Notes: generated from the letters alone by a model not told the origin. 59,887 bases of DNA from a virus (IMGVR_UViG_3300019884_000065); one strand, 5' to 3'. Positions 1 through 59,887 are shown, counted from the stretch's first letter. Made by a program: numbers and translations.

Positions 1-127
1 GCTGCCGCTGCCGGCCTGGCGAAGCTCACGCCGTTGTTGCGCGCCCAGACGCCTGCCTGTGTCACGGCCGTGCCTTCACTGATGCCGGAGGCCACGAGTG
101 CGTCGATGCACTCTTTGCGACTCATCA
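1..127. repeat. Terminal direct repeat, copy A (identical to 59761-59887); indicates a closed circle or terminal redundancy, unique length 59,760 bp
   Basis: Read directly: the first 127 bases (gctgccgctgccggcctggcg...ctttgcgactcatca) recur exactly as the last 127 bases. Confidence 0.95.
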
Positions 128-590
128 AGCCCTTGCGAATCTTGTCGAACTTTGAGTCCAGGTACTTGTGAACCTTGGCCACCGGGCCTTCAGGCTTTCG
201 GAATCCCTCGTCTTTGCTAGTTGTCATGATGTTCTCCTGTTGCGATGCCGAATCGTCAGCCTCGCCTTCAGTGGCTGGCTGGCTGCCACGGATGATCGCA
301 GTGAGTACCCGTAGCGCCGAGGGCGCAATCGGCATCATCTTGCGCGCCTCTGTTTTCATGTAGCTTGTGGCGAACTCAACTGGCGTGTACTCGAGGTCAA
401 CGCCGGCGACCTTCTTGAGTGGGGTATGGAAGAACTCGCGTTCGAACTTCTCGTTGTCGGCGACGCAGACAGCCAGCTGAGGGCCGTCGATTCCGACGTA
501 ATAGGTCTGCTTGGGACCGCGCTTGAAGACGCACACGATGTTGCGCTGGCGGTTGGACCGGATGGTCATCTCGTTCATTTCTGTAGTCAT
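1..590 (-). CDS. Hypothetical protein, 5' part of a junction-spanning gene (about 215 aa on the circle; continues 59760->59703)
   Basis: The reverse frame from ATG at 590-588 has no stop down to base 1 (checked codon by codon). It is the same frame as track ORF 59703..59885. It is absent from the track because it runs off the window edge. CAGAAAG leader at 600-606 and TATAAT at 619-624 lie upstream. An in-frame internal AGGAG-ATG sits at 227. Confidence 0.7.
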   Translation of the reverse strand, partial: MTTEMNEMTIRSNRQRNIVCVFKRGPKQTYYVGIDGPQLAVCVADNEKFEREFFHTPLKKVAGVDLEYTPVEFATSYMKTEARKMMPIAPSALRVLTAIIRGSQPATEGEADDSASQQENIMTTSKDEGFRKPEGPVAKVHKYLDSKFDKIRKGLMSRKECIDALVASGISEGTAVTQAGVWARNNGVSFARPAAA

Positions 591-618
591 GGTGACTGCC
601 TTTCTGTGGTGAGCTTCA

Positions 619-624
619 ATTATA
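619..624 (-). promoter_or_regulatory. -10-like box (TATAAT on minus strand) upstream of gene 1..590
   Basis: Reverse complement reads CCCCTATAATTGAAG, 12 nt upstream of the CAGAAAG leader. Confidence 0.4.
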
Positions 625-639
625 GGGGCAAACTGCCCC
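625..639 (-). other. Short GC hairpin (GGGGCA-N3-TGCCCC) between gene 655..921 and the next promoter
   Basis: ggggcaaactgcccc has 6-bp arms and lies just downstream of the stop at 655. No U-tract follows, so terminator function is uncertain. Confidence 0.3.
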
Positions 640-654
640 CATCCAAATGAATTT

Positions 655-921
655 TTATACCGCCACAATGCGGTGAGCGTATTCGCGACGAGCCAGGAGG
701 TGAGGCACAGCGACCTGGCAACCCCTCCTGAAAGTTACTGCCTCGCCGCCGAATACGTGGCGGGTGACTTCGATGATATAGGCATCGTAGCCATGTTCAC
801 GGTTGCAGGTTTCAATGACCTTGCCTTCGTGGTAGCAGTCGTCACGACCTGCCATCGGTTGGAACTCGTAAGCGCGGACGGTGTCGCCGGTGTTGAAGCG
901 ATTGACGTGGGAGAGAACCAT
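655..921 (-). CDS. Hypothetical protein (88 aa)
   Basis: Track ORF. The ATG is preceded by CAGAAAGGCAAATC and by TATAAT at 948-953. Confidence 0.6.
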   Translation of the reverse strand: MVLSHVNRFNTGDTVRAYEFQPMAGRDDCYHEGKVIETCNREHGYDAYIIEVTRHVFGGEAVTFRRGCQVAVPHLLARREYAHRIVAV

Positions 922-947
922 GATTTGCCTTTCTGTGTTGATGAGTG

Positions 948-953
948 ATTATA
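948..953 (-). promoter_or_regulatory. -10-like box (GGTGTATAATCACTCATC)
   Basis: The reverse complement contains TATAAT 12 nt upstream of the CAGAAAG leader of 655..921. It shares the ...CTCATC tail with the boxes at 4928 and 5828. Confidence 0.45.
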
Positions 954-1062
954 CACCGGAATGAACGACCGCCTCGGATTTCTTTGGGATGTGAAGGCAG
1001 ACAGCGACCAGGGCGGTGACGGCCAGGGAGGCCAGGGCGATGTTGACGAGAATTTCTAGCAT
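949..1062 (-). CDS. Small hydrophobic protein (37 aa, one predicted TM helix)
   Basis: Below the track cutoff. Hand translation gives MLEILVNIALASLAVTALVAVCLHIPKKSEAVVHSGV. It has the same CAGAAAG-N7-ATG leader (1069-1075) and TGCTATAAT upstream. Confidence 0.5.
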   Translation of the reverse strand: MLEILVNIALASLAVTALVAVCLHIPKKSEAVVHSGV

Positions 1063-1087
1063 GGTTGGCTTTCTGTTGAGGTGCCCC

Positions 1088-1096
1088 ATTATAGCA
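1088..1096 (-). promoter_or_regulatory. Extended -10-like box (TGCTATAAT)
   Basis: The reverse complement of attatagca is TGCTATAAT, 12 nt upstream of the CAGAAAG leader of 949..1062. Confidence 0.45.
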
Positions 1097-1124
1097 CAAC
1101 CATTGCCGCCCTGTAGGTTATACC

Positions 1125-1508
1125 CTACGGTTTTGGTAGGCTATCCCCTACCGCACGCTCGGCAGCTTCAGCCTTGCGCATCTCGACGCAATACTCATCC
1201 CATGAATGCTTCGAGATCCAAATACAACGCTCCATAAGCGCTTGCATCATGGCACCAGTACAGTCACCATGCGCGGCCTCTGCCAGCACCTTCTCGAGCT
1301 CCCTGGCGTTGTCGTTGTCGGGTTCAATGAGGCCGTAGATGCCCGCGAACGTATGCGCCTTGAGGTCGCCGCCGCTCAGCTTCTTTTCCATCATCCAGTT
1401 CACGCCAGCGCTTAGCATGTCTTGGCAGACGGCTTCGTAGCCGCCACCGAACCCAGAAATCTCGCCCATGTCGGGCGTGTGCCTGTATTGGGTTGGAGTG
1501 TGCATCAT
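1125..1508 (-). CDS. Hypothetical protein (127 aa)
   Basis: Track ORF 1125..1532 trimmed to ATGATG at 1508, which follows GAAAGGA. The upstream gene stops at 1516. Confidence 0.6.
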   Translation of the reverse strand: MMHTPTQYRHTPDMGEISGFGGGYEAVCQDMLSAGVNWMMEKKLSGGDLKAHTFAGIYGLIEPDNDNARELEKVLAEAAHGDCTGAMMQALMERCIWISKHSWDEYCVEMRKAEAAERAVGDSLPKP

Positions 1509-1515
1509 AGTCCTT

Positions 1516-1713
1516 TCAGGTTGTGACAGCAAAGCGTCTGTCTAGGGCGTCGAGAACTTCATGAGCTCTACGGGTAGCGTGGCGTGCCTTGGCAGCGTTT
1601 TCAGCCGACCCGTATGGGTTGACCCCTACACACAGCCGCAGCACTCGGCGCGCCTGGCGTAGCAGTTCTTCGTCGGTATGTTCTTTGATCGTTGCTTCGG
1701 GTTCTTCGCTCAT
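1516..1713 (-). CDS. Hypothetical protein (65 aa)
   Basis: Track ORF, tightly packed in the same-strand gene array. Confidence 0.5.
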   Translation of the reverse strand: MSEEPEATIKEHTDEELLRQARRVLRLCVGVNPYGSAENAAKARHATRRAHEVLDALDRRFAVTT

Positions 1714-1721
1714 TGCTTCTC

Positions 1722-1940
1722 CTAGTCAACACCGCGGTTGCGGCGCAAGTGGGCGTATACCTCGGTCACGAGGCTGTGGAATGAATCGTTCTCGACTGAT
1801 TCACCTGGGAAGTAGATGAGTAGCGACGCCTCGACGTCTTCGTGCGTGGCATCGCGCGGTCCTACCCTATCAGCCAGGTTGCGCAACAGCATGCGCTTGT
1901 CGAGCTTCGACCAGTGCTCCCAGGGCAGGATGAAGTTCAT
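1722..1940 (-). CDS. Hypothetical protein (72 aa)
   Basis: Track ORF. Its ATG overlaps the stop of the upstream gene at 1937 by 4 nt. Confidence 0.55.
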   Translation of the reverse strand: MNFILPWEHWSKLDKRMLLRNLADRVGPRDATHEDVEASLLIYFPGESVENDSFHSLVTEVYAHLRRNRGVD

Positions 1941-2152
1941 ACTGGGATGCCAGCGCCGGTCGGGTCGCCGCTGTTGTCGCGGTACAGTTTGAAGTCGACC
2001 TCGATCGTCTCGAGGTTGTTGCCGTACATGACCTGCCAGACGTCTTCGCCCTCTTGATGCTCGGCTTCGTCGGTGTACTCTCTGATGAGCGCCTCGTCGT
2101 CGGTGAACTTGTTGAGGAGGTGCTGGCGCACGAGGTCTTTGTTTAGATTCAC
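1937..2152 (-). CDS. Hypothetical acidic protein (about 71 aa, GTG start)
   Basis: The N-terminal half of track ORF 1937..2389 is an R/P-rich shadow of 2149..2346. An in-frame GTG at 2152 forms a GTGA overlap with that gene's stop. The remaining sequence (VNLNKDLVRQHLL...) looks protein-like. Confidence 0.45.
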   Translation of the reverse strand: MNLNKDLVRQHLLNKFTDDEALIREYTDEAEHQEGEDVWQVMYGNNLETIEVDFKLYRDNSGDPTGAGIPV

Positions 2153-2346
2153 GAGGTGATTCCCCTGTTGAGATGGTTGAGGAGTTCGGCCAGGTCGATC
2201 AGGCCTTCTTCTTGGATGAGAGCGACCGTAATGATCGGCTTCCCTTGTGGGTCGAGAATTTCTCTCACAGGGTAGCCGCCGAATAGGGTGATGCTCCGGC
2301 GTTCGGAGAGGGCGTACCTCCCGGTGCCTGGCGTGGGTTTTGTCAT
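2149..2346 (-). CDS. Hypothetical protein (65 aa)
   Basis: Track ORF with ordinary composition, flanked by coupled genes. Confidence 0.55.
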   Translation of the reverse strand: MTKPTPGTGRYALSERRSITLFGGYPVREILDPQGKPIITVALIQEEGLIDLAELLNHLNRGITS

Positions 2347-2352
2347 CGTGGG

Positions 2353-2610
2353 TTAGTCGTTGTAGATTCGGAGGTAGGTGCATCCGCACTGCTGGCTGTA
2401 CTCAACGGCGACGAGGTCGTTGTCGTTGCCTTCGAAGATGTACTTCGTGCGGAGGAACGGCTGGCCGTTGCCGAATTGCGGGTCGTTGATCTGGAAGCTG
2501 CTAGGCCACGTGCCAGGGGGAAAGCCCATGCTGGAGGCTTCGCCGGTGAACTTGAAGTACGGACCTTCGGTCAGGGCGGAACGGGCGACGGTTGCGTCAA
2601 TTTGAATCAT
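2353..2610 (-). CDS. Hypothetical protein (85 aa)
   Basis: Track ORF 2353..2646 trimmed to the ATG at 2610, which follows CAGAAAGACAGAA. Confidence 0.6.
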   Translation of the reverse strand: MIQIDATVARSALTEGPYFKFTGEASSMGFPPGTWPSSFQINDPQFGNGQPFLRTKYIFEGNDNDLVAVEYSQQCGCTYLRIYND

Positions 2611-2630
2611 TTCTGTCTTTCTGTTTGAGT

Positions 2631-2644
2631 GGGGCCGAAGCCCC
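2631..2644 (-). other. cUUCGg tetraloop hairpin (GGGGC-UUCG-GCCCC in the minus-strand RNA)
   Basis: ggggccgaagcccc lies between TATAAT (2645-2650) and the CAGAAAG leader. It is either a 5'-UTR stabiliser or a weak terminator for 2656..3462. Confidence 0.35.
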
Positions 2645-2650
2645 ATTATA
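2645..2650 (-). promoter_or_regulatory. -10-like box (TATAAT)
   Basis: The reverse complement reads GGGTATAATGGGG, upstream of 2353..2610. Confidence 0.4.
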
Positions 2651-2655
2651 CCCGA

Positions 2656-3462
2656 TTACTGTGCGACGATGTCAAGTACGCGATTCGCGAAGGTCCAGAT
2701 ATTCGCATTGAAGTCGATGTCGCGGTTCACTGCGTTGATGCCGGCGACGGTGATGGTGCGACCGCCGCGGTCCTGTGCGGTGTAGCCGCCCTTCATGGCG
2801 TTCTCTTGTACGCGGTTGAAGACGCTCCAGAGGGTGTTGCTGTCGTCTTCGGCACGGCGAACCGACAGGAGGCCGTCGACGTGATCTTCACGCTTCTCGC
2901 CCCACTTCAGGAGGGTTGCGCCCGTGGCGAACTCGATGGCTTGTTGCTTGCTGAGCTCGATGGACTTCATCTTCTCGATCTTTGGCAGTGCCAGGTTGGA
3001 ATGCACTTCGCGAACGAGCTCGGTGCTATCGATGATGTGGTCCATCATCTTCGGGTCGTTGTGCAGCACGCGGATGCGGCCGTACTGTGCCGAGTTGACC
3101 ATCAGGCCATTGAGGCACGCCAGCACCTTCAGGGCAGCCATCATCTCATAGGCCGAGGTGCGATTGTGGCTGTTCGTCATGGCTAGCTCGGGCACGTAGT
3201 CGCCCACTTCGAGCTTGCCGGTCAGGTAGTCATTGTGAACGAGGCGAACGAGGTGCTTTGCGTAAGGTTTCTTCTCCGAGTTGAGGGTCTTGGATTGCGA
3301 TGCCGAAACCACTTCCCAGCCCTCGCTGCGCATCGTGTCGATGACGTCAGCGGTGCGAACGAATTGGTAGCGGTTGGATGCGCCAGGGCCGGCTTCTTCA
3401 GCGAAGACGCTGGGGGCGGTGCGGGCGATGTCGGAATTTGTGAGAGCGAGGAGCTTAGCCAT
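2656..3462 (-). CDS. DUF932-like phage/plasmid protein (268 aa)
   Basis: Trimmed to the ATG at 3462 behind CAGAAAGGCAAATC. The N-terminus (MAKLLALTNSDIARTAPSVFAEE...) and the length resemble DUF932-type proteins from memory. This could not be searched here. Confidence 0.55.
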   Translation of the reverse strand: MAKLLALTNSDIARTAPSVFAEEAGPGASNRYQFVRTADVIDTMRSEGWEVVSASQSKTLNSEKKPYAKHLVRLVHNDYLTGKLEVGDYVPELAMTNSHNRTSAYEMMAALKVLACLNGLMVNSAQYGRIRVLHNDPKMMDHIIDSTELVREVHSNLALPKIEKMKSIELSKQQAIEFATGATLLKWGEKREDHVDGLLSVRRAEDDSNTLWSVFNRVQENAMKGGYTAQDRGGRTITVAGINAVNRDIDFNANIWTFANRVLDIVAQ

Positions 3463-3482
3463 GATTTGCCTTTCTGGGGTTG

Positions 3483-3501
3483 TCGCAACAACGTGTTGCG
3501 A
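3483..3501. promoter_or_regulatory. Perfect 8-bp inverted repeat (TCGCAACA-ACG-TGTTGCGA) in the leader of 2656..3462
   Basis: Read directly. It lies between the -10-like box (3509-3514) and the CAGAAAG leader. A related element is at 5801-5821. Confidence 0.45.
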
Positions 3502-3508
3502 TGGGTGT

Positions 3509-3514
3509 ATTATG
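3509..3514 (-). promoter_or_regulatory. -10-like box (CATAAT)
   Basis: The reverse complement reads CCCCATAATACAC, upstream of 2656..3462. Confidence 0.35.
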
Positions 3515-3557
3515 GGGCAGAAAATGAGCTCCTCGGTAGAGGAACCCATCTTTAATG

Positions 3558-4379
3558 TTACGAGTTGTGACCAACAGCCCGGCGCGCGTACTCAGCCAGG
3601 CGCTCGGCGTCGTCAGCCTGGCCACCAATGGCACGGCGGGTGACGTCAATCTTCTTGCCAGCCTCACGACCATCGTGGAACGCGCTGACGTCGAACTGTG
3701 CCTTGGACTCGCGCGACTCGTACTTGAACTCGCCGAACTTCTCCGTGATGGCGTGCTGCTTTACGACCACGAGGGCGCGGCTGGCAACCTCCTGTTGCTG
3801 CTCACGGTGGCGTTCCTCGGTGATCTTCTTGATCGTGTTGAGGATGCCCGTGGCCATGCCGTTACGGTAGGAGTTCATCACCACACGACCGCCAGCGATA
3901 TAGCGCGGGTCTTTGCGGAACTGCTTGCACAGGCGGTTCACCGTCTTGACGAGGTAGTCGAACGTCCACGACGCGACCTTAACGTCCGCGGTGTAGCCGT
4001 AGAAGCGGATACAGGCTTCTTGCCCCTTGTCGGTGATGGTGTACTGGCTACGCGCGCCGCAGTCGTGCATACCAGCCACCGCCACGGCGATCCACTGCGC
4101 CCAGCCTGGCACCCGCTCGCTGGGTGTGCCGTTGTCTTTGGCGGTTGCCACGACATCAGCTGTCGTCATGTTCTCGCCGTGACCCTTGCGCACGTCGTTG
4201 GCGATCTCCTGTGCGAAGTCGACGTTGAACTTGCGCATGAGCTTCTCAGCCTGGCCAGCAGCGGCCGCGGCCTCATGCTCGTTGGCACGGTTGTCGTTGG
4301 CGATTGCCAAGAGCTTCTGGATGCGGCGGATGACCGACTCACGCTCGGTGTTGAAGTTGGAATTGGTAGACGTTGTCAT
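3558..4379 (-). CDS. DUF2786-like protein (273 aa)
   Basis: Track ORF. The N-terminal segment VIRRIQKLLAIANDNRANEHEAAAAAGQAEKLMRKF matches the DUF2786 helix pattern common in phage and plasmid early regions (from memory). Confidence 0.55.
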   Translation of the reverse strand: MTTSTNSNFNTERESVIRRIQKLLAIANDNRANEHEAAAAAGQAEKLMRKFNVDFAQEIANDVRKGHGENMTTADVVATAKDNGTPSERVPGWAQWIAVAVAGMHDCGARSQYTITDKGQEACIRFYGYTADVKVASWTFDYLVKTVNRLCKQFRKDPRYIAGGRVVMNSYRNGMATGILNTIKKITEERHREQQQEVASRALVVVKQHAITEKFGEFKYESRESKAQFDVSAFHDGREAGKKIDVTRRAIGGQADDAERLAEYARRAVGHNS

Positions 4380-4405
4380 GATGTGCTTTCTGTTTGGGAA
4401 GTTGG

Positions 4406-4411
4406 ATTATA
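4406..4411 (-). promoter_or_regulatory. -10-like box (GTGTATAATCC)
   Basis: The reverse complement contains TATAAT 13 nt upstream of the CAGAAAG leader of 3558..4379. Confidence 0.45.
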
Positions 4412-4418
4412 CACTGAA

Positions 4419-4613
4419 TCAGGTCTTGTTCGACACCGCCCATGTGAATGCGGCAACCCATCCGATGCCGGTCCAGCCGGTGAGCAGGTTGATCGAGGCA
4501 ACAGCCGCGAGATTGTTGTGCCTACGTTTCGCCGCGATGATCGTGGGCAGCAAGTAGAGCGAACCCATGATGATGAAGAAGAGGATGCCTGTGATGAGTG
4601 TTTCGACGGTCAT
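4419..4613 (-). CDS. Superinfection-immunity (Imm-like) small membrane protein (64 aa)
   Basis: Trimmed to the ATG at 4613 behind CAGAAAGCACATC. It has two hydrophobic helices. LLPTIIAAKRRHNNLAAVASINLLTGWTGIGWVAAFTWA resembles the Imm_superinfect family signature. Confidence 0.6.
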   Translation of the reverse strand: MTVETLITGILFFIIMGSLYLLPTIIAAKRRHNNLAAVASINLLTGWTGIGWVAAFTWAVSNKT

Positions 4614-4638
4614 GATGTGCTTTCTGTTGGAGAGAGGA

Positions 4639-4875
4639 TTAAGCGGTGAAGAAATCGGCGCCGGTGAACTCAATGGCAACACCGGAGGCGTGGCAGTACG
4701 ATTCCCAGCAAGCGGCGGTGATTGCCTGTGCGCGCAGTGCGTCGAAGCGGCTGGCCATGTAGGCCGAACGGAAGTTGCCCTCCAGCTTCTTGCCGCGGGC
4801 AGCGTGGATGGTGAGGGAGGAGCCAGCCTTGGCGAGCTTGGACACGAGGGCGAGGACGTTGGAGGAGGTGTTCAT
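4639..4875 (-). CDS. Hypothetical protein (78 aa)
   Basis: Track ORF. CAGAAAGTTAGAA precedes the ATG, and the TACATT box is at 4928-4933. Confidence 0.6.
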   Translation of the reverse strand: MNTSSNVLALVSKLAKAGSSLTIHAARGKKLEGNFRSAYMASRFDALRAQAITAACWESYCHASGVAIEFTGADFFTA

Positions 4876-4927
4876 TTCTAACTTTCTGTTTGGTTTGTTC
4901 GACTGACGAACTTGTCGTCGATGAGTT

Positions 4928-4933
4928 AATGTA
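4928..4933 (-). promoter_or_regulatory. -10-like box, TACATT subclass (GGGGTACATTAACTCATC)
   Basis: The 18-nt string cgatgagttaatgtaccc is identical at 4918-4935 and 5818-5835. A related copy is at 7805-7810. Confidence 0.4.
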
Positions 4934-4969
4934 CCCCAGAATGAGGCAGCTCCCGCCGCCTCGCCTGAT

Positions 4970-5185
4970 TCAATTGTTCGGAGATGTGTCTTTGACAGCC
5001 AGGTCGATGGCCAGCTTACGCTTTTCGTGCCTCAGGATAGCCTCAACTAGACCATGTTGTTTCAAGTCAGGCATGATCTGGGCGCGTGCGGCGGCGTACA
5101 GCGGCGTCAAGGCGGCGAGTGCCTCCTGGCGGCGGGCGTCTTTTGCCTTGTCGGCAATGTTCTGTTTGTATTCCTCGAAGCTCAT
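4970..5185 (-). CDS. Hypothetical protein (71 aa)
   Basis: Track ORF in the same-strand array. Confidence 0.5.
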   Translation of the reverse strand: MSFEEYKQNIADKAKDARRQEALAALTPLYAAARAQIMPDLKQHGLVEAILRHEKRKLAIDLAVKDTSPNN

Positions 5186-5198
5186 TTTCGTTTCTCAG

Positions 5199-5525
5199 TT
5201 AATGGTTGTTGACTTTGCACTCATTGGAAATGCCCTTACCGAGGTCCACAGCCTCAAATTTGATTGTGCCCTCGAACTGTGGATTCGACCGGGCGAGGTG
5301 TTCGGCCATCGACACCGCACGCTTCATCGTGGTGAGCCGTACCGACCAGAGAACAGACAGCTTGCCCTCGATCATTTTGATGCCGTAGCGCCCATTCGGG
5401 TGTGACAGCATGCAGTTCGGGCCGTAGCTGAACCAGCTATATGATTCTTCATCCCAGGCTTCGTCGGCCACGGGCTTGCCGCAGTAGCAGCAGTTCGGAC
5501 GCGGAGGTATGCTCTTGAAATACAC
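5199..5525 (-). CDS. Hypothetical protein (108 aa, GTG start)
   Basis: Track ORF. The start codon is GTG, preceded by GAGGAAGACCA. An N-terminal CCYCG motif is present. Confidence 0.55.
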   Translation of the reverse strand: MYFKSIPPRPNCCYCGKPVADEAWDEESYSWFSYGPNCMLSHPNGRYGIKMIEGKLSVLWSVRLTTMKRAVSMAEHLARSNPQFEGTIKFEAVDLGKGISNECKVNNH

Positions 5526-5564
5526 TGGTCTTCCTCGGGGGCGCGTAGCCCCCCTTCGTTTTGA

Positions 5565-5783
5565 TTAGTTCGCGACACAGAAGTGGAAATGCATGCCTGC
5601 CCGAATTGCGCGCTCGCCTAGGAACATCGGGAAGAAGCGGCCCTCGGCATTCGCCACGACGACGAACTCAATCTTCTCGTCGCGAGTTTGACGATTGACG
5701 AACGCCTTCTCGACGGCCTTGATGGCGTTGTCGCGGGTTGCGTAGGTCTTGGCTGGTGTCATTTCGAGGAGGCTGATGGTCAT
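5565..5783 (-). CDS. Hypothetical protein (72 aa)
   Basis: Track ORF 5565..5807 trimmed to the ATG at 5783 behind CAGAAAGCCAGAA. Confidence 0.6.
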   Translation of the reverse strand: MTISLLEMTPAKTYATRDNAIKAVEKAFVNRQTRDEKIEFVVVANAEGRFFPMFLGERAIRAGMHFHFCVAN

Positions 5784-5800
5784 TTCTGGCTTTCTGTTGT

Positions 5801-5821
5801 TCGCCACAACCGTTGCGGCGA
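5801..5821. promoter_or_regulatory. Inverted repeat (TCGCCACAA-CCG-TTGCGGCGA, 9 bp with 1 mismatch) in the leader of 5565..5783
   Basis: Read directly. It has the same position and the same TCGC...GCGA ends as the element at 3483-3501. Confidence 0.4.
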
Positions 5822-5827
5822 TGAGTT

Positions 5828-5833
5828 AATGTA
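5828..5833 (-). promoter_or_regulatory. -10-like box, TACATT subclass (AGGGTACATTAACTCATC)
   Basis: Near-identical copy of the 4928 element, upstream of 5565..5783. Confidence 0.4.
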
Positions 5834-5878
5834 CCCTGAATTGCCCCTGGATTTGCGCCAGGGGCAAAAGAATTTGCA

Positions 5879-6133
5879 CTAGTCGTCTGATTCCAACACG
5901 ACCTCCAGCTCGCGGGAATGACGGTTAACCCATTTGACTATGTCGGCCAGCGAAGCGTCGGGGGGAAGCAGGCCCATGAGCTCGCAGCGTACTGATTCTG
6001 TTTCCAGATTTTCGTCATCGAGGATGACTTGGTTGATGACGGCAGTGAGTTCTTCCTCGTTGCCGATGGAAGTGAGCGGGTAATAGGGATGATCAGCCTT
6101 GTCGTTGAGGAGGGAAATGACGTGCAATTTCAT
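5879..6133 (-). CDS. Hypothetical acidic protein (84 aa)
   Basis: Track ORF. CAGAAAGGTAAGTAC precedes the ATG. Confidence 0.6.
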   Translation of the reverse strand: MKLHVISLLNDKADHPYYPLTSIGNEEELTAVINQVILDDENLETESVRCELMGLLPPDASLADIVKWVNRHSRELEVVLESDD

Positions 6134-6162
6134 GTACTTACCTTTCTGGTGGGGGGATAAAA

Positions 6163-6168
6163 ATTATA
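6163..6168 (-). promoter_or_regulatory. -10-like box (GGCTATAATTTTT)
   Basis: The reverse complement contains TATAAT 14 nt upstream of the CAGAAAG leader. The inverted repeat AGTACCC-N8-GGGTACT (6176-6197) sits just upstream. Confidence 0.4.
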
Positions 6169-6211
6169 GCCGGAAAGTACCCCATGGCCAGGGTACTGTC
6201 GCGCTAAATTT

Positions 6212-6385
6212 TTACCAGCGGACGCTCGGGTCCTTGGCTGCCCACTTGGCCAGAGCTTGATACTGAGCTTCTGAAATCCAGCCACGCTCGCCGTATTGAA
6301 CGGCAATAGAGCTGAGGAACTGGCTGCGTTCGCAGTTTGCGGCGAGCCATTTTTGTTGCAGGTCGGAGAGGGTACGTTTGTTCAT
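6212..6385 (-). CDS. Hypothetical protein (57 aa)
   Basis: Below the track cutoff. Hand translation gives MNKRTLSDLQQKWLAANCERSQFLSSIAVQYGERGWISEAQYQALAKWAAKDPSVRW. Its ATG forms an ATGA overlap with the stop of 6382..6639. Confidence 0.5.
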   Translation of the reverse strand: MNKRTLSDLQQKWLAANCERSQFLSSIAVQYGERGWISEAQYQALAKWAAKDPSVRW

Positions 6386-6639
6386 GTGCTGATTATAGCA
6401 TCATTCTTGGCTGGCAAACAATCTTCACAGAGGTACTTGCGCTCTGCCTCACTGCGCGGGTCATCGCGGTGTGGCCCGCAGTTCATGGTACAGACCTTGG
6501 AGGCCGGGTCGAACTGTTTCAACACCGCGGGTTCGACCCGCTGCCACACGATGGCAGCGGGCTTCGGCTCAGGTGGCCTAGAGGGCTTGTCGCGTGACGG
6601 CTTCGGCTTGTCACGCGGTGTTGGCCGATCGGGGTTCAT
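6382..6639 (-). CDS. Hypothetical Pro/Lys-rich protein (85 aa)
   Basis: Track ORF 6382..6702 trimmed to the ATG at 6639, which forms an ATGA overlap with the upstream stop. Confidence 0.5.
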   Translation of the reverse strand: MNPDRPTPRDKPKPSRDKPSRPPEPKPAAIVWQRVEPAVLKQFDPASKVCTMNCGPHRDDPRSEAERKYLCEDCLPAKNDAIIST

Positions 6640-6842
6640 TTCCAGATGAAGACAAGGGCGACCGCGAGGATGATGGTGATGGCCGCACAGGTAAGAACCC
6701 ATGCCAGCAGGCCACCGGAAATGCCGGGCTTAGGGGGAGGTTCAATGTTGCCCAGGTAGGTCGGTCCCACCTGGCTGTTGAAAGTGGTGCCTGGCTTGTT
6801 TTCGCTGGGGTCGTAGGGTTTGTTTGCGCGGTCGATGGCCAT
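6636..6842 (-). CDS. Small membrane protein (68 aa, C-terminal TM helix)
   Basis: Track ORF trimmed to the ATG at 6842 behind CAGAAAGGCAAACAC. The C-terminus is GGLLAWVLTCAAITIILAVALVFIW. Confidence 0.6.
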   Translation of the reverse strand: MAIDRANKPYDPSENKPGTTFNSQVGPTYLGNIEPPPKPGISGGLLAWVLTCAAITIILAVALVFIWK

Positions 6843-6873
6843 GTGTTTGCCTTTCTGGTTGGAGCTCAGTAAA

Positions 6874-6891
6874 GCGGGGCCGAAGCCCCGC
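6874..6891 (-). terminator. Candidate intrinsic terminator with a cUUCGg loop (GCGGGGC-UUCG-GCCCCGC then UUUAC)
   Basis: A 7-bp GC stem lies 8 nt after the stop of 6899..7750. The U-tract is short. Confidence 0.45.
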
Positions 6892-6898
6892 GGTTGAT

Positions 6899-7750
6899 TC
6901 ACTCGGTCGTCGCCGTCTTCTTGGCTTCTTCTGCAGCCTTGGCTTCGGCCTTGGCCTTGGCTTCGGCTTCCTTCTTGGCCTTGGCTTCCTCGTCGGCCTT
7001 GGCCTTGGCTTCCGCCTTCGCCTTGGCTTCAGCTTCACGGTCGGCCTTGGCCTTCGCCTTGGCTTCCTCGTCGGCCTTCTTCTTGGCGGCGCGCTCTTCG
7101 GCTTCGGTGGCACGGTTCTCGGCACGCTCTTGGTGAGCTTCCCACTTGGCACTGCGGGCGTATTGGAACTGCGTGCTCACTGTTGCCGGGCTGATGCCGA
7201 GCTCACGGTCTGCCGTGATGGTGAGCGCGTCGCCGCGGGTGAGCGCCTTGTCTTCCCAGAGTGCCAGGGCACGAACGAAGTCGACCTTGGACATCTGATT
7301 GGTGCGCACCAGCTTGTCGAGGTTCTTGGCGTGCTCGCGGGCACGAGCCAGCACATCGTCGGCGGTCTTCACACGCTTGGGTTCTTCTTTTTCCTTCTTG
7401 CCGACAGTGGTTCGCTTGGATTGCTCGTTGGCAACCTGTTCGGCGGCGCCGAGGATGGTTGCGTCAGCCGGCTTTTCTTCCGGAGCAGTCACGTTCGTGT
7501 TGACCTCGTCGGTCTTGTCGGCGGCGGGATTGGGATTGGTCATGATGATTTCCTTTTCGTTAGCGGGAGTTGCGGGGATCGGCGCAGGTGCCAGTTTACC
7601 ATCGATCTGGAGCTGGTTGAAGTCGGCCTCGGTCTTAACCGTGCCTTCGTTGTTGCGGGCGAACTCACGGGCTTCTTCACGGTTGCCAATGGATGCCAGC
7701 AGAACACGTTGGCCGGTTGCGTTGAGGTTCTTGGAGACGACGTAGAACAT
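6899..7750 (-). CDS. Hypothetical protein with a C-terminal (K/E)A-repeat tail (283 aa)
   Basis: Track ORF behind CAGAAAGGCACACC. The C-terminal ~75 aa read EERAAKKKADEEAKAKAKADREAEAKAKAEAKAKADEEAKAKKEAEAKAKAEAKAAEEAKK. Confidence 0.7.
   Translation of the reverse strand: MFYVVSKNLNATGQRVLLASIGNREEAREFARNNEGTVKTEADFNQLQIDGKLAPAPIPATPANEKEIIMTNPNPAADKTDEVNTNVTAPEEKPADATILGAAEQVANEQSKRTTVGKKEKEEPKRVKTADDVLARAREHAKNLDKLVRTNQMSKVDFVRALALWEDKALTRGDALTITADRELGISPATVSTQFQYARSAKWEAHQERAENRATEAEERAAKKKADEEAKAKAKADREAEAKAKAEAKAKADEEAKAKKEAEAKAKAEAKAAEEAKKTATTE
6905..7135. repeat. Imperfect tandem DNA repeat (ggccttggcttc units) encoding the KAEA tail
   Basis: Read directly. It is a coding low-complexity repeat, not a spacer-containing array. 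Confidence 0.8.
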
Positions 7751-7804
7751 GGTGTGCCTTTCTGGGGTTGTTGATTAGTGCCGCTTGTTTGCTGCGACCT
7801 ATGT

Positions 7805-7810
7805 AATGTA
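7805..7810 (-). promoter_or_regulatory. -10-like box, TACATT subclass (GGGGTACATTACAT)
   Basis: It shares taatgtaccccagaa with the 4928 copy and lies upstream of 6899..7750. Confidence 0.35.
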
Positions 7811-7871
7811 CCCCAGAACCCAGCAGCAACCAGCCCAACCGCTAACTGAAGTGGAACAAGTTGTTCCTGAG

Positions 7872-8321
7872 CTATACCTTGAAACCTTTTGGTTCTGGAA
7901 ACCGCCACCGCGCCAGGTATTCCTCGGCTTGCCTATTAAAGGTGGCAACCGCCTTGGTAAACACGATGACACCGCGACGCTCGAAGTAGCTCGATTGCAT
8001 GGCACCCACGACCATGTCACTCGCTGGCGGTGCCCCGTAGTGCCAGGCGGCATTGGAGGTCGCCTCGGTGTTGGCGGTGACGATGTAGCAGTCACCTATG
8101 CGGTGTAGATCACCGCGCACGTACTTGCCCTCGAGGGGGCTATGAAAATAACAGCCGGTCAGAATGCAATCGGGGAGATTCATCTTGGTATCGAAAAGAA
8201 GAATAGGGAGATAAACACTGTAGCGCATATGATTACCGCTATCAGAAGAAGAATGCGTGCGGCGCAGACCGCAAGCTCGGTTGCAGTCATGGTTCGAAGC
8301 CAGGTTGGAGGACGTAGTCAT
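7872..8321 (-). CDS. Hypothetical protein (start uncertain: 8321, 8228 or 8183)
   Basis: Track ORF. The N-terminal ~30 aa overlap 8287..8484 and look non-protein-like. The remainder (..NLPDCILTGCYFHSPLEGKYVRGDLHRIGDCYIV..) is plausible. Confidence 0.5.
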   Translation of the reverse strand: MTTSSNLASNHDCNRACGLRRTHSSSDSGNHMRYSVYLPILLFDTKMNLPDCILTGCYFHSPLEGKYVRGDLHRIGDCYIVTANTEATSNAAWHYGAPPASDMVVGAMQSSYFERRGVIVFTKAVATFNRQAEEYLARWRFPEPKGFKV

Positions 8322-8484
8322 CGTCTACGACGACGTAAAAGCGGTCGGTAGTCTCTGGCTGCGTACTGTTGATTGCATCGCAGATGACCTTAGCCTGCTC
8401 TGCATTCAGGCGAGGTAAACCCGTGACGAACTTCTCGTCTGGGTAATCGCCGGCGAAGTTGTCTGTGTGAATGATTTTGGCCAT
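8287..8484 (-). CDS. Hypothetical protein (65 aa)
   Basis: Track ORF 8287..8532 trimmed to the ATG at 8484 (MAKIIHTDNF...). Confidence 0.45.
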   Translation of the reverse strand: MAKIIHTDNFAGDYPDEKFVTGLPRLNAEQAKVICDAINSTQPETTDRFYVVVDDDYVLQPGFEP

Positions 8485-8639
8485 AAGAATTAGGAGGGCA
8501 GTTTTCTCGGCATGCCCAGGCTCAAGCCACATTGTTTGTAGATCACAGGGCGTGTGGCAGATTAACCTTCAGTGCTTTAGAGGCCCACGATGCGAAAAAT
8601 CCTCTGCAGCTAGTTTGCCCCTGTCGCCGGGCTGTACCC

Positions 8640-9545
8640 CTAGAAGGGGATATCTTCATCAGGGCCGCTAGCCCCTTCAGGTGCCTTCGAGAAGTCCGGC
8701 TTCACGGCACCAGTCTTCACGCTCTTGGCGAACTCTTGTGCCTCAATGAACACCGGGTCTTGTGGACCCTTCAGATAGCCTTCGTGTGTGAAGGCCCAGC
8801 CCATCCAGCTGCCCTTCTCGTTGCTCTCGGGCACTGTGGTGACGCGCCATTTGCTGGCAAACATCGGAGGCGTATAGGGACCATTCGGCCCGCGGAGCTT
8901 GAGCAGGTTCTGCTGCATCAGCCACTGTCGCGCCTTCTTGATCTGCGTCGACGTCATTGTGATGAGTGCCGGCGACACCGTGCCTTCGTCCTCGTCGTAA
9001 ACCATCACAGAGAATGTGCGTGTGTCGTTGAGCTGATTGCCGCTCTCGATGATGTCGCGATTCTTGTCGTCACGCATACTCTTTTGGAGCAGTGTCAGAC
9101 CTTCTTCGACTTCGTGCTGGCCCTGGAAGCCGCCGCCGTTCTCGCGTAGACGCCACTCGATGAAGTAGCGGTCGTAAGCACAGGGCACAACAATGATGCG
9201 CCTGGCCACCGGGTCCATGAGCTCGCGTGTGACACTATTGAAGAGCATGCCCTCTGCTGCGCCTTCGATGTACTCGCCCTCGCTGCGCTTTACCTGCGGG
9301 CTGTTCGATTGCAGAATGACAAGGAACGGGATTGCCAGGTCGTCCTTCGTGAGGCCGGCGAACCCTTCGCCAGCGAAGCCGCTGAAGTCGTTATCTGCGG
9401 CTGTCGTCACGGCACCATTCGGCTTGACGGCGATGTTCGCCTCATCACCGTGCCCGTGGTGCGGCTGGTCGAACGCCTTGTCGGCGGGACTCTTGTCTTG
9501 CGGTGTTGCCGGTGGAATGGTGGAGGTTTTAACTTCGTCGGTCAT
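8640..9545 (-). CDS. Putative ssDNA-binding or annealing protein with an SSB-like acidic tail (301 aa)
   Basis: Track ORF trimmed to the ATG at 9545, which forms an ATGA overlap with the upstream stop. The R-rich N-terminal extension of the ORF is a shadow. The C-terminus ...GASGPDEDIPF mimics the bacterial SSB D-D-D-I-P-F tip. Confidence 0.5.
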   Translation of the reverse strand: MTDEVKTSTIPPATPQDKSPADKAFDQPHHGHGDEANIAVKPNGAVTTAADNDFSGFAGEGFAGLTKDDLAIPFLVILQSNSPQVKRSEGEYIEGAAEGMLFNSVTRELMDPVARRIIVVPCAYDRYFIEWRLRENGGGFQGQHEVEEGLTLLQKSMRDDKNRDIIESGNQLNDTRTFSVMVYDEDEGTVSPALITMTSTQIKKARQWLMQQNLLKLRGPNGPYTPPMFASKWRVTTVPESNEKGSWMGWAFTHEGYLKGPQDPVFIEAQEFAKSVKTGAVKPDFSKAPEGASGPDEDIPF

Positions 9546-10102
9546 CTTGATTTCCTTGCTTTCTCTTTGAGCTCTGCCTTTTTGAACTGAAACACGCTGA
9601 TAGAAGGTGGCAGAGCGGTACCTTCTTCCAGCAATTCTTTGACGAGGGACTTGAGAGTAGAAGCGTGTATCGATTCGATACTCTCTGGGATTACGCCGAA
9701 CTCCGTTATCGCGCTGCGCAGCCAAGTGCGTTGCTCCTCTGTTAATGTTCGAACGTCGACGTTGAATGCTTCTTTGATGACGCCGCCGTGCCCGTGCAGC
9801 CGCAGCCACTCGTGAGCGAAGGGACGGTTTTCGATGCTGATGTTGGCCTTGACGTCTGGTCGTACTGTGAGCACGGTGCCATCGGATAGGGTGTACGTGG
9901 CAACACCGGCGAGCTCCATGGCCTCGGGTAGGACGCCGAGCTGGAACTGGTTGAGGTCCGCGGTGAGGCGGTCGAGCTCTGCTTGTGCGTCGGCGACAGC
10001 GTTGATCTTCTCGCGAAGCGTCTGCGCCATCGTCACCAGCATCTGCAAGTGGTCCTCACGCGGAGGGCCAGTGTCTACGCCGCTGAAGTCGAAGTCGCTC
10101 AT
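9542..10102 (-). CDS. Hypothetical coiled-coil protein (186 aa), translationally coupled to the SSB-like gene
   Basis: Track ORF with an ATGA overlap to the downstream gene. Its function was not recognised. Confidence 0.6.
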   Translation of the reverse strand: MSDFDFSGVDTGPPREDHLQMLVTMAQTLREKINAVADAQAELDRLTADLNQFQLGVLPEAMELAGVATYTLSDGTVLTVRPDVKANISIENRPFAHEWLRLHGHGGVIKEAFNVDVRTLTEEQRTWLRSAITEFGVIPESIESIHASTLKSLVKELLEEGTALPPSISVFQFKKAELKEKARKSR

Positions 10103-10329
10103 ATGGCACTCGGGCTGAAGTCTTGGCGGAAGGCCGTCTCGGACACGACGACGGTTTTGTTCGGGTCGCCTGTGCTGTAGTAGACTATAGCCGGCAGCTC
10201 GGTGCCGAGTACCTTGAGCACTGTTTCGGTGGGTGTACCTTCATGGACATTGCCTGCCAACACGGTGAAGATTTCACCCGTCGCATTCTCGACGTACTCG
10301 CCGTCGTCTTCGATTGGTCCGTCAATCAT
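10099..10329 (-). CDS. Hypothetical acidic protein (76 aa)
   Basis: Track ORF with 4-nt overlaps on both sides. Confidence 0.55.
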   Translation of the reverse strand: MIDGPIEDDGEYVENATGEIFTVLAGNVHEGTPTETVLKVLGTELPAIVYYSTGDPNKTVVVSETAFRQDFSPSAI

Positions 10330-10508
10330 GGCGTCTTCCTTTCCTCTTCATGTGATATCTGCAGGCTCAGTCTTATCATGATGTCGGCCATCTCGACCAG
10401 GAGTCGTCGTGCGAACATGATGTCGACGTGCTCGTTCAAGATGCGTGTTCTGAGCGCATCCCAGCAGCGAGCCTTGAACTCGTCCTTGTGTTGTTCTACT
10501 TGCGCCAT
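10326..10508 (-). CDS. Hypothetical protein (about 60 aa; start 10508 or 10538)
   Basis: Track ORF 10326..10538. The ATG at 10508 minimises overlap with 10496..10723. Confidence 0.45.
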   Translation of the reverse strand: MAQVEQHKDEFKARCWDALRTRILNEHVDIMFARRLLVEMADIMIRLSLQISHEEERKTP

Positions 10509-10723
10509 GTGCTCCCCTTGATTGCGCAAGCGCTGCAACGTGTCTGCTTGCCGGACGTTAGGTTATATGCGTAGTATTCCCGAACCGTGCCGCACACTTT
10601 GCATTTCGCTTTGACGAAAATTTTGTAGCCAACACGGCGCAGTGACGCTAGGTCGAGTTGTAGTGATTGGAGCTTCAATGAGCCGAGCTTCTCAATCAAC
10701 TTGTTGAATGGGATGGATGTCAT
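10496..10723 (-). CDS. Small zinc-ribbon protein (75 aa)
   Basis: Trimmed to the ATG at 10723, which forms an ATGA overlap with the upstream stop. The motif is CKVCG...CSAC. Confidence 0.5.
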   Translation of the reverse strand: MTSIPFNKLIEKLGSLKLQSLQLDLASLRRVGYKIFVKAKCKVCGTVREYYAYNLTSGKQTRCSACAIKGSTWRK

Positions 10724-10899
10724 CGCGGCAACATCCCTGCTCGGTTGTTCCACTCGCGCCGGCCGCAGGTGCTGCAGATGCGGTAGTTGCTCTCATTGCT
10801 CTCCCACTGCCAGGAGTGGGGACGGCTGATCTGATCCGGTGGGTCGGAGTCAACGGTGCAGTTATTCTCGGTGTTGTCGGCGCGTAGGTCTTCGTTCAT
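10720..10899 (-). CDS. Small Cys/His-containing protein (59 aa)
   Basis: Below the track cutoff. Hand translation gives MNEDLRADNTENNCTVDSDPPDQISRPHSWQWESNESNYRICSTCGRREWNNRAGMLPR. A TAATG overlap lies upstream and an ATGA overlap downstream. Confidence 0.45.
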   Translation of the reverse strand: MNEDLRADNTENNCTVDSDPPDQISRPHSWQWESNESNYRICSTCGRREWNNRAGMLPR

Positions 10900-11195
10900 T
10901 ACTTGACCTCTTTTATATTGCCATGTTCGTCGATAGTGACTACGGTCTTACCCATCGTCATTGCGATCTTCTGAAGATCCCTGCTGTCGATCTTGTTCTG
11001 ATCGCCGAAAGCCTTGTCCCATTCCTCTTGCGTTACACCGGACATGAGGAACTGCCGCTGGTCCGCGGTAAGTTCGGGGAAGACTATCTGGATGAGTTCA
11101 CCGCTTGTCAGCCAGTGGTTCACTCTCTCCGCTGTCACTGGGAGGTCCAGTGTGTTCCACTTATCTGTGAGTACACTCTGCCTGGTTATCAGCAT
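10899..11195 (-). CDS. Hypothetical protein, paralog B of a tandem pair (98 aa)
   Basis: Trimmed to the ATG at 11195 behind CAGAAAGGAAAGCGAATC. MLITRQSVLTDKWNTLDLPVT...ELTADQRQFLMSGVTQEEW aligns with the neighbouring gene. Confidence 0.6.
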   Translation of the reverse strand: MLITRQSVLTDKWNTLDLPVTAERVNHWLTSGELIQIVFPELTADQRQFLMSGVTQEEWDKAFGDQNKIDSRDLQKIAMTMGKTVVTIDEHGNIKEVK

Positions 11196-11404
11196 GATTC
11201 GCTTTCCTTTCTGGTTAAGATTTCCCACTCAGCTAGCGTGGTGCCAGTGGTGAGAAAATGAATCTGTTGCTTGGTGAGTTTGGGATAAGTGTCTCGAATT
11301 GCCGAGACACCCTCCCTCTGCCATGCGTCGAATTGTTCTTGGGTTAATGGCACCTCCATCGTGTGCCATTGTTTCGTGAGCACGCTCTGCAACTTAACTA
11401 GCAT
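11189..11404 (-). CDS. Hypothetical protein, paralog A of a tandem pair (71 aa)
   Basis: Trimmed to the ATG at 11404 behind CAGAAAGGATGAA. MLVKLQSVLTKQWHTMEVPLT...KLTKQQIHFLTTGTTLAEW. Confidence 0.6.
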   Translation of the reverse strand: MLVKLQSVLTKQWHTMEVPLTQEQFDAWQREGVSAIRDTYPKLTKQQIHFLTTGTTLAEWEILTRKESESC

Positions 11405-11430
11405 TTCATCCTTTCTGGGTTGGGAAACTA

Positions 11431-11802
11431 TTACGCCGGCACTGCTTCGCTTTGCCGCTTGGTATGAATGTCGACGACGATTGCGAGGTACTTCCGCACC
11501 TGGCGGTCCCACACAAGCACGGGAACGACACCGCCGTTGACCTCGGAGACGATTGCGCTGGCAGCTGCGATGACGACAGGGTCGCCCAGGCACAGTAGCC
11601 AGTCGTTCGGTTTGAAGTCGCGCAGCTTCTCACGCATCTGAGTGATGGCGAGCTGAGGCGAGATCAACACGGGGCCAGAGGGCAAGAGCACCTCGAGGCT
11701 GCCGTACTCGCGCGCAGCTGTCAGGTCGTATTTGTAGACGAGGTCGTTGTAGACGTTTCGTCGCATGGGGTTCTGGGTAATAAAGACGCGACCGGATTTC
11801 AT
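11431..11802 (-). CDS. Hypothetical protein (123 aa)
   Basis: Track ORF 11431..11868 trimmed to the ATG at 11802 (MKSGRVFITQNP...). Confidence 0.55.
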   Translation of the reverse strand: MKSGRVFITQNPMRRNVYNDLVYKYDLTAAREYGSLEVLLPSGPVLISPQLAITQMREKLRDFKPNDWLLCLGDPVVIAAASAIVSEVNGGVVPVLVWDRQVRKYLAIVVDIHTKRQSEAVPA

Positions 11803-11858
11803 GGTGGCTCCCTTTCTCAATAGAGTTTTGGTATTGTAGTGTAAAAGCAAGAAAGTCG

Positions 11859-13430
11859 CTATTGCCATACATGAGCAATCGCTGCACGTAATACTACTTC
11901 GCTGACGTCTTCAGCATTGCGCAAACAGCGCACGACATCTTCATCGATTGTGTGCTGCGCTGTGAGGTCGTACACCTGCACAGTTTGCGCACCATCAGTA
12001 CGTGCCAGCCGGCTGATAGCCTGGAGACGGTCGAGGTATGGGTAATCGTTGGAGTAGAAAACCATGTAGGAGGCAACGCCTTGAAGACCGTCTAACCCTG
12101 TGCCTCCTGCCTTCTGCTGACCGACGAAGAAACGGCACTTCGGATCATCGATGAAGCGTCGCTTGCTGGCATCCTTTTCTTTGGCGGTCATGCGCCCGTG
12201 ATATTGAGTCACAGCCTCAGCACCGCAGACGTGTGTTAGCGTGCTAACGACCATGTCGATCTCTGCCGAGAACCTACACCAGATGACGAGCTTCTCGTCT
12301 TCGAGCTCGAGAGCGAGCTGTAGGAGTTCCTGCACCTTGGGATTCTCGCCCTCCGGTGTGACAGGCTTGGCTTGTGGGTCGTCGTCGCTGGGCGCAAAGC
12401 CCCCTACAACCTGCGATAGGCGGATGGCCAGGGCCAGTGCCCCCTCAGTGGTCAGTTGTCCGCCAGGGGCCTGTGCCACGCCCCATTTGATGAGCTCGTC
12501 GTAGAGCATTTGCTGAGCCGGGTGAAGTGTGATGTAGCGATGGTCTTGGTTGACGATCGGCTCGGTACCGTTGACATCCGCCAGTGTAAGAAAGACCGAA
12601 TGCTTCTCGATGCGTCGACGCAGGTCGCCGAGGTTGCGGTAGATAGGCTTGTCTTCATCATCCTTGGCAATGATCGCCGGGTAGATGGGGTTGCCATTCT
12701 TGTCCCGTCGAAGCCGGCCTTTCGAGTCTAGGTTCTTGACGATGTGCTGCACAAGAGGATTGTGCGGGCCTAGCATCAAAGCGTAGGTACTCTTGAAAGA
12801 CGCCAGGCTCGCGTAGCCGAGCGTAGCATCGCCCAGCAACTCGAACTGCCCCCATGCAGAGAACGGGTTCTGCCGAATGAGCGTACCAGTGCCAATGCGC
12901 TTCACACGCGCGTAGCGCATCACCGGCTTGACAGCCTTATACACGTCGCTGCGCGGATTGCTGGTGCGGTGGCTCTCGTCGTCGATGCACATATAGCGCT
13001 TCACGGCTTGCAGCATCTTGATGAGCTTCTTACCGCGGGGCGTTTGTAGTGCATCGAAGCTCATGGTCAACACGAACATGGTGTCGTTCGGCGGTGTTGC
13101 CAGAACTGCACGCTCGAGTTTCTCGAACGCGAGCTTACGCATCTTCGAATGGTAGTTCCAGCAGACCGTGGGAACAGCGCAATGCTTCGGCACGCCTTCC
13201 TCGATCCACTGGCGGTCAACACCGTCGGGAGCGATCACGACCAATGCGTCGATGCGGTGTGCTAGGAAATTCATAGCAGCCTGGTCCAGGCCGATCTTAG
13301 TCTTACCCGTACCTGGACGGCACAGGTAAGCCAAAGATGGGCGGTCCCAGGAGGACTCGATGACCTCGCCCTGTTTGCCACGAGGTGCGGTCTTATACTT
13401 AAACGCGGGCGGCGGTGGCGTCAGCAGCAT
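11859..13430 (-). CDS. SNF2/DEAD-like superfamily-2 helicase (about 523 aa; start 13430 or 13487)
   Basis: Walker A PGTGKTK, Walker B DDESH, a C-terminal helicase lobe with GGTGLDG, and QAISRLAR (motif VI-like). Confidence 0.8.
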   Translation of the reverse strand: MLLTPPPPAFKYKTAPRGKQGEVIESSWDRPSLAYLCRPGTGKTKIGLDQAAMNFLAHRIDALVVIAPDGVDRQWIEEGVPKHCAVPTVCWNYHSKMRKLAFEKLERAVLATPPNDTMFVLTMSFDALQTPRGKKLIKMLQAVKRYMCIDDESHRTSNPRSDVYKAVKPVMRYARVKRIGTGTLIRQNPFSAWGQFELLGDATLGYASLASFKSTYALMLGPHNPLVQHIVKNLDSKGRLRRDKNGNPIYPAIIAKDDEDKPIYRNLGDLRRRIEKHSVFLTLADVNGTEPIVNQDHRYITLHPAQQMLYDELIKWGVAQAPGGQLTTEGALALAIRLSQVVGGFAPSDDDPQAKPVTPEGENPKVQELLQLALELEDEKLVIWCRFSAEIDMVVSTLTHVCGAEAVTQYHGRMTAKEKDASKRRFIDDPKCRFFVGQQKAGGTGLDGLQGVASYMVFYSNDYPYLDRLQAISRLARTDGAQTVQVYDLTAQHTIDEDVVRCLRNAEDVSEVVLRAAIAHVWQ

Positions 13431-13962
13431 GATGAGTCTTTGGGTGATAAGCGGCTCGTCGCTGGATGGCCGTGAGCCAGCCGACATTGCCTGGCTCGTA
13501 GTTCCTGAGCTTGTTGAGGCGACAGAACATGGTGCCTTCTGGACGTGGGCCTACGTCTTCCAGCCAGTGCTCGAACGACTGTAGCCAGCGTTCACACACG
13601 CGAACGCCGAGTGCGCCTGCGTCTGGGTAGCCCTTGTGATAACTCTTGGTTGTTTTGAGAATCATGTTCTTCCAAATCATGTAGAGCGGGTGATCGCTTT
13701 TCTTCTTGCCGTCGACTCTGATCTTATTGAGGCAACCACACGATGTCACCCTTCCGAGGCGTAGATACCTGCCTTGAACGGACTTGACAACACCGCAGTC
13801 GCACTGCACGACGAACGCACGGTTGCTGCCGACATTGTCTGAACGCTTGACGACGACGAGCGCGCCGTAGCGGGTACCTGGCGGGAGGTCGATGGTGCCG
13901 AACGCGCTTGTGTTGGCGCTATGCCAGGAATTAGGCCATGTGCTGGTAATTGGGTTCTTCAT
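13399..13962 (-). CDS. Putative zinc-ribbon DNA-binding protein (187 aa)
   Basis: Track ORF behind CAGAAAGCAAGAA. It has CDCG...CGC followed by YMIWKNM...GVRVCERW...DVGPRP, a pattern I associate with phage HNH- or AP2-associated DNA-binding proteins. The function is uncertain. Confidence 0.45.
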   Translation of the reverse strand: MKNPITSTWPNSWHSANTSAFGTIDLPPGTRYGALVVVKRSDNVGSNRAFVVQCDCGVVKSVQGRYLRLGRVTSCGCLNKIRVDGKKKSDHPLYMIWKNMILKTTKSYHKGYPDAGALGVRVCERWLQSFEHWLEDVGPRPEGTMFCRLNKLRNYEPGNVGWLTAIQRRAAYHPKTHHAADATAARV

Positions 13963-13985
13963 TTCTTGCTTTCTGTTGGCTGGGC

Positions 13986-14240
13986 TTAGTGCAGTGATAA
14001 CGGGTTGCAGTTGAGGACTAAGAATTGCTCAAGGCGTGCTTCGACCTCCTCGAGTTGAGGCGTCTTCTCACGCCAGGTTTTAATCTGCCGCTGGAATGTT
14101 TTGCGCATGGCGCCGGTGAGGTATGTGAAGGAATGATTCTCCTTGTCGACGACCTCAAATCCCTCAGAGCGTAGTGCCCCGGAGCCGCTGATTTGGCAGA
14201 CGATGTAGTGTTCGTTTTCGAAGAGGCAGTTGAGTTCCAT
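13986..14240 (-). CDS. Hypothetical protein (84 aa)
   Basis: Track ORF that abuts 14242..14481. Confidence 0.55.
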   Translation of the reverse strand: MELNCLFENEHYIVCQISGSGALRSEGFEVVDKENHSFTYLTGAMRKTFQRQIKTWREKTPQLEEVEARLEQFLVLNCNPLSLH

Positions 14241-14241
14241 T

Positions 14242-14481
14242 TTAGTTTCCGATCCGCTTGGTAAGTTCTTTCGTGAGTAGTGCCTCGAATTCTTTTGGGT
14301 CGAATTCTTTTATGCCGCGGTCGTGTAAGTCTCGATGAAGACGTGCTGCTGCTTTGTAGCCCATAGCCTCCGTCTTTTCCTGGTCGCGTCGTGTCAGCCT
14401 GGCGAAGTTTATTCCCTCTATTGTTCTTGCCACCTCGCGATCGAGCCAGGTTGAAAATTCTGTGCTTACTGTGAGTGCCAT
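14242..14481 (-). CDS. Hypothetical protein (79 aa), first gene of the minus-strand arm
   Basis: Track ORF 14242..14646 trimmed to the ATG at 14481 behind CAGAAAGGCAGCCAAG. Confidence 0.6.
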   Translation of the reverse strand: MALTVSTEFSTWLDREVARTIEGINFARLTRRDQEKTEAMGYKAAARLHRDLHDRGIKEFDPKEFEALLTKELTKRIGN

Positions 14482-14512
14482 CTTGGCTGCCTTTCTGGGT
14501 TGGGATGTGGCG

Positions 14513-14540
14513 ACTATACAGGGGAAAAGCGAGCTGTCAA
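14513..14540 (-). promoter_or_regulatory. Leftward sigma70-like promoter (TTGACA-N16-TATAGT)
   Basis: The minus strand reads GTTGACAGCTCGCTTTTCCCCTGTATAGT, with -35 at 14535-14540 and -10 at 14513-14518. Confidence 0.6.
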
Positions 14541-14560
14541 CTGTTGAGTGTAGTCGGATT

Positions 14561-14588
14561 TTGACACCCACAAAACCGGGTGTAAAAT
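14561..14588 (+). promoter_or_regulatory. Rightward sigma70-like promoter (TTGACA-N16-TAAAAT)
   Basis: ttgacacccacaaaaccgggtgtaaaat is followed by a sense CAGAAAG (14618-14624) and the ATG at 14637. Confidence 0.6.
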
Positions 14589-14636
14589 GTACGGCCCGAC
14601 CTACACAGAACCCTACCCAGAAAGGTAAGAAAGAAT

Positions 14637-15602
14637 ATGCCTGCACTAGAGGGCGTGACGAACAGCATTGTGCTGGCGGAACTATTCAAAGGCCTTGGCA
14701 CCGATGAGCGAGCTATCCTCTGCTCGGTGCGTGGCAATCCAAGCGAGGCCGATCCAACAGCCTGGGTCGGTACACCGTGGGGCGGTGGGGCTTGCCCCCT
14801 ACACCACGACCGCAACAACTACGTTGCCATCAGCACCTTCCGCGAGGAAGATGGTCGATTCAAACGCCGCAAGGCACAGTTTGCAAAGACGTGGTGCATC
14901 ATGATCGACGACATAGGCACGAAGCTCCCACTCAATGTGATACCCGAAGAGCTTGTGCCTACACTGGTCGTTGAGTCCTCGCCAGGTAACTTCCAAGCGA
15001 GCTTCTTCCTACAGCAGCCCGAGTCCAATGCAGAGCGAGTCACAGACGCAATACGACAGATCATTGCAAAGCTCACAGGAGGCGGTGCGGACCCTGGCAT
15101 GGCTGGCGTTACGCGTGTGCTGCGCTTGCCTGACGGTGTTAATGGTAAGCCTACTAGCATGATCGACGGCCAGCCCTGGCGCTGTAAGGTCTGGGTCTGG
15201 CGGCCGAATATACGGACGTCGTGGAGCGAGCTGCGACATGCCTTTGGCCTTGTCGAAAGATTCAGAAACTTCGTTGAGCCGAACGATGGCGTAACGCTCG
15301 AGCGCAAGCGCTGCTTCGATTTGGTTCGGTACGCACTCAAGCGGCTGGGTCGCATCAAGCATGCGACTGGCAGCGGCTGGATGGACATTACGTGTCCATG
15401 GATCGAGAGTCACACCGCACGTAGCAACACCGGCACGGCAGTGGCCCCTCCCATGAAAGCGAATGGCTATATGGGTGGCTTCAAGTGTCATCACGGACAC
15501 TGTGAGGCTAAGAATTGGGGCGACCTCGAGACATGGGTGGCCGAGGAAGTGATTAAGCAGGGCACGCGGCGTCGCGGACCCTTCTACGGAGAGAACGCGT
15601 GA
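14637..15602 (+). CDS. RepB'-like primase domain protein with a C-terminal zinc ribbon (321 aa)
   Basis: IMIDDIG, ESSPGNFQASF and LRLPDGVNGKP resemble the RepB' primase motifs (D-x-D, SPGNYQ, RLxGxxNxK). CPWIESH...FKCHHGHC resembles a primase zinc ribbon. Confidence 0.65.
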   Translation: MPALEGVTNSIVLAELFKGLGTDERAILCSVRGNPSEADPTAWVGTPWGGGACPLHHDRNNYVAISTFREEDGRFKRRKAQFAKTWCIMIDDIGTKLPLNVIPEELVPTLVVESSPGNFQASFFLQQPESNAERVTDAIRQIIAKLTGGGADPGMAGVTRVLRLPDGVNGKPTSMIDGQPWRCKVWVWRPNIRTSWSELRHAFGLVERFRNFVEPNDGVTLERKRCFDLVRYALKRLGRIKHATGSGWMDITCPWIESHTARSNTGTAVAPPMKANGYMGGFKCHHGHCEAKNWGDLETWVAEEVIKQGTRRRGPFYGENA

Positions 15603-17377
15603 CAGACCCACTTAACCCAGCGGACGCATTCAATGAACGAGCCAACGAAAAGGAAAGGCAAGAGCGTCTTAAACCCAAAGGTGAGCGTGTAGAGGTAGTC
15701 CATCCAGACTTATCGGATCACGCTACAGCCGATGGCCTCGGCACTCTGGACACTGACCTCAAGCACGCGTTCCTCACAAAGTACGGTCATCTGTTTTGCA
15801 TGGACCTTGGGCCGAAGGGAAAAGGCTCAGACCTCTTCGCGTACAATGTCCAGCGAGGAATGTGGTTTAGCGGTAGTGTTAGAGAGTTAATCAACGCGCA
15901 GGTGTCCACGATGTCGGTGGATGTTATTCGCAATCAATTTAATGTCCTGCTCGAAGAGCTTCGCACGGCGCCACAAGAGCGGCGCGATGAGCTTGATCGA
16001 CAGCGACAGCATCTGTCGAAGTTGATTCAACGATGGGGTCGTGCCAGCACCATAAGCCAGATTTCAACGCTGGTCTATAACCACTTGAAGTCTGTCCACG
16101 AGCCGCGTCCTGTAGAGATGAACCCGAACCCGTGGCACTTGAACTGCACGAACGGCGTCATTGACCTAGAGACAGGCGTCCTACATTGGCGACAGCCAGA
16201 TCATTATTTAACGGTATGCACCGACACCGTGTTCGATCCGCATGCAGACTATTCACGGTGGGAGAAAGTAGTCCGGCAGATTTGCCTCGAGAAAGAGGAT
16301 ATGTATGAGTTCTTGCATACCTGGATCGGGTACAGCATTACAGGGTTGCGCCGGGATCATGGACTCGTGATGATGTTCGGCAAGGGCAGCAATGGCAAGA
16401 GCTTATTCATTGACGTCATTGCTAGAACATTGGGCGCGTACGCTGGCAAGTTGCCTCAAGGCTTTTTGGAAAACAAGAAAGGCGGAACGGACAACAACGA
16501 ACAATATGCGCTCGCGTCGTTGAACGGTATTCGCTTTGCACACGGCTCTGAAACAGAAGACAATGCAGAGTTAAAGGCCGGCACGATCAAGGCCATTACA
16601 GGCGACGATACGATCACAGCCCGCGGTTCGCATGAGAACTATAAGACATTCAGAGCGACACACAAAATCACCATCGCAACGAATCACAAGCCAATCATTC
16701 CAGCCGACGATGACGCCATGTTTCGTCGGCTGTTTTTATTTCCTGCGGCGGCTAAGTTCGGGCCACAAGAAGACGTGGACAACGGCGATGCCGACTATGC
16801 CGTGAACCAGTTACTGCTTGAGCAATGTTCAACACCGCAGGGACGATCGGAAGTGCTGCTATGGGCAGTGCACGCTGTCGACAAGTACAAGAAGAACGGG
16901 CTCAAGTTACCGGCGACGATTAAGCATCAGGTCGCGCTACACCGCAGTGAGATGGACATCATTGGCCAGTTTGTCCGCCATGCGACAGAGTACATTGGCA
17001 AGCCAAAGATCGAAGAGCTGAAGAGCTTCGTTGGCACTGGCGGTAGCAAAGAGAAGCGTGAGACATGGAAATCGTGGACGATGATTCAGCGATGCGATAT
17101 TGAATACGGCCTGTTCTACAATATGTATCAGCTATGGTGCAAACAGAACGGGATTGTCCGCGTAAAGAACCGCGTGCAATTCAACAAATATCTGAAGACA
17201 GCAGTGCGTTGGTGGACGGACGAAGTCAATAAGGTCGAGCTAAAAATGGAGGCGATGGAGATGCAAGAGGGAGCGACCATGAAGACCTGGCGCTGGGTTA
17301 AGCTGTCGTATGAGGGAGAGCGACTGTTCCACGAGGCTAAGGGCATGCAAGACTTCTACGATCAACACCGTACTTAA
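15599..17377 (+). CDS. D5/P4-type SF3 helicase (primase-helicase C-terminal module, 592 aa)
   Basis: GTGA overlap with the primase gene. D5_N-like NCTNGVIDLETG, Walker A GKGSNGKS, and downstream acidic and Asn motifs typical of SF3 NTPases. Confidence 0.8.
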   Translation: MTDPLNPADAFNERANEKERQERLKPKGERVEVVHPDLSDHATADGLGTLDTDLKHAFLTKYGHLFCMDLGPKGKGSDLFAYNVQRGMWFSGSVRELINAQVSTMSVDVIRNQFNVLLEELRTAPQERRDELDRQRQHLSKLIQRWGRASTISQISTLVYNHLKSVHEPRPVEMNPNPWHLNCTNGVIDLETGVLHWRQPDHYLTVCTDTVFDPHADYSRWEKVVRQICLEKEDMYEFLHTWIGYSITGLRRDHGLVMMFGKGSNGKSLFIDVIARTLGAYAGKLPQGFLENKKGGTDNNEQYALASLNGIRFAHGSETEDNAELKAGTIKAITGDDTITARGSHENYKTFRATHKITIATNHKPIIPADDDAMFRRLFLFPAAAKFGPQEDVDNGDADYAVNQLLLEQCSTPQGRSEVLLWAVHAVDKYKKNGLKLPATIKHQVALHRSEMDIIGQFVRHATEYIGKPKIEELKSFVGTGGSKEKRETWKSWTMIQRCDIEYGLFYNMYQLWCKQNGIVRVKNRVQFNKYLKTAVRWWTDEVNKVELKMEAMEMQEGATMKTWRWVKLSYEGERLFHEAKGMQDFYDQHRT

Positions 17378-17396
17378 GTCCCCAGCGACAACCGGC

Positions 17397-17506
17397 AAAA
17401 CCCCTAAACCCCCTAAATGGGACGTTTCCCATAAAATCCCTTACGGGGAAAACACACATAGGGGGATTTATGGGAAACGGTGTTAAAAACGGGGTTTAGG
17501 GGTTTT
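17397..17506. repeat. 110-bp nested palindrome with G-rich, telomere-like arms; candidate bidirectional terminator, ori or pac element
   Basis: The outer arms aaaacccctaaacccc (17397-17412) and ggggtttaggggtttt (17491-17506) are perfectly complementary over 16 bp. The inner arms gtttcccataaaatccc (17424-17440) and gggatttatgggaaac (17463-17478) match apart from one extra base. A T-rich run follows. Confidence 0.85.
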
Positions 17507-17528
17507 ACTTGTTTTCGAAGGACAGTTT

Positions 17529-17864
17529 ATGACTCAAGCGAGTACAGTCGATTGCGGTGTTGATCATGTGAAAGCTCTACTATTGGAGCGTTTTCCGGGC
17601 ATCTCTTTTGAGAAGGAAGAGACGTCGAAGCTAAGCAGTCGCACGTTTTATGTGCAGCTCTGGTGTCGTCGCCCGGACATTTGCGTGCTGCTTCGAAACA
17701 CAAAGGACATGACGCTATTCCATGCTTATAACCGTAGCCAGATTCATCGTACTGATGCTGATGAGTTGATCGCGCTGCTTAGTGGAGGCAACAACAAAGA
17801 AAGAGGCGTGAGGTTATTGAATCGCGTGTGGTATGAACTCGGAGTGACAGCATTGCGGTGTTGA
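17529..17864 (+). CDS. Hypothetical protein (111 aa)
   Basis: Track ORF. GAAGGA lies 6 nt upstream of the ATG. The gene is isolated between the palindrome and the candidate late promoter. Confidence 0.5.
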   Translation: MTQASTVDCGVDHVKALLLERFPGISFEKEETSKLSSRTFYVQLWCRRPDICVLLRNTKDMTLFHAYNRSQIHRTDADELIALLSGGNNKERGVRLLNRVWYELGVTALRC

Positions 17865-17879
17865 TGTTGGAGCTCGCGC

Positions 17880-17908
17880 TTGGTGCCTGGCCGCTTTGGG
17901 CCTATACT
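17880..17908 (+). promoter_or_regulatory. Candidate promoter of the packaging and structural operon (TTGGTG-N17-TATACT)
   Basis: Read directly, 42 nt upstream of the ATG at 17950. Confidence 0.4.
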
Positions 17909-17949
17909 TTTCGCGTTTGCTTCTTTCTTAGAATGGTTTTGAAATTCTG

Positions 17950-18384
17950 ATGACGGACGAAGTAGATAGACCCGAAGACAACGAGGATGAGGACCGTTCT
18001 CCTGGCTGGCACCTTCGCGGCCGCAAGATGCCTGGCTCTGGGCGACAGAAGGGACAGCTGAACAAAGTGACGAAAGAGTTCAAAGCGATCGTCCAGGACC
18101 TAATCGACGAGAACCAGGACAACGTGAAGTTGTGGCTGGATCGCGTCGCCAATGGTGTGCCCGGCGAATACCAGACGAACGACGAAGGCTTGCGCGAGAC
18201 GATTCGCTATCCTGTCGTCGCTGATCCTGCGAAGGCTGTGGACCTCATCAGCAAGCTGGCCGAGTACGTGGCTCCGAAGCTCACGCGCACAGAAGTCACG
18301 GGACCTGGCGGACAGCCGCTAGCGCCTCCGGTGTTGACCGTCCACATCGAGGGCAAGCCTAGTGACGATGAATCCAAGTCCTGA
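17950..18384 (+). CDS. Putative terminase small subunit (144 aa)
   Basis: It lies immediately upstream of and overlaps the large terminase. It has an acidic N-terminus followed by the basic GRKMPGSGRQKGQLNKVT segment typical of TerS DNA-binding regions. Confidence 0.5.
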   Translation: MTDEVDRPEDNEDEDRSPGWHLRGRKMPGSGRQKGQLNKVTKEFKAIVQDLIDENQDNVKLWLDRVANGVPGEYQTNDEGLRETIRYPVVADPAKAVDLISKLAEYVAPKLTRTEVTGPGGQPLAPPVLTVHIEGKPSDDESKS

Positions 18385-19819
18385 CCTCGGGACAATTCTT
18401 CGTCTGCAATATAAGCAGGGACTCGCGTTCCTGTCCAAGGCAACAGAGCTCTTGTATGGTGGCGCTGCTGGCGGCGGTAAGAGTTTCTTGATGCGAGTAG
18501 CCGCGATTGCATGGTGCGTCTTGATTCCTGGCTTGCAGGTCTACATCTTCCGGCGCACGTTCCCTGACCTCAACAAGAATCACATGGAGGGACCGACATC
18601 GTTCCCGCTGTTGCTTGCTGGTTGGATTTTGTTCAAGTGGTGCAAGATCAACTATGGGCTCGGGCAGATACGCTTCTACAATGGCTCAGTGATCCATCTC
18701 TGTCACTGCCAATACGAGCATGACATCTATAACTATCAAGGTGCTGAGATTCATGTGCTGCTCATCGATGAGATCACGCACTGGACAGAGCCGATGTATG
18801 CGTACCTTCGAGGACGTGTCCGCATGGTGGGTCTTGTCGTGCCTCCCGAATATGCTGGGCTCTTCCCGCGAGTGCTCGTCTCCGGCAATCCTGGCGGCAT
18901 TGGGCATAATTGGGTCAAGGCGATGTTCATCGACAACGTTGCGCCGTTCGCACTACGCGAGATGCCGGAAGAAGAAGGCGGTCTAGTGCGCAGCTTTATA
19001 CCCGCCAAGCTCGCGGACAATCCAGCCCTGCTGAAGGCTGACCCGAAGTACAGAGCGCGCCTGGCGGGCCTTGGCAACCCTGCATTGGTGCGTGCCATGC
19101 TAGAAGGCGATTGGGACATCGTTGCTGGCGGCATGTTCGACGATGTCTGGCGCAGAGACATCCATATCATTGAGCCCTTTGCGATTCCCCCCTCATGGTC
19201 CATTGATCGAGCATTCGATTGGGGTTCGTCTAAGCCCTTCAGCATTGGCTGGTGGGCAGAGAGCGACGGGACAGAATGCTACCTTGCGAGCGGCAAGCGA
19301 TGGTCCTACCCGCGGGGAACTTTGTTCCGCATTCACGAGTGGTATGGCTGGAACGGCAAGCCGAATCAAGGGCTGCGCCTCTCGGACAGGACTATCGGTC
19401 AGGGCATCGTGGAGCGGCAGAAGGAATGGGGCATGCACATGCGCTGCACGCCAGGTCCAGCGGACAGCAGCATCTTCGACGAGATCAACGGGGACAGTCC
19501 AGCGAAGCAGCAGGCAGCGCTCGGTGTCTACTGGACGAAGGCAGACAAGTCGCCTGGCTCGCGCAAGCGTAGATGGGCCTTGATGCGTGGGCGGTTGGCC
19601 GCGTCGCTCAAGCCTCGCATGGAAGATGCAGGACTGTTCTGCTTCAACACCTGTCCACAGTTCGTTCGCACCATACCCGTGCTGCCGCGCCTGGAGCGGG
19701 ACACTGACGACATCGACACCGACGCTGAGGATCACATCGCTGACGAGTCTGGCTATCGCTTGCTGAAGGAAGCCACCGATGCGATGACGATCAACATGGG
19801 GTTCAGCACCAATGGGTGA
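18362..19819 (+). CDS. Terminase large subunit (485 aa)
   Basis: Walker A GGAAGGGKSF, Walker B VLLIDEITHW, a C-terminal nuclease-like half, and position before the portal gene. Confidence 0.9.
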   Translation: MTMNPSPDLGTILRLQYKQGLAFLSKATELLYGGAAGGGKSFLMRVAAIAWCVLIPGLQVYIFRRTFPDLNKNHMEGPTSFPLLLAGWILFKWCKINYGLGQIRFYNGSVIHLCHCQYEHDIYNYQGAEIHVLLIDEITHWTEPMYAYLRGRVRMVGLVVPPEYAGLFPRVLVSGNPGGIGHNWVKAMFIDNVAPFALREMPEEEGGLVRSFIPAKLADNPALLKADPKYRARLAGLGNPALVRAMLEGDWDIVAGGMFDDVWRRDIHIIEPFAIPPSWSIDRAFDWGSSKPFSIGWWAESDGTECYLASGKRWSYPRGTLFRIHEWYGWNGKPNQGLRLSDRTIGQGIVERQKEWGMHMRCTPGPADSSIFDEINGDSPAKQQAALGVYWTKADKSPGSRKRRWALMRGRLAASLKPRMEDAGLFCFNTCPQFVRTIPVLPRLERDTDDIDTDAEDHIADESGYRLLKEATDAMTINMGFSTNG

Positions 19820-20012
19820 GGCTATGACACCAGAACTCATGATGCTGCGCGAGGCTAAGGCTTTCATTGAGGCAGATAGCCCAAAAGAAGAAAAGCACGA
19901 TATCTTGTTTAGAATTGACCTGGCTATAGCAGCCGCTGAGGAAGAAAATGCAATGCCAGGCGGTGTGCGTGGCGCTGTGATTCGTTGGCTTAAACGGACT
20001 AAGGAGAGTTAG
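19812..20012 (+). CDS. Hypothetical protein, tandem paralog 1 (66 aa)
   Basis: Track ORF. The C-terminus MPGGVRGAVIRWLKRTK matches MIGGIRGALTRWLSKGK of the next gene. Confidence 0.55.
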   Translation: MGEAMTPELMMLREAKAFIEADSPKEEKHDILFRIDLAIAAAEEENAMPGGVRGAVIRWLKRTKES

Positions 20013-20013
20013 C

Positions 20014-20220
20014 ATGCTATCTGAAGAACAACGCTTGCTTCTGCTTGAGACGAAAGAATTTCTTACCGTCGTGCACGCTGGTGAGTGGAACGGCCGTCCC
20101 GAGTGGCGCGATGTGCTTGTGTCCCGTATCATTAGCACACTCGCCAAGGATGCAGAGCAAACCGAGATGATCGGCGGCATTCGCGGCGCTCTCACACGCT
20201 GGCTCTCGAAGGGCAAATAG
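20014..20220 (+). CDS. Hypothetical protein, tandem paralog 2 (68 aa)
   Basis: Track ORF with AAGGAG upstream. It shares a C-terminal motif with 19812..20012. Confidence 0.55.
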   Translation: MLSEEQRLLLLETKEFLTVVHAGEWNGRPEWRDVLVSRIISTLAKDAEQTEMIGGIRGALTRWLSKGK

Positions 20221-20223
20221 ATC

Positions 20224-21858
20224 ATGGCTACACCATCAAGCATCACAAGCGACGTCTCGTTCAATCGTGTCCCACAACCCATTCGCGAACGCTGGTCCGT
20301 CGTGCGTGACGTCGTGTCCGGGGACAATGCACTCCGGACGGACCTCTATCTTCCCATGCTCAACGCCACGGACACCAGCGTCGAGAACGTAGCGCGCAAC
20401 AAGGCCTATCGCTCACGTGCAGTCTGGTACCCAGCCACGCAGTTCACACTCGAGGGCCTAGTCGGTCTGGCCTTTCACCGTGACCCTGTGACCGAGCTGC
20501 CCACTGAGCTCGAATACCTGCTCGAGGACTGCGATGGGCTGGGCGTGTCTCTGTATCAGCAGTCGCAGAGTGTCCTGCAGAACAACCTGGCTGTCGGCAG
20601 GCATGGCTTGTTCGTGGACTGGTCCGAAGCACTCGGGCACCCACTCATCAAGGCCTATCATGCCGAGGCCATCATCAACTGGCGCTACCAGATCGTAGAT
20701 GGCAAAGCGTCCCTCGTGATGATCGTCCTGGAAGAAGAAGCAGAGATAGAGGACGGTGATTGGGGCATCGTGCTCGTCAAGCAGTGGCGCGAGATACGCC
20801 TGAACGACGCAGGCAACGTGGAGGTACGCTTATGGCGCGAGGACACTGGAGTGACGAAGCACAAGCGCCTCGTGTCCATGGGCACAGTGACAAACGAAGC
20901 AGGGGACGAACTACTCATCGAGGCGGTAGAACTTCGCAGCCGCGGTGCGGTGTTGACGGAGATACCATTCACGTTCATTGGCTCGAACAACAATGATGCG
21001 AGCATCGACCCGGCACCGCTCTATGGACTGGCGCAACTTAACCTTGCTCACTATCGGAATTCTGCTGACTATGAAGATAGTGTGTTCTTCTGCGGGCAAG
21101 TCCAGCCCTGGATTAGCGGACTCACCGAGCAGTGGCGCGACTATATGCAGAATCCTTGGGTCATAGACTCGACGGGTGAGCGACGCTACACCGGACAGAA
21201 GATGTATATCGGTTCACGCAGCCCATTGCTGCTGCCGCAAGGTGCGTCGTTCGGTATGGCTCAGGCCCAGCCTAACTCGCTCGCGAAGGAAGCCATGGAG
21301 CACAAGGAAGCGCAGATGGTGGCTGTTGGCGCGCGCATGATCGAGGCAACGAAGGTCAACAAGACAGCAACGGGTGAGAACAATGATCGTGAGGCCACGA
21401 CATCTGTCCTGTCGCTGTGTGTCGTGAACGTATCCGAGGCGTACCAGCGGGCCATCGGCTTCTGCGCACGCTTCTTGGACATGAAAGAAGAGGACTGGGC
21501 AGATGCCTTTAAGATTCAGCAAGACTTCGTCCAGCTTCAGGCGAACCCGCAGCTCATGGCAGAACTCACGAAGTCGTGGCAGAGCGGTCTTCTGGCGAAA
21601 AACGACGTTCGTGATTTCTTCCGCCGTCTTGGTCTTATTGCTACTGAGCGCAGTAATGACGATATAGAGAAGGATGTGGAAGCCGAAGAACCACTTGGCA
21701 CGATGGGACTGCCACCGCCAGGCACGTTGCCGGGTGTGCCAGGTGCTTCCCCCTTGGCCGCTGTTGCCGGACCGCCCCCGCAGCTGCCTGGCAAGCCTAA
21801 GCCCCCTGCCGGACCGCCCCTTCCCGTGGAGCGGCGGGCACGGGCACGGGCACGGTAA
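20224..21858 (+). CDS. Portal protein (544 aa)
   Basis: Its size and its position after the terminase fit. The central LNLAHYRNSADYEDSVFF region resembles portal (DUF4055-type) sequences. The C-terminal tail is Pro-rich and basic. Confidence 0.75.
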   Translation: MATPSSITSDVSFNRVPQPIRERWSVVRDVVSGDNALRTDLYLPMLNATDTSVENVARNKAYRSRAVWYPATQFTLEGLVGLAFHRDPVTELPTELEYLLEDCDGLGVSLYQQSQSVLQNNLAVGRHGLFVDWSEALGHPLIKAYHAEAIINWRYQIVDGKASLVMIVLEEEAEIEDGDWGIVLVKQWREIRLNDAGNVEVRLWREDTGVTKHKRLVSMGTVTNEAGDELLIEAVELRSRGAVLTEIPFTFIGSNNNDASIDPAPLYGLAQLNLAHYRNSADYEDSVFFCGQVQPWISGLTEQWRDYMQNPWVIDSTGERRYTGQKMYIGSRSPLLLPQGASFGMAQAQPNSLAKEAMEHKEAQMVAVGARMIEATKVNKTATGENNDREATTSVLSLCVVNVSEAYQRAIGFCARFLDMKEEDWADAFKIQQDFVQLQANPQLMAELTKSWQSGLLAKNDVRDFFRRLGLIATERSNDDIEKDVEAEEPLGTMGLPPPGTLPGVPGASPLAAVAGPPPQLPGKPKPPAGPPLPVERRARARAR

Positions 21859-21861
21859 GAC

Positions 21862-22965
21862 ATGGCACGATCAGCGAACACGAAGTTGCGTGACGCCGAG
21901 ATCGGGCACGCAGTGGACCTGCGCCTCTATTCGGACACAGTGGTTCGTCGCATCATCGGCATTCTCAATCGTGCAGACGCAGCACTGTTCTCTGAGCTTG
22001 TCCAGAAGCTCGAGCACATGACGCCAGAGCGGTTCACCATTAAACGACTCGAGGTAATGTTGGAAAGTGTCCGGGTACTCAATCACGATGCTTACTCTCA
22101 TCTCGATAGCACACTACGAGATGAGATCAAGGGGCTCACAGCCCTGGAGCTACAGTTCCAGGAAGGGATGCTGGCGAAGAATACACCTCCGTCAATTGAC
22201 ATCGCACGCGTGGACATTAATCAGGTCTACGCTGGCGCTATGTCGCGTCCCTTCCAGGGCGGGCTTCTTAGCGAGTTTCTCAAAGACCAAGAAACTTCCA
22301 AAGCTCGCTTGATTCGGCGGACCATTGCGGACGGGTACGTGCAGAACAGGACAACAGACCAGATCATTCGCGACCTGCGCGGGACAAGAGAGAACAAGTA
22401 CCGTGACGGTATTCTCGAGGTCACGCGTCGTGAGGCAGCGGCGGTTGTAAGGACGGCGCTGTCTCACACTGCGCAGTTCGCGAAGGACCGTGTGACTGAG
22501 GCGAACGAAGACATCATTGGCAACCTGCAGTGGCTGTCGACTCTGGACAATCGGACTACACCCGAGTGCCAGGTCCGAGACGGCAAGCTCTACACCGTCG
22601 ACCACAAGCCCGTCGACCATGAATATCCATGGGGCGCGGGACCAGGCCGCTTGCACTGGCAGTGCCGCTCGACCTATGTGCAGTTGACGAAGTCGTGGAA
22701 GGAACTCGGTGTTGACGTGGAAGAGTTTGATGCTGGCGACCGGGCGAGCATGGATGGTAGTGTTCCCGGCAAGACTGACTATGAATCATGGTTGGCCGAC
22801 CAATCGCCAGCCCGGCAGACGCAGGTGCTTGGCGCAACACGGGCGAAGCTTTTCAACGAAGGCGGTTTAACGTTCGAGGAGCTGCGCAACGCCCGCGGTG
22901 AGGACTTGACCTTGGATGAACTACGATCGCGCTATGGTGAGGCGTTTAGGCGGTCTGGTGCATGA
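21862..22965 (+). CDS. Head morphogenesis protein, Mu F / SPP1 gp7-like (367 aa)
   Basis: It follows the portal gene. TTPECQVRDGKLY...GRLHWQCRST resembles the Phage_Mu_F signature. Confidence 0.75.
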   Translation: MARSANTKLRDAEIGHAVDLRLYSDTVVRRIIGILNRADAALFSELVQKLEHMTPERFTIKRLEVMLESVRVLNHDAYSHLDSTLRDEIKGLTALELQFQEGMLAKNTPPSIDIARVDINQVYAGAMSRPFQGGLLSEFLKDQETSKARLIRRTIADGYVQNRTTDQIIRDLRGTRENKYRDGILEVTRREAAAVVRTALSHTAQFAKDRVTEANEDIIGNLQWLSTLDNRTTPECQVRDGKLYTVDHKPVDHEYPWGAGPGRLHWQCRSTYVQLTKSWKELGVDVEEFDAGDRASMDGSVPGKTDYESWLADQSPARQTQVLGATRAKLFNEGGLTFEELRNARGEDLTLDELRSRYGEAFRRSGA

Positions 22966-22982
22966 TTTAACAGGAGTACGAC

Positions 22983-23210
22983 ATGGAGATGATGAACCGA
23001 GCTATTGAAGACGCCAGCGACTTTGGTGGGATGCTGAAGAAGTTGCAAGAAAACATACCGCTGCGTGAGGATAGTAATCTCGCGGCGAAGCTACGGCGTG
23101 AGGTCGACGAGATGGCGGCGCAAGACATCGAACGCGTGGCGCCACCGAAACGCCCTGGCGAGAATCGCGAGCAGTACCGTGCGCGGATCAGGAGCTTGCA
23201 ATGCCGCTGA
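22983..23210 (+). CDS. Hypothetical protein (75 aa)
   Basis: Track ORF. AGGAG lies 7 nt upstream of the ATG. Confidence 0.55.
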   Translation: MEMMNRAIEDASDFGGMLKKLQENIPLREDSNLAAKLRREVDEMAAQDIERVAPPKRPGENREQYRARIRSLQCR

Positions 23211-23359
23211 AGAAATCTTCCTCCAAGAAGGCGATGGCCAAGAACATAAAGACCGAGATCAAGGCGGGCAAGCCCGTGAAGCAGGCAGTCGCCATCGCCT
23301 ACGCGGTAAAGCGGTCGGCGGCGGCGAAGAAGGGGGCTAAGAAGCGGAAGAAGGGTTAG
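23201..23359 (+). CDS. Small lysine-rich basic protein (52 aa)
   Basis: Below the track cutoff. Hand translation gives MPLKKSSSKKAMAKNIKTEIKAGKPVKQAVAIAYAVKRSAAAKKGAKKRKKG. CAGGAG lies 6 nt upstream. Confidence 0.5.
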   Translation: MPLKKSSSKKAMAKNIKTEIKAGKPVKQAVAIAYAVKRSAAAKKGAKKRKKG

Positions 23360-23607
23360 TCCATGGGCGTTACATCGATTACGGTCCAGCCGAATGAGAT
23401 CCAGCGACCACGCTCGGGCTCCCACCAGCGCGAGTCCCTTGCCAGGGCAACAAGCGTGACGCAGCGAGGACCGCGAAGGTGTTCGGGTGGGAGTATTGTC
23501 TCTGCGTCTGTGCCAGTGCGCGGGAAGCAGCGGTCGTAGCGCAGCATGTCGAGGGGGAAGTCCCCCCTCCCTTCCACAGTGAATTTGATGTCGGCTTTCT
23601 TGGGCAT
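23356..23607 (-). CDS. Hypothetical protein (83 aa), last gene of the reverse-strand island
   Basis: Track ORF. Its ATG shares one base with the stop of 23607..24146 (TAATG). Confidence 0.55.
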   Translation of the reverse strand: MPKKADIKFTVEGRGDFPLDMLRYDRCFPRTGTDAETILPPEHLRGPRCVTLVALARDSRWWEPERGRWISFGWTVIDVTPMD

Positions 23608-24146
23608 TACAGGACTTTCGGACGGTTGATGATGGTTTGCGCAACACCGTTGTACGCGGAGTGCTCTTTGACCGTGGCCTTGACGCGGATGGTGGCACCG
23701 ACCTCGCCGAGCTCGGAGGTACCTTTGTAGATGAACTGGTTGCCGTTCTCATCGACGCAGGCGTGGAAGTAGGAGGTGCCGTACATGCCCTCATGTTCCA
23801 TGACGCGCTTGATGGTGAGCGTGAACTCTTCGCGCTGGCCCACGTTGCCCATGTGACGACCGCTGGTGGCGGGTGCGTTCTTGGCCGCAGTGCGCTCAGC
23901 TGCGCGGGCTTTGGCCTTCTCGACCATGCTACGGGCTGCTGCCATCTGGCCGATGGACAGGCCACCGCGGGAGCCGTAGGACTCGAGCAGTGACTTGGCG
24001 AACTCGGACCACGAGGCGGCGCTGTGGAGGAAGTCGATCACTTCCGAGGCGTCGGGGTTCGTGCGCTCGAACTTGGCGCGGGTGGCGCGGATGATCTTGT
24101 TGCGGACTGCGTTGTCGTAGGAGTATTCGTCGTGAACGTAGGACAT
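23607..24146 (-). CDS. Hypothetical protein (179 aa)
   Basis: Track ORF trimmed to the ATG at 24146 behind CAGAAAGCACCTC. Confidence 0.6.
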   Translation of the reverse strand: MSYVHDEYSYDNAVRNKIIRATRAKFERTNPDASEVIDFLHSAASWSEFAKSLLESYGSRGGLSIGQMAAARSMVEKAKARAAERTAAKNAPATSGRHMGNVGQREEFTLTIKRVMEHEGMYGTSYFHACVDENGNQFIYKGTSELGEVGATIRVKATVKEHSAYNGVAQTIINRPKVL

Positions 24147-24179
24147 GAGGTGCTTTCTGTTTGGGTTGCTGAAGAGTTG

Positions 24180-24185
24180 AGTATA
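24180..24185 (-). promoter_or_regulatory. -10-like box (GGTGTATACTCAAC) overlapped by the inverted repeat TACACC-N6-GGTGTA
   Basis: The reverse complement contains TATACT 20 nt upstream of the CAGAAAG leader. The inverted repeat spans 24184-24201. Confidence 0.4.
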
Positions 24186-24192
24186 CACCAGA

Positions 24193-24387
24193 TCAGGTGT
24201 ACTGAACGAGATTAAGAAGGTGACGTGCTGCGCGGCACAGGGCGACGGCGTGGACCGTGTTCTTGTCGGCGAACAGGCGGGCGTCGCGAATGCGGCGGAG
24301 GGCGATTTGATAGTTGGCAGTGCGCTGTTGCTTGGGGACCGCGCGGGCGCGAGCTTCGAGTGCGCGGATGTCAGTGATGATGTTCAT
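24193..24387 (-). CDS. Hypothetical protein (64 aa)
   Basis: Track ORF behind CAGAAAGCAAGAA. Confidence 0.55.
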   Translation of the reverse strand: MNIITDIRALEARARAVPKQQRTANYQIALRRIRDARLFADKNTVHAVALCRAARHLLNLVQYT

Positions 24388-24421
24388 TTCTTGCTTTCTG
24401 TTTGGGTCTGTCGAAGAGTCG

Positions 24422-24427
24422 AGTATA
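24422..24427 (-). promoter_or_regulatory. -10-like box (GGTGTATACTCGAC)
   Basis: Near-duplicate of the 24180 element, upstream of 24193..24387. Confidence 0.4.
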
Positions 24428-24434
24428 CACCAGA

Positions 24435-24710
24435 TTAGGCTGCCGGGGCAACCGACTTGCCAAATTTGTCGAATTCCGAACCGTAGCTGCGTGACACCTT
24501 GCGGGACTCGAGGAACCTGGCACCTGCCGAATGGGCATTATACCCTGCTTCTACTGCCGCGGCGACGAACTCGGCCTTTGTTACATCTTCGTTGATTGCT
24601 GCAACGTAACGCAGGATTGCCGCCTGGCTGGTGAGCTCGCCGTCGTCTTCCATAGCGAAGGCGAAGTCGTCTGCCAGGTGGGCTGCGAGGGCTTGTGTAC
24701 GAGTGATCAT
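24435..24710 (-). CDS. Hypothetical protein (91 aa), candidate leaderless transcript
   Basis: Track ORF 24435..24737 trimmed to the ATG at 24710. No CAGAAAG or SD lies upstream. TATACT ends 6 nt before the ATG. Confidence 0.5.
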   Translation of the reverse strand: MITRTQALAAHLADDFAFAMEDDGELTSQAAILRYVAAINEDVTKAEFVAAAVEAGYNAHSAGARFLESRKVSRSYGSEFDKFGKSVAPAA

Positions 24711-24716
24711 GACGCA

Positions 24717-24722
24717 AGTATA
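24717..24722 (-). promoter_or_regulatory. -10 box (TATACT) positioned so that transcription would start at the A of the ATG
   Basis: The minus strand reads TAGACG-N18-TATACT-TGCGTC-ATG. Confidence 0.35.
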
Positions 24723-24879
24723 CCTGATCCGATTCACCTGCGTCTATGCTATTCCTCCTAATCCTGAAGGCTATTGACGAGCTCGTATGGATGTGGTAAG
24801 AAATAAGCCTGGAAATTCATCCCGGCTTGGCGTATTGTTGCCGTGGCTTAGGCCGTCTAACTCAACTACTGGGAATAAC

Positions 24880-25407
24880 ATGCTAAAGAAGATCATGCTT
24901 GCTCTTGTCTCAGCTGCGCTAGCAGTTTCGGCGCTTGCCGCAAGTGTCCACTTCAAACAGAACCGCAGTCCGACTCTCATCGACAACGGCTTGTCCATCA
25001 CGGCAGCTGGGTCGCTGGCGGGGTTGGGTGAAGGTGATGTCGTGGTCACGCTGTCGGCGACCGGGACCATCACTGCAACATGCACGAACCCCAGCGGGCA
25101 GAATCAACCTCCCGGTCAAGTGCCGCAACCCGTCACGCTCTCCGGCTCGGTAGCCATCCCAGACGAACAATTCAAGAACGGCAACGTCGGCTTCAGCGTG
25201 ACAACGACGCCGCCTAGCTCCACTGTCCCAGGTGCGCCGGATTGTCCGAACGCGAATTGGACCGAAACCATCACGGACATCCAGTTCACATCGGTGACGC
25301 TCACTGTGCAACAAGCCGGGCAGACCGTTCTCACGACAACCTGCACCTCTGCACCATCGACGAATGGTCCTTTGGCGCCGAGCACCGTGAACTGCACACG
25401 TTCATGA
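24880..25407 (+). CDS. Secreted protein, moron-like (175 aa, Sec signal peptide)
   Basis: Track ORF trimmed to the ATG at 24880. The N-terminus MLKKIMLALVSAALAVSALAASV has an n-h-c signal-peptide pattern with an A-x-A site. The mature part is Thr/Ser/Pro-rich and beta-strand-like. Confidence 0.65.
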   Translation: MLKKIMLALVSAALAVSALAASVHFKQNRSPTLIDNGLSITAAGSLAGLGEGDVVVTLSATGTITATCTNPSGQNQPPGQVPQPVTLSGSVAIPDEQFKNGNVGFSVTTTPPSSTVPGAPDCPNANWTETITDIQFTSVTLTVQQAGQTVLTTTCTSAPSTNGPLAPSTVNCTRS

Positions 25408-25437
25408 TGTCATGTGTGCTCTTGCCGTCACAAAGCC

Positions 25438-25467
25438 AAAGCCGCCTTCTCCGAAGCTGGCGGCTTT
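25438..25467 (+). terminator. Candidate intrinsic terminator after the secreted-protein gene
   Basis: aaagccgcc (25438-25446) pairs with ggcggcttt (25459-25467). GCTTCG follows. It lies 31 nt after the stop at 25407. Confidence 0.5.
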
Positions 25468-25705
25468 GCTTCGTGCCAGAGCGCATCCTCTCCAGCCAGG
25501 ACAGTTGCGGTGTCACCGATGCGGTTCACAGACCTACGCACGCGTCGTGAACGGTGCTTTTCAAGGTAAGCGCGGGCCGATTGGTGGTTCTGTGATTTAC
25601 TCGTGTATTTGCTACGACTGCTTGCTAGTCGGAATAACTGCCCCCATGTTTTGGGACGTACAATCGGTCCCATCGCCAGGTCCAACTCCCAAGGGGATTT
25701 GATTC

Positions 25706-26512
25706 ATGTACTTGACACGCAATGTCTTGATGAAGTATCGCTCACCCGACCCGGACCCGCCTGGCGGCGGTGGCGGCGCACCTCCTCCGCCTCCTCCCCC
25801 TCCTGCTCCTCCCCAGATTCCCGAGAACCTGAAGCCCCTCGTGCAAGGCATGATCGAGGCCGCGGTTAACGAGCAGGTCGCCGGACTGAAAGCCAAGAAC
25901 GGTGAACTGATTGGGAAAGAGAAGGAACTCAAGGCCAACTTGGCTCAGTTCGAAGGCATCGACCCCGAAGCCGTGCGTAACATCCTCAAGAGGTTCGCGG
26001 ACGACGAAGAGGCAACGCTCATCAAGCAGGGCAAGATTGACGAAGTGCTCAACAAGCGTACCGAACGCATGGCGGCGGATTGGGACAAGAAGCTCAAGGC
26101 TGAACAGACCCGTTCCGAGAAGCTGAAGGCGAAGGCGGACAAGCTCGCTGAGCGCGCGATGGCTGAGTCCATCATCAAGGCATCGCAGAAGGCAGGCGCA
26201 CTGCCCGAAGCAACAGAAGATATCGTGCTGCGCGCTAAGGGCGCCGGCTGGACCATCGACGACGATGGCAATGTGATCGCCATGAGTGGTGATACCGTTG
26301 TCTTCGGGAAAGATGGCAAGACGCCCCTCACACCCGAGGAGTGGGCGGCTTCTCTGCGCGAGAACGCGCCCCACCTCTGGCCAAGGGCACAGGGTTCCGG
26401 TGCAATGGGCACCAACGGAGCTGCCAAGGGCGGACCGGATTATTCCAAACTTCCGCCCGAGGCAAGAATCACCGCTCATCGCGCTCAGCAGGCGCTAGGT
26501 GCTTCACGCTAA
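25706..26512 (+). CDS. Scaffolding protein (268 aa)
   Basis: It lies directly upstream of the major capsid gene. The body is coiled-coil-like and K/E/A-rich, with an N-terminal poly-Gly/poly-Pro tract. Confidence 0.7.
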   Translation: MYLTRNVLMKYRSPDPDPPGGGGGAPPPPPPPPAPPQIPENLKPLVQGMIEAAVNEQVAGLKAKNGELIGKEKELKANLAQFEGIDPEAVRNILKRFADDEEATLIKQGKIDEVLNKRTERMAADWDKKLKAEQTRSEKLKAKADKLAERAMAESIIKASQKAGALPEATEDIVLRAKGAGWTIDDDGNVIAMSGDTVVFGKDGKTPLTPEEWAASLRENAPHLWPRAQGSGAMGTNGAAKGGPDYSKLPPEARITAHRAQQALGASR

Positions 26513-26537
26513 AGGTGACATCCTTTAAGGTGAAACA

Positions 26538-27464
26538 ATGGCACTGACCCTACCCGAAGCCGCCAAGCTGAACTCTGGCGACATCGTGCGTTCGGCTGTC
26601 ATCGAAATGTTTGCGCAGGAATCGGACATCCTCCAGGTCCTGCCGTTCGAAGACATCGCTGGCAACGCGTTGAAGTACAACCGTGAAGGCTCCCTACCGG
26701 GTATCAGCTTCCGCGGCGTGAACGAAGCATTTCCGGAATCGTCCGGCGTGCTCAACCCGCAAACCGAGGCGCTCGTCATCGCAGGTGGCGACCTGGACGT
26801 GGACCGCTTCATTATCCAGACTCAAGGCCAGGGCGTGCGTGCAACACACGAACGCATGAAGGTCAAGTCGCTCGCGGCTGGCTGGACGCAGAAGTTCATC
26901 AAGGGCGATTCGTCCACGAACCCTCGCGAGTTCGACGGCTTGCAGAAGCGGCTAGTCAATCAGCAGGTCTACTCGGCCGGTGCTGGCTCTGGCGGTTCGC
27001 CGTTATCGCTGGGCATCATCGACGACGCGACCGATAGCGTGGACAACCCGACGCACTACCTCATGTCCAAGGGCATGCGGCGCAAGTTCACCGCGGCAGC
27101 GCGCACGACAGCCGTTGCTGGTTTCGTGACGTACACCGCGGACGCATTCGGCCGACGTATCTCGAACTACAACGACCTGCCCATGCTGGTCGCATACGGC
27201 GCCAACGGCGGCGATGATATCCTTCCCTATGACGAAGCAGCGGCAAGCGGCCCTGCTACGGCCACGTCCCTCTACATCCTGAGCATCGGCGCGGGTCGCA
27301 TCCAGGGCATTCAGAACGGCCCAATGGACGTGCGTGATCTGGGCGAGCTACAAGCCGCGCCGGTGTTCCGCACTCGGGTCGAATGGTACAACGGCATCGT
27401 GATCGAACACGGACGTGCCGCTGCTCGCATCCGGCATATCAGCAACGCTGCTATCGTTGCGTAA
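26538..27464 (+). CDS. Major capsid protein (308 aa)
   Basis: Its position after the scaffold gene and its size and composition are typical of an HK97-fold capsid protein. Confidence 0.75.
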   Translation: MALTLPEAAKLNSGDIVRSAVIEMFAQESDILQVLPFEDIAGNALKYNREGSLPGISFRGVNEAFPESSGVLNPQTEALVIAGGDLDVDRFIIQTQGQGVRATHERMKVKSLAAGWTQKFIKGDSSTNPREFDGLQKRLVNQQVYSAGAGSGGSPLSLGIIDDATDSVDNPTHYLMSKGMRRKFTAAARTTAVAGFVTYTADAFGRRISNYNDLPMLVAYGANGGDDILPYDEAAASGPATATSLYILSIGAGRIQGIQNGPMDVRDLGELQAAPVFRTRVEWYNGIVIEHGRAAARIRHISNAAIVA

Positions 27465-27475
27465 GGAGAACAACT

Positions 27476-27853
27476 ATGCCTTCTCGCACCTATGACAATT
27501 TGATGCTCCTGAAAGATGCTGGCGCGACTGCTGTCGACGCGGCTGCTCAGGTAGCCGGCGCTGCTCGCGTCATCGACGTGGGGAACGCCCACATGGACGG
27601 TGTTGCCGTCATCGACACCAGCGCGGTCGACACCGCTGGCGGGTCTTATGTTGTTCGCGTCCAGGGTTCGGCGACACTGAACTTTGCCTCGCCGGTGGAA
27701 CTGGCGGCGCGTGCAATCACGTCCACAGGACGCATTGAGATTCCGTTCAACAACGAGATCAACGGCGTCTACTACCCGTACATTCGGGCTTACAACGACG
27801 TCACCGGCGCGACGCCGTCCATCAACAGCACGATCTTCATCGGCAAGCCGTAA
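27476..27853 (+). CDS. Hypothetical virion-associated protein (125 aa; possibly head decoration)
   Basis: Track ORF trimmed to the ATG at 27476. AAGGAG lies at 27463-27468. Confidence 0.55.
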   Translation: MPSRTYDNLMLLKDAGATAVDAAAQVAGAARVIDVGNAHMDGVAVIDTSAVDTAGGSYVVRVQGSATLNFASPVELAARAITSTGRIEIPFNNEINGVYYPYIRAYNDVTGATPSINSTIFIGKP

Positions 27854-27881
27854 GACACGACACGACGAACAGGAGCATCAT

Positions 27882-28535
27882 ATGAAAATTGCACTACGCT
27901 ACACCGGCGACGATGAGGCGATGCAGAAGCGGCTAGAAGCCACGAACGGTATCGCCTATTTCGAACCCGTCGACGCACGCGAGATTCTTGCGACGCCGGA
28001 CAACGAGTATGAACCGGACGAGGACTCTCGTAAGCTGATCGGCATGCAGTTCGATCCGACCGGACGCATGAGTTCGACTGAGCAGAAGGAACCGCAGAAG
28101 AATGCGGACGGCTCAGAGGTCATCAACATCCCGCAGCTCAATGCGGCGGACGCAGAACTGCAGACGGGACTGTCGGCCGAGAAGTACGGTCGCAGCCAGG
28201 TCGTGAAGGCGGTGCCCGAAGCGGCTATTCCAACGTCCATGATGCCGATGACCACGACAGGTCGCCCCCTGGACCTCGAGAAGGCACGCAGCGGCGAAGG
28301 CGGCGGCTCTGGCGACCCGGCAATGGGCTTCCAGCAAGCCAAGCAGGAGCCGACCGAGCGTGACAAGCGGCAAGAGCAAGAGAAGCAACAGCAGAACAGC
28401 GGGCCGGCCTCCGAAGGCATGACCTCTGAAGAAATGAAGGCCGCACTCAAGGCCAAGAACGTCCAGTTCCCAGCAGACGCCAAGAAGGCGGAGCTGGCTG
28501 AATTGGTCGACCGCCATGACGCACGTAAGGTGTGA
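27882..28535 (+). CDS. Hypothetical protein with a C-terminal HeH/SAP-like motif (217 aa)
   Basis: Trimmed to the ATG at 27882, with AGGAG at 27871-27875. The C-terminus is MTSEEMKAALKAKNVQFPADAKKAELAELV. Confidence 0.6.
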   Translation: MKIALRYTGDDEAMQKRLEATNGIAYFEPVDAREILATPDNEYEPDEDSRKLIGMQFDPTGRMSSTEQKEPQKNADGSEVINIPQLNAADAELQTGLSAEKYGRSQVVKAVPEAAIPTSMMPMTTTGRPLDLEKARSGEGGGSGDPAMGFQQAKQEPTERDKRQEQEKQQQNSGPASEGMTSEEMKAALKAKNVQFPADAKKAELAELVDRHDARKV

Positions 28536-28597
28536 ACGTGGTATCCATCGCCCGGCGTAAAGCGCGTCGGGTCTTCACCATTCAAGGAGATCTTTTC

Positions 28598-28810
28598 ATG
28601 GCAAATCCAAACGCACCCGGACAAGGCGGTGGCGCACCTGGCAAGAGCGGCGAAGCTGGTCGTGGTCATTCCCCCGAAGCCAAGGCCGAGCGCGAAGCAC
28701 GTCGTGCCCGTGGCGAGAATGTGCCGGAGCCCCCGGAAGAAGAGCCGAGTGGTCCGACGCAAGCACCCGACAGCGAAGGTCCGGTGGTCAATCCGCTCGG
28801 CAAGAAGTAA
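28598..28810 (+). CDS. Small Gly/Pro/Glu-rich protein (70 aa)
   Basis: Trimmed to the ATG at 28598. AAGGAG lies 7 nt upstream. Confidence 0.5.
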   Translation: MANPNAPGQGGGAPGKSGEAGRGHSPEAKAEREARRARGENVPEPPEEEPSGPTQAPDSEGPVVNPLGKK

Positions 28811-28854
28811 CGCCCAGCCCATATCTATCTCCCCTGTTGATTGGGCGAAATTTA

Positions 28855-28880
28855 CTCCGGACTTCGGTCCGGAGATTTTT
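28855..28880 (+). terminator. Intrinsic terminator (CUCCGGAC-UUCG-GUCCGGAG followed by AUUUUU)
   Basis: A perfect 8-bp stem, a UUCG tetraloop and a T5 run lie 45 nt after the stop at 28810, at the boundary between the capsid and connector genes. Confidence 0.75.
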
Positions 28881-28896
28881 AATCGAGAGGCTAAAG

Positions 28897-29241
28897 ATGA
28901 CCACTGCAAAGAAAGCGAAGTCGCCATCTATCGTAGATGACGAAGAGGCGATGGTGGAAAAGATTGCCAACGACATCAAGCCATCGGCCGGCGTTGAGCG
29001 ACCGAATGCGCGGGCCATGCCAGCCTCCGCGAGCGAGCGTCCTAACGGTGAACCATCACAGGGACCGAATGAAGACGTCGGCATGACAGTCGTAGTCGAC
29101 AGGGCAGCTCCCCAGACACAGGACAACGATGAGACCGTGCGCCTTGTGAATGTGGACGGCGTCGAGCTCGACGTACCCCTTGCTGACGTGAAGATGCATG
29201 AGCGTTCCGGCTGGAAGAGGCTCAAGGAAGAAGAGGCGTAG
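28897..29241 (+). CDS. Hypothetical protein (114 aa)
   Basis: Trimmed to the ATG at 28897. GAGAGG lies upstream. Confidence 0.55.
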   Translation: MTTAKKAKSPSIVDDEEAMVEKIANDIKPSAGVERPNARAMPASASERPNGEPSQGPNEDVGMTVVVDRAAPQTQDNDETVRLVNVDGVELDVPLADVKMHERSGWKRLKEEEA

Positions 29242-29247
29242 CGCATC

Positions 29248-29709
29248 ATGGCTGTAGCCGTCTACCCGGCTCCGGGCTATGACAGCTTCATCAGCCTAGA
29301 GGATGCCAACAAATATCTGACCGATCTCGGCTTCGCAAAGAATGTCTGGGACAACAAGACAGTGACAGAGCGCGAAGCGGCACTACGGCGTGGCACACAG
29401 TTCATCTACGCTCGTCGTCTTCTTCCTCAAGCACTGTGGGACACATCAACGATTCCGGCAACACCGCGAGTTCATCCGAATGTCGCTGCCGCAACGGCCG
29501 AGGCGGCACGTCGCCACGTTGAGGGCACTTTGTACCGGGACCTAGATGCTGCCCCTATCATTGAAAAGACCGTAGGGCCGCTTACGCTGCGCTATGGACT
29601 ACCTGGCGATGTGAAGCCAGCAGAACACTATCCAGTCATCGGGGACCTACTATATGGCTTGATCGAGCTAACAGGCGGATACGGTTCCGTGACCTTTGAA
29701 AGAATTTGA
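29248..29709 (+). CDS. Head-tail connector/adaptor protein (gp6/DnaT-like, 153 aa)
   Basis: Position fits. The N-terminus ...DSFISLEDANKYL is typical of head-tail adaptor proteins. Confidence 0.55.
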   Translation: MAVAVYPAPGYDSFISLEDANKYLTDLGFAKNVWDNKTVTEREAALRRGTQFIYARRLLPQALWDTSTIPATPRVHPNVAAATAEAARRHVEGTLYRDLDAAPIIEKTVGPLTLRYGLPGDVKPAEHYPVIGDLLYGLIELTGGYGSVTFERI

Positions 29710-30080
29710 TGGCATCTGCACTGTACGGCGAGCTAGCGCAAGCTGCGGTTGACCTGCTCAATGAGTTGGGACAACTTGTGCTCGTGTCGCGTGCAGGTGC
29801 TGGTGGAGGCTATGACCCGGACAGTGGCTTTGTCGACGAAGAAGCCGTTCAAGTATGGAGTGCCAGCGGTGTTGAATTTCAATATAACCAGCGTGAGGTC
29901 GACGGTTCTCTCATACAGAGTGGAGATCGTCGCGTTCTTATTGCTCCTAGCCTGGGCACGACTCCGCAGAGTGGCGATGTTGTCACGCTGGGGACGGTTC
30001 GTCTCGAGGTTGTTGAATCACGTCCACTACAGCCTGCTGGCGTAGTCGTGTTGCATGAAGTGCAAGCGAGGGGCACATGA
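29706..30080 (+). CDS. Head-tail joining protein (124 aa)
   Basis: It is translationally coupled (ATGA) within the connector block. The call rests on position. Confidence 0.5.
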   Translation: MMASALYGELAQAAVDLLNELGQLVLVSRAGAGGGYDPDSGFVDEEAVQVWSASGVEFQYNQREVDGSLIQSGDRRVLIAPSLGTTPQSGDVVTLGTVRLEVVESRPLQPAGVVVLHEVQARGT

Positions 30081-30478
30081 GCTTCGCCGACGACATCAGG
30101 AAATTCCAGCAGAAGACAAACTTGTCCATGGACTTGATTGTTCGCAAGGTCACGATTGATATCACGACCGCGCTTGTCCGGATGTCGCCAGTGGATACAG
30201 GCCGGTTCCGCGGGAACTGGATGATTGGCGTAGGTTCGCCGAATGTGTCCACGATTGATGCAGTCGACAAAGATGGGTCGACAACTGTGGCACGTATCAC
30301 GACTGCTGCTGGCTCGCTGGAAGCAGGCGGTGTTGTCTACATTACCAATTCATTGCCATACGCTAGGCGTCTGGAATATGGATGGTCAAAGCAGGCGCCG
30401 TCGCCGCCAGGCATCGTGCGCTTAACGGTGCAACGCTATTCAGAGTACATAGCGAATGCGGTGAGGCACATAAAATGA
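30077..30478 (+). CDS. HK97 gp10-like neck/tail-component protein (133 aa)
   Basis: ATGA-coupled. MSFADDIRKFQQKT... and the C-terminal YARRLEYG resemble the HK97-gp10 family. Confidence 0.6.
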   Translation: MSFADDIRKFQQKTNLSMDLIVRKVTIDITTALVRMSPVDTGRFRGNWMIGVGSPNVSTIDAVDKDGSTTVARITTAAGSLEAGGVVYITNSLPYARRLEYGWSKQAPSPPGIVRLTVQRYSEYIANAVRHIK

Positions 30479-30882
30479 GTCTGCCGCAAATACGCCGTGC
30501 CCTTGAGAAGCATTTGGCAGCTCTTACACCGGCTGTGCCTACGGCCTGGGACAACGTGTCGTTCTCTCCACCGGCTGATGGCTCGGTGTATCAAGAGGCG
30601 AAGCTCGTGCCCAATGAGCCAATTACGCCGATGGACACACTCATGTTCATCGAACAAGGTTTCCTCCAAGTCGCGTTGTTCTATCCGCAGGGTAAAGGTC
30701 CAAGGGACGCTGAGAACCGAGTAGACGCATTGCGCACCCACTTTCGTCGGGGCACAACTTTAGTTGAGGGTGGCGTTTCAACGATAATTACCCATGTCCC
30801 AACTGTGGCGGCTGGTCTGCCGGTAGAGGGACAGTGGCGGGTTCCGGTGACTATCTACTGGCAAGCGCAAGTAGAGAGTTGA
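30475..30882 (+). CDS. Tail terminator-like protein (DUF4128-like, 135 aa)
   Basis: Trimmed to the ATG at 30475 (ATGA overlap). ...VPTAWDNVSFSPP...GFLQVALFYPQGKG resembles tail-terminator family sequences. Confidence 0.6.
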   Translation: MSLPQIRRALEKHLAALTPAVPTAWDNVSFSPPADGSVYQEAKLVPNEPITPMDTLMFIEQGFLQVALFYPQGKGPRDAENRVDALRTHFRRGTTLVEGGVSTIITHVPTVAAGLPVEGQWRVPVTIYWQAQVES

Positions 30883-30912
30883 CAGATCAACGTTCTTCTT
30901 TGAGGACACATC

Positions 30913-32136
30913 ATGGCAATCGCTAAAGGTGCAAATAAGCTCCTAATCATGAAGCGGCAGCCGGCGAAGGGAACGCTTGCGATTCCCACGACCGGAGGTC
31001 AAGTCATTCGTCGGGACACGTCTACATTCGACCGTTCGAAAGAGTCCTATACAACCGAGTCCGAGCAGACATCGCGCAAGCAGCTTATGTCCTCGCGTCA
31101 CGGTGCTGTGACTGTCAACGGGTCCATATCTTCTCTATTCTCGCCTGGGACATACGCAGATTTCTTTGCTGCACTGCTGATGCGCGAGTTCACGGCTATC
31201 CCTCCCATCACCGGCATCACCGCTACTGTTGGCGGAACAGGTCCGACCTATACCATCGACCGCACGACAGGTTCGTGGTTGACCGATGGTGCCAAGATTG
31301 GGCGCGTGATCCGTCCCACTGCTGGCCTTGCAGCAGGCTCGCGGCGCAACATGCTCATTACTGGCGTGACTGCACTCCGGTTGACGGTCATGCCACTGAA
31401 CCGGAAAGCACCAGCCACCGAGACAGCAATCGCCGCGTCTTCCTTCATGTTCCCAGGTGGGGTCACGTTTGTCCCGGAGACAGGGCACACGGACGTCTAC
31501 TACACCGCCGAGGAATGGTTCCCGGAAGTCCCGCGTAGTCAGCGCAACCAGGACGTGAAAGCGTCGTCAGTGAATATTCGTCTACCTGGCTCGGGCAACG
31601 CCGGCCTGGACTGGACCTTCCTGGGATTGGACCAACTCAAGGACCCGGCACGGTACTTTGTGGCACCTGCCAACGAGACCACGACGGGCGTGATGGTAGC
31701 GGCCGGTGGCGCGCTTATCGTGGGTGGGGTACGCCGAGGCACAGTGACCGACCTTACGCTCACCCTGGACGCCCGTGGCGCGGTTGCTGACCCTGTTGTG
31801 GGCGACGTCATCCGCCCGGACGTGTTCACCGGCAAGCTCATGGCGTCCGGCAGCTTCACGGCCTATTACGACAGCGCGGACATTCCCGATCTGTACGACG
31901 ACGAAGTTGAGACGAGCATCGTGTCGGCACTGGCCGCAAGCAACGCGGACACAGCAGACTTCAACACGTTCTCGCTGCACAAGATCAAACTCAACTCCAG
32001 CACGCCGGATGACGTAGAGACGGGCCTCAAGCGCACGTACAACTTCGTCGGCTTGTTCAATGACCTCGGAGGCCCGGCGCTGGTGGCAAATGCTACCACG
32101 ATCGAGCTTCAGGACAGTGCAGTCGTTCCAGCGTAG
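30913..32136 (+). CDS. Major tail (tube) protein (407 aa)
   Basis: Its position between the tail terminator and the chaperone genes and its size support the call. No sheath gene is nearby, which suggests a non-contractile tail. Confidence 0.6.
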   Translation: MAIAKGANKLLIMKRQPAKGTLAIPTTGGQVIRRDTSTFDRSKESYTTESEQTSRKQLMSSRHGAVTVNGSISSLFSPGTYADFFAALLMREFTAIPPITGITATVGGTGPTYTIDRTTGSWLTDGAKIGRVIRPTAGLAAGSRRNMLITGVTALRLTVMPLNRKAPATETAIAASSFMFPGGVTFVPETGHTDVYYTAEEWFPEVPRSQRNQDVKASSVNIRLPGSGNAGLDWTFLGLDQLKDPARYFVAPANETTTGVMVAAGGALIVGGVRRGTVTDLTLTLDARGAVADPVVGDVIRPDVFTGKLMASGSFTAYYDSADIPDLYDDEVETSIVSALAASNADTADFNTFSLHKIKLNSSTPDDVETGLKRTYNFVGLFNDLGGPALVANATTIELQDSAVVPA

Positions 32137-32161
32137 CCGGTACTCACACAAGGAGATTCAC

Positions 32162-33712
32162 ATGGAAGATGATGGTGCAAAGGTAGACCCGCAAAGAGCG
32201 ATAGATAGCCAAATGTTGACGGGCACATTCACCGGCACATTCACGGGTCGGTTCGTGGCGTCGCCTGTGGCATCGCCGTCACCTACACCTGTGCCGCCAT
32301 CACCTTCACCGGCACCGCCGCCCGTGGCGACGCAGCCGCCCGCAACTTCTCCGCCAGCCGGTGGAGCCTCGCCAACAGAGAGTCCAAGTGGTACGGCTAT
32401 TCCTCCAGCCACACGCATCATCGACCAATATGGACACCTGTGGAAAGTCGTCGACGGTGTTGTCTGGCGCAACGATACGGCAACGCCGTCGTCGAATGTG
32501 AAGATGTTGCTCTATCACGGCGGCAAGGTATATCAAACGAATGAAGCTGGCGGCTGGTGGTCATGGAATGTGAATCAATGGGCCGGTGCAGTCGATCCGC
32601 GTCTGCCTCCTGCACCGACACAAGCGCCGCCGCCGACACCGGCCGCAGGTACGGTGCCTGACATCCCAAATCCTGTCCGGCATGTTTACGACTTTCTCGA
32701 GGTTGGAAAGTATTGGGTATTTGACAATCGCTGGGGCAGCTCTGGTATTCAAGAGGGCACTGCTGCGCATCAATACACGCAAGCAATCGAGCGCTCGCTG
32801 ACGGTGTCGCCCGAAGGTGCTGTTGCTGCGCGCATTGTGTGGAAGTGGCCTGAGTTCGATCAGTCTGGTGCGGCAATCGACCACAATCCGAGCTATGGTG
32901 AAGTCAAGGGCTATCCCTGTCTGATCTATGGTCCGCCTCCTGGACACTACAACGCCGGACAATATTCGGCCGGTGAGTTCGCTGTGCGTGCGCCGGACGG
33001 CAAGACGGTTCCTACTGCTCCGGCGAACGCGCCTGGAAGCACTGTATCGCAATGGCAACCGCAGGGCGGTTCGGTTATCACAAGAACACCGGCGAATGGT
33101 CCGCCTAAAGGACTCCTGCCACTGCGGGTCGGTATGCCTAGCGGCGCGCTCGTTGCGAATATGAAGTGGGCAAAGAACAAGGCGCCTACTGGACGAGGTC
33201 ACTTGGCCTGGGACATCTGGCTGCAGGAGACACAGGATCAGGGACAAGGCTTCGTGAATGCTTCGCTCACACACGAGATCATGATTCCAATTGGCAATTG
33301 GGGCGACTACGGTCGGCATCCGAATGGCCGCAATCCCGGCTGGTACAGTCACGATGTGACTATTGACGGCGTGCTCTATCACGTGTACTTCGCGGGCTCG
33401 AGCGGTAAGCAGTGCACCTATACATTCGGCGGACTCTCAGGCAAGTTCACGAACGAAGAGACAGGACAACCGCGCACGGGCTGGAAGTTCATCGTGTTCC
33501 AGCATGACGGCGCGAATCATCCAACAGACGATCAAGGCAATATCCGCTTGGACTTGCCAAAGTTCTTCGATCACATGGCGACGCATAAGGACTCGCGCGG
33601 CATTACGCTGGCACGCGGCACCGAATACTGCACGAACGCGCAGTGCGGTGTTGAGATGGTCTGGGGTGCCGGCGACATCACTGTCTACGACTTCAACATC
33701 ACGGGAAGGTGA
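32162..33712 (+). CDS. GH12-like glycoside hydrolase domain protein with an N-terminal Pro/Ser/Thr linker (516 aa)
   Basis: Trimmed to the ATG at 32162, with AAGGAG at 32150-32155. The ordered motifs FDNRWG, VWKWPEF, AWDIWLQE, THEIMIPIGNWG, IDGVLYHVYFAG and GVEMVWGAG mirror the GH12 layout (NNxWG, WxW, YDxW, nucleophile E-hMIW, acid/base GxE). Confidence 0.55.
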   Translation: MEDDGAKVDPQRAIDSQMLTGTFTGTFTGRFVASPVASPSPTPVPPSPSPAPPPVATQPPATSPPAGGASPTESPSGTAIPPATRIIDQYGHLWKVVDGVVWRNDTATPSSNVKMLLYHGGKVYQTNEAGGWWSWNVNQWAGAVDPRLPPAPTQAPPPTPAAGTVPDIPNPVRHVYDFLEVGKYWVFDNRWGSSGIQEGTAAHQYTQAIERSLTVSPEGAVAARIVWKWPEFDQSGAAIDHNPSYGEVKGYPCLIYGPPPGHYNAGQYSAGEFAVRAPDGKTVPTAPANAPGSTVSQWQPQGGSVITRTPANGPPKGLLPLRVGMPSGALVANMKWAKNKAPTGRGHLAWDIWLQETQDQGQGFVNASLTHEIMIPIGNWGDYGRHPNGRNPGWYSHDVTIDGVLYHVYFAGSSGKQCTYTFGGLSGKFTNEETGQPRTGWKFIVFQHDGANHPTDDQGNIRLDLPKFFDHMATHKDSRGITLARGTEYCTNAQCGVEMVWGAGDITVYDFNITGR

Positions 33713-33713
33713 C

Positions 33714-34187
33714 ATGGAATTAGATCAAGTACAGGAAGAACCCAACACTCAGCGCGTGGCTATAGCTTGGGATGAAGATGGTGAACCGACCGATGGCTTC
33801 ATCATTGTCGGCAAAGACTCGGACGAATATCAGAAGACGATTGCGGGTCAACGGCAGAAGGCAATTCGTCGCCAGGCTGTGAAGCGCACACGCTTCGACC
33901 TCAAGACCGAAGAGGGTGCCGAACAACTCGACGCCACACTGCGGCAGAACGAGTTTGAGGTTGCTGCTGCTGTTGTCGTGGGCTGGTTTGGCTTTACGGT
34001 CAATGGCACGCCGGCACCGTTTGTCCGTGAACGCGTGACACAAATACTGGCCGTGAAGCCGAGCTGGAAGGACCGCATACTTGCAGCGCTGGAGGATGAG
34101 GCGGCTTTTTTGAAGCAATCGCAGAAGACATCTGCGCCTTCGTTGAAGCCAGTGCCCGCGGTAGTAAAAGAGGTAAAGACGGCGTAA
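33714..34187 (+). CDS. Tail assembly chaperone (gpG-like, 157 aa)
   Basis: It lies immediately upstream of the tape measure region. It is acidic and contains the slippery site near its 3' end. Confidence 0.7.
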   Translation: MELDQVQEEPNTQRVAIAWDEDGEPTDGFIIVGKDSDEYQKTIAGQRQKAIRRQAVKRTRFDLKTEEGAEQLDATLRQNEFEVAAAVVVGWFGFTVNGTPAPFVRERVTQILAVKPSWKDRILAALEDEAAFLKQSQKTSAPSLKPVPAVVKEVKTA

Positions 34188-34489
34188 CGCTGTTCGAGAC
34201 TCTTGAAGTCGTCGAAAGGATGACAGGTGCAACACCGGACGAACTTGTTCAGCTACGACGACATGAAATGCCGGCTGGAACCGACTATCTGTGGGACTGG
34301 TTCATCCGTCTCGGCCATACACGACCGCCTGGTTTTGGCCTTGCTGCAATCTCAGAACAGGAGCTCTATTGCTTCTTTCGGAATCGGAATTTCTTGCCTA
34401 CACGCTGGGAGCTTGATATGCTTGTCCGCATGGATAAAACTATGCGTGACGCCTCTTCAGATGATAAGCCACAAGACGACGAGGAATAG
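33714..34489 (+). CDS. Tail assembly chaperone frameshift fusion (gpGT-like; 33714..34112 joined at -1 to 34112..34489)
   Basis: The slippery heptamer plus an open -1 frame are present. The distal part (...DYLWDWFIRLGHTRPPGFG...) resembles DUF1799-type chaperone extensions. Confidence 0.6.
34106..34112 (+). promoter_or_regulatory. -1 programmed ribosomal frameshift heptamer T_TTT_TTG
   Basis: In the zero frame the codons are GCT TTT TTG. The -1 frame from 34112 is stop-free (checked codon by codon) and runs into track ORF 34220..34489. Confidence 0.65.
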
Positions 34490-34492
34490 CCC

Positions 34493-37400
34493 GTGGACAT
34501 AACAACACTCGGCATCGGCGTCGACTCACGACAGGTAGACACCGGCAGGCAAGCGCTCGACGAACTCACGCGCTCGGCTGGTAAGGCTGAGAACGCAATC
34601 AGGAGTGCCGGTGACGGCGCGCAGCAGGGCGGCGATAACATAGCCAAGGGCGTGATGAAAGGCACGCTGGCTGCGCAAGCTATTGAGAAGGCAGTAGAGC
34701 TAGCCATCGAGGCCGTTAAACAGCTCTATGCGTTGATGTCCCAAGCGGGAGAGTATGCCGACCTGGCGGACATGACCGGCGCGTCTGCGGTCAACATCGC
34801 GAAGCTGCAGACCGCGGCAGATATCGCCGGCGTGTCCATTCAAGGCATGGCTGGCTATATGAATCAGATGACGCGCATACTCGCGTCGACTGACGAAGAA
34901 GGGGACAAAGCAGCGCGGGCATTGGGTAAGATTGGCCTGAGCTTTGAAGACCTAAAAGCACTCGACCCAGCGGAGCGCATAGCGGCAGTTGCGCAGGCAA
35001 TGTCTGGGTACGCCGACGGTGTTGAGAAAACACAAATCATGCAGGCCCTCTTTGGCCGGGGCGCTGGTGAGGTTATCAAGGTGATGAAGGTGCTGGGGGA
35101 CGAGACGAAGTTCCAGACTAATCTCACCAAAGAAATGATTGAGCGGACCGACGCAATGTCCGATGCTCATGCTGAAATGTCGTCCAAGGCACGGCAGGCG
35201 ATTCAAGCTATAGCGACTGGCGTTATCCCTGGGATGGAAGCATTCAAGGGTGCGGTCATTGAGACAGCCCTAGAGATATTTGGCTTGAGCGAAAAAACAG
35301 ACATACTCGGTGCGAACAGAGGTGTCGAAGAGTTTGTTATCAACGCAGGGCATTTCCTCACAACGATTACCATTCCTTTTGAGTTGCTGGGTCGTTTGAT
35401 CGAGGCCACTATATCTGCAATCAAGGCTCTAGCTCAAGCATCAGCGGCTGTTTTGCGCCTAGATTGGCCGGGCGTTGAAAATGCAGTAGCAGGTCACCTG
35501 GACCGGATTAAAGAACTCGGTGAGCGTAAGTTCCTGGGCGAGAAGTTTCAAGAAAACCTCGACAAGCAGAACGCTGAAGCCGCACTTGCGATGTTCGCTG
35601 CTGGTGAAGAGCAAAAGAAAATAGCAGCAGGTGAAACAGATGCACAGATAAAAGAACGTGAGAGGCGTGAGAAGGAACTTGCCCGGATAGCAAAGGCTGC
35701 CGCGGCCGATCGTAAGCGCGACGCAGAAGCTGAGCGCAAGTTCATGATGGAGCTGGGTCGTAAGGCCGCGATGGATGCTGGCGACGCACTCGAAGACGCT
35801 AACAAAGTATATCGTGAGCGTGTTGCAGAGCAAGCAGAACTTGATGCAAAGAATCTTGAGAACGCCACAAAGGACGTTGCCAAGATTCACGAGAAGGCTG
35901 CGGCTATTGAAGAAGAGGTTGCCGGACATGGCAAGCTCAAGTCGGCCATTGAGGAAGTCACGATTGCCAGGTTAGAGGACGACCTGGCAAAGTTCGAAGG
36001 TAGCGATCAAGCAAAACAAGTTCTTGAGAACGAGATTGCTGCACGCAAGCGCCTGGCAGAAGCTATCAGAAGCAAGGAAGTCACCGACGCCGCTGCCGAG
36101 TCCGCGAAGGGTGCGCAGAAGGAATTCGAGAAGGCCTGGGAACAGGTTGGACAGTCGCTCACCGACCAATTGATGAAGGGCTCGCTCGATGCTGCCGACC
36201 TCATAAAGAATCTGTTCAAGACAATGGTCCTGCGTCCGACGATCATGGGTGCAGCACAGGGCTTCGGCCAGAGTTTCATGGGCGGTGCAGTAGGCGGCGC
36301 GGCAGGTGGCGGCGCGGCAGGTGGCGGCGGTGGCGGCATGGGCGGCATAGGTTCGATGGCAGGGCAGATGGCTGGGACAGCAATGTTTGGCGGTGTTGCC
36401 TCTGCCGCAGCCACGACCTACACCGGCGCTATGGCGGCGGGCTTGCCTGTGGCTAATGCTATCGGCATGGGTGCTGGTGCAGGCCTCGCTGCTATTCCTG
36501 TGGTCGGCTGGGTTGCCCTGGCGGCGATCGCGGCTTATGCTCTCTACAAGAAGTTCGGCAAAGGCGGTGGGCCAAAGATTGAAGGTACTGCTGGCTATGA
36601 TGCGAGTGCTTTGATTGGTGCTCAAGGCAACGCGATGGACCAGAACGCCATGACCGCGGTTAAGGATTTGAACGCGAACTACAGGCGCATGGCATCGGCA
36701 CTTGGCTCTACAAGCGCGAACGCGCAATTCGGCGTCGGTTACTCCATGGACCCGAAAGGCGATGCGCCGTCGATGGTTCATATTCGCACTCAGTTCGGCG
36801 AGTATGTAAATAAAGAAGCTGGACGTACTGCTGAAGAATTAGCGAAAGCATTGGCCGAAGGTTCGGCAGTCATTATGGTCGAAGCATTACGCAACTCGGG
36901 CCTGGAACCGCAGATGCTTGCGTACTTCGACAAGATTACTGTCGGCATGACTGCAGAAGCAAAGGTCGCGGCATTTGAACAAGTTGCCGCTGTCGGTGCA
37001 TACTGGAGGCAGCTGCAGACGTTCGGTGGCGTCCTCAAGCAATTCAATAATATTACGCTCGAGGCGTCTGTCCATCTAGCTGAGCTTTCTGGTGGCGTCT
37101 CGAATCTTGGGGCTAACATCTCGACCTACACTCAGAACTTCTTGAAGCCTGAAGAACAAGCAGCGCTGCAGTATCAACAGATTGCCGCACAACTTAATCA
37201 AGCGGGCTCTGGGTGGACAGGCTGGAGCGAAGCAATCCTGCGCACCTATAACAAGGAGACGTTCCGCAAATTGGTAGAAGGTCTTGACCTGGCGAGCGAA
37301 GGCGACAGGATGCGTTATGCAGCGCTGATGCAAGTTGCCGGTGCGTTTGCTGAACTCAATCCGGAGATAGACAAAACCACGGATGCGCTTAAGAAACAAG

Positions 37401-38236
37401 AAGCGGCACAAGAAAGATATGAGACAGCCCTGGACACTCTGCGCAATGCGTACGAGCGTCAGAGGGATGTGCTAACGACGACGCGTGATGCAATGCATGA
37501 CGCGACACGGTCGTTTTTGGACTTCAACAAGTCGTTGAGGCTGGACCAGACACTGAGCAACCTTACGCCAGGGCACAGGCAGTGGGAGCTCCAGGCGCAG
37601 TACGAAGGGGCACGTAATACAGCGCAGGCGGGTGGTTATAAGGCCGAAGACAACGCGCGCATGCAAGAGGCAGCGCGTGCTCTGTTGCAAGGCAGCAGAG
37701 AATTCTACGGCTCGGGTGCGGACTACGATATCATCTTCAAAAAGATCACGGATGAAATGACCGCCGCTGCGGATGTGACTCGCACGCGCGAGTTCGTTGC
37801 CGAATCGCAGTTGCAAGCACTTGAGAAGCAGGTCGGCCATCTCGTGAGTATCGACAACACATTGATTAGCGTGCACCAAGCATTGCAGGAATTCATTCAA
37901 GCCCGTACTGAAATGTATGCGCTCGGCTTTCCGCATGCTGAAGGTCTGTCGCGTGTACCGTTCAATAATTACCCTGCGCTGCTTCACAAGGAAGAAATGG
38001 TCCTGCCACAACAGGAATCGAATTTCATCCGCGGTCTGCCGGACTTCTCAGGGGAGTTGCGAGCACTGCGCCAAGAAGTTGCAGCTCTGCGCAAAGAGAA
38101 CCGACAGGATGCCGGCAATACAATTGGGGCCACGTTTACGGCGGCCCAGCAAGCAGCTCAAGTGCAAAGCGAGGCGACCATTCGGGCCGCTCGTCAGCGA
38201 ACCTATCAATCTCGTTCACGGCCTGTACTGGCCTAA
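34493..38236 (+). CDS. Tape measure protein (1247 aa)
   Basis: It is the second-largest ORF (after the 2278-aa tail protein) and follows the chaperones. It has long coiled-coil stretches and a central Gly-rich hydrophobic block (GGAVGGAAGGGAAGGGGGGMGGIGSMAG...). Confidence 0.9.
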   Translation: MDITTLGIGVDSRQVDTGRQALDELTRSAGKAENAIRSAGDGAQQGGDNIAKGVMKGTLAAQAIEKAVELAIEAVKQLYALMSQAGEYADLADMTGASAVNIAKLQTAADIAGVSIQGMAGYMNQMTRILASTDEEGDKAARALGKIGLSFEDLKALDPAERIAAVAQAMSGYADGVEKTQIMQALFGRGAGEVIKVMKVLGDETKFQTNLTKEMIERTDAMSDAHAEMSSKARQAIQAIATGVIPGMEAFKGAVIETALEIFGLSEKTDILGANRGVEEFVINAGHFLTTITIPFELLGRLIEATISAIKALAQASAAVLRLDWPGVENAVAGHLDRIKELGERKFLGEKFQENLDKQNAEAALAMFAAGEEQKKIAAGETDAQIKERERREKELARIAKAAAADRKRDAEAERKFMMELGRKAAMDAGDALEDANKVYRERVAEQAELDAKNLENATKDVAKIHEKAAAIEEEVAGHGKLKSAIEEVTIARLEDDLAKFEGSDQAKQVLENEIAARKRLAEAIRSKEVTDAAAESAKGAQKEFEKAWEQVGQSLTDQLMKGSLDAADLIKNLFKTMVLRPTIMGAAQGFGQSFMGGAVGGAAGGGAAGGGGGGMGGIGSMAGQMAGTAMFGGVASAAATTYTGAMAAGLPVANAIGMGAGAGLAAIPVVGWVALAAIAAYALYKKFGKGGGPKIEGTAGYDASALIGAQGNAMDQNAMTAVKDLNANYRRMASALGSTSANAQFGVGYSMDPKGDAPSMVHIRTQFGEYVNKEAGRTAEELAKALAEGSAVIMVEALRNSGLEPQMLAYFDKITVGMTAEAKVAAFEQVAAVGAYWRQLQTFGGVLKQFNNITLEASVHLAELSGGVSNLGANISTYTQNFLKPEEQAALQYQQIAAQLNQAGSGWTGWSEAILRTYNKETFRKLVEGLDLASEGDRMRYAALMQVAGAFAELNPEIDKTTDALKKQEAAQERYETALDTLRNAYERQRDVLTTTRDAMHDATRSFLDFNKSLRLDQTLSNLTPGHRQWELQAQYEGARNTAQAGGYKAEDNARMQEAARALLQGSREFYGSGADYDIIFKKITDEMTAAADVTRTREFVAESQLQALEKQVGHLVSIDNTLISVHQALQEFIQARTEMYALGFPHAEGLSRVPFNNYPALLHKEEMVLPQQESNFIRGLPDFSGELRALRQEVAALRKENRQDAGNTIGATFTAAQQAAQVQSEATIRAARQRTYQSRSRPVLA

Positions 38237-38249
38237 GGAGTAGATTCAA

Positions 38250-38690
38250 ATGCCAGCAGCACAAAAATTCAACGACTACAGCGAGCAGAAGAATCGCGGC
38301 GTCCACAATTGGGGCTCGCATGTCTTCAAGCTGTTCTTAACCAACACAGCGCCAGCAGCCGCGAACACAATTCTCTCGGACATCACGCAACTCACCACGG
38401 GCGGCGGATACACAGGCGGCGCGGGCGGCGGTGTTGCCCTCTCTGGCGTCACCATCAGCGAGACAGGTGGCACGACGACTGTCCAGGCCAATCAGGTTGT
38501 GGTGACAGCGACGGGTGCAGCAATCGGACCGTTCCGCTATTACGGCATCTACAATGACACCGCGGCTGCGCCGGTCGATGCTCTTGTCCTGTTTTGGGAC
38601 CACGGCTCTGCTGTGACTCTGAACGATGGCGACTCGTTCACCGTGAAGTTCAACAACGCCAGTCCCGGCACGATCTTCACTGATTCGTAA
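38250..38690 (+). CDS. Hypothetical tail-associated protein (146 aa)
   Basis: Track ORF with AAGGAG upstream, lying between the tape measure and the giant tail protein. Confidence 0.55.
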   Translation: MPAAQKFNDYSEQKNRGVHNWGSHVFKLFLTNTAPAAANTILSDITQLTTGGGYTGGAGGGVALSGVTISETGGTTTVQANQVVVTATGAAIGPFRYYGIYNDTAAAPVDALVLFWDHGSAVTLNDGDSFTVKFNNASPGTIFTDS

Positions 38691-38758
38691 ATCATGACGG
38701 CTCGTTAAACGTTCGGCGCTTGTATAGCGCTGGGCGTGAGCCTTAATGCGCGCCTGCA

Positions 38759-41700
38759 ATGGCAACCATCTTCCACCAAGGCGGATTTGGCACTACGTCT
38801 GCCAACGTAGTTAACACGCCGAGTTATCCCGTCACGTTCACGCCTGCGGCCGATACGCTGCTGGTCGTGTTCATTGGTGTGAGTGGCAACATAACGCCGA
38901 CGGAGAATGTGGTATCCAACATCGGTGGACTGACATTCACGAAGGTTCCGGGCTCAGACGTAACGAACACCGACGACTTGCGCAAATCGTCGATGTGGGT
39001 TGCTAATCAACTCACGACGGCAGTCTCAACGACAATCAGCTACGTCAGCAACATCGCTCACACATCGGGCTATGTTGAAGTATTCGGCATCAGCGGCATG
39101 AGCCGCGTGGGTCTGGATGCGGTGCGCCAGATTGCGACGGCGCAAACGCCAGCATTCAACACCGCGATCACGGCCACATTCCCAGGTCCGGCACTTACGA
39201 CGAACCCTCTTGCCATTGGCTTCAACGCTACGCAAGGTTCAGGCAATCCTACCGTTGCGAGTGCGGGCTGGGAAACAGTAGCGGGCGCTCTCTGGTCGAC
39301 CAACTCACCGGCTAGCCGCTACATTTCCTATTGGCGCAGCGGCGGCTTCTCCGCTGCTTCTGAAGTCATGCCCTCGTATGGATCACCGCGTAGTGCGGTG
39401 ATGATCGAGCTTGACGCGAGCCCGAGCGGTCCTGTCGGTGCGAACACGCCAAGCACTGCGGACACGCAAGTCTTCGAGCCGATGGTGCCGTTCGCGGCGG
39501 CGGACATCGTCACTAAGTTCAGCGCCGCACTGGCTGTGACGCCTGCATATGTGGTTGCGGGAGCCGCTGCAACATCTACGGTGACTCGTGCGCCGGTTCT
39601 GACGACAAGCGTTGCGGACCCAGCGGTCTTTGCGGCGACGCCGACAGCCGCCACGGCAACGGTGTCGAAGGTCTACACCAGCGTAGCATTGCCATTTGCT
39701 CACGCGACAACACTGATTGCGTCGAAGGATCATGTTGCGACTGGAGCAGCGCCATTTACTCATGTGCCAATGGCACCGGCCGATGCTACAGGAACTAAAG
39801 CAATCGGTATCGTTAACATTGAAAGCATAGCGCTGCCGGCAGTGTACCTGGCAACACCGTCACTAGCCACGAGCTCGCGCCAGGCGTACAGCATTGCAAC
39901 GCCGTACACCTACTCTGCAACGCCGGCTGCAACGGTATCGACCGCGGCACGAGTTTTCATCAGCAGTGCCGATGCTACTGTCTTTGCACCGCTAGTTCCG
40001 ACACCGACGAACGTAAACCTCACGAGTGCTGCGTCACCCGCGAGCTTTGCGCTTGTCCCATCACTGATTGATGTTTTCTTCAGTGGCGTCACAAGCCTAT
40101 ACTGCATCACCGACCCGACGATAGACAGTCCACCGGGTGCGCTGAGAGCAACAAATCTTCCGAGGGCGCTGAATAACGTTGCGCCCGGTAGTGCGATCGA
40201 AGGCACGTTGAGTTCCTTCTGGGGCGGCGTAGGCAACGTCGTCGACCGTGTTGTCACTTCACAAGCGACGACTGCCCAGCAGTCGCATTTCTTCGGACGA
40301 TTCACTTCTCGTCCGTTAGCTGCGCAAACAATTCACGCGCAGAATTGGAACTACGCTTTCGTTGTCGCCGCGGCTAACCTCGATGCGAACACATACTTCT
40401 GGCCAGTCATGTATGTGTGGCGTCCATCGACGCAACAAGTCGTTGGACATATTTTCGATGCGGCAGCGAATGCGAGTACCGCATGGCCTGCCACGATTAC
40501 GACTGCTCCGACGCGCAACATTCCAGGTGCACGGGTAGAAGCGCAAGAGGGTGACTTGCTTATCGTCGAATGCTGGGCGGTAAGCACATCATCAACGGGC
40601 ATAGCGCGGCTTCAGACATGGCGGATGACGGCGAACACATCGCGCATCATCTCGCAGTACAAGCTCCTCTACAAGCCGACGTCGATTCTGTACTTCAGAG
40701 CCGACGCGCCGCCTGTCTCACCTACGGCTGGCGAGAAGGCGACATATCTGCCATTGGCGCAGAATGTTAATTGGTCCGGTATTGCCAATGAAGGATTGCT
40801 CAGTGAGACGATGGTCCAGGCTCCGGTCGGACGGACCATCAGCACGATTGCCACAACGAATCCGCAGTCGCTCTATTACGGGAGGCACTCGAGTCTTCCA
40901 CTCGCCGCGCAAACAATTCCCGCGCAGAATTGGGGATGGGAAGTATCGTGCGGCACGACGCATGCCAATTGCCACATCTGGCATTGGCCGGTGTTGTACG
41001 TGTGGCGTCCATCGACGCAGCAAGTTGTTCAATACATTCTGAATGCATCGGCGGACACGGGCGCTGAGTGGCGCGTTGGCGTCGACCCATTGCTCAATCA
41101 ACAGTTCGCAGGTGAGTCGGCAACTGTTGAAGCTGGCGATATATTGGTCTGTGAAGTCTGGGGAGTTGCACGGCAATCGGCCGCCACGTCCTATGGCCCG
41201 ATGGTCTGGACGACCGCGATCAACTCTAGCCTCGTCTCGCCGTTCAAGCTGGAATACTACACCGGCGTAACAGCTATCACGTCGAATGCCGCGCCGGCTA
41301 CATACGAACTCGTTGAAGCAGATGCGACAGGTACTATCACGCTACCGACGCGGGCGTTGATTGAGACATTCCAAGAGAACTTCGAAGCGGGGCCAGACCC
41401 TGAGAAGTGGACTGTGGTCAATTGGGACGGCTCGGTCGCGTTCACAGGTGGCGTAGGCGTCTTCACCGTTACGAATGGAATAGCTGGCGCACAGGCTCTT
41501 GCTGAATCGAAGCCGTACTTTGATCTCAGAGGCAGTGGGGTATTTGCCAGGCTTGTCCAACCATTCCGGCAAGTCGGCGATCCGCCTGACAACGATTTCT
41601 CGTTCGGTGTTAAATCACCCGGCAACAACACAGTAGCGTTCTCGTTTAGCACTAGCGGGCGCCTACGCATAATAAAATTTACGAACGGTGTCTGGGGTGA

Positions 41701-44700
41701 AGTTTTTCTACTGACCACGTCCTATTTCGCAAACGTCGATGCTTATAGGCATCTGCGCATTAGTGAGCGTGCTGGGACAACATATTTCGAGTCGGCACCG
41801 AGTACCGCTGCTAACCCGCCGACTGAAGGCCAGTGGGTCGTCCGGCATTCTGTTGCTACAAGCACACTGCCAATCGACGTATCGTCGTGTCAGTTCGTCG
41901 CCTGGGTATACACGAACAGCGCGGGCACGGTTTCGCAGCCTGCACAGATCGATGGGCTCAACATTGCCACTGCCCCCATCACTGCGGTGGACGTACCGTC
42001 GGTTGCGGACCCGTCTTCCTTCGCGCTTGTGCCTACGGCAACGACAGCCAGGTTCGGCTACGCTAGCGTCGCCGGCCCGGTCCTGTACGCGGTTTCAACA
42101 CCTGGGACTACCAACCCCCTTACCCGTACAACGATCGCGTTGCCTGGCGCGTTTTCGCAAGCCTACGCCCCGAATACTGTGGACCTGGCTGGCTACACAA
42201 GCCAGGCCGTCCCGACCACGTACCTCTACAGCCCGACAGCTGCCACGGTATCGCTCGGACGGGTCTATGCTTCTGCTGCCCTGCCGCCGACCTATACGTT
42301 CAGCGCAGGGTTCGCCGGCGACACCGTCACGTCCTTCTCGATTGCGACTCCTGCAACATACAGTGCCGTATACGCACTGTCCACGACAAGCATAGTAAGA
42401 GCTGCTATTGCGGTGACATCCGCGGCCTTGCCAGCGGAATACACGCTCGCTCCTCAGGCTGCCACGGTATCGCTCGGACGAGTTTACACATCCGCGGCGC
42501 TGCCGACATCGTTCTTCTTCAACAACACGATTGAACCTGTTGTAGGGTTTGCTCGACTCAGCGCCGCGACTGCAAGCGCATACAGCCTGGGCGGTGTTGC
42601 CACGACAGCACGTTTCGCCAGGTTGTCTATTGCGATGCAGGCAGTCTACGATACGGCTGCGCTGCCTGCTACCGTATCGCTCGGACGGGTCTACACATCG
42701 GTTGCGTTGCCGACATCGTTCTTCCTAAACTGGACGATTGAAACTGGCTGGCAGTTCGCGCACGTTACTAGAGCGCTGCCCGCGACGTACACCGCGGCAT
42801 TCACGGCAGCGACAGACACGGCAATAGCGCAGATAGTCTCGATTGCGCTTGAAGCGGTATATAGCCATACGGCACCGAACACGGTTGACGTTATCACGTT
42901 GGCCGCGGCTGGTGCCGCACAGACCGCGACATACACCAGCATCGCGCATGAAGCGTATGCTTATGTATTGCGCCCATCGGTTGCGTTGCCTGTTGCCTTC
43001 GCCGGTGTTGTCGGGACACCTACGACGACTCGAGCTGCACGAGTTTCGTATGCACTGCCGACAGAGTTCAATACACAAGCATACCCGACGAATATTGCTG
43101 GTGCCGCGGTTGTACGGCATAGCAGCGTTGCTGAGCCCACGACGTTCAAGCTCAGTGGTGCGTGGGGCGGTAGTGCAGTCAACAGCAGCTCGATTGCCAC
43201 GGGTATTACGTATAGCCTGGCGCCGGCATTGGCTACAGCGACGCCGTCGAAGAACTCGATTGCTGTACCGGCGAACTATGCTCAGATTCCTTCGGACACA
43301 TGGTCTGGACGTGAAAGGATATCGGCAGCACTGCCTGCGACATACGCTATTGCCTCACCAGCAACGAACTCGTTTGCCTCAGTCAAGTATGTCTCTGCAG
43401 CACTGCCTACATCGTTCCTGCTCACCCCGACAGCGACGGGTGTGCGGCGCGGCTATGCGACGCCGGCAGTTTCAGCCAGGTACCTGCAAGAGGGTTGGAG
43501 TACAGCGGACTATGCAGACAGTGAAATCAAGCCACCGCTTGTCTACCCGGTGCCAGTCGTCCGGCCGGTGTTGTCCGACGCACAGTTCGATGCGTGGCTT
43601 AGCGATGAGCGTGCGCTTCGTGTTACGTTGATCGAGACGAAGTGCATTGACGCCGTGACGGGTGTGACAGAGCTTGTGTACTTCGCATCGCATGGTTTCG
43701 TCACGAAATATGAAGATGGTTCGCCAACATTCTATGCGCCGCTGATGCGCGGAGGTCTTGATTTCGCGCAGACACTCGATCTTGATTTAAGCGGCAACGA
43801 ATCGTATGGTGACATCGAGCTAGACAATTCAACAGGTGAGCTTGATTGGATGTTTGACCGCGTGTGGCTCTATCAAGAGTTCAAAGCCTACATCGGTGAT
43901 GCACAGTGGCCTCGTCGCGACTTCCGGCAAATCTTCGATGGCACGATTGAAGACATTGATAGCAGCCAGCGCGACACCGTGAACGTGCGGCTGCGCGATA
44001 AACTCTATCGCCTCGAGATGCCGCTGCACGAATATAAGATGCTAGGCGGCGGTCCCAATCTGGATCGGCTTGTTCCGTTTACGGTCGGCGAGTGCCACAA
44101 CATAACACCGTTACTGTCGAACGCGAACACGTTGACTTATGTATGGCATCCGAGAAGCGCGGAAAAGAATATCGAGGTGCGGGACAATGGCATCCCTGTG
44201 TCGTTCACTGAGGTTGTCGGCGGCTTCACGTTAGCCAAGCAGCCCTATGGCCGCATCACATGCAGCGTGCAAGGTGACAGAGTCACGACGGGCTATTTCA
44301 GCACAGGCTACACCAACACCGTTGGCAAACTCGTGTTGCACATGATGCTTGAGTGGGGTACGGAAGTCGCTCATCGTTTCACGATCAACGATATTGACAT
44401 CGACAACTTCACCGCGTTCGAGGCTGCCAACAAATATGCTGTCGGATTGTATTCAACAGAGCGGTTAACTGTGCGCGCTGCATGTCAGCAATTAGCCGCG
44501 TCCGTAGGTGCACGCCTTACGATGACAGCGCTCGGTAAAGCGCAACTCGTGAAGCTGCAACTGCCGCCGCCAACGACGCAGCCAAATCTATTGTTCAATG
44601 GTGACTTCTCGTCGGGCATGAGCGGCTGGTCGTATAGCGGCACGTCCGGTGGCATCGTGGAAGCAGCATCGGGCATCAACCTCAATGAGGTATGGTATCC

Positions 44701-45595
44701 ACCGGGCAAGTATGTATTCTGGATGCGTCAGGATGGATCGAAGAACAATCAGAACTCTTACATCGAGTATATCGGCAAGGCAATTCCTGTCGAGGCGAAC
44801 AAGCGATACACCATCAGCGCCTACACGGGCGCACACCGCTGCAAGGTTCAGATTGTCTTCTGGGAATACAGCGCGACGGGTGTACTGCTTCGTTCGTCTG
44901 TGCAAGTTCCATCGGCGTTCAACGAAGGAGACTTCCAAGGCGGCAATACGATGGCCGCTTTCAAGCACGTTTTCGATTATGCGACAACGGGTGCGGACAC
45001 AGCGTATATCCGGCCGCTGATGCGCAAGTGGGATACCTATGCTGGCGCGGTGCCGTTCGACTCTTATATGTTCGTCACGGACGTTGTGATCGAGAGTTCA
45101 GATAACGTGAACGCGTTGATCGAGGTAGGTGAGTCGGACATGGTGTCGGGTTCTCTGCACATTGCGGACCGTTTGCCCATTGTGCCAGGTGCACGCCTGG
45201 GCTACTGCAAGAATTGGACAGTGCAAGAGGACACTGCGCAGGGTGTGCCAGAAGATCACAAGGCAATGTATGCGCGAGAGTGGCTGAGCGTTCTTGTCAC
45301 TGAGCCAGCGCTCCGCGACAAGTATGAGGTGTGGGGTGAGCCAGAGCAGGAAAACTGTTTGCTGCTTGAAAGTGCAAGTGCCACGACAGAATGTAGTCGT
45401 CGTGTGAACTTGCGCTCGACGCAGCGTCACATCTATGAATACATTGGCTTTGCGAACCTCATGTTCACGCCAGTAGGCGCGCCCATGAAGCTAACTCACC
45501 GGCGTTTCAATTTGTCCGGCGGCAAGATCGGACAAGTTGTTTCGGTCGCTGTAAACTGGCAAACGTCCCAGGTCACAATCAGGGTTCTAATCTAA
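38759..45595 (+). CDS. Giant multidomain tail/fibre protein (2278 aa)
   Basis: A single stop-free ORF. It contains A/T/P/S/V-rich periodic repeats, a tandem ~190-aa domain duplication, a ConA/LamG-like segment, a conserved tail-protein-like core, and a CBM4_9-like segment (NLLFNGDFSSGMSGWSYSG). Confidence 0.85.
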   Translation: MATIFHQGGFGTTSANVVNTPSYPVTFTPAADTLLVVFIGVSGNITPTENVVSNIGGLTFTKVPGSDVTNTDDLRKSSMWVANQLTTAVSTTISYVSNIAHTSGYVEVFGISGMSRVGLDAVRQIATAQTPAFNTAITATFPGPALTTNPLAIGFNATQGSGNPTVASAGWETVAGALWSTNSPASRYISYWRSGGFSAASEVMPSYGSPRSAVMIELDASPSGPVGANTPSTADTQVFEPMVPFAAADIVTKFSAALAVTPAYVVAGAAATSTVTRAPVLTTSVADPAVFAATPTAATATVSKVYTSVALPFAHATTLIASKDHVATGAAPFTHVPMAPADATGTKAIGIVNIESIALPAVYLATPSLATSSRQAYSIATPYTYSATPAATVSTAARVFISSADATVFAPLVPTPTNVNLTSAASPASFALVPSLIDVFFSGVTSLYCITDPTIDSPPGALRATNLPRALNNVAPGSAIEGTLSSFWGGVGNVVDRVVTSQATTAQQSHFFGRFTSRPLAAQTIHAQNWNYAFVVAAANLDANTYFWPVMYVWRPSTQQVVGHIFDAAANASTAWPATITTAPTRNIPGARVEAQEGDLLIVECWAVSTSSTGIARLQTWRMTANTSRIISQYKLLYKPTSILYFRADAPPVSPTAGEKATYLPLAQNVNWSGIANEGLLSETMVQAPVGRTISTIATTNPQSLYYGRHSSLPLAAQTIPAQNWGWEVSCGTTHANCHIWHWPVLYVWRPSTQQVVQYILNASADTGAEWRVGVDPLLNQQFAGESATVEAGDILVCEVWGVARQSAATSYGPMVWTTAINSSLVSPFKLEYYTGVTAITSNAAPATYELVEADATGTITLPTRALIETFQENFEAGPDPEKWTVVNWDGSVAFTGGVGVFTVTNGIAGAQALAESKPYFDLRGSGVFARLVQPFRQVGDPPDNDFSFGVKSPGNNTVAFSFSTSGRLRIIKFTNGVWGEVFLLTTSYFANVDAYRHLRISERAGTTYFESAPSTAANPPTEGQWVVRHSVATSTLPIDVSSCQFVAWVYTNSAGTVSQPAQIDGLNIATAPITAVDVPSVADPSSFALVPTATTARFGYASVAGPVLYAVSTPGTTNPLTRTTIALPGAFSQAYAPNTVDLAGYTSQAVPTTYLYSPTAATVSLGRVYASAALPPTYTFSAGFAGDTVTSFSIATPATYSAVYALSTTSIVRAAIAVTSAALPAEYTLAPQAATVSLGRVYTSAALPTSFFFNNTIEPVVGFARLSAATASAYSLGGVATTARFARLSIAMQAVYDTAALPATVSLGRVYTSVALPTSFFLNWTIETGWQFAHVTRALPATYTAAFTAATDTAIAQIVSIALEAVYSHTAPNTVDVITLAAAGAAQTATYTSIAHEAYAYVLRPSVALPVAFAGVVGTPTTTRAARVSYALPTEFNTQAYPTNIAGAAVVRHSSVAEPTTFKLSGAWGGSAVNSSSIATGITYSLAPALATATPSKNSIAVPANYAQIPSDTWSGRERISAALPATYAIASPATNSFASVKYVSAALPTSFLLTPTATGVRRGYATPAVSARYLQEGWSTADYADSEIKPPLVYPVPVVRPVLSDAQFDAWLSDERALRVTLIETKCIDAVTGVTELVYFASHGFVTKYEDGSPTFYAPLMRGGLDFAQTLDLDLSGNESYGDIELDNSTGELDWMFDRVWLYQEFKAYIGDAQWPRRDFRQIFDGTIEDIDSSQRDTVNVRLRDKLYRLEMPLHEYKMLGGGPNLDRLVPFTVGECHNITPLLSNANTLTYVWHPRSAEKNIEVRDNGIPVSFTEVVGGFTLAKQPYGRITCSVQGDRVTTGYFSTGYTNTVGKLVLHMMLEWGTEVAHRFTINDIDIDNFTAFEAANKYAVGLYSTERLTVRAACQQLAASVGARLTMTALGKAQLVKLQLPPPTTQPNLLFNGDFSSGMSGWSYSGTSGGIVEAASGINLNEVWYPPGKYVFWMRQDGSKNNQNSYIEYIGKAIPVEANKRYTISAYTGAHRCKVQIVFWEYSATGVLLRSSVQVPSAFNEGDFQGGNTMAAFKHVFDYATTGADTAYIRPLMRKWDTYAGAVPFDSYMFVTDVVIESSDNVNALIEVGESDMVSGSLHIADRLPIVPGARLGYCKNWTVQEDTAQGVPEDHKAMYAREWLSVLVTEPALRDKYEVWGEPEQENCLLLESASATTECSRRVNLRSTQRHIYEYIGFANLMFTPVGAPMKLTHRRFNLSGGKIGQVVSVAVNWQTSQVTIRVLI
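40414..41019 (+). repeat. Intragenic domain duplication in the giant tail gene
   Basis: gtgtggcgtccatcgacgca occurs at 40414-40433 and at 41000-41019. The encoded segments ...PLAAQTI.AQNW...YVWRPSTQQVV... align over about 190 aa. Confidence 0.8.
42242..42750 (+). repeat. Three intragenic direct repeats (about 210-220 bp period) in the giant tail gene
   Basis: The core ccgtatcgctcggacg recurs at 42242-, 42461- and 42671-. The last two copies extend about 80 bp, encoding ATVSLGRVYTS.ALPTSFF.N.TIE. Confidence 0.8.
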
Positions 45596-46104
45596 TGGCC
45601 GTCACAGTTAACGAACGCGACAAGATCATGCAGACATCGCCTGCGCGCATAGTGCCAGTGCAGCCTGCAGATCAAATTGTCGTGGAAGGGTATACCGGCA
45701 TCAAACTGGTGAGCGATGTCTCTATCTGGAATGCAGCACCGGCATCGTCGCCATATCGCATTCAACCCGGTAATGGTCTGCAACGCGAGACGCTATCAGT
45801 GCAGCTCACCGGCATCGCGCCGGGTACAGCTATCACATGGGAAATAGGAAGCTATGCACAGGCGTGGAATGAAGCGACGCAAAGTTATGTGATCACATGG
45901 TTCTCGGTGACGCCGGTGACGGATCATGGCATTCTTCTTACACCGGGCGGCAATCCAAACATGGTGCGGACCATCGAGATGACTAGCTATCCGCGCTCAC
46001 AGGCTTTCCCAGGCAAGTACGGCACTTTCAACGGCGGTGTGCGCGTTAGAGCAATATGGGCAACTAAGTTATTCGAAAGCGTCAAGGGCATCATTCAACA
46101 CTAG
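45595..46104 (+). CDS. Hypothetical tail protein (169 aa)
   Basis: Track ORF. Its ATG shares one base with the giant gene's stop (TAATG). Confidence 0.6.
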   Translation: MAVTVNERDKIMQTSPARIVPVQPADQIVVEGYTGIKLVSDVSIWNAAPASSPYRIQPGNGLQRETLSVQLTGIAPGTAITWEIGSYAQAWNEATQSYVITWFSVTPVTDHGILLTPGGNPNMVRTIEMTSYPRSQAFPGKYGTFNGGVRVRAIWATKLFESVKGIIQH

Positions 46105-46111
46105 GATCATC

Positions 46112-46966
46112 GTGAGCAATATTCGCATCGTCTGGGACAACGCAATCGACCGCGCCACGCTTGCTGCGTCGAGTGAGTCCGGCTCACTCGTGGCCGCTAA
46201 CCTGTTGTCGAACCTCAAGGCTAAGGTCTGGCGCTCTGTCAACACGAACGCCGGTGTTGTCTGTACCTGGCCAAAGCCCGAAACAGTGAGCTGCGTCGTG
46301 GCAGCATTCAACAACCTCACCGCACAGGCCACTATGCGCGTCTTCGGGTACACATGGGAGACAGACCCAATGCCTGTGTTCGACACCGGCGCAGTCGAGT
46401 GTGCAGCGGCTCCGGGCTTAGGACAGTTCATGTGGGGTGCCCCATTGGGCGAGAATTTCTATCAGCGTGGCGGTGCCTCTCTGTTCGCCTACGGCTACGG
46501 TGGCTATGGGGTTGTCTGGATACCTGGCAACTATGCCGTGCGCAAACTCGAGGTTCACATCTTCGACCTGGACAATCCCGACACCTATCTCGAGGTCGGC
46601 AGGTTGATTGCCGGTCCGGTCTGGTCGCCGCGGTACAACTTCAACTTCGGACACAGCGTCACCTTCGTGGACTCAAGCAAGAACAAGCGCACTGAGTCCG
46701 GCGACTTGCGCGGTGAACGTGGACCGAAGTGGAAGCGCATTGAGTTTGAACTTAGCAACATGGACAGCGAAGATCGTGCGGCCATGCTACGGCTTATAAG
46801 ATTGAACGGCGTAACGGAACCGTTGTTCGTTAGTCTGTTCCCGGAGAGCGACGACACACTGCTCGAGCAGAGTTATCAACTGTGGGGCAAGTTCGCCGAC
46901 AACGCATCACTGTCTCAGCCCAATTATGATGTCTATGCTACACGAGTAGCGATGGAGGAAGTGTGA
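46112..46966 (+). CDS. Hypothetical tail/baseplate-like protein (284 aa, GTG start)
   Basis: Track ORF 46037..46966 trimmed to the in-frame GTG at 46112, after AGGAT, to avoid a 68-nt overlap. Confidence 0.55.
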   Translation: MSNIRIVWDNAIDRATLAASSESGSLVAANLLSNLKAKVWRSVNTNAGVVCTWPKPETVSCVVAAFNNLTAQATMRVFGYTWETDPMPVFDTGAVECAAAPGLGQFMWGAPLGENFYQRGGASLFAYGYGGYGVVWIPGNYAVRKLEVHIFDLDNPDTYLEVGRLIAGPVWSPRYNFNFGHSVTFVDSSKNKRTESGDLRGERGPKWKRIEFELSNMDSEDRAAMLRLIRLNGVTEPLFVSLFPESDDTLLEQSYQLWGKFADNASLSQPNYDVYATRVAMEEV

Positions 46967-47364
46967 TGGCTACACGCCCCTTTGAATATGGTCGCAGAGA
47001 CTACATCTCGAGGTTGAATGATATCTACAACTCCGGCCTCCCGCGCGTGCGTGCTGACCCAGCGGACCCAGACTCGCCCGGTGTTGATGTCTCGGCAAGT
47101 AGACAGATGCGTCTGGGCGACAACGGCTGTATCGTCGATGTCAGAGCGAGCTGCACCATTACCTTTCATGCGGAGTGCCTTGTGGATGGCTTTTCAATCT
47201 TCGTCAATGCTATTGCAGGTACGGCGACCATCAACCCTGTTGCCGCTGGCGGTGTGACCTTTGTCGACGGCACAGCAACGAACAAGACGATCACTGCCGG
47301 CAACGCCGCAATCATCTCGAGTAACGGTATCGGCTTCCGTATCTTTCGCATGTCTGCGGTGTAA
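46963..47364 (+). CDS. Hypothetical tail protein (133 aa)
   Basis: Track ORF, with a GTGA start-stop overlap with the upstream gene. Confidence 0.55.
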   Translation: MMATRPFEYGRRDYISRLNDIYNSGLPRVRADPADPDSPGVDVSASRQMRLGDNGCIVDVRASCTITFHAECLVDGFSIFVNAIAGTATINPVAAGGVTFVDGTATNKTITAGNAAIISSNGIGFRIFRMSAV

Positions 47365-47373
47365 GGTCACATC

Positions 47374-49377
47374 ATGTCTCGTCGTCCCTTCTCGACTAGT
47401 CCGATCAAGCCACCGCGTCCATGGTTCCCGGAGAACGCTCCGCCGACGAACACTGTTCCGTCTGGGCAGACCGGGTACGTGAGTTCATCGAAGTATTTTA
47501 CGGAGGCCGGTGGCAACCGGCTACTGCTGCGCGACGTCGATACGCCACTGGTAACGGCTACATTGACGACGACGAACGGGACACTCTCGGTTGTTCAGAA
47601 TCCAGGTGTGATTGTTTCGCACAATGGGACAAATCGGGTCATCGTCGTCGGCTCAGTGGACAACATCAACAGGGCCATGAATGGTATGCGTCTGGACCCG
47701 GAGACGGGATTCAGTGGCACTGCGGTTGTTACTCTGCGTACCAGCGACGGCCATACACCTATCTCGAACAGCTTCACCGTCGCAATCTCCGGTGTTGCCC
47801 CGCCGCCGCCTCCGCAGCCGCCAATGAATTATGTTGACCCTGCTGCAAGGTCAACGGCGTACGAAACCAATTACACGTTCCCGGCGAACAGCATCAGTGT
47901 ATACGATGCAGACTCGCCGAACGTTACTGTGACGCTTGCCGTGACGGGCGGCACCGCAGCGATCTACACCGCGGGCGGCTCGGTGCTTACTGGCAACGGT
48001 TCGCCTAACGTCACAATCTCTGGCACGCAGGCACAGGTCAACACCGCACTCAACTCGATGGTGTTCATGCCGACAACGACCTTCTCTGGCGTTGCACGGA
48101 TTACGATGACGACTTCGGACGGTTCACTTACCGATAGCGACGTCATCCAGATTGTTGTGCGCTCACCTGCATTGGCCCCGACCAATATTGTCCCAGGCCC
48201 GCAAGTCACGCCAAGGAATACGCCGCTTCAACTTCGTGCATATCCTAACAACACTGAATTCAGAGTCGCCTCTGCATACAAGCCATCGTTGGAAACAAGG
48301 TTCAAGTGCTTCAACGGGACATTGAAAATCGAAATTGGCGGAACACAGGGTGCGCTTCTGGCAGACGGTTTTCCTGCCAAAATTGTCTATGGCTATTGGA
48401 CCTATTGGAGCACGCAGGTCATTACAGAAGTGACAATGAGTATGTATGCCATCGGTTTGCTCAGTATGCGCAACTCGGGCAACGGGTTGGACAACGGTGC
48501 TGTGTCGTGGCCGACTCCTGGCTGGCCGTTGGCACTCGATGTGCAGACGGTCCGGGCACGCGGACAGAAGGTGCTTGTTGTCATAGGAGATGACACGCAC
48601 AAGTTCTATTACACGACGCGTCAGCAATCGACAAACCTGTTGAATTCAATCAGAGAGTACGCCAACGCGTTAGGCGGCATCGACGGCATTGACTTCCAAT
48701 GCTTTGATGGTGCTCCTGTAGGCACGTTGCTCGGGCCAGAAGCAATCTATATTGCGCAGCAGTTGAGAGCGGAATACGGACCAAACTTTGCGATTGTGTT
48801 GTCGTTCCGTGGGTGGAATGAGCCCATGAAGAATTTGGCAATCGCACTATTTAACGCGAACTGTCTGACATGGCTTCAGTGTCTATATCTTGATTGGTCG
48901 GGAAACAAGAACGCGACTGCGGTGATCAATACGACTCAGATGATCTTCAATGACACGGGTATAACCGGGACGAAGATGGTTCTAGGTTTGTCGTCTAACT
49001 ATGACTACGCAAACAACCTGACTCTTGCGGAATGCACGCGTGAATGGGACGCAGCCGTTACGGCAACACCGTCGCTGCGTGGCGTAGGCTGCTTCACCAC
49101 TGAGACAGATGCGATGGCTCCGTCCTATGGGGCATTCGCGGGCACATTTAAGAATCAAAAATTCGGGGTCGCTGGTGTGGCTCCACAGGGACCAGGCATC
49201 ACGGGACAAGACACGAAGGAAGTTGTCGCCGTTGGAAACTTGAGTCAGATCAATTATGCAATTGGCTGGATGACCTACACGCCGGACCCGGCTTACTTTG
49301 GTTCGGACACTATCACGATGACGACGAGCGACGGCACGCTGTCGGACGTGGATACGATGCCGATCACAGTGACGTGA
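47374..49377 (+). CDS. Putative receptor-binding protein: cadherin-like repeats flanking a GH18-like TIM-barrel that lacks the catalytic Glu (667 aa)
   Basis: Three repeats of the type ...G(T/S)...INxALNxMxFxPxxxFSGxAxITMTTSDG... are present. The central segment carries KIVYGYWTYW, KVLVVIGD, IDGIDFQCFDG and KMVLGLSS in GH18 strand order, with Gln (codon 48697-48699) where DxxDxDxE has Glu. Confidence 0.5.
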   Translation: MSRRPFSTSPIKPPRPWFPENAPPTNTVPSGQTGYVSSSKYFTEAGGNRLLLRDVDTPLVTATLTTTNGTLSVVQNPGVIVSHNGTNRVIVVGSVDNINRAMNGMRLDPETGFSGTAVVTLRTSDGHTPISNSFTVAISGVAPPPPPQPPMNYVDPAARSTAYETNYTFPANSISVYDADSPNVTVTLAVTGGTAAIYTAGGSVLTGNGSPNVTISGTQAQVNTALNSMVFMPTTTFSGVARITMTTSDGSLTDSDVIQIVVRSPALAPTNIVPGPQVTPRNTPLQLRAYPNNTEFRVASAYKPSLETRFKCFNGTLKIEIGGTQGALLADGFPAKIVYGYWTYWSTQVITEVTMSMYAIGLLSMRNSGNGLDNGAVSWPTPGWPLALDVQTVRARGQKVLVVIGDDTHKFYYTTRQQSTNLLNSIREYANALGGIDGIDFQCFDGAPVGTLLGPEAIYIAQQLRAEYGPNFAIVLSFRGWNEPMKNLAIALFNANCLTWLQCLYLDWSGNKNATAVINTTQMIFNDTGITGTKMVLGLSSNYDYANNLTLAECTREWDAAVTATPSLRGVGCFTTETDAMAPSYGAFAGTFKNQKFGVAGVAPQGPGITGQDTKEVVAVGNLSQINYAIGWMTYTPDPAYFGSDTITMTTSDGTLSDVDTMPITVT

Positions 49378-49709
49378 TGTGGGAAGACATCCAACAATGG
49401 GGTTTGCGTCTAGCCGGTGTTGCCGGTGCTTTGGTGTCGATGCGATTTGTCAGCGGCACGCTTTCAGAGCGCATTCCAATGTTTATCGGCGGTGCGTTCT
49501 TCTCGTTCTATGCTACTGAGTGGACAGCACAGTGGCTAGCGCTGCCTGAAGGGCTCACCGGCTTCTTGCTTGGCTTGTTCGGTATGTCGGTGCTCAATCG
49601 TGTGTGGGAGTGGATGCAGGCAACAACTGTTGTGCGTGATTTTCTCGATGCGTGGTTTCGCAAAAGCACACCGCCACCATTGCCCCCGAAGAAGGACGAC
49701 GAGCGATGA
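49374..49709 (+). CDS. Holin-like membrane protein (111 aa)
   Basis: It has 2-3 hydrophobic helices and a charged C-terminus. It is the first gene of the lysis cassette and has a GTGATG start-stop overlap (4 nt) with the upstream gene. Confidence 0.55.
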   Translation: MMWEDIQQWGLRLAGVAGALVSMRFVSGTLSERIPMFIGGAFFSFYATEWTAQWLALPEGLTGFLLGLFGMSVLNRVWEWMQATTVVRDFLDAWFRKSTPPPLPPKKDDER

Positions 49710-50014
49710 GCGACTACTTCACTGAACCTAACTTCACGGCGCTGTGCTGGTTGTTCGTTGGCATCTCTGCCATTGTTGCAGAGTTCGCTGGCGCTGTGCG
49801 CAAGACAGTCGCGGAATGCATTGCGTTAGGTGTCATCAGCCTGGGCGCGTTCTCGCGGGCTTACTATGTGTTCATGCGACAAGAGATACTGCCTGACGGC
49901 TTTTGGATTGCAGTCGCGCTCGCGTTCTACTGCCTCACGATGTGGTACAAAATGCTGTGGGTCGTTCCGCATCGTCCTGACTACAAGCCGCCGCGCAAGT
50001 CGAAGTTCTACTGA
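49706..50014 (+). CDS. Membrane protein (102 aa, about 3 TM helices), second lysis-cassette gene
   Basis: Track ORF 49652..50014 trimmed to the ATG at 49706 (ATGA overlap). Confidence 0.55.
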   Translation: MSDYFTEPNFTALCWLFVGISAIVAEFAGAVRKTVAECIALGVISLGAFSRAYYVFMRQEILPDGFWIAVALAFYCLTMWYKMLWVVPHRPDYKPPRKSKFY

Positions 50015-51255
50015 TGGCTAGCATCACCCTCACCGATTTCATCGTCAAGCGGAACGTACGAGCGTTCCTGTGGGCGATACGATATGGCGAGGGCACGCAG
50101 GGTGAGGACGGTTATCGCACACTGTTCGGCGGCAAGTTGTTCCTAGGAGCGGACGGCGTATATTCGACGTTCGACGACTTCGCCGATCACCCGCGCATCA
50201 GGACAACAGTCACGCTCCGGAACGGTAAGAGACTCACGTCCACCGCGGCGGGTGCCTATCAATTCCTGGAGAAGACCTGGGACAACGTTTGCAATGAATA
50301 CGGGTTCATCAATTTCGAGCCGCCGACGCAAGACCTGGCTGCTATCGCTTTGATACATGGGCGCAAGGCACTCGAAGACGTAGTAGAAGGCCGCATCCAT
50401 ATTGCGGTGTTGAAGTGCAATAAAGAATGGGCGAGCTTACCTGGCAGTCCCTATGGTCAGCCGGTCGTTACCCTGGAGGAATTTCTACGCGAGTACGAAG
50501 AGGCAGGCGGACTGTTAATGAACGAAGAGGCGGCACATGAACCAACGATGCTGCCTGTAGCGGCGCTTCCGGCTAAGCTACCTCACATCCCCAGCAAGAC
50601 AGTCGAGATAGCCCGCGGCAGCACAGACCTCGGCGTTGAATTGCAACAGGAGAAAGCCATGCCCATTCCAGCCATCATTGCGGCTCTGCTGCCGTCTCTT
50701 ATTCAACTGGTCCCACAACTCACAAAGATATTCGGTTCCGGCTCTGAAGTGTCTCAACGCAATATCGCAGCGGCAGAAGCTGTCTTTGCTGTAGCGAAGG
50801 ATGCCATTGGTGCGAAGAACGAGCAGGAGGTCATTGAAGCTATTAAGGCTGACCCTGTCCAGGCTACAGCAGTGAAGACAGCTATCGAGAAGAACTATCT
50901 GAATATTCAAGAGGCCGGTGGCGGAGGTATCGCGGCAGCACGGGACTTCAGCATTGCCGTTGCCAATATGCGAACACCGGAAGGCCAGCCGTTATCTCTC
51001 CTCACGCAACCAGCATTTGTCATATCGATGGTGATGCTTGCCCTTGTTGTCTTGATGGTGCTCGTGGTCCTGTTCCCTTGGGAAATACTTAGAGAGGGCG
51101 GTGGACAGATCTACACCGACGAGGTTAGACTGATTGTGGTGACGGCCATCATCGGTTCACTATCAACGATCGGGGCCTTCTGGCTCGGGTCATCTTTCGC
51201 GAGCCGTCGAGAACCACCTAGTGCGCTTGGCTCACGCACACGTTCAACAGACTAG
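50014..51255 (+). CDS. Lambda-R-like lysozyme/transglycosylase (GH104-like) fused to a C-terminal membrane-spanning domain (413 aa)
   Basis: The N-terminus has WAIRYGEGT...YRTLFGG...FADHPR...STAAGAYQF...WASLPGSPYGQ, which parallels phage lambda R. The C-terminal ~200 aa have an amphipathic region and at least two hydrophobic helices (FVISMVMLALVVLMVLVVLF, IVVTAIIGSLSTIGAFWLG). Confidence 0.75.
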   Translation: MASITLTDFIVKRNVRAFLWAIRYGEGTQGEDGYRTLFGGKLFLGADGVYSTFDDFADHPRIRTTVTLRNGKRLTSTAAGAYQFLEKTWDNVCNEYGFINFEPPTQDLAAIALIHGRKALEDVVEGRIHIAVLKCNKEWASLPGSPYGQPVVTLEEFLREYEEAGGLLMNEEAAHEPTMLPVAALPAKLPHIPSKTVEIARGSTDLGVELQQEKAMPIPAIIAALLPSLIQLVPQLTKIFGSGSEVSQRNIAAAEAVFAVAKDAIGAKNEQEVIEAIKADPVQATAVKTAIEKNYLNIQEAGGGGIAAARDFSIAVANMRTPEGQPLSLLTQPAFVISMVMLALVVLMVLVVLFPWEILREGGGQIYTDEVRLIVVTAIIGSLSTIGAFWLGSSFASRREPPSALGSRTRSTD

Positions 51256-51263
51256 GAGTTAAT

Positions 51264-51473
51264 ATGAAGATCGAAGTCAGCGAAGGTTCCAGCGGCGTAT
51301 GGTCCTGGCGTTTCAAGAGCGACAACGGCGTCACGATTGCCGAGGGTACGAAGACCTTCGAATCGAAGGGCGATGCACAGAAGGCTATTGCATCTTTCGG
51401 TGATGCAGTGGGCGTGAAAGCGAAGGACGTTTCATTCGTTCCACTCATCCCGGAGAAAGAAGAGGGGGAGTGA
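51264..51473 (+). CDS. DUF1508 (YegP-like) domain protein (69 aa)
   Basis: WSWRFKSDNGVTIAEGTKTFESKGDAQKAIASF matches the YegP/DUF1508 repeat pattern. AGGAG lies upstream. Confidence 0.6.
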   Translation: MKIEVSEGSSGVWSWRFKSDNGVTIAEGTKTFESKGDAQKAIASFGDAVGVKAKDVSFVPLIPEKEEGE

Positions 51474-51942
51474 GCTGGACCGTGCCTGGCAGTCTTTCAA
51501 TAAGGGCTAGGGGTAGGGTACCACCCATCCGCTGACCGCAGTGCCAGGCAGCTGCCTGGCGTAGCCTGGCACTACTGGCGACCGAGAGGGAGGCCATGTC
51601 GGCCGGGGACATCCCCCGGAGGTCCACCAGCCAGGTCGCCGATTGATTGCCGATCAAGCACCAGCACAACCCGCCAGCCCACACTCTGCGCGAAGCATAG
51701 ATGATCTGGGACCGTCGCATACCGTGCTGAATCCCAAGCACCTGTGCGGTGTCGCCCGGTGCAGTGTCGCTGAACTTCAACTCGATGCCACCTTCAACAC
51801 CGTCGATGCAGTAGTTGACGTCGGGTGTCCCGTCGCCAACTACATTCTCGATGCGTTCAAGATGGAAGCGTAGCTTCAGTGCTTGACAGCTCTTGGTGAT
51901 GTTGGGACGAATGCGCTCCGCCCAGAAGCCGACTTCATCCAT
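51445..51942 (-). CDS. VRR-NUC / PD-(D/E)xK-like nuclease (165 aa)
   Basis: GDGTPDVNYCIDGVEGGIELKF fits the PD...(D/E)xK layout. It is the last gene of the minus-strand arm, and its 3' end overlaps the convergent gene by 29 nt. Confidence 0.5.
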   Translation of the reverse strand: MDEVGFWAERIRPNITKSCQALKLRFHLERIENVVGDGTPDVNYCIDGVEGGIELKFSDTAPGDTAQVLGIQHGMRRSQIIYASRRVWAGGLCWCLIGNQSATWLVDLRGMSPADMASLSVASSARLRQAAAWHCGQRMGGTLPLALIERLPGTVQLTPPLLSPG

Positions 51943-52252
51943 TTGGCTTTGCGTGACGATCGAGGAAGAACATTTGCGCTAGGCTAGGACGCTCCAGCTT
52001 CGGAGTGAAGCCCTCGAGCTTCATAACGAAGCGCAATGGTAGGTTTGTCTCCAGCGCCCAATAGTCTTTGTCGTTGATCTTCATTCTGCAGACCAATGCT
52101 TCTATAGCGTTGTACTTGCTGCCATCCGGCGTCTCAAGATATCCCTTCATCTTGAGCGGTACGCGTTCGCCGATCTCATGGCTCACGTGTCGTGGGACGT
52201 CTATTGTTCCTAGCAGGCGATCTGTCTCAGTTGACCAGAGCTCGTATATCAT
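51935..52252 (-). CDS. Hypothetical protein (105 aa)
   Basis: Track ORF 51935..52267 trimmed to the ATG at 52252, which forms an ATGA overlap with the polymerase stop. Confidence 0.55.
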   Translation of the reverse strand: MIYELWSTETDRLLGTIDVPRHVSHEIGERVPLKMKGYLETPDGSKYNAIEALVCRMKINDKDYWALETNLPLRFVMKLEGFTPKLERPSLAQMFFLDRHAKPNG

Positions 52253-54288
52253 GCGCAGGCTCCCCAATTCGGTCCGCGTGTTTGATCAGCACGGATTGGG
52301 ACATCCAGTGTCATACAGTTCTCCATAATGTTCCTCACTTCGTTGATTGCTTCCTGATGTTGCTTACTTGCGTTTGCACTATGCCCGAGCTCGTCATGAC
52401 AGGTGAGCTTCGGAACTCCAACTACCTTTGTCGCACCACTACGGTGAATGTCCCGCATGGCTGTCTTCATCAAGTCCGCGGCACTACCTTGCAGTAGACC
52501 GTTCAATGCTTTGTGAGTGTAGGCACGGGCAACGCGCGGACCCCATGTCTCGATCGCGTCATCATAGCGCATGGCCTTGCCGTTGTACCCTTCACTGCCC
52601 CAGCGCGGTTCGAATAGATCGAAGCGGACACGTCGACCTCCAAATGTCTTGATATAGCCACGCTCAGCCGCGCGCTTCTGGGCAACGTTGTATGTGGCAC
52701 GGACGAATGGGACAGCGTTGTGATACTGCTGGATGATGTACTCGGACTCCTCACGCGAGAGTCCCAGGTAAGAGATCAGTGTGTCGATGCCCATGCCATA
52801 CACGAGCCCGAAGTTGATGTTCTTCACAGGCTTACGGAAGCTCTTGCGCTGTACCTTTGTGCTGATGTCCCAGCCAGCAAATGGTGCCACGAGGTCCAGA
52901 GTCATCTCATGGAAGTCAGTGGTCGGGTCATTGCGATAACGCTCTCGGACCGACTCCCCAGACGGCCCGCGAGCGTAATGAGCCAAGAATCTATACTCGA
53001 TCTGCGACCAGTCGTGGCGGACCCACTGCTCACCTTCTTCTGGTATGAACAACGCCCTGAGCTTCGGACCCCAATACTCATCGCGTGCTGGAATGTTCTG
53101 TAGGTTCGGAAGGGATGATGAGAAGCGGCCAGACACGGTGCCGTTCTCGTCACCTTTGAGCTGATGGAATAGCGCGTACAACCGACCGTTGACATGCTTG
53201 TCCAGAACATAGGAGCGAACAAACGTGTTGCGGTACTTCTGGAGTTGCCTGCGGTGTCGAACGAGTTCACCAGCCGGATGCTTAACTCGCTCGAGCCACT
53301 CTTTAACGAACGATGGCTGACCCGTAGCTGTCTTCGGATAGGCAACACCGGCTGCATCAAAGAGTGCGGCGAGGTCGCTCTTGCTGATGTCCTTGTCCGG
53401 GTCCAGGTTCGTTAGCATGCCACCCGACACGGTCTTCAGCCGCATGTCGGCCTCGAGGATGCCAGCGGTGAGCTCGTCGTCCAGGCGCTTGGCGTACTCG
53501 ATGTCTACGCGCACGCCAGCCTGGCGCATCTGGACCATCAACGGGATGAGTTCAGTTTCTAAATCGAACAAGCCCATCATGAGCTGTTGCTCTATGATGA
53601 TTCTTTGCTTGCTCCAGATGCGCAGGGGCAGGTCGACGTCGCCTTCTGCGTATGGTCCCACTAGGCAGGGAGGCGCGGCCCAGATGTGTGCCCGATAGTG
53701 ATCGCCGTCACCGTATGCACGTTCGATCCATGCAGCGAGCTCGTTCTTTACCTTCGTCTCGCCGAGGTACGACTTGCTCAGGGCGTCCAAGTTATACGTA
53801 AATCTATTAGAGTCTATTAGCGCTTCTGCGTGTTGTACGTCGATGAACGGTCCGCTCACGGGGACGCCCTCGCTCCACAAGGCGTCTACGTCATAGGACA
53901 GATTCGCGCCGACCTTTGCCTGGCCCTCGGTGCAGAGGTTGTCGCGCGCCCAGGCCAGCACATGGCCAGGGTCAAGGTTCTGTTCTGGTGCTATCTTGTG
54001 CCGCATGGGGAAGTACCAGCGGCCACCTTCCATCGTACCGACGCTGATGCCTACGATGTGAGCACCTTCTTCACCTTCTCGACGGAAGCCTGGACCTTTC
54101 TCAACAAGGGCTCGGTCCTTTGTCTCAGTATCCAGGCCCAATATCTTAGCCTCACATAGCCTCGGAAAAGCGCCCGGCGCCACCCATCCTGTATCGGGAA
54201 TAGGTGGCGTCGGCCGATCATAGTTGATCCGCTTTTCCTTGACCTGGATTTCTTCCCAGAAGAAGCCAACGCTGTCGTCTCGTTGCAT
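52249..54288 (-). CDS. Family-A DNA polymerase with a 3'-5' exonuclease domain (679 aa)
   Basis: Exo I-like LGLDTET, motif A HDWSQIEYRFLAH, motif B RKPVKNINFGLVYGMG and motif C LTCHDELG. No 5'-3' exonuclease domain is present. Confidence 0.9.
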   Translation of the reverse strand: MQRDDSVGFFWEEIQVKEKRINYDRPTPPIPDTGWVAPGAFPRLCEAKILGLDTETKDRALVEKGPGFRREGEEGAHIVGISVGTMEGGRWYFPMRHKIAPEQNLDPGHVLAWARDNLCTEGQAKVGANLSYDVDALWSEGVPVSGPFIDVQHAEALIDSNRFTYNLDALSKSYLGETKVKNELAAWIERAYGDGDHYRAHIWAAPPCLVGPYAEGDVDLPLRIWSKQRIIIEQQLMMGLFDLETELIPLMVQMRQAGVRVDIEYAKRLDDELTAGILEADMRLKTVSGGMLTNLDPDKDISKSDLAALFDAAGVAYPKTATGQPSFVKEWLERVKHPAGELVRHRRQLQKYRNTFVRSYVLDKHVNGRLYALFHQLKGDENGTVSGRFSSSLPNLQNIPARDEYWGPKLRALFIPEEGEQWVRHDWSQIEYRFLAHYARGPSGESVRERYRNDPTTDFHEMTLDLVAPFAGWDISTKVQRKSFRKPVKNINFGLVYGMGIDTLISYLGLSREESEYIIQQYHNAVPFVRATYNVAQKRAAERGYIKTFGGRRVRFDLFEPRWGSEGYNGKAMRYDDAIETWGPRVARAYTHKALNGLLQGSAADLMKTAMRDIHRSGATKVVGVPKLTCHDELGHSANASKQHQEAINEVRNIMENCMTLDVPIRADQTRGPNWGACA

Positions 54289-54519
54289 TTATTTCTTCAG
54301 TATGTTCGGCGGTAGTGTCCCGGTGAGTACATGCATCTTCGCCGGGTCTGCCACTGCTACGTGATGCACCGGCTCGCGCTGCTGTTCGGCAGTAATGGCG
54401 TTACTCTGCACAATCGTTTTGGCCTGTGCCATGAGCTCATCTAGCCGCCTATTACGCTCCTGTATCTCGCGGCATAGTTGAATCATCTCTTCGTAAATCG
54501 CTGCAATTGTCTCGCTCAT
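54289..54519 (-). CDS. Hypothetical protein (76 aa)
   Basis: Track ORF 54289..54588 trimmed to the ATG at 54519, which forms an ATGA overlap with the upstream stop. Confidence 0.5.
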   Translation of the reverse strand: MSETIAAIYEEMIQLCREIQERNRRLDELMAQAKTIVQSNAITAEQQREPVHHVAVADPAKMHVLTGTLPPNILKK

Positions 54520-55475
54520 CGCTGTCCTCCGAATAGCCCGATCACTTCGCCAGCTTTGAAGGCGTGTGTATCGGGTTTGATATGCCACTGAATAGCCGTG
54601 GCGTGCTCGAAGACCAATGCCGCCATGCGCGCATTGAGCTTCCCTGTAGCCGGCAACTCAAGGTCGTCGGCTTCGAATGTTTCATCTAGTAGCTTGAGCC
54701 CGCCCTCGCGGAACTCCACTACGGGTATGCGCATGTCCGCCAACTTCACCGCAGCATCGAGCACGCCAGCCAGTGCGCTGTGCGGTGTTGCCCAATTGAC
54801 CTCCTCTAATCCGTTCACGTAGCCATCAACAACGTGCGTTGGCCACTGTGCGGCAATCAGAAGTGTCTTCACCCAGCAGTCGTCATCGAAGTAGAATGTG
54901 ACGCTGTCCTCTGTGACACCCATATCGATCGGTTCTCCCTTCGTCGTTACTGCACCGAAGCAGGCAGAGGGAACAATCACCGTTGCTGGCAACACCGTCG
55001 GGAATGGTACGCGGCACAGAATCACGTTGTTCGTGGCATAGGCGAACCCGTTGTGAAGACAGATGCCGTTGGCCCATATCTTCGAGGAGTCGGTGGCGAC
55101 GAAGGGCTCTAGTTGTTCAATGAGGGCAGATACGCCAGAGGCCGTGTGGCTGGTTTTCGGAGTGGGGGCAGTACGTGGGTACTCCCCACTGTCTGCCAGA
55201 CCGATACGGGACCGCCTGGCGTGGCCCACGACCATTAAACTCGCGTCCGTGACCCGGAAGGTGGGGTCGCTATCGCAGACGCCCCATGCACTCGCCAGCT
55301 TGGCCGCGTCCACTGTGCAGAGTGGCATGTTGCATGGCACGTCGACTGTATAACGGCCGTTGTTCACCTGTGCACGGCGATCACCGTTCTCGTCGTCGTA
55401 GACGTGTAGCTTTTGAAAGGCTGGCAGTAGTGTGCCTATGTGCGCACATAGGTATTTGAGAGTATCGAGGTCCAT
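54516..55475 (-). CDS. Putative sliding-clamp (DnaN-like) protein (319 aa)
   Basis: Trimmed to the ATG at 55475 (TAATG overlap with dpdA). ...LHNGFAYATNNVILCRVPF... recalls the clamp ATDGHRL segment. It sits next to the polymerase. The call is tentative. Confidence 0.4.
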   Translation of the reverse strand: MDLDTLKYLCAHIGTLLPAFQKLHVYDDENGDRRAQVNNGRYTVDVPCNMPLCTVDAAKLASAWGVCDSDPTFRVTDASLMVVGHARRSRIGLADSGEYPRTAPTPKTSHTASGVSALIEQLEPFVATDSSKIWANGICLHNGFAYATNNVILCRVPFPTVLPATVIVPSACFGAVTTKGEPIDMGVTEDSVTFYFDDDCWVKTLLIAAQWPTHVVDGYVNGLEEVNWATPHSALAGVLDAAVKLADMRIPVVEFREGGLKLLDETFEADDLELPATGKLNARMAALVFEHATAIQWHIKPDTHAFKAGEVIGLFGGQR

Positions 55476-56413
55476 TAGAAGAACGTGACTGCTGCACGCA
55501 TATACGTGGGCCGGCCAATCTTTTTCATGTAGTGTTTGAAGTAGCGGAGGTTCCACGCATCGCGCATACCGTAGTTCGTCGCCAGGTCTTCCGGCTTGAA
55601 GCCTTCTGCGTGTAGGAGATCGGTGACGTATTTCTGCGTCACGCTGTCCAGGCTCCAGAAGCTCTTGTCTTCGGTCTTCACATTGGGGCTCTTCTCAGAG
55701 AATGAGATGGCCCGCCGCTTGCCACCGATGTCCATGATGCAACTACCGAACATCGAGATCATGACCCATGACGTTGAGTCTACTGAATACCACGGGTAGC
55801 GTTCCATCAACTCGAACGTTGTCAACCCGAAGCCGTGGACCTTGACCCTGGCGCTGCCGTCCGGGTTCGCCAGGTACTTGTCGAAGATATGGTCCAGCCA
55901 CTCAATCAAGTACGGTGTTGCCTCCGGTACCATACCGCCGATGAAGATGTAGTCGTAGCCTTCGTCCAGGTACCGCACAAGCCACTCATCTCGATCGCGG
56001 GCGTGATGCACAGGGCAGACCTGTATCGGCAACTTCAACGACTCCAGGTATTTCTGATTCGCGTAGCTCTCCGCCTCGAGGCCTTTGCCAATGGCGTCGA
56101 CGTTCGAAGCTATCTCAATAAAGTCCTGTGCCGCAATCAGATAACGGGCGTATTTGTCGAGGTCCACTTTAATACCCAGCGTGAACATCGAGAACGCGCC
56201 CGAGTCCATGAATATCTTGTGGCCGTTGCGGCGGATCACTTCATCGCATTGCCCTTTGCCGATGTAGTGATAGCTCTCGAGGTGGAACGGATACGACTCG
56301 GCGGCGGCAGCAATCTGCATCGGATTGCCGCTTTGAGAATCCGCGCGATGACCGTTGTAGCGAGCTGCCGCATAGATCTTAATGCAGTCATTGAAGTCCT
56401 CGGTGTGGTTCAT
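55475..56413 (-). CDS. dpdA: DpdA-type 7-deazaguanine DNA transglycosylase (TGT-fold, 312 aa)
   Basis: Trimmed to the ATG at 56413 (ATGA overlap). It has the IFMDSGAFSMF motif and TIM-barrel-like periodicity. It lies in one operon with folE, queD, queE and queC. Confidence 0.7.
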   Translation of the reverse strand: MNHTEDFNDCIKIYAAARYNGHRADSQSGNPMQIAAAAESYPFHLESYHYIGKGQCDEVIRRNGHKIFMDSGAFSMFTLGIKVDLDKYARYLIAAQDFIEIASNVDAIGKGLEAESYANQKYLESLKLPIQVCPVHHARDRDEWLVRYLDEGYDYIFIGGMVPEATPYLIEWLDHIFDKYLANPDGSARVKVHGFGLTTFELMERYPWYSVDSTSWVMISMFGSCIMDIGGKRRAISFSEKSPNVKTEDKSFWSLDSVTQKYVTDLLHAEGFKPEDLATNYGMRDAWNLRYFKHYMKKIGRPTYMRAAVTFF

Positions 56414-56604
56414 GGGCACTCGGTAAAGATATATCGGGTGAAGGACATGCCGCATTTGGTACAGTGGCTTGGCTCTTCATTGAGGCGTCCATCTTCGTCT
56501 TTCACTTGAAGATAAGCCCACTCGTGCTTGCATCCAGGAGGATAAGCAGGAGTGACATGAATAACAACGCCCGGAGGATCATCCACATCTTTGTCGTCTT
56601 TCAT
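56410..56604 (-). CDS. Small Cys/His zinc-ribbon-like protein (64 aa), coupled to dpdA
   Basis: Track ORF. GCKHEW...HCTKCG is present, and its stop overlaps the dpdA ATG (ATGA). Confidence 0.5.
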   Translation of the reverse strand: MKDDKDVDDPPGVVIHVTPAYPPGCKHEWAYLQVKDEDGRLNEEPSHCTKCGMSFTRYIFTECP

Positions 56605-56610
56605 TTTGGT

Positions 56611-56949
56611 TCACTTGATCTTGTTTACCACATCATTAGATTGCTGTTCGACAGTGTCTAAAGCTGTCATCATTTCTGCTGCTTTTATAAATACTCCAAG
56701 AGAAGTTTCGATCAAAACAACGCTACCGTCTTCTCTGTCCGCTCGGATGATGACAGCGGGTGTGCCGCCTGGTTCCCGGATGCCACCTGACAATCGACCG
56801 ATAGAGAGTTCAGTTGTGTCCACGCCCATCCACTCCACATCATCGCGAAGTGGGTAGGCACCGTCTGCACGTTGCGGCTGAGTTTCGTCATGTAGGTCGG
56901 CCCATTGACCATGAGTCAAATCGAAAACGATTTTCACTGTACTGGTCAT
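56611..56949 (-). CDS. Hypothetical protein (112 aa) inside the deazaguanine operon
   Basis: Track ORF 56611..57000 trimmed to the ATG at 56949. GGAGG (56955-59 reverse complement) lies 5 nt upstream. The start is 2 nt after the folE stop. Confidence 0.55.
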   Translation of the reverse strand: MTSTVKIVFDLTHGQWADLHDETQPQRADGAYPLRDDVEWMGVDTTELSIGRLSGGIREPGGTPAVIIRADREDGSVVLIETSLGVFIKAAEMMTALDTVEQQSNDVVNKIK

Positions 56950-56950
56950 G

Positions 56951-57559
56951 CTAACCTCCGTTGCAGGCGGCGAGGAATTCGGCACGAGCTTTAGCGTCAT
57001 CTTTGATAGCTCCCTTCAAGGCGTTTGTGATTGTGTAGTGACCCTGTTGGCACACACCGCGCGACTCCATACACATATGCCGTGCGCGTACCTGTACGCC
57101 GACTCCAATGGGTTTGAGGTTGCGGTCGATCGCCTCGACAATCTGTGCCGTGATTCGCTCTTGCACCTGCAAGCGTCGGGCGAAGGCATCGACAACGCGA
57201 TTGATCTTCGACAGCCCAACGATGCGACCGTTCGGAATATAGGCCACTGTAGCAGTGCCGAAGAATGGTGCGAGATGATGCTCACAGTGCGAATAGAGTG
57301 GGATGTTCTTCACCACAATCATCTCATCAACACCGTCGGCTCCGTCCATGAACGTCTTGAGCAGACTATCGACATCCACTCGGTAGCCCGCGGCCCAATA
57401 GTCGCGCCAGGCAGCAGCGACGCGTGCCGGTGTTTCCTCAATTCCCTCGCGTAGTGCGTCGCTATGTGCTAGGCTTTCGATGTGGCGTAGCAGTTCTTCA
57501 ACTGCAATTGGCATCGGGTCACGGGCGCGCGGGTAATGGCCGTCGTCGTATAGGCTCAT
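56951..57559 (-). CDS. folE: GTP cyclohydrolase I
   Basis: It has ...VKNIPLYSHCEHHLAPFFGTATVAYIPNGRIVGLSKINRVVDAFARRLQVQERIT..., the classic FolE core. Confidence 0.9.
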   Translation of the reverse strand: MSLYDDGHYPRARDPMPIAVEELLRHIESLAHSDALREGIEETPARVAAAWRDYWAAGYRVDVDSLLKTFMDGADGVDEMIVVKNIPLYSHCEHHLAPFFGTATVAYIPNGRIVGLSKINRVVDAFARRLQVQERITAQIVEAIDRNLKPIGVGVQVRARHMCMESRGVCQQGHYTITNALKGAIKDDAKARAEFLAACNGG

Positions 57560-58398
57560 TCAACACCTCCGAACAGATGCGTCTGACAGGTCATGCGCCT
57601 GTTGTAATCCATGGCCAGCCGGGCGGCGTGACGGTAGTTGCGCGCTGTTTCTTTCTGGTCGATCAACGTATCGTCCCATACGGTAGCAATCTCACCTGGC
57701 ATAGGACTGCGCTTGTAGACAGCCATGCCGCTGATGTAGATGCTGTTCTCAGCTGCGAGTGCATCCTCGGGTATGTCGTGATACGGTGACACACTGTCGG
57801 CCGTCACGACATACTTGAGGTCCAGTACATCAGCGCTATTGAACCAGAACTGCGGGATGAGCGGATAGGTGGAGCGTGAGTGCGGCACTTTGGGCGAGCA
57901 CACGAAGCGCATGTGCCCTTGGCGACGTGCGGTGTCGATCATATCTTCACGTAGCAGCAGACCATTGGTTTCGAGCTGCCAGGTCGGCCGGCTTAACATC
58001 CCGAAGTGTGGGTCGACCTGAGTGATGACCTGCTTGATGTGTTGCCACTGCAGCAACGGTTCACCGCCAGTGAGCACAATGAGACTGCACTTGTGCGCAT
58101 GTAGCTCGTGCATGATGGCGTCGTGTGCCTCGACCACTCTGCCATCGGCCAGGTGAAACTTCGTGTCGCACCAGGGGCAGTCCTGCTTCAGACCGATGTT
58201 GCAGCCAGCCAATCGTATGAATAACGCTGGCACGCCGGCGTATGGGCCTTCGCCTTGGATTGTGTAGAACATACTGTGGATGAGCAATTGCCCATCACGC
58301 AGCATGTCGTAGGAGTTCTTGGTGGCGTTGATGTCCGCGTTGATGACGGGGAACTTACGCTTAGTGGGAGGATCAAGAAGATGCATGAGCTTTGCCAT
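57556..58398 (-). CDS. queE: 7-carboxy-7-deazaguanine synthase (radical SAM); start uncertain (58398, 58386 or 58305)
   Basis: It has FYTIQGEGPYAGVPALFIRLAGCNIGLKQDCPWCDTKF (C-x7-C-x2-C as read) and ...LTGGEPLLQ. Confidence 0.85.
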   Translation of the reverse strand: MAKLMHLLDPPTKRKFPVINADINATKNSYDMLRDGQLLIHSMFYTIQGEGPYAGVPALFIRLAGCNIGLKQDCPWCDTKFHLADGRVVEAHDAIMHELHAHKCSLIVLTGGEPLLQWQHIKQVITQVDPHFGMLSRPTWQLETNGLLLREDMIDTARRQGHMRFVCSPKVPHSRSTYPLIPQFWFNSADVLDLKYVVTADSVSPYHDIPEDALAAENSIYISGMAVYKRSPMPGEIATVWDDTLIDQKETARNYRHAARLAMDYNRRMTCQTHLFGGVE

Positions 58399-58846
58399 TT
58401 GGATTGATATACCTCCCTGAATTCTTGTCGTTCTCTCTTACCTCAACGCTAATGACCCAACACCGCCCCATCGACTTTGCGATGAGATGGTTGTTGACCC
58501 ACTCGCAGACGAACTGCGCTGTGTCTTCCATGCCGACGCCGTAGGGCAGCGTGCGAATGGTAGCGGCACCCGCGACCTCGAGCTGGCGGAACTGCGGCAT
58601 CAACGGGTCATCTTCACACAGAAGCAGTGTGTGATCGAAGAACTCATCGAGGAACGACTTCACCCATCCCAGCTGACCGAAGTCGACTACGAAGCCGCAG
58701 TCGTCACGATCGCTTGCCCCGAAGACGAAGTGGAAGCTGCGCGAGTACCCGTGCACGCGTGCGCAGACACCCTTGTGCCGGTGTTGCCGATGTGCGCAGG
58801 GATAGTTCCAATAGGCTTTCGTGCTTTGATAGGTTGATTCGCTCAT
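58373..58846 (-). CDS. queD: 6-carboxy-5,6,7,8-tetrahydropterin synthase
   Basis: Trimmed to the ATG at 58846 (ATGA overlap with queC). It has CARVHGYSRSFHFVF and VVDFGQLGWVKSFLDEFFDHTLLL. Confidence 0.85.
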   Translation of the reverse strand: MSESTYQSTKAYWNYPCAHRQHRHKGVCARVHGYSRSFHFVFGASDRDDCGFVVDFGQLGWVKSFLDEFFDHTLLLCEDDPLMPQFRQLEVAGAATIRTLPYGVGMEDTAQFVCEWVNNHLIAKSMGRCWVISVEVRENDKNSGRYINPNGKAHASS

Positions 58847-59706
58847 GGTCTTTCCTTGGCGGTGCCAGGTGGGGGTTTGCGGTGCCAATTTGCCGGGTCG
58901 CGTTCGAAGTCTCCAATCTCACCGAGGGTGATGCCACTCGCCATTGCCGCAGGCCACCGCTCTTTAATCACCCGCCAACGTTCGACCAGTGGATCAGGTA
59001 CCCCAGCCTGCCTGAAGCCTTCCGCGCGCAGCACACACGCATGGCACCGCCCGCATGGGGGCGTTTCGCCGGCATAGCAGGTATGGCTCATCCCCATGAC
59101 CCGCTCCCAGCCTGGGAAGGTACTGGCGAGCTTCACCGTCTCTGCCTTCGTTAGGCTGATGAGAGGGGTAAGCACGCGCAGCTGTGGATGGTCGGCCTTG
59201 ATGTAGTCAGCACGGTTCATCCCGAGTGCCTCCTGCATGGCAAAGGTCGTGGCTGAGATGAACTGGTCTGTGCAGTCGGGATAGTTGGCGTTGTCCATTG
59301 CGCACACGCCGGTGACGAGGTCATAGCAGTCGAGTGACAGCCCGTAGTTCGCTGCCAACACGAGGAACAGCATGTTGCGCAGCGGCACGAACGTGAGTTC
59401 AACACGACTCTGAATCGTGTCTTCCATTTGCCGAAAATCTTTGTATGTCTCGAGTGGCTCGTGCGGGTTGATGAGCGGGCTGCGACCGCGCAGGGTGCCA
59501 GCCACGTTCATGATACGATGCGAGGCAACACCGACCATTGAGGCGATGCAGCTTGCGGCATCAATCTCGACGCGATGCTTCTGCCCGTAGTCGAACGTGA
59601 GGGCGTGAACCTTCTCGTAGTGTTCCTTGGCCCATAGCAGGCAGGTTGTTGAGTCCTGCCCGCCCGATAGGATCACGAGGCATTTTGTGCGATTGAGTTC
59701 GTTCAC
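58843..59706 (-). CDS. queC: 7-cyano-7-deazaguanine (preQ0) synthase with a C-terminal extension (287 aa, GTG start)
   Basis: It has the PP-loop LSGGQDSTTC, the zinc site CYAGETPPCGRCHACVLR, and about 45 extra C-terminal residues. A GTGA overlap links it to the upstream gene. Confidence 0.9.
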   Translation of the reverse strand: MNELNRTKCLVILSGGQDSTTCLLWAKEHYEKVHALTFDYGQKHRVEIDAASCIASMVGVASHRIMNVAGTLRGRSPLINPHEPLETYKDFRQMEDTIQSRVELTFVPLRNMLFLVLAANYGLSLDCYDLVTGVCAMDNANYPDCTDQFISATTFAMQEALGMNRADYIKADHPQLRVLTPLISLTKAETVKLASTFPGWERVMGMSHTCYAGETPPCGRCHACVLRAEGFRQAGVPDPLVERWRVIKERWPAAMASGITLGEIGDFERDPANWHRKPPPGTAKERP

Positions 59707-59887
59707 GCTGCCGCCTCCGGTGTTGCCTTCTTGGCTTCCTTGGCTGCTGCCTTCTTTTCGGCTGCCGCTGCCGGCCTGGCGAAGCTCACGCCGTTGTTGC
59801 GCGCCCAGACGCCTGCCTGTGTCACGGCCGTGCCTTCACTGATGCCGGAGGCCACGAGTGCGTCGATGCACTCTTTGCGACTCATCA
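59703..59887 (-). CDS. 3' end of the junction-spanning gene (see 1..590)
   Basis: Track ORF 59703..59885 is in frame with, and partly identical to, the reverse ORF at 1..590. Its annotated Met is internal to the longer ORF. Confidence 0.7.
   Translation of the reverse strand, partial: MSRKECIDALVASGISEGTAVTQAGVWARNNGVSFARPAAAAEKKAAAKEAKKATPEAAA
59761..59887. repeat. Terminal direct repeat, copy B (identical to 1-127)
   Basis: Same 127-base string as the window start. Confidence 0.95.

Follow-up and report, generated by a model that had tools for sequence, protein, structure and literature searches.

Described 7-deazaguanine DNA-modification systems

In related phages, the replacement of guanine by 7-deazaguanine derivatives has been described in detail as an anti-restriction system, and the source phage of the DNA analyzed here provides a further example, predicted from its genes. 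In the Pseudomonas phage iggy (Iggyvirus, Queuovirinae), dPreQ0 was the only derivative measured, accounting for about 16.5% of G and located at a GA motif (PMC10484667). For the Escherichia phage 9g (Nonagvirus, dG+), the functions of FolE, QueD and QueE were validated, and in E. coli its DpdA is sufficient for the insertion of preQ0 into DNA (PMC6884629). The Escherichia phage CAjan (Seuratvirus, dPreQ0) possesses an additional yhhQ-like transporter gene. Moreover, some DpdA1 enzymes, e.g., the phiSM DpdA1, were inactive when tested heterologously (PMC10516641).

The source virus is an uncultured phage of approximately 60 kb, and the whole stretch of 59,887 nucleotides analyzed is referred to as the window. 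Based on gene content and comparison with characterized relatives, its que/dpdA cluster is probably a phage-borne module for 7-deazaguanine DNA modification, like those known from 9g, CAjan and iggy. The same prediction had been made in the preliminary description from the presence of a preQ0 pathway and DpdA, and it held in every test run.

Organization of the que/dpdA cluster

The contig closes on itself via an end overlap of 127 nt, positions 59761-59887 being an exact copy of positions 1-127 (127/127 bases identical). The cluster is located entirely on the minus strand and comprises, together with its neighbors, the following features in minus-strand order:

1..590, minus strand: UP, N-terminal 196 codons, continuing across the window ends
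59703..59887, minus strand: UP, C-terminal 60 codons, stopping at 59703 with a GTGA overlap with the queC start (read directly from the sequence)
58843..59706, minus strand: queC, 7-cyano-7-deazaguanine (preQ0) synthase, 287 aa (Pfam QueC, TIGR00364)
58373..58846, minus strand: queD, putative 6-carboxytetrahydropterin synthase, 157 aa (Pfam PTPS and phrog_2389)
57556..58398, minus strand: queE, putative 7-carboxy-7-deazaguanine synthase (radical SAM), 280 aa (phrog_2076, Radical_SAM)
56951..57559, minus strand: folE, GTP cyclohydrolase I, 202 aa (Pfam GTP_cyclohydroI, E = 2.1e-63)
56611..56949, minus strand: ORF112, small ORF of 112 aa in the slot between folE and dpdA (no family match)
56410..56604, minus strand: ORF64, small Cys/His-containing ORF (no family match)
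55475..56413, minus strand: dpdA, predicted DpdA1-type DNA guanine transglycosylase, 312 aa (phrog_887, E = 7.8e-55)
54516..55475, minus strand: sliding-clamp-like processivity factor, 319 aa (phrog_947, E = 7e-28)
54289..54519, minus strand: small ORF of 76 aa from an ATG overlapping the clamp stop (sequence reading)
52249..54288, minus strand: PolA, family-A DNA polymerase, 679 aa (Pfam DNA_pol_A, E = 3.8e-59)

Most junctions are overlaps of start and stop codons, namely ATGA at queC/queD (where the queD ATG overlaps the queC stop), queE/folE, ORF64/dpdA and clamp/next ORF, and TAATG at dpdA/clamp, where the clamp start overlaps the dpdA stop. The genes queD and queE overlap by 26 nt, and spacers of 1 nt and 6 nt separate folE from ORF112 and ORF112 from ORF64, respectively. 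No minus-strand terminator-like site was found between the cluster genes, and the counts of promoter-like and terminator-like sites in the window were no higher than expected by chance. This tight packing suggests that the cluster genes are co-transcribed. The end-to-end arrangement from queC to dpdA and its continuation into the clamp-like and family-A polymerase genes thus agree with the earlier reading of the locus. However, the cluster does not begin at queC as had been assumed, since the conserved gene UP, encoding 215 aa once the contig ends are joined, is located directly upstream and spans the window ends. The linkage to replication genes, previously regarded as notable, corresponds to the standard dpdA-clamp-PolA layout of 9g-like phages (PMC10484667).

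The cluster was kept in eight metagenomic relatives. The order queC-queD-queE-folE-x-x-dpdA is common to the window and its close relatives, whereas more distant relatives feature the order queC-queE-queD-folE-dpdA. The Queuovirinae-type order queE-queC-queD-folE-dpdA, which is that of iggy, is not matched by the window, where two ORFs moreover separate folE from dpdA; the placement beside clamp and polymerase genes is shared with iggy, and the arrangement dpdA, clamp, PolA with 9g. The phage backbone differs from that of iggy, and PolA shows identities below 49% to any cultured phage. Among cultured phages, the Sphingomonas phage vB_StuS_MMDA13 encodes the closest homologues of QueC (52% identity) and FolE (60%). 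In MMDA13, the Rhizobium RHEph/RHph phages and the Burkholderia phage BcepGomr, the cluster adjoins a clamp homologue, as in the window, although BcepGomr encodes a family-B instead of a family-A polymerase. No nucleotide similarity between the window and these phages was found. Homologues of the clamp in 247 phage records carry a replicative clamp annotation, and conservation of the 76-aa ORF is limited to L013-L015, the closest relatives. In the proposed mechanism, the downstream clamp and PolA would represent replication genes normally located beside such a module.

Genes of the preQ0 pathway

Genes for all four enzymes of the preQ0 pathway were assigned, with strong family scores, by Pfam, PHROG and NCBIfam matches, in line with a complete pathway. 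FolE scored above its equivalog cutoff (TIGR00063, 201.6 bits vs. a 181.6-bit cutoff), and so did QueC (TIGR00364, 179.3 bits vs. a 150.3-bit cutoff; Pfam QueC, E = 1.6e-56). QueD matched Pfam PTPS (E = 2.7e-18, 66.5 bits vs. a cutoff of 22.4) and the QueD-like family phrog_2389 (E = 2.2e-33), with a score for the equivalog TIGR03367 under its cutoff. Its motif CARVHGY (CxxxHGY) is an HGY variant, as the QueD proteins of BcepGomr and MMDA13 also have, whereas 9g features CxxxHGH. QueE matched the QueE-like family phrog_2076 (E = 8e-35) and, barely over the cutoff of 29.5 bits, Pfam Radical_SAM (30.6 bits); all five NCBIfam QueE equivalogs matched, but far under their cutoffs. The protein aligns over its full length with the validated 9g QueE, and its Fe-S cluster motif is Cx7CxxC rather than Cx3CxxC, corresponding to a 4-residue insertion compared to 9g. 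FolE, QueD, QueE and QueC would convert GTP via H2NTP, CPH4, CDG and ADG to preQ0 as free base.

Between folE and dpdA, two ORFs are located for which no match in Pfam, PHROG or NCBIfam was obtained. The first had been called mechanically at 129 aa; most likely it encodes 112 aa, starting from the ATG at 56949, which is preceded by GGAGG. Ten homologues were found for ORF112, one of which (62% identity) is encoded in the syntenic relative L009, whose 10-kb PolA locus lacks que/dpdA. For ORF64, nine homologues were found; homologues are present in L016, where the cluster is absent within 10 kb of PolA, and in L011 in an unrelated replication-gene context. The GC3 values of ORF112 (0.48) and ORF64 (0.46) can be compared with 0.6-0.74 for the genes neighboring ORF112, and the AF2 model of ORF112 was unusable (pLDDT 59). 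The folE-dpdA interval is a variable slot. Since homologues occur in close relatives lacking the cluster, ORF112 and ORF64 are, judging from these comparisons, unrelated passengers and not pathway genes: both belong to the operon physically, as described before, but their membership in the pathway was not upheld.

The DpdA1-type transglycosylase

The 312-aa protein had been predicted to possess a TGT/DpdA fold, and phrog_887, homology to the 9g enzyme, the AF2 model and Foldseek agree on this assignment. A tblastn search with DpdA resulted in matches in 192 phage records, among them the 9g DpdA (37% identity with 88% of the query aligned, E = 3e-47). Identities amounted to 36-37% for 9g and related coliphages, CAjan not being among the matches listed, and to 38-43% for the closest cultured homologues (MMDA13, Rhizobium RHEph/RHph phages, BcepGomr). 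In addition, the protein collection yielded approximately 3,956 homologues with E-values of 1e-5 or lower, many of them on contigs of 50-70 kb. The AF2 model (pLDDT 90.2, pTM 0.87) is a TIM barrel, for which Foldseek against BFVD returned models of phage queuine tRNA-ribosyltransferases/DpdA with TM scores of 0.6-0.72 and E-values down to 1.5e-15. Structure matches in the PDB were generic TIM barrels, the highest query TM score being 0.52 for ArcTGT (1iq8), and the top PDB sequence-profile match, DpdA of Salmonella Montevideo (7ui4), was weak (E = 0.11).

Invariant motifs of the protein are D70-SGAF, D106, H137, GGMVPE and SVD212S, of which D70 and F74 (DSGAF), D106 and D212 (SVDS) show no variation across 25-29 relatives, 9g and BcepGomr among them. 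The spacing of these four residues fits that of Asp95, Phe99, Asp130 and Asp256 of the Salmonella DpdA (PMC10164549), a correspondence based on motifs and spacing and not on superposition. The NCBIfam DpdA profile matched partially (E = 1.4e-5, 24 bits vs. a 200-bit equivalog cutoff), its positions 195-261 aligning to residues 149-218, the region holding D212. Judging from its sequence, the protein is a member of the phage subfamily DpdA1.

Assignment to bacterial DpdA or canonical TGT was rejected on account of the low NCBIfam score, the missing zinc site, the missing Pfam TGT match and the missing DpdB. The CxCxxC motif (zinc site CxCx2Cx22H) is absent from the protein and its relatives, the 9g DpdA included, Pfam TGT did not match it, and no DpdB-like or ParB-like gene was found in the window. 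The bacterial Dpd system (DpdA/DpdB/DpdC) of Salmonella Montevideo (7ui4) shares with the module the TIM-barrel superfamily, the three catalytic aspartates and preQ0 as predicted substrate (PMC10164549). In contrast, the window encodes neither the DpdB ATPase nor DpdC or restriction components, and the large Ins8 of bacterial DpdA is much reduced (312 vs. 436 aa). Whereas bacterial Dpd represents a restriction-modification system ending in dADG, the phage module would serve counter-defence.

It is extremely improbable that the genes instead boost the queuosine precursor for host tRNA, or that the transglycosylase acts on tRNA, with phage DNA left unmodified. Phages with preQ0 genes but no obvious DpdA do exist, and a boost of host Q was discussed for them (PMC6884629). 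However, the transglycosylase of the window belongs to the phage DpdA group, with 37% identity to the 9g DpdA and no Pfam TGT match, and the 9g enzyme does not complement E. coli tgt, yet modifies DNA (PMC6884629). Moreover, no QueF was found in the window that would make preQ1, the substrate of bacterial TGT. By analogy with its characterized relatives, the DpdA1-type TIM-barrel transglycosylase is predicted to act on double-stranded phage DNA once it has been replicated, replacing guanine with preQ0. Its chemistry would be a TGT-like double displacement, in which the nucleophile would be Asp212 and the general acid/base Asp70, while Asp106 would read the base edge.

QueC and the predicted final base

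In none of the ORFs of the window was a Pfam match to QueF, Gat/GATase, ArcS/PUA, methyltransferase or formyltransferase obtained, and Gat/GATase was likewise not matched within the 287-aa QueC. At Pfam sensitivity, the reported lack of queF-like and arcS-like genes and of a Gat fusion therefore applies to the whole window and supports dPreQ0 as the simplest product. In this respect, the window differs from 9g, whose Gat-QueC fusion (472 aa) yields dG+, and from MMDA13, which possesses a QueF-like gene.

The PP-loop SGGQDS and the zinc motif C-x8-C-x2-C-x2-C (C210/C218/C221/C224) of QueC are invariant among relatives, while its C-terminal tail of approximately 50 aa is non-conserved, varying between about 8 and 70 residues across relatives and comprising no conserved domain. 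By its sequence, QueC hence consists of a canonical core plus a variable tail. With 44-46% identity, QueC of the Iggyvirus group (Pa-oumiga, PCCM_PaP002) is the nearest QueC from a characterized lineage, followed by Seuratvirus (34%) and the QueC* of CP220 (26%). A C-terminal extension without recognizable domain is also found in iggy; it is even longer there (~140 residues vs. about 50), and the two tails are unrelated.

The tail, which is missing from textbook QueC, had led to the suggestion that an extended QueC releases the amide intermediate and that dADG is formed. That dADG is the dominant base, by this route or through an unrecognized, DpdC-like hydratase converting dPreQ0, is considered very unlikely, although QueC* of Campylobacter phages such as CP220 was proposed to stop at ADG (PMC10516641) and traces of dADG accompany dPreQ0 in several phages (PMC8306585). 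The QueC core scores over the equivalog cutoff, its tail is free of conserved sequence, and it is far closer to the Iggyvirus group than to QueC*, which moreover occurs in phages having DpdA3 rather than DpdA1. Finally, the product of iggy is strictly dPreQ0 despite its longer extension (PMC10484667).

Because the nearest characterized QueC relatives are those of the Iggyvirus group, and its type phage, iggy, makes dPreQ0 only, partial and motif-specific replacement of dG by dPreQ0 is the best prediction. A fraction of dG at a short sequence motif would be affected, the extent being 0.1-30% in known DpdA1 phages, and dPreQ0 in the phage DNA would blunt restriction enzymes and some CRISPR nucleases.

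The upstream gene UP and cluster-less relatives

In all relatives of this clade that were examined and carry the cluster (L003, L004, L006, L008, L013), UP immediately precedes queC. In the close relatives L009 and L016, the cluster, UP and the clamp are all absent at the PolA locus (fetched stretches), while PolA is 83-84% identical between the source phage and such relatives lacking the cluster. No Pfam match was obtained for UP, and just 33 clusters matched it among 1.84 billion representatives. The protein apparently consists of two domains with a Lys/Ala-rich tail, and its C-terminal domain is common to larger unrelated proteins, with a remote match to gp38 of BcepGomr; these features tend to favor a role in DNA binding or regulation over an enzymatic one.

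That an enzyme unrecognizable from its sequence processes preQ0 further, giving dG+, dPreQ1 or a novel derivative, appears unlikely. UP would be the main candidate, as it belongs to no known family and is bound to the cluster in its occurrence; it is one of three co-located genes lacking an assigned function, along with ORF112 and ORF64, and the unusually folded DpdL, DpdM and DpdN were recognized only recently (PMC10516641). However, the domain make-up of UP points in another direction, ORF112 and ORF64 also occur in the absence of the cluster, and the QueF-like protein of MMDA13 is unlike all three. It is doubtful, too, that UP and the clamp, gained or lost together with que/dpdA in this lineage, are functional parts of the modification module. 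If so, UP could be a DNA-binding factor targeting or regulating DpdA, or an enzyme converting preQ0 or dPreQ0, and the clamp could be a platform coupling DpdA to newly replicated DNA. In that case, the final base or the coupling to replication would differ from the paradigm of 9g, CAjan and iggy.

Significance for phage biology

The understanding of the pathway itself is unchanged by this cluster. With it, one more phage lineage, uncultured and apparently abundant, is predicted to carry 7-deazaguanine DNA. Many restriction enzymes fail to cut genomes modified in this way, and base-calling at G in nanopore sequencing can be disturbed. Furthermore, the siblings lacking the module at this locus provide natural with/without pairs for the environmental benefit of the modification.

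Organization of the predicted 7-deazaguanine gene cluster

On the minus strand at 55475-59706, seven closely packed ORFs were observed, five of which could be assigned by profile searches. Dpd and Que gene products, the two unassigned ORFs and the gene ahead of queC (referred to as UP) are listed below.

Genes of the cluster and the adjoining upstream gene
1-590 joined to 59703-59760, minus strand: UP, 215 aa
58843-59706, minus strand: queC (Pfam QueC, E = 1.6e-56; TIGR00364, 179 bits against a 150-bit cutoff)
58373-58846, minus strand: queD (PTPS, E = 2.7e-18; phrog QueD-like, E = 2e-33)
57556-58398, minus strand: queE (phrog QueE-like, E = 8e-35)
56951-57559, minus strand: folE (Pfam, E = 2e-63)
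56410-56949, minus strand: ORF112 and ORF64 (no family match in Pfam, PHROG or NCBIfam)
55475-56413, minus strand: dpdA (phrog_887 'queuine tRNA-ribosyltransferase', E = 7.8e-55; NCBIfam DpdA, partial match, E = 1.4e-5)

Downstream of dpdA, a clamp-like processivity factor (phrog_947, E = 7e-28) and then a family-A polymerase (PolA) are encoded. Direct reading of the sequence confirmed the tight packing with start/stop overlaps noted in the preliminary description: a GTGA overlap joins UP and queC, ATGA overlaps are present at the queC/queD, queE/folE, ORF64/dpdA and clamp/next ORF junctions, TAATG occurs between dpdA and the clamp gene, queD and queE overlap by 26 nt, and spacers of 1 and 6 nt flank ORF112. 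For ORF112, the ATG at 56949, preceded by GGAGG, is most plausibly the start as judged from the sequence, giving a protein of 112 aa, not 129, and the DpdA start yielding 312 aa is backed by homologues. Promoter-like and terminator-like sites were counted at chance level in the respective scans, with none between the cluster genes, so that a single transcription unit may reasonably be inferred. Rfam and tRNA scans of the whole window revealed no tRNA genes, no Rfam family at gathering score and no preQ1 riboswitch ahead of the que genes. Since the 4.2-kb region had no megablast match among 50,697 phage records, the phage is not a known one.

Positions 1-127 of the window are repeated exactly at 59761-59887. 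The two contig ends can therefore be joined: the assembly is circular or terminally redundant, its unique length is 59,760 bp, and genes at the window start consequently sit directly upstream of queC. Accordingly placed, the small ORF at 59703-59885 represents the C-terminus of UP, which continues at 590-1.

The 312-aa protein is related to phage DpdA

DpdA showed 36-43% identity to DpdA of 192 cultured phages in tblastn searches, including BcepGomr, PaMx25 and Rhizobium, Vibrio and Alteromonas phages. DpdA of phage 9g was also among the matches (37% identity, 88% of the protein covered, E = 3e-47); insertion of preQ0 into DNA by the 9g enzyme has been shown in E. coli (PMC6884629). When PDB sequences were searched with the single sequence and with a profile, a weak match to the bacterial DpdA 7ui4 alone was returned (E = 0.11), and fold comparison was used for this reason. 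An AlphaFold2 model built from 29 homologues was confident (pLDDT 90, pTM 0.87). Foldseek comparison of this model with viral models (BFVD) retrieved phage 'queuine tRNA-ribosyltransferase' proteins (TM 0.6-0.72, E down to 1.5e-15), a clearer result than that of the PDB fold search. The latter indicated a TIM barrel with the archaeosine TGT 1iq8 at the top query-normalised TM; for the most part it returned generic TIM barrels such as tryptophan synthase alpha, ArcTGT ranking second, which alone is not decisive.

Across 25-29 aligned relatives, D70 and F74 (DSGAF), D106, H137, GGMVPE, HGFG and D212 (SVDS) are invariant. In order and spacing, these residues parallel Asp95, Phe99, Asp130, His181 and Asp256 of Salmonella DpdA, in which Asp95 and Asp256 are essential for catalysis (PMC10164549). 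Like 9g DpdA, the window protein lacks the CxCx2Cx22H zinc site found in bacterial DpdA and TGT, and based on these sequence features the protein is therefore assigned to the phage DpdA1 type, not to bDpdA or TGT. The earlier prediction of a TGT/DpdA-type protein was thus borne out by the model, the BFVD search and the 9g homology, and the failure to match this fold that had been set as its refutation was not seen.

QueC, the predicted base and motif variants of QueD and QueE

QueC carries the PP-loop SGGQDS and four zinc cysteines and scores over the equivalog cutoff; by these criteria it is classified as canonical. Its identity was highest to QueC of Sphingomonas phage MMDA13 (52%), followed by Rhizobium phages (47%), the Iggyvirus group (44-46%), Seuratvirus (34%), Rosebush-like phages (31%) and QueC* of CP220, the proposed ADG synthase (26%). 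A Pfam scan covering nearly all plausible ORFs in the window gave no match to QueF, glutamine amidotransferase, ArcS/PUA, methyltransferase or formyltransferase, in agreement with the earlier statement that a queF-like reductase, an amidotransferase fusion and an arcS-like gene are missing.

The preliminary description predicted dPreQ0, or dADG if an extended QueC released the amide intermediate. The extension is real, comprising about 50 residues beyond the Pfam domain. Relatives nevertheless differ widely in the length of this tail (about 8 to 70 residues), and its sequence is unconserved; for phage iggy, whose QueC extension spans 140 residues, dPreQ0 alone was measured (PMC10484667). dADG is an unlikely main product. 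The predicted base is dPreQ0, which DpdA would insert post-replication at a short motif, replacing a fraction of G; in DpdA1 phages, 0.1 to 30% of G is modified (PMC10516641).

In the window clade, residues 66-77 of QueE (57556-58398, minus strand) constitute the radical-SAM cluster motif CNIGLKQDCPWC (Cx7CxxC), whereas QueE of 9g, BcepGomr and MMDA13 features CNLQCPxC (Cx3CxxC); the clade thus carries a 4-residue insertion in the Fe-S motif. The zinc/catalytic motif of QueD (residues 28-34; 58373-58846, minus strand) is CARVHGY, with HGY in place of the HGH of 9g, a variant common to QueD of BcepGomr and MMDA13.

ORF112 and ORF64 occupy a variable slot

Among 5.8 billion proteins, just 10 homologues of ORF112 and nine of ORF64 were found. 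Both ORFs are compositional outliers, with GC3 values of 0.46-0.48 vs 0.6-0.74 in the flanking genes. An ORF112 homologue (62% identity) is encoded in the syntenic relative L009 (PolA 84%, DUF932 78%), in which no que or dpdA genes are located within the fetched 10-kb locus around PolA. ORF64 homologues occur in relative L016, cluster-less at its PolA locus, and in an unrelated replication-gene context in contig L011. Moreover, the content of the slot between folE and dpdA differs between metagenomic relatives.

Content of the folE-dpdA slot in relatives
L013: empty
L004: ORF64 only
L006: ORF112 and another ORF
L008, 6576-6917: MazG-like protein
L003, 9286-9870: unrelated phrog_8593 protein

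Judging from these sequence comparisons, ORF112 and ORF64 appear to be passengers in a variable slot, not pathway components. That ORF112 might be an unrecognised T-fold protein of the QueF type was considered and rejected, given that neither similarity to the QueF-like gp33 of MMDA13 nor a Pfam QueF match was detected; its homologue in L009, whose fetched locus is devoid of the cluster, also speaks against such a role. The AlphaFold2 model of ORF112 (pLDDT 59) was too poor for a fold search. In a public sequencing run, a 2,799-bp contig (L012, Logan SRR7026342) encodes ORF112 at 100% identity, and the genes on either side have the sizes of queE and folE; the same or a near-identical phage was therefore sampled independently. 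JGI 3300051103 is another sample containing the phage.

Linkage to replication genes

The direct linkage of the cluster to replication genes had been described as notable. This view was not sustained, since the order dpdA, clamp, PolA recurs in 9g, MMDA13 and more distant metagenomic relatives and is described as conserved in the literature (PMC10484667), so that the layout is to be expected. The idea of the clamp as a DpdA-specific partner was likewise weakened, as its homologues were found in 247 phage records including groups without a DpdA match: Salmonella, Xanthomonas and Rhodobacter phage groups are among the clamp matches and not among the DpdA matches. Given this wide distribution of homologues and their position beside PolA in the closest cultured phages, the most suitable interpretation of the clamp is that of a replication protein.

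Gain and loss of the module among relatives

L009 (JGI 3300044248, a 59,163-bp contig) and L016 (IMGVR_UViG_3300020020_000050, a 48,783-bp contig) are syntenic relatives with PolA 83-84% identical, and both were compared with window positions 51445-59887 and 1-3549. Their gene order is a homologue of ORF88 (window 655-921), a homologue of ORF112 or ORF64, and PolA; UP, queC, queD, queE, folE, dpdA and the clamp gene were not found in the fetched stretches. As the clamp gene is also missing, the indel in this lineage spans all seven of these genes. The block is present in relatives L003 and L006 at the same PolA distance as in L009 and L016, and the module therefore represents a gain/loss cassette within the lineage.

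UP was located immediately ahead of queC in every examined cluster-bearing relative of the clade and was absent in relatives without the cluster at the locus. It has no Pfam family and matched just 33 clusters among 1.84 billion representatives. Its C-terminal domain (approximately residues 128-191) with a Lys/Ala-rich tail showed a remote match to BcepGomr gp38 (hhalign probability 83%), the gene of which sits upstream of BcepGomr queE; hhalign comparisons with 9g_00007 and MMDA13 gp37 gave no convincing match.

Two further ORFs of relatives are candidates for other counter-defence or nucleotide-metabolism genes in the same gene array, namely a Lar-like restriction-alleviation protein downstream of dpdA in L003 (11423-11722; Pfam E = 5.8e-7) and a weak nucleoside 2-deoxyribosyltransferase-like ORF between clamp and PolA in L008 (8886-9287).

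Remaining window and host

Upstream of the cluster, the early arm (1-14646, minus strand) encodes Pam3 gp32/gp33/gp34-like proteins, DUF932, DUF2786/DUF7168 and DUF3567 proteins, a superinfection-immunity protein (Imm_superinfect, E = 4e-18) and an SNF2-type helicase; no match to an integrase or repressor was obtained in this arm. The tail region includes a single ORF of 2,278 aa (38759-45595, plus strand) adjoining a 1,247-aa ORF at 34493-38236, and a Cadherin_5-like match was observed among the structural ORFs. Host inference from GTDB genomes was uninformative, returning only mis-binned MAG contigs at no more than 47% identity.

Comparison with known systems

The internal order queC-queD-queE-folE is shared by the window and its close relatives, whereas more distant relatives have queC-queE-queD-folE and Queuovirinae queE-queC-queD-folE. 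Regarding the phage backbone, no cultured relative exceeds 49% PolA identity. Profile scores, 9g homology and fold confirm the co-occurrence of a preQ0 pathway with a DpdA-type gene and support the core interpretation of predicted 7-deazaguanine DNA. Based on this analysis, the cluster is regarded as a new uncultured example of a well-characterised phage counter-defence, its points of interest being that UP is inherited together with the cluster and that sibling phages differ in whether they carry the module.
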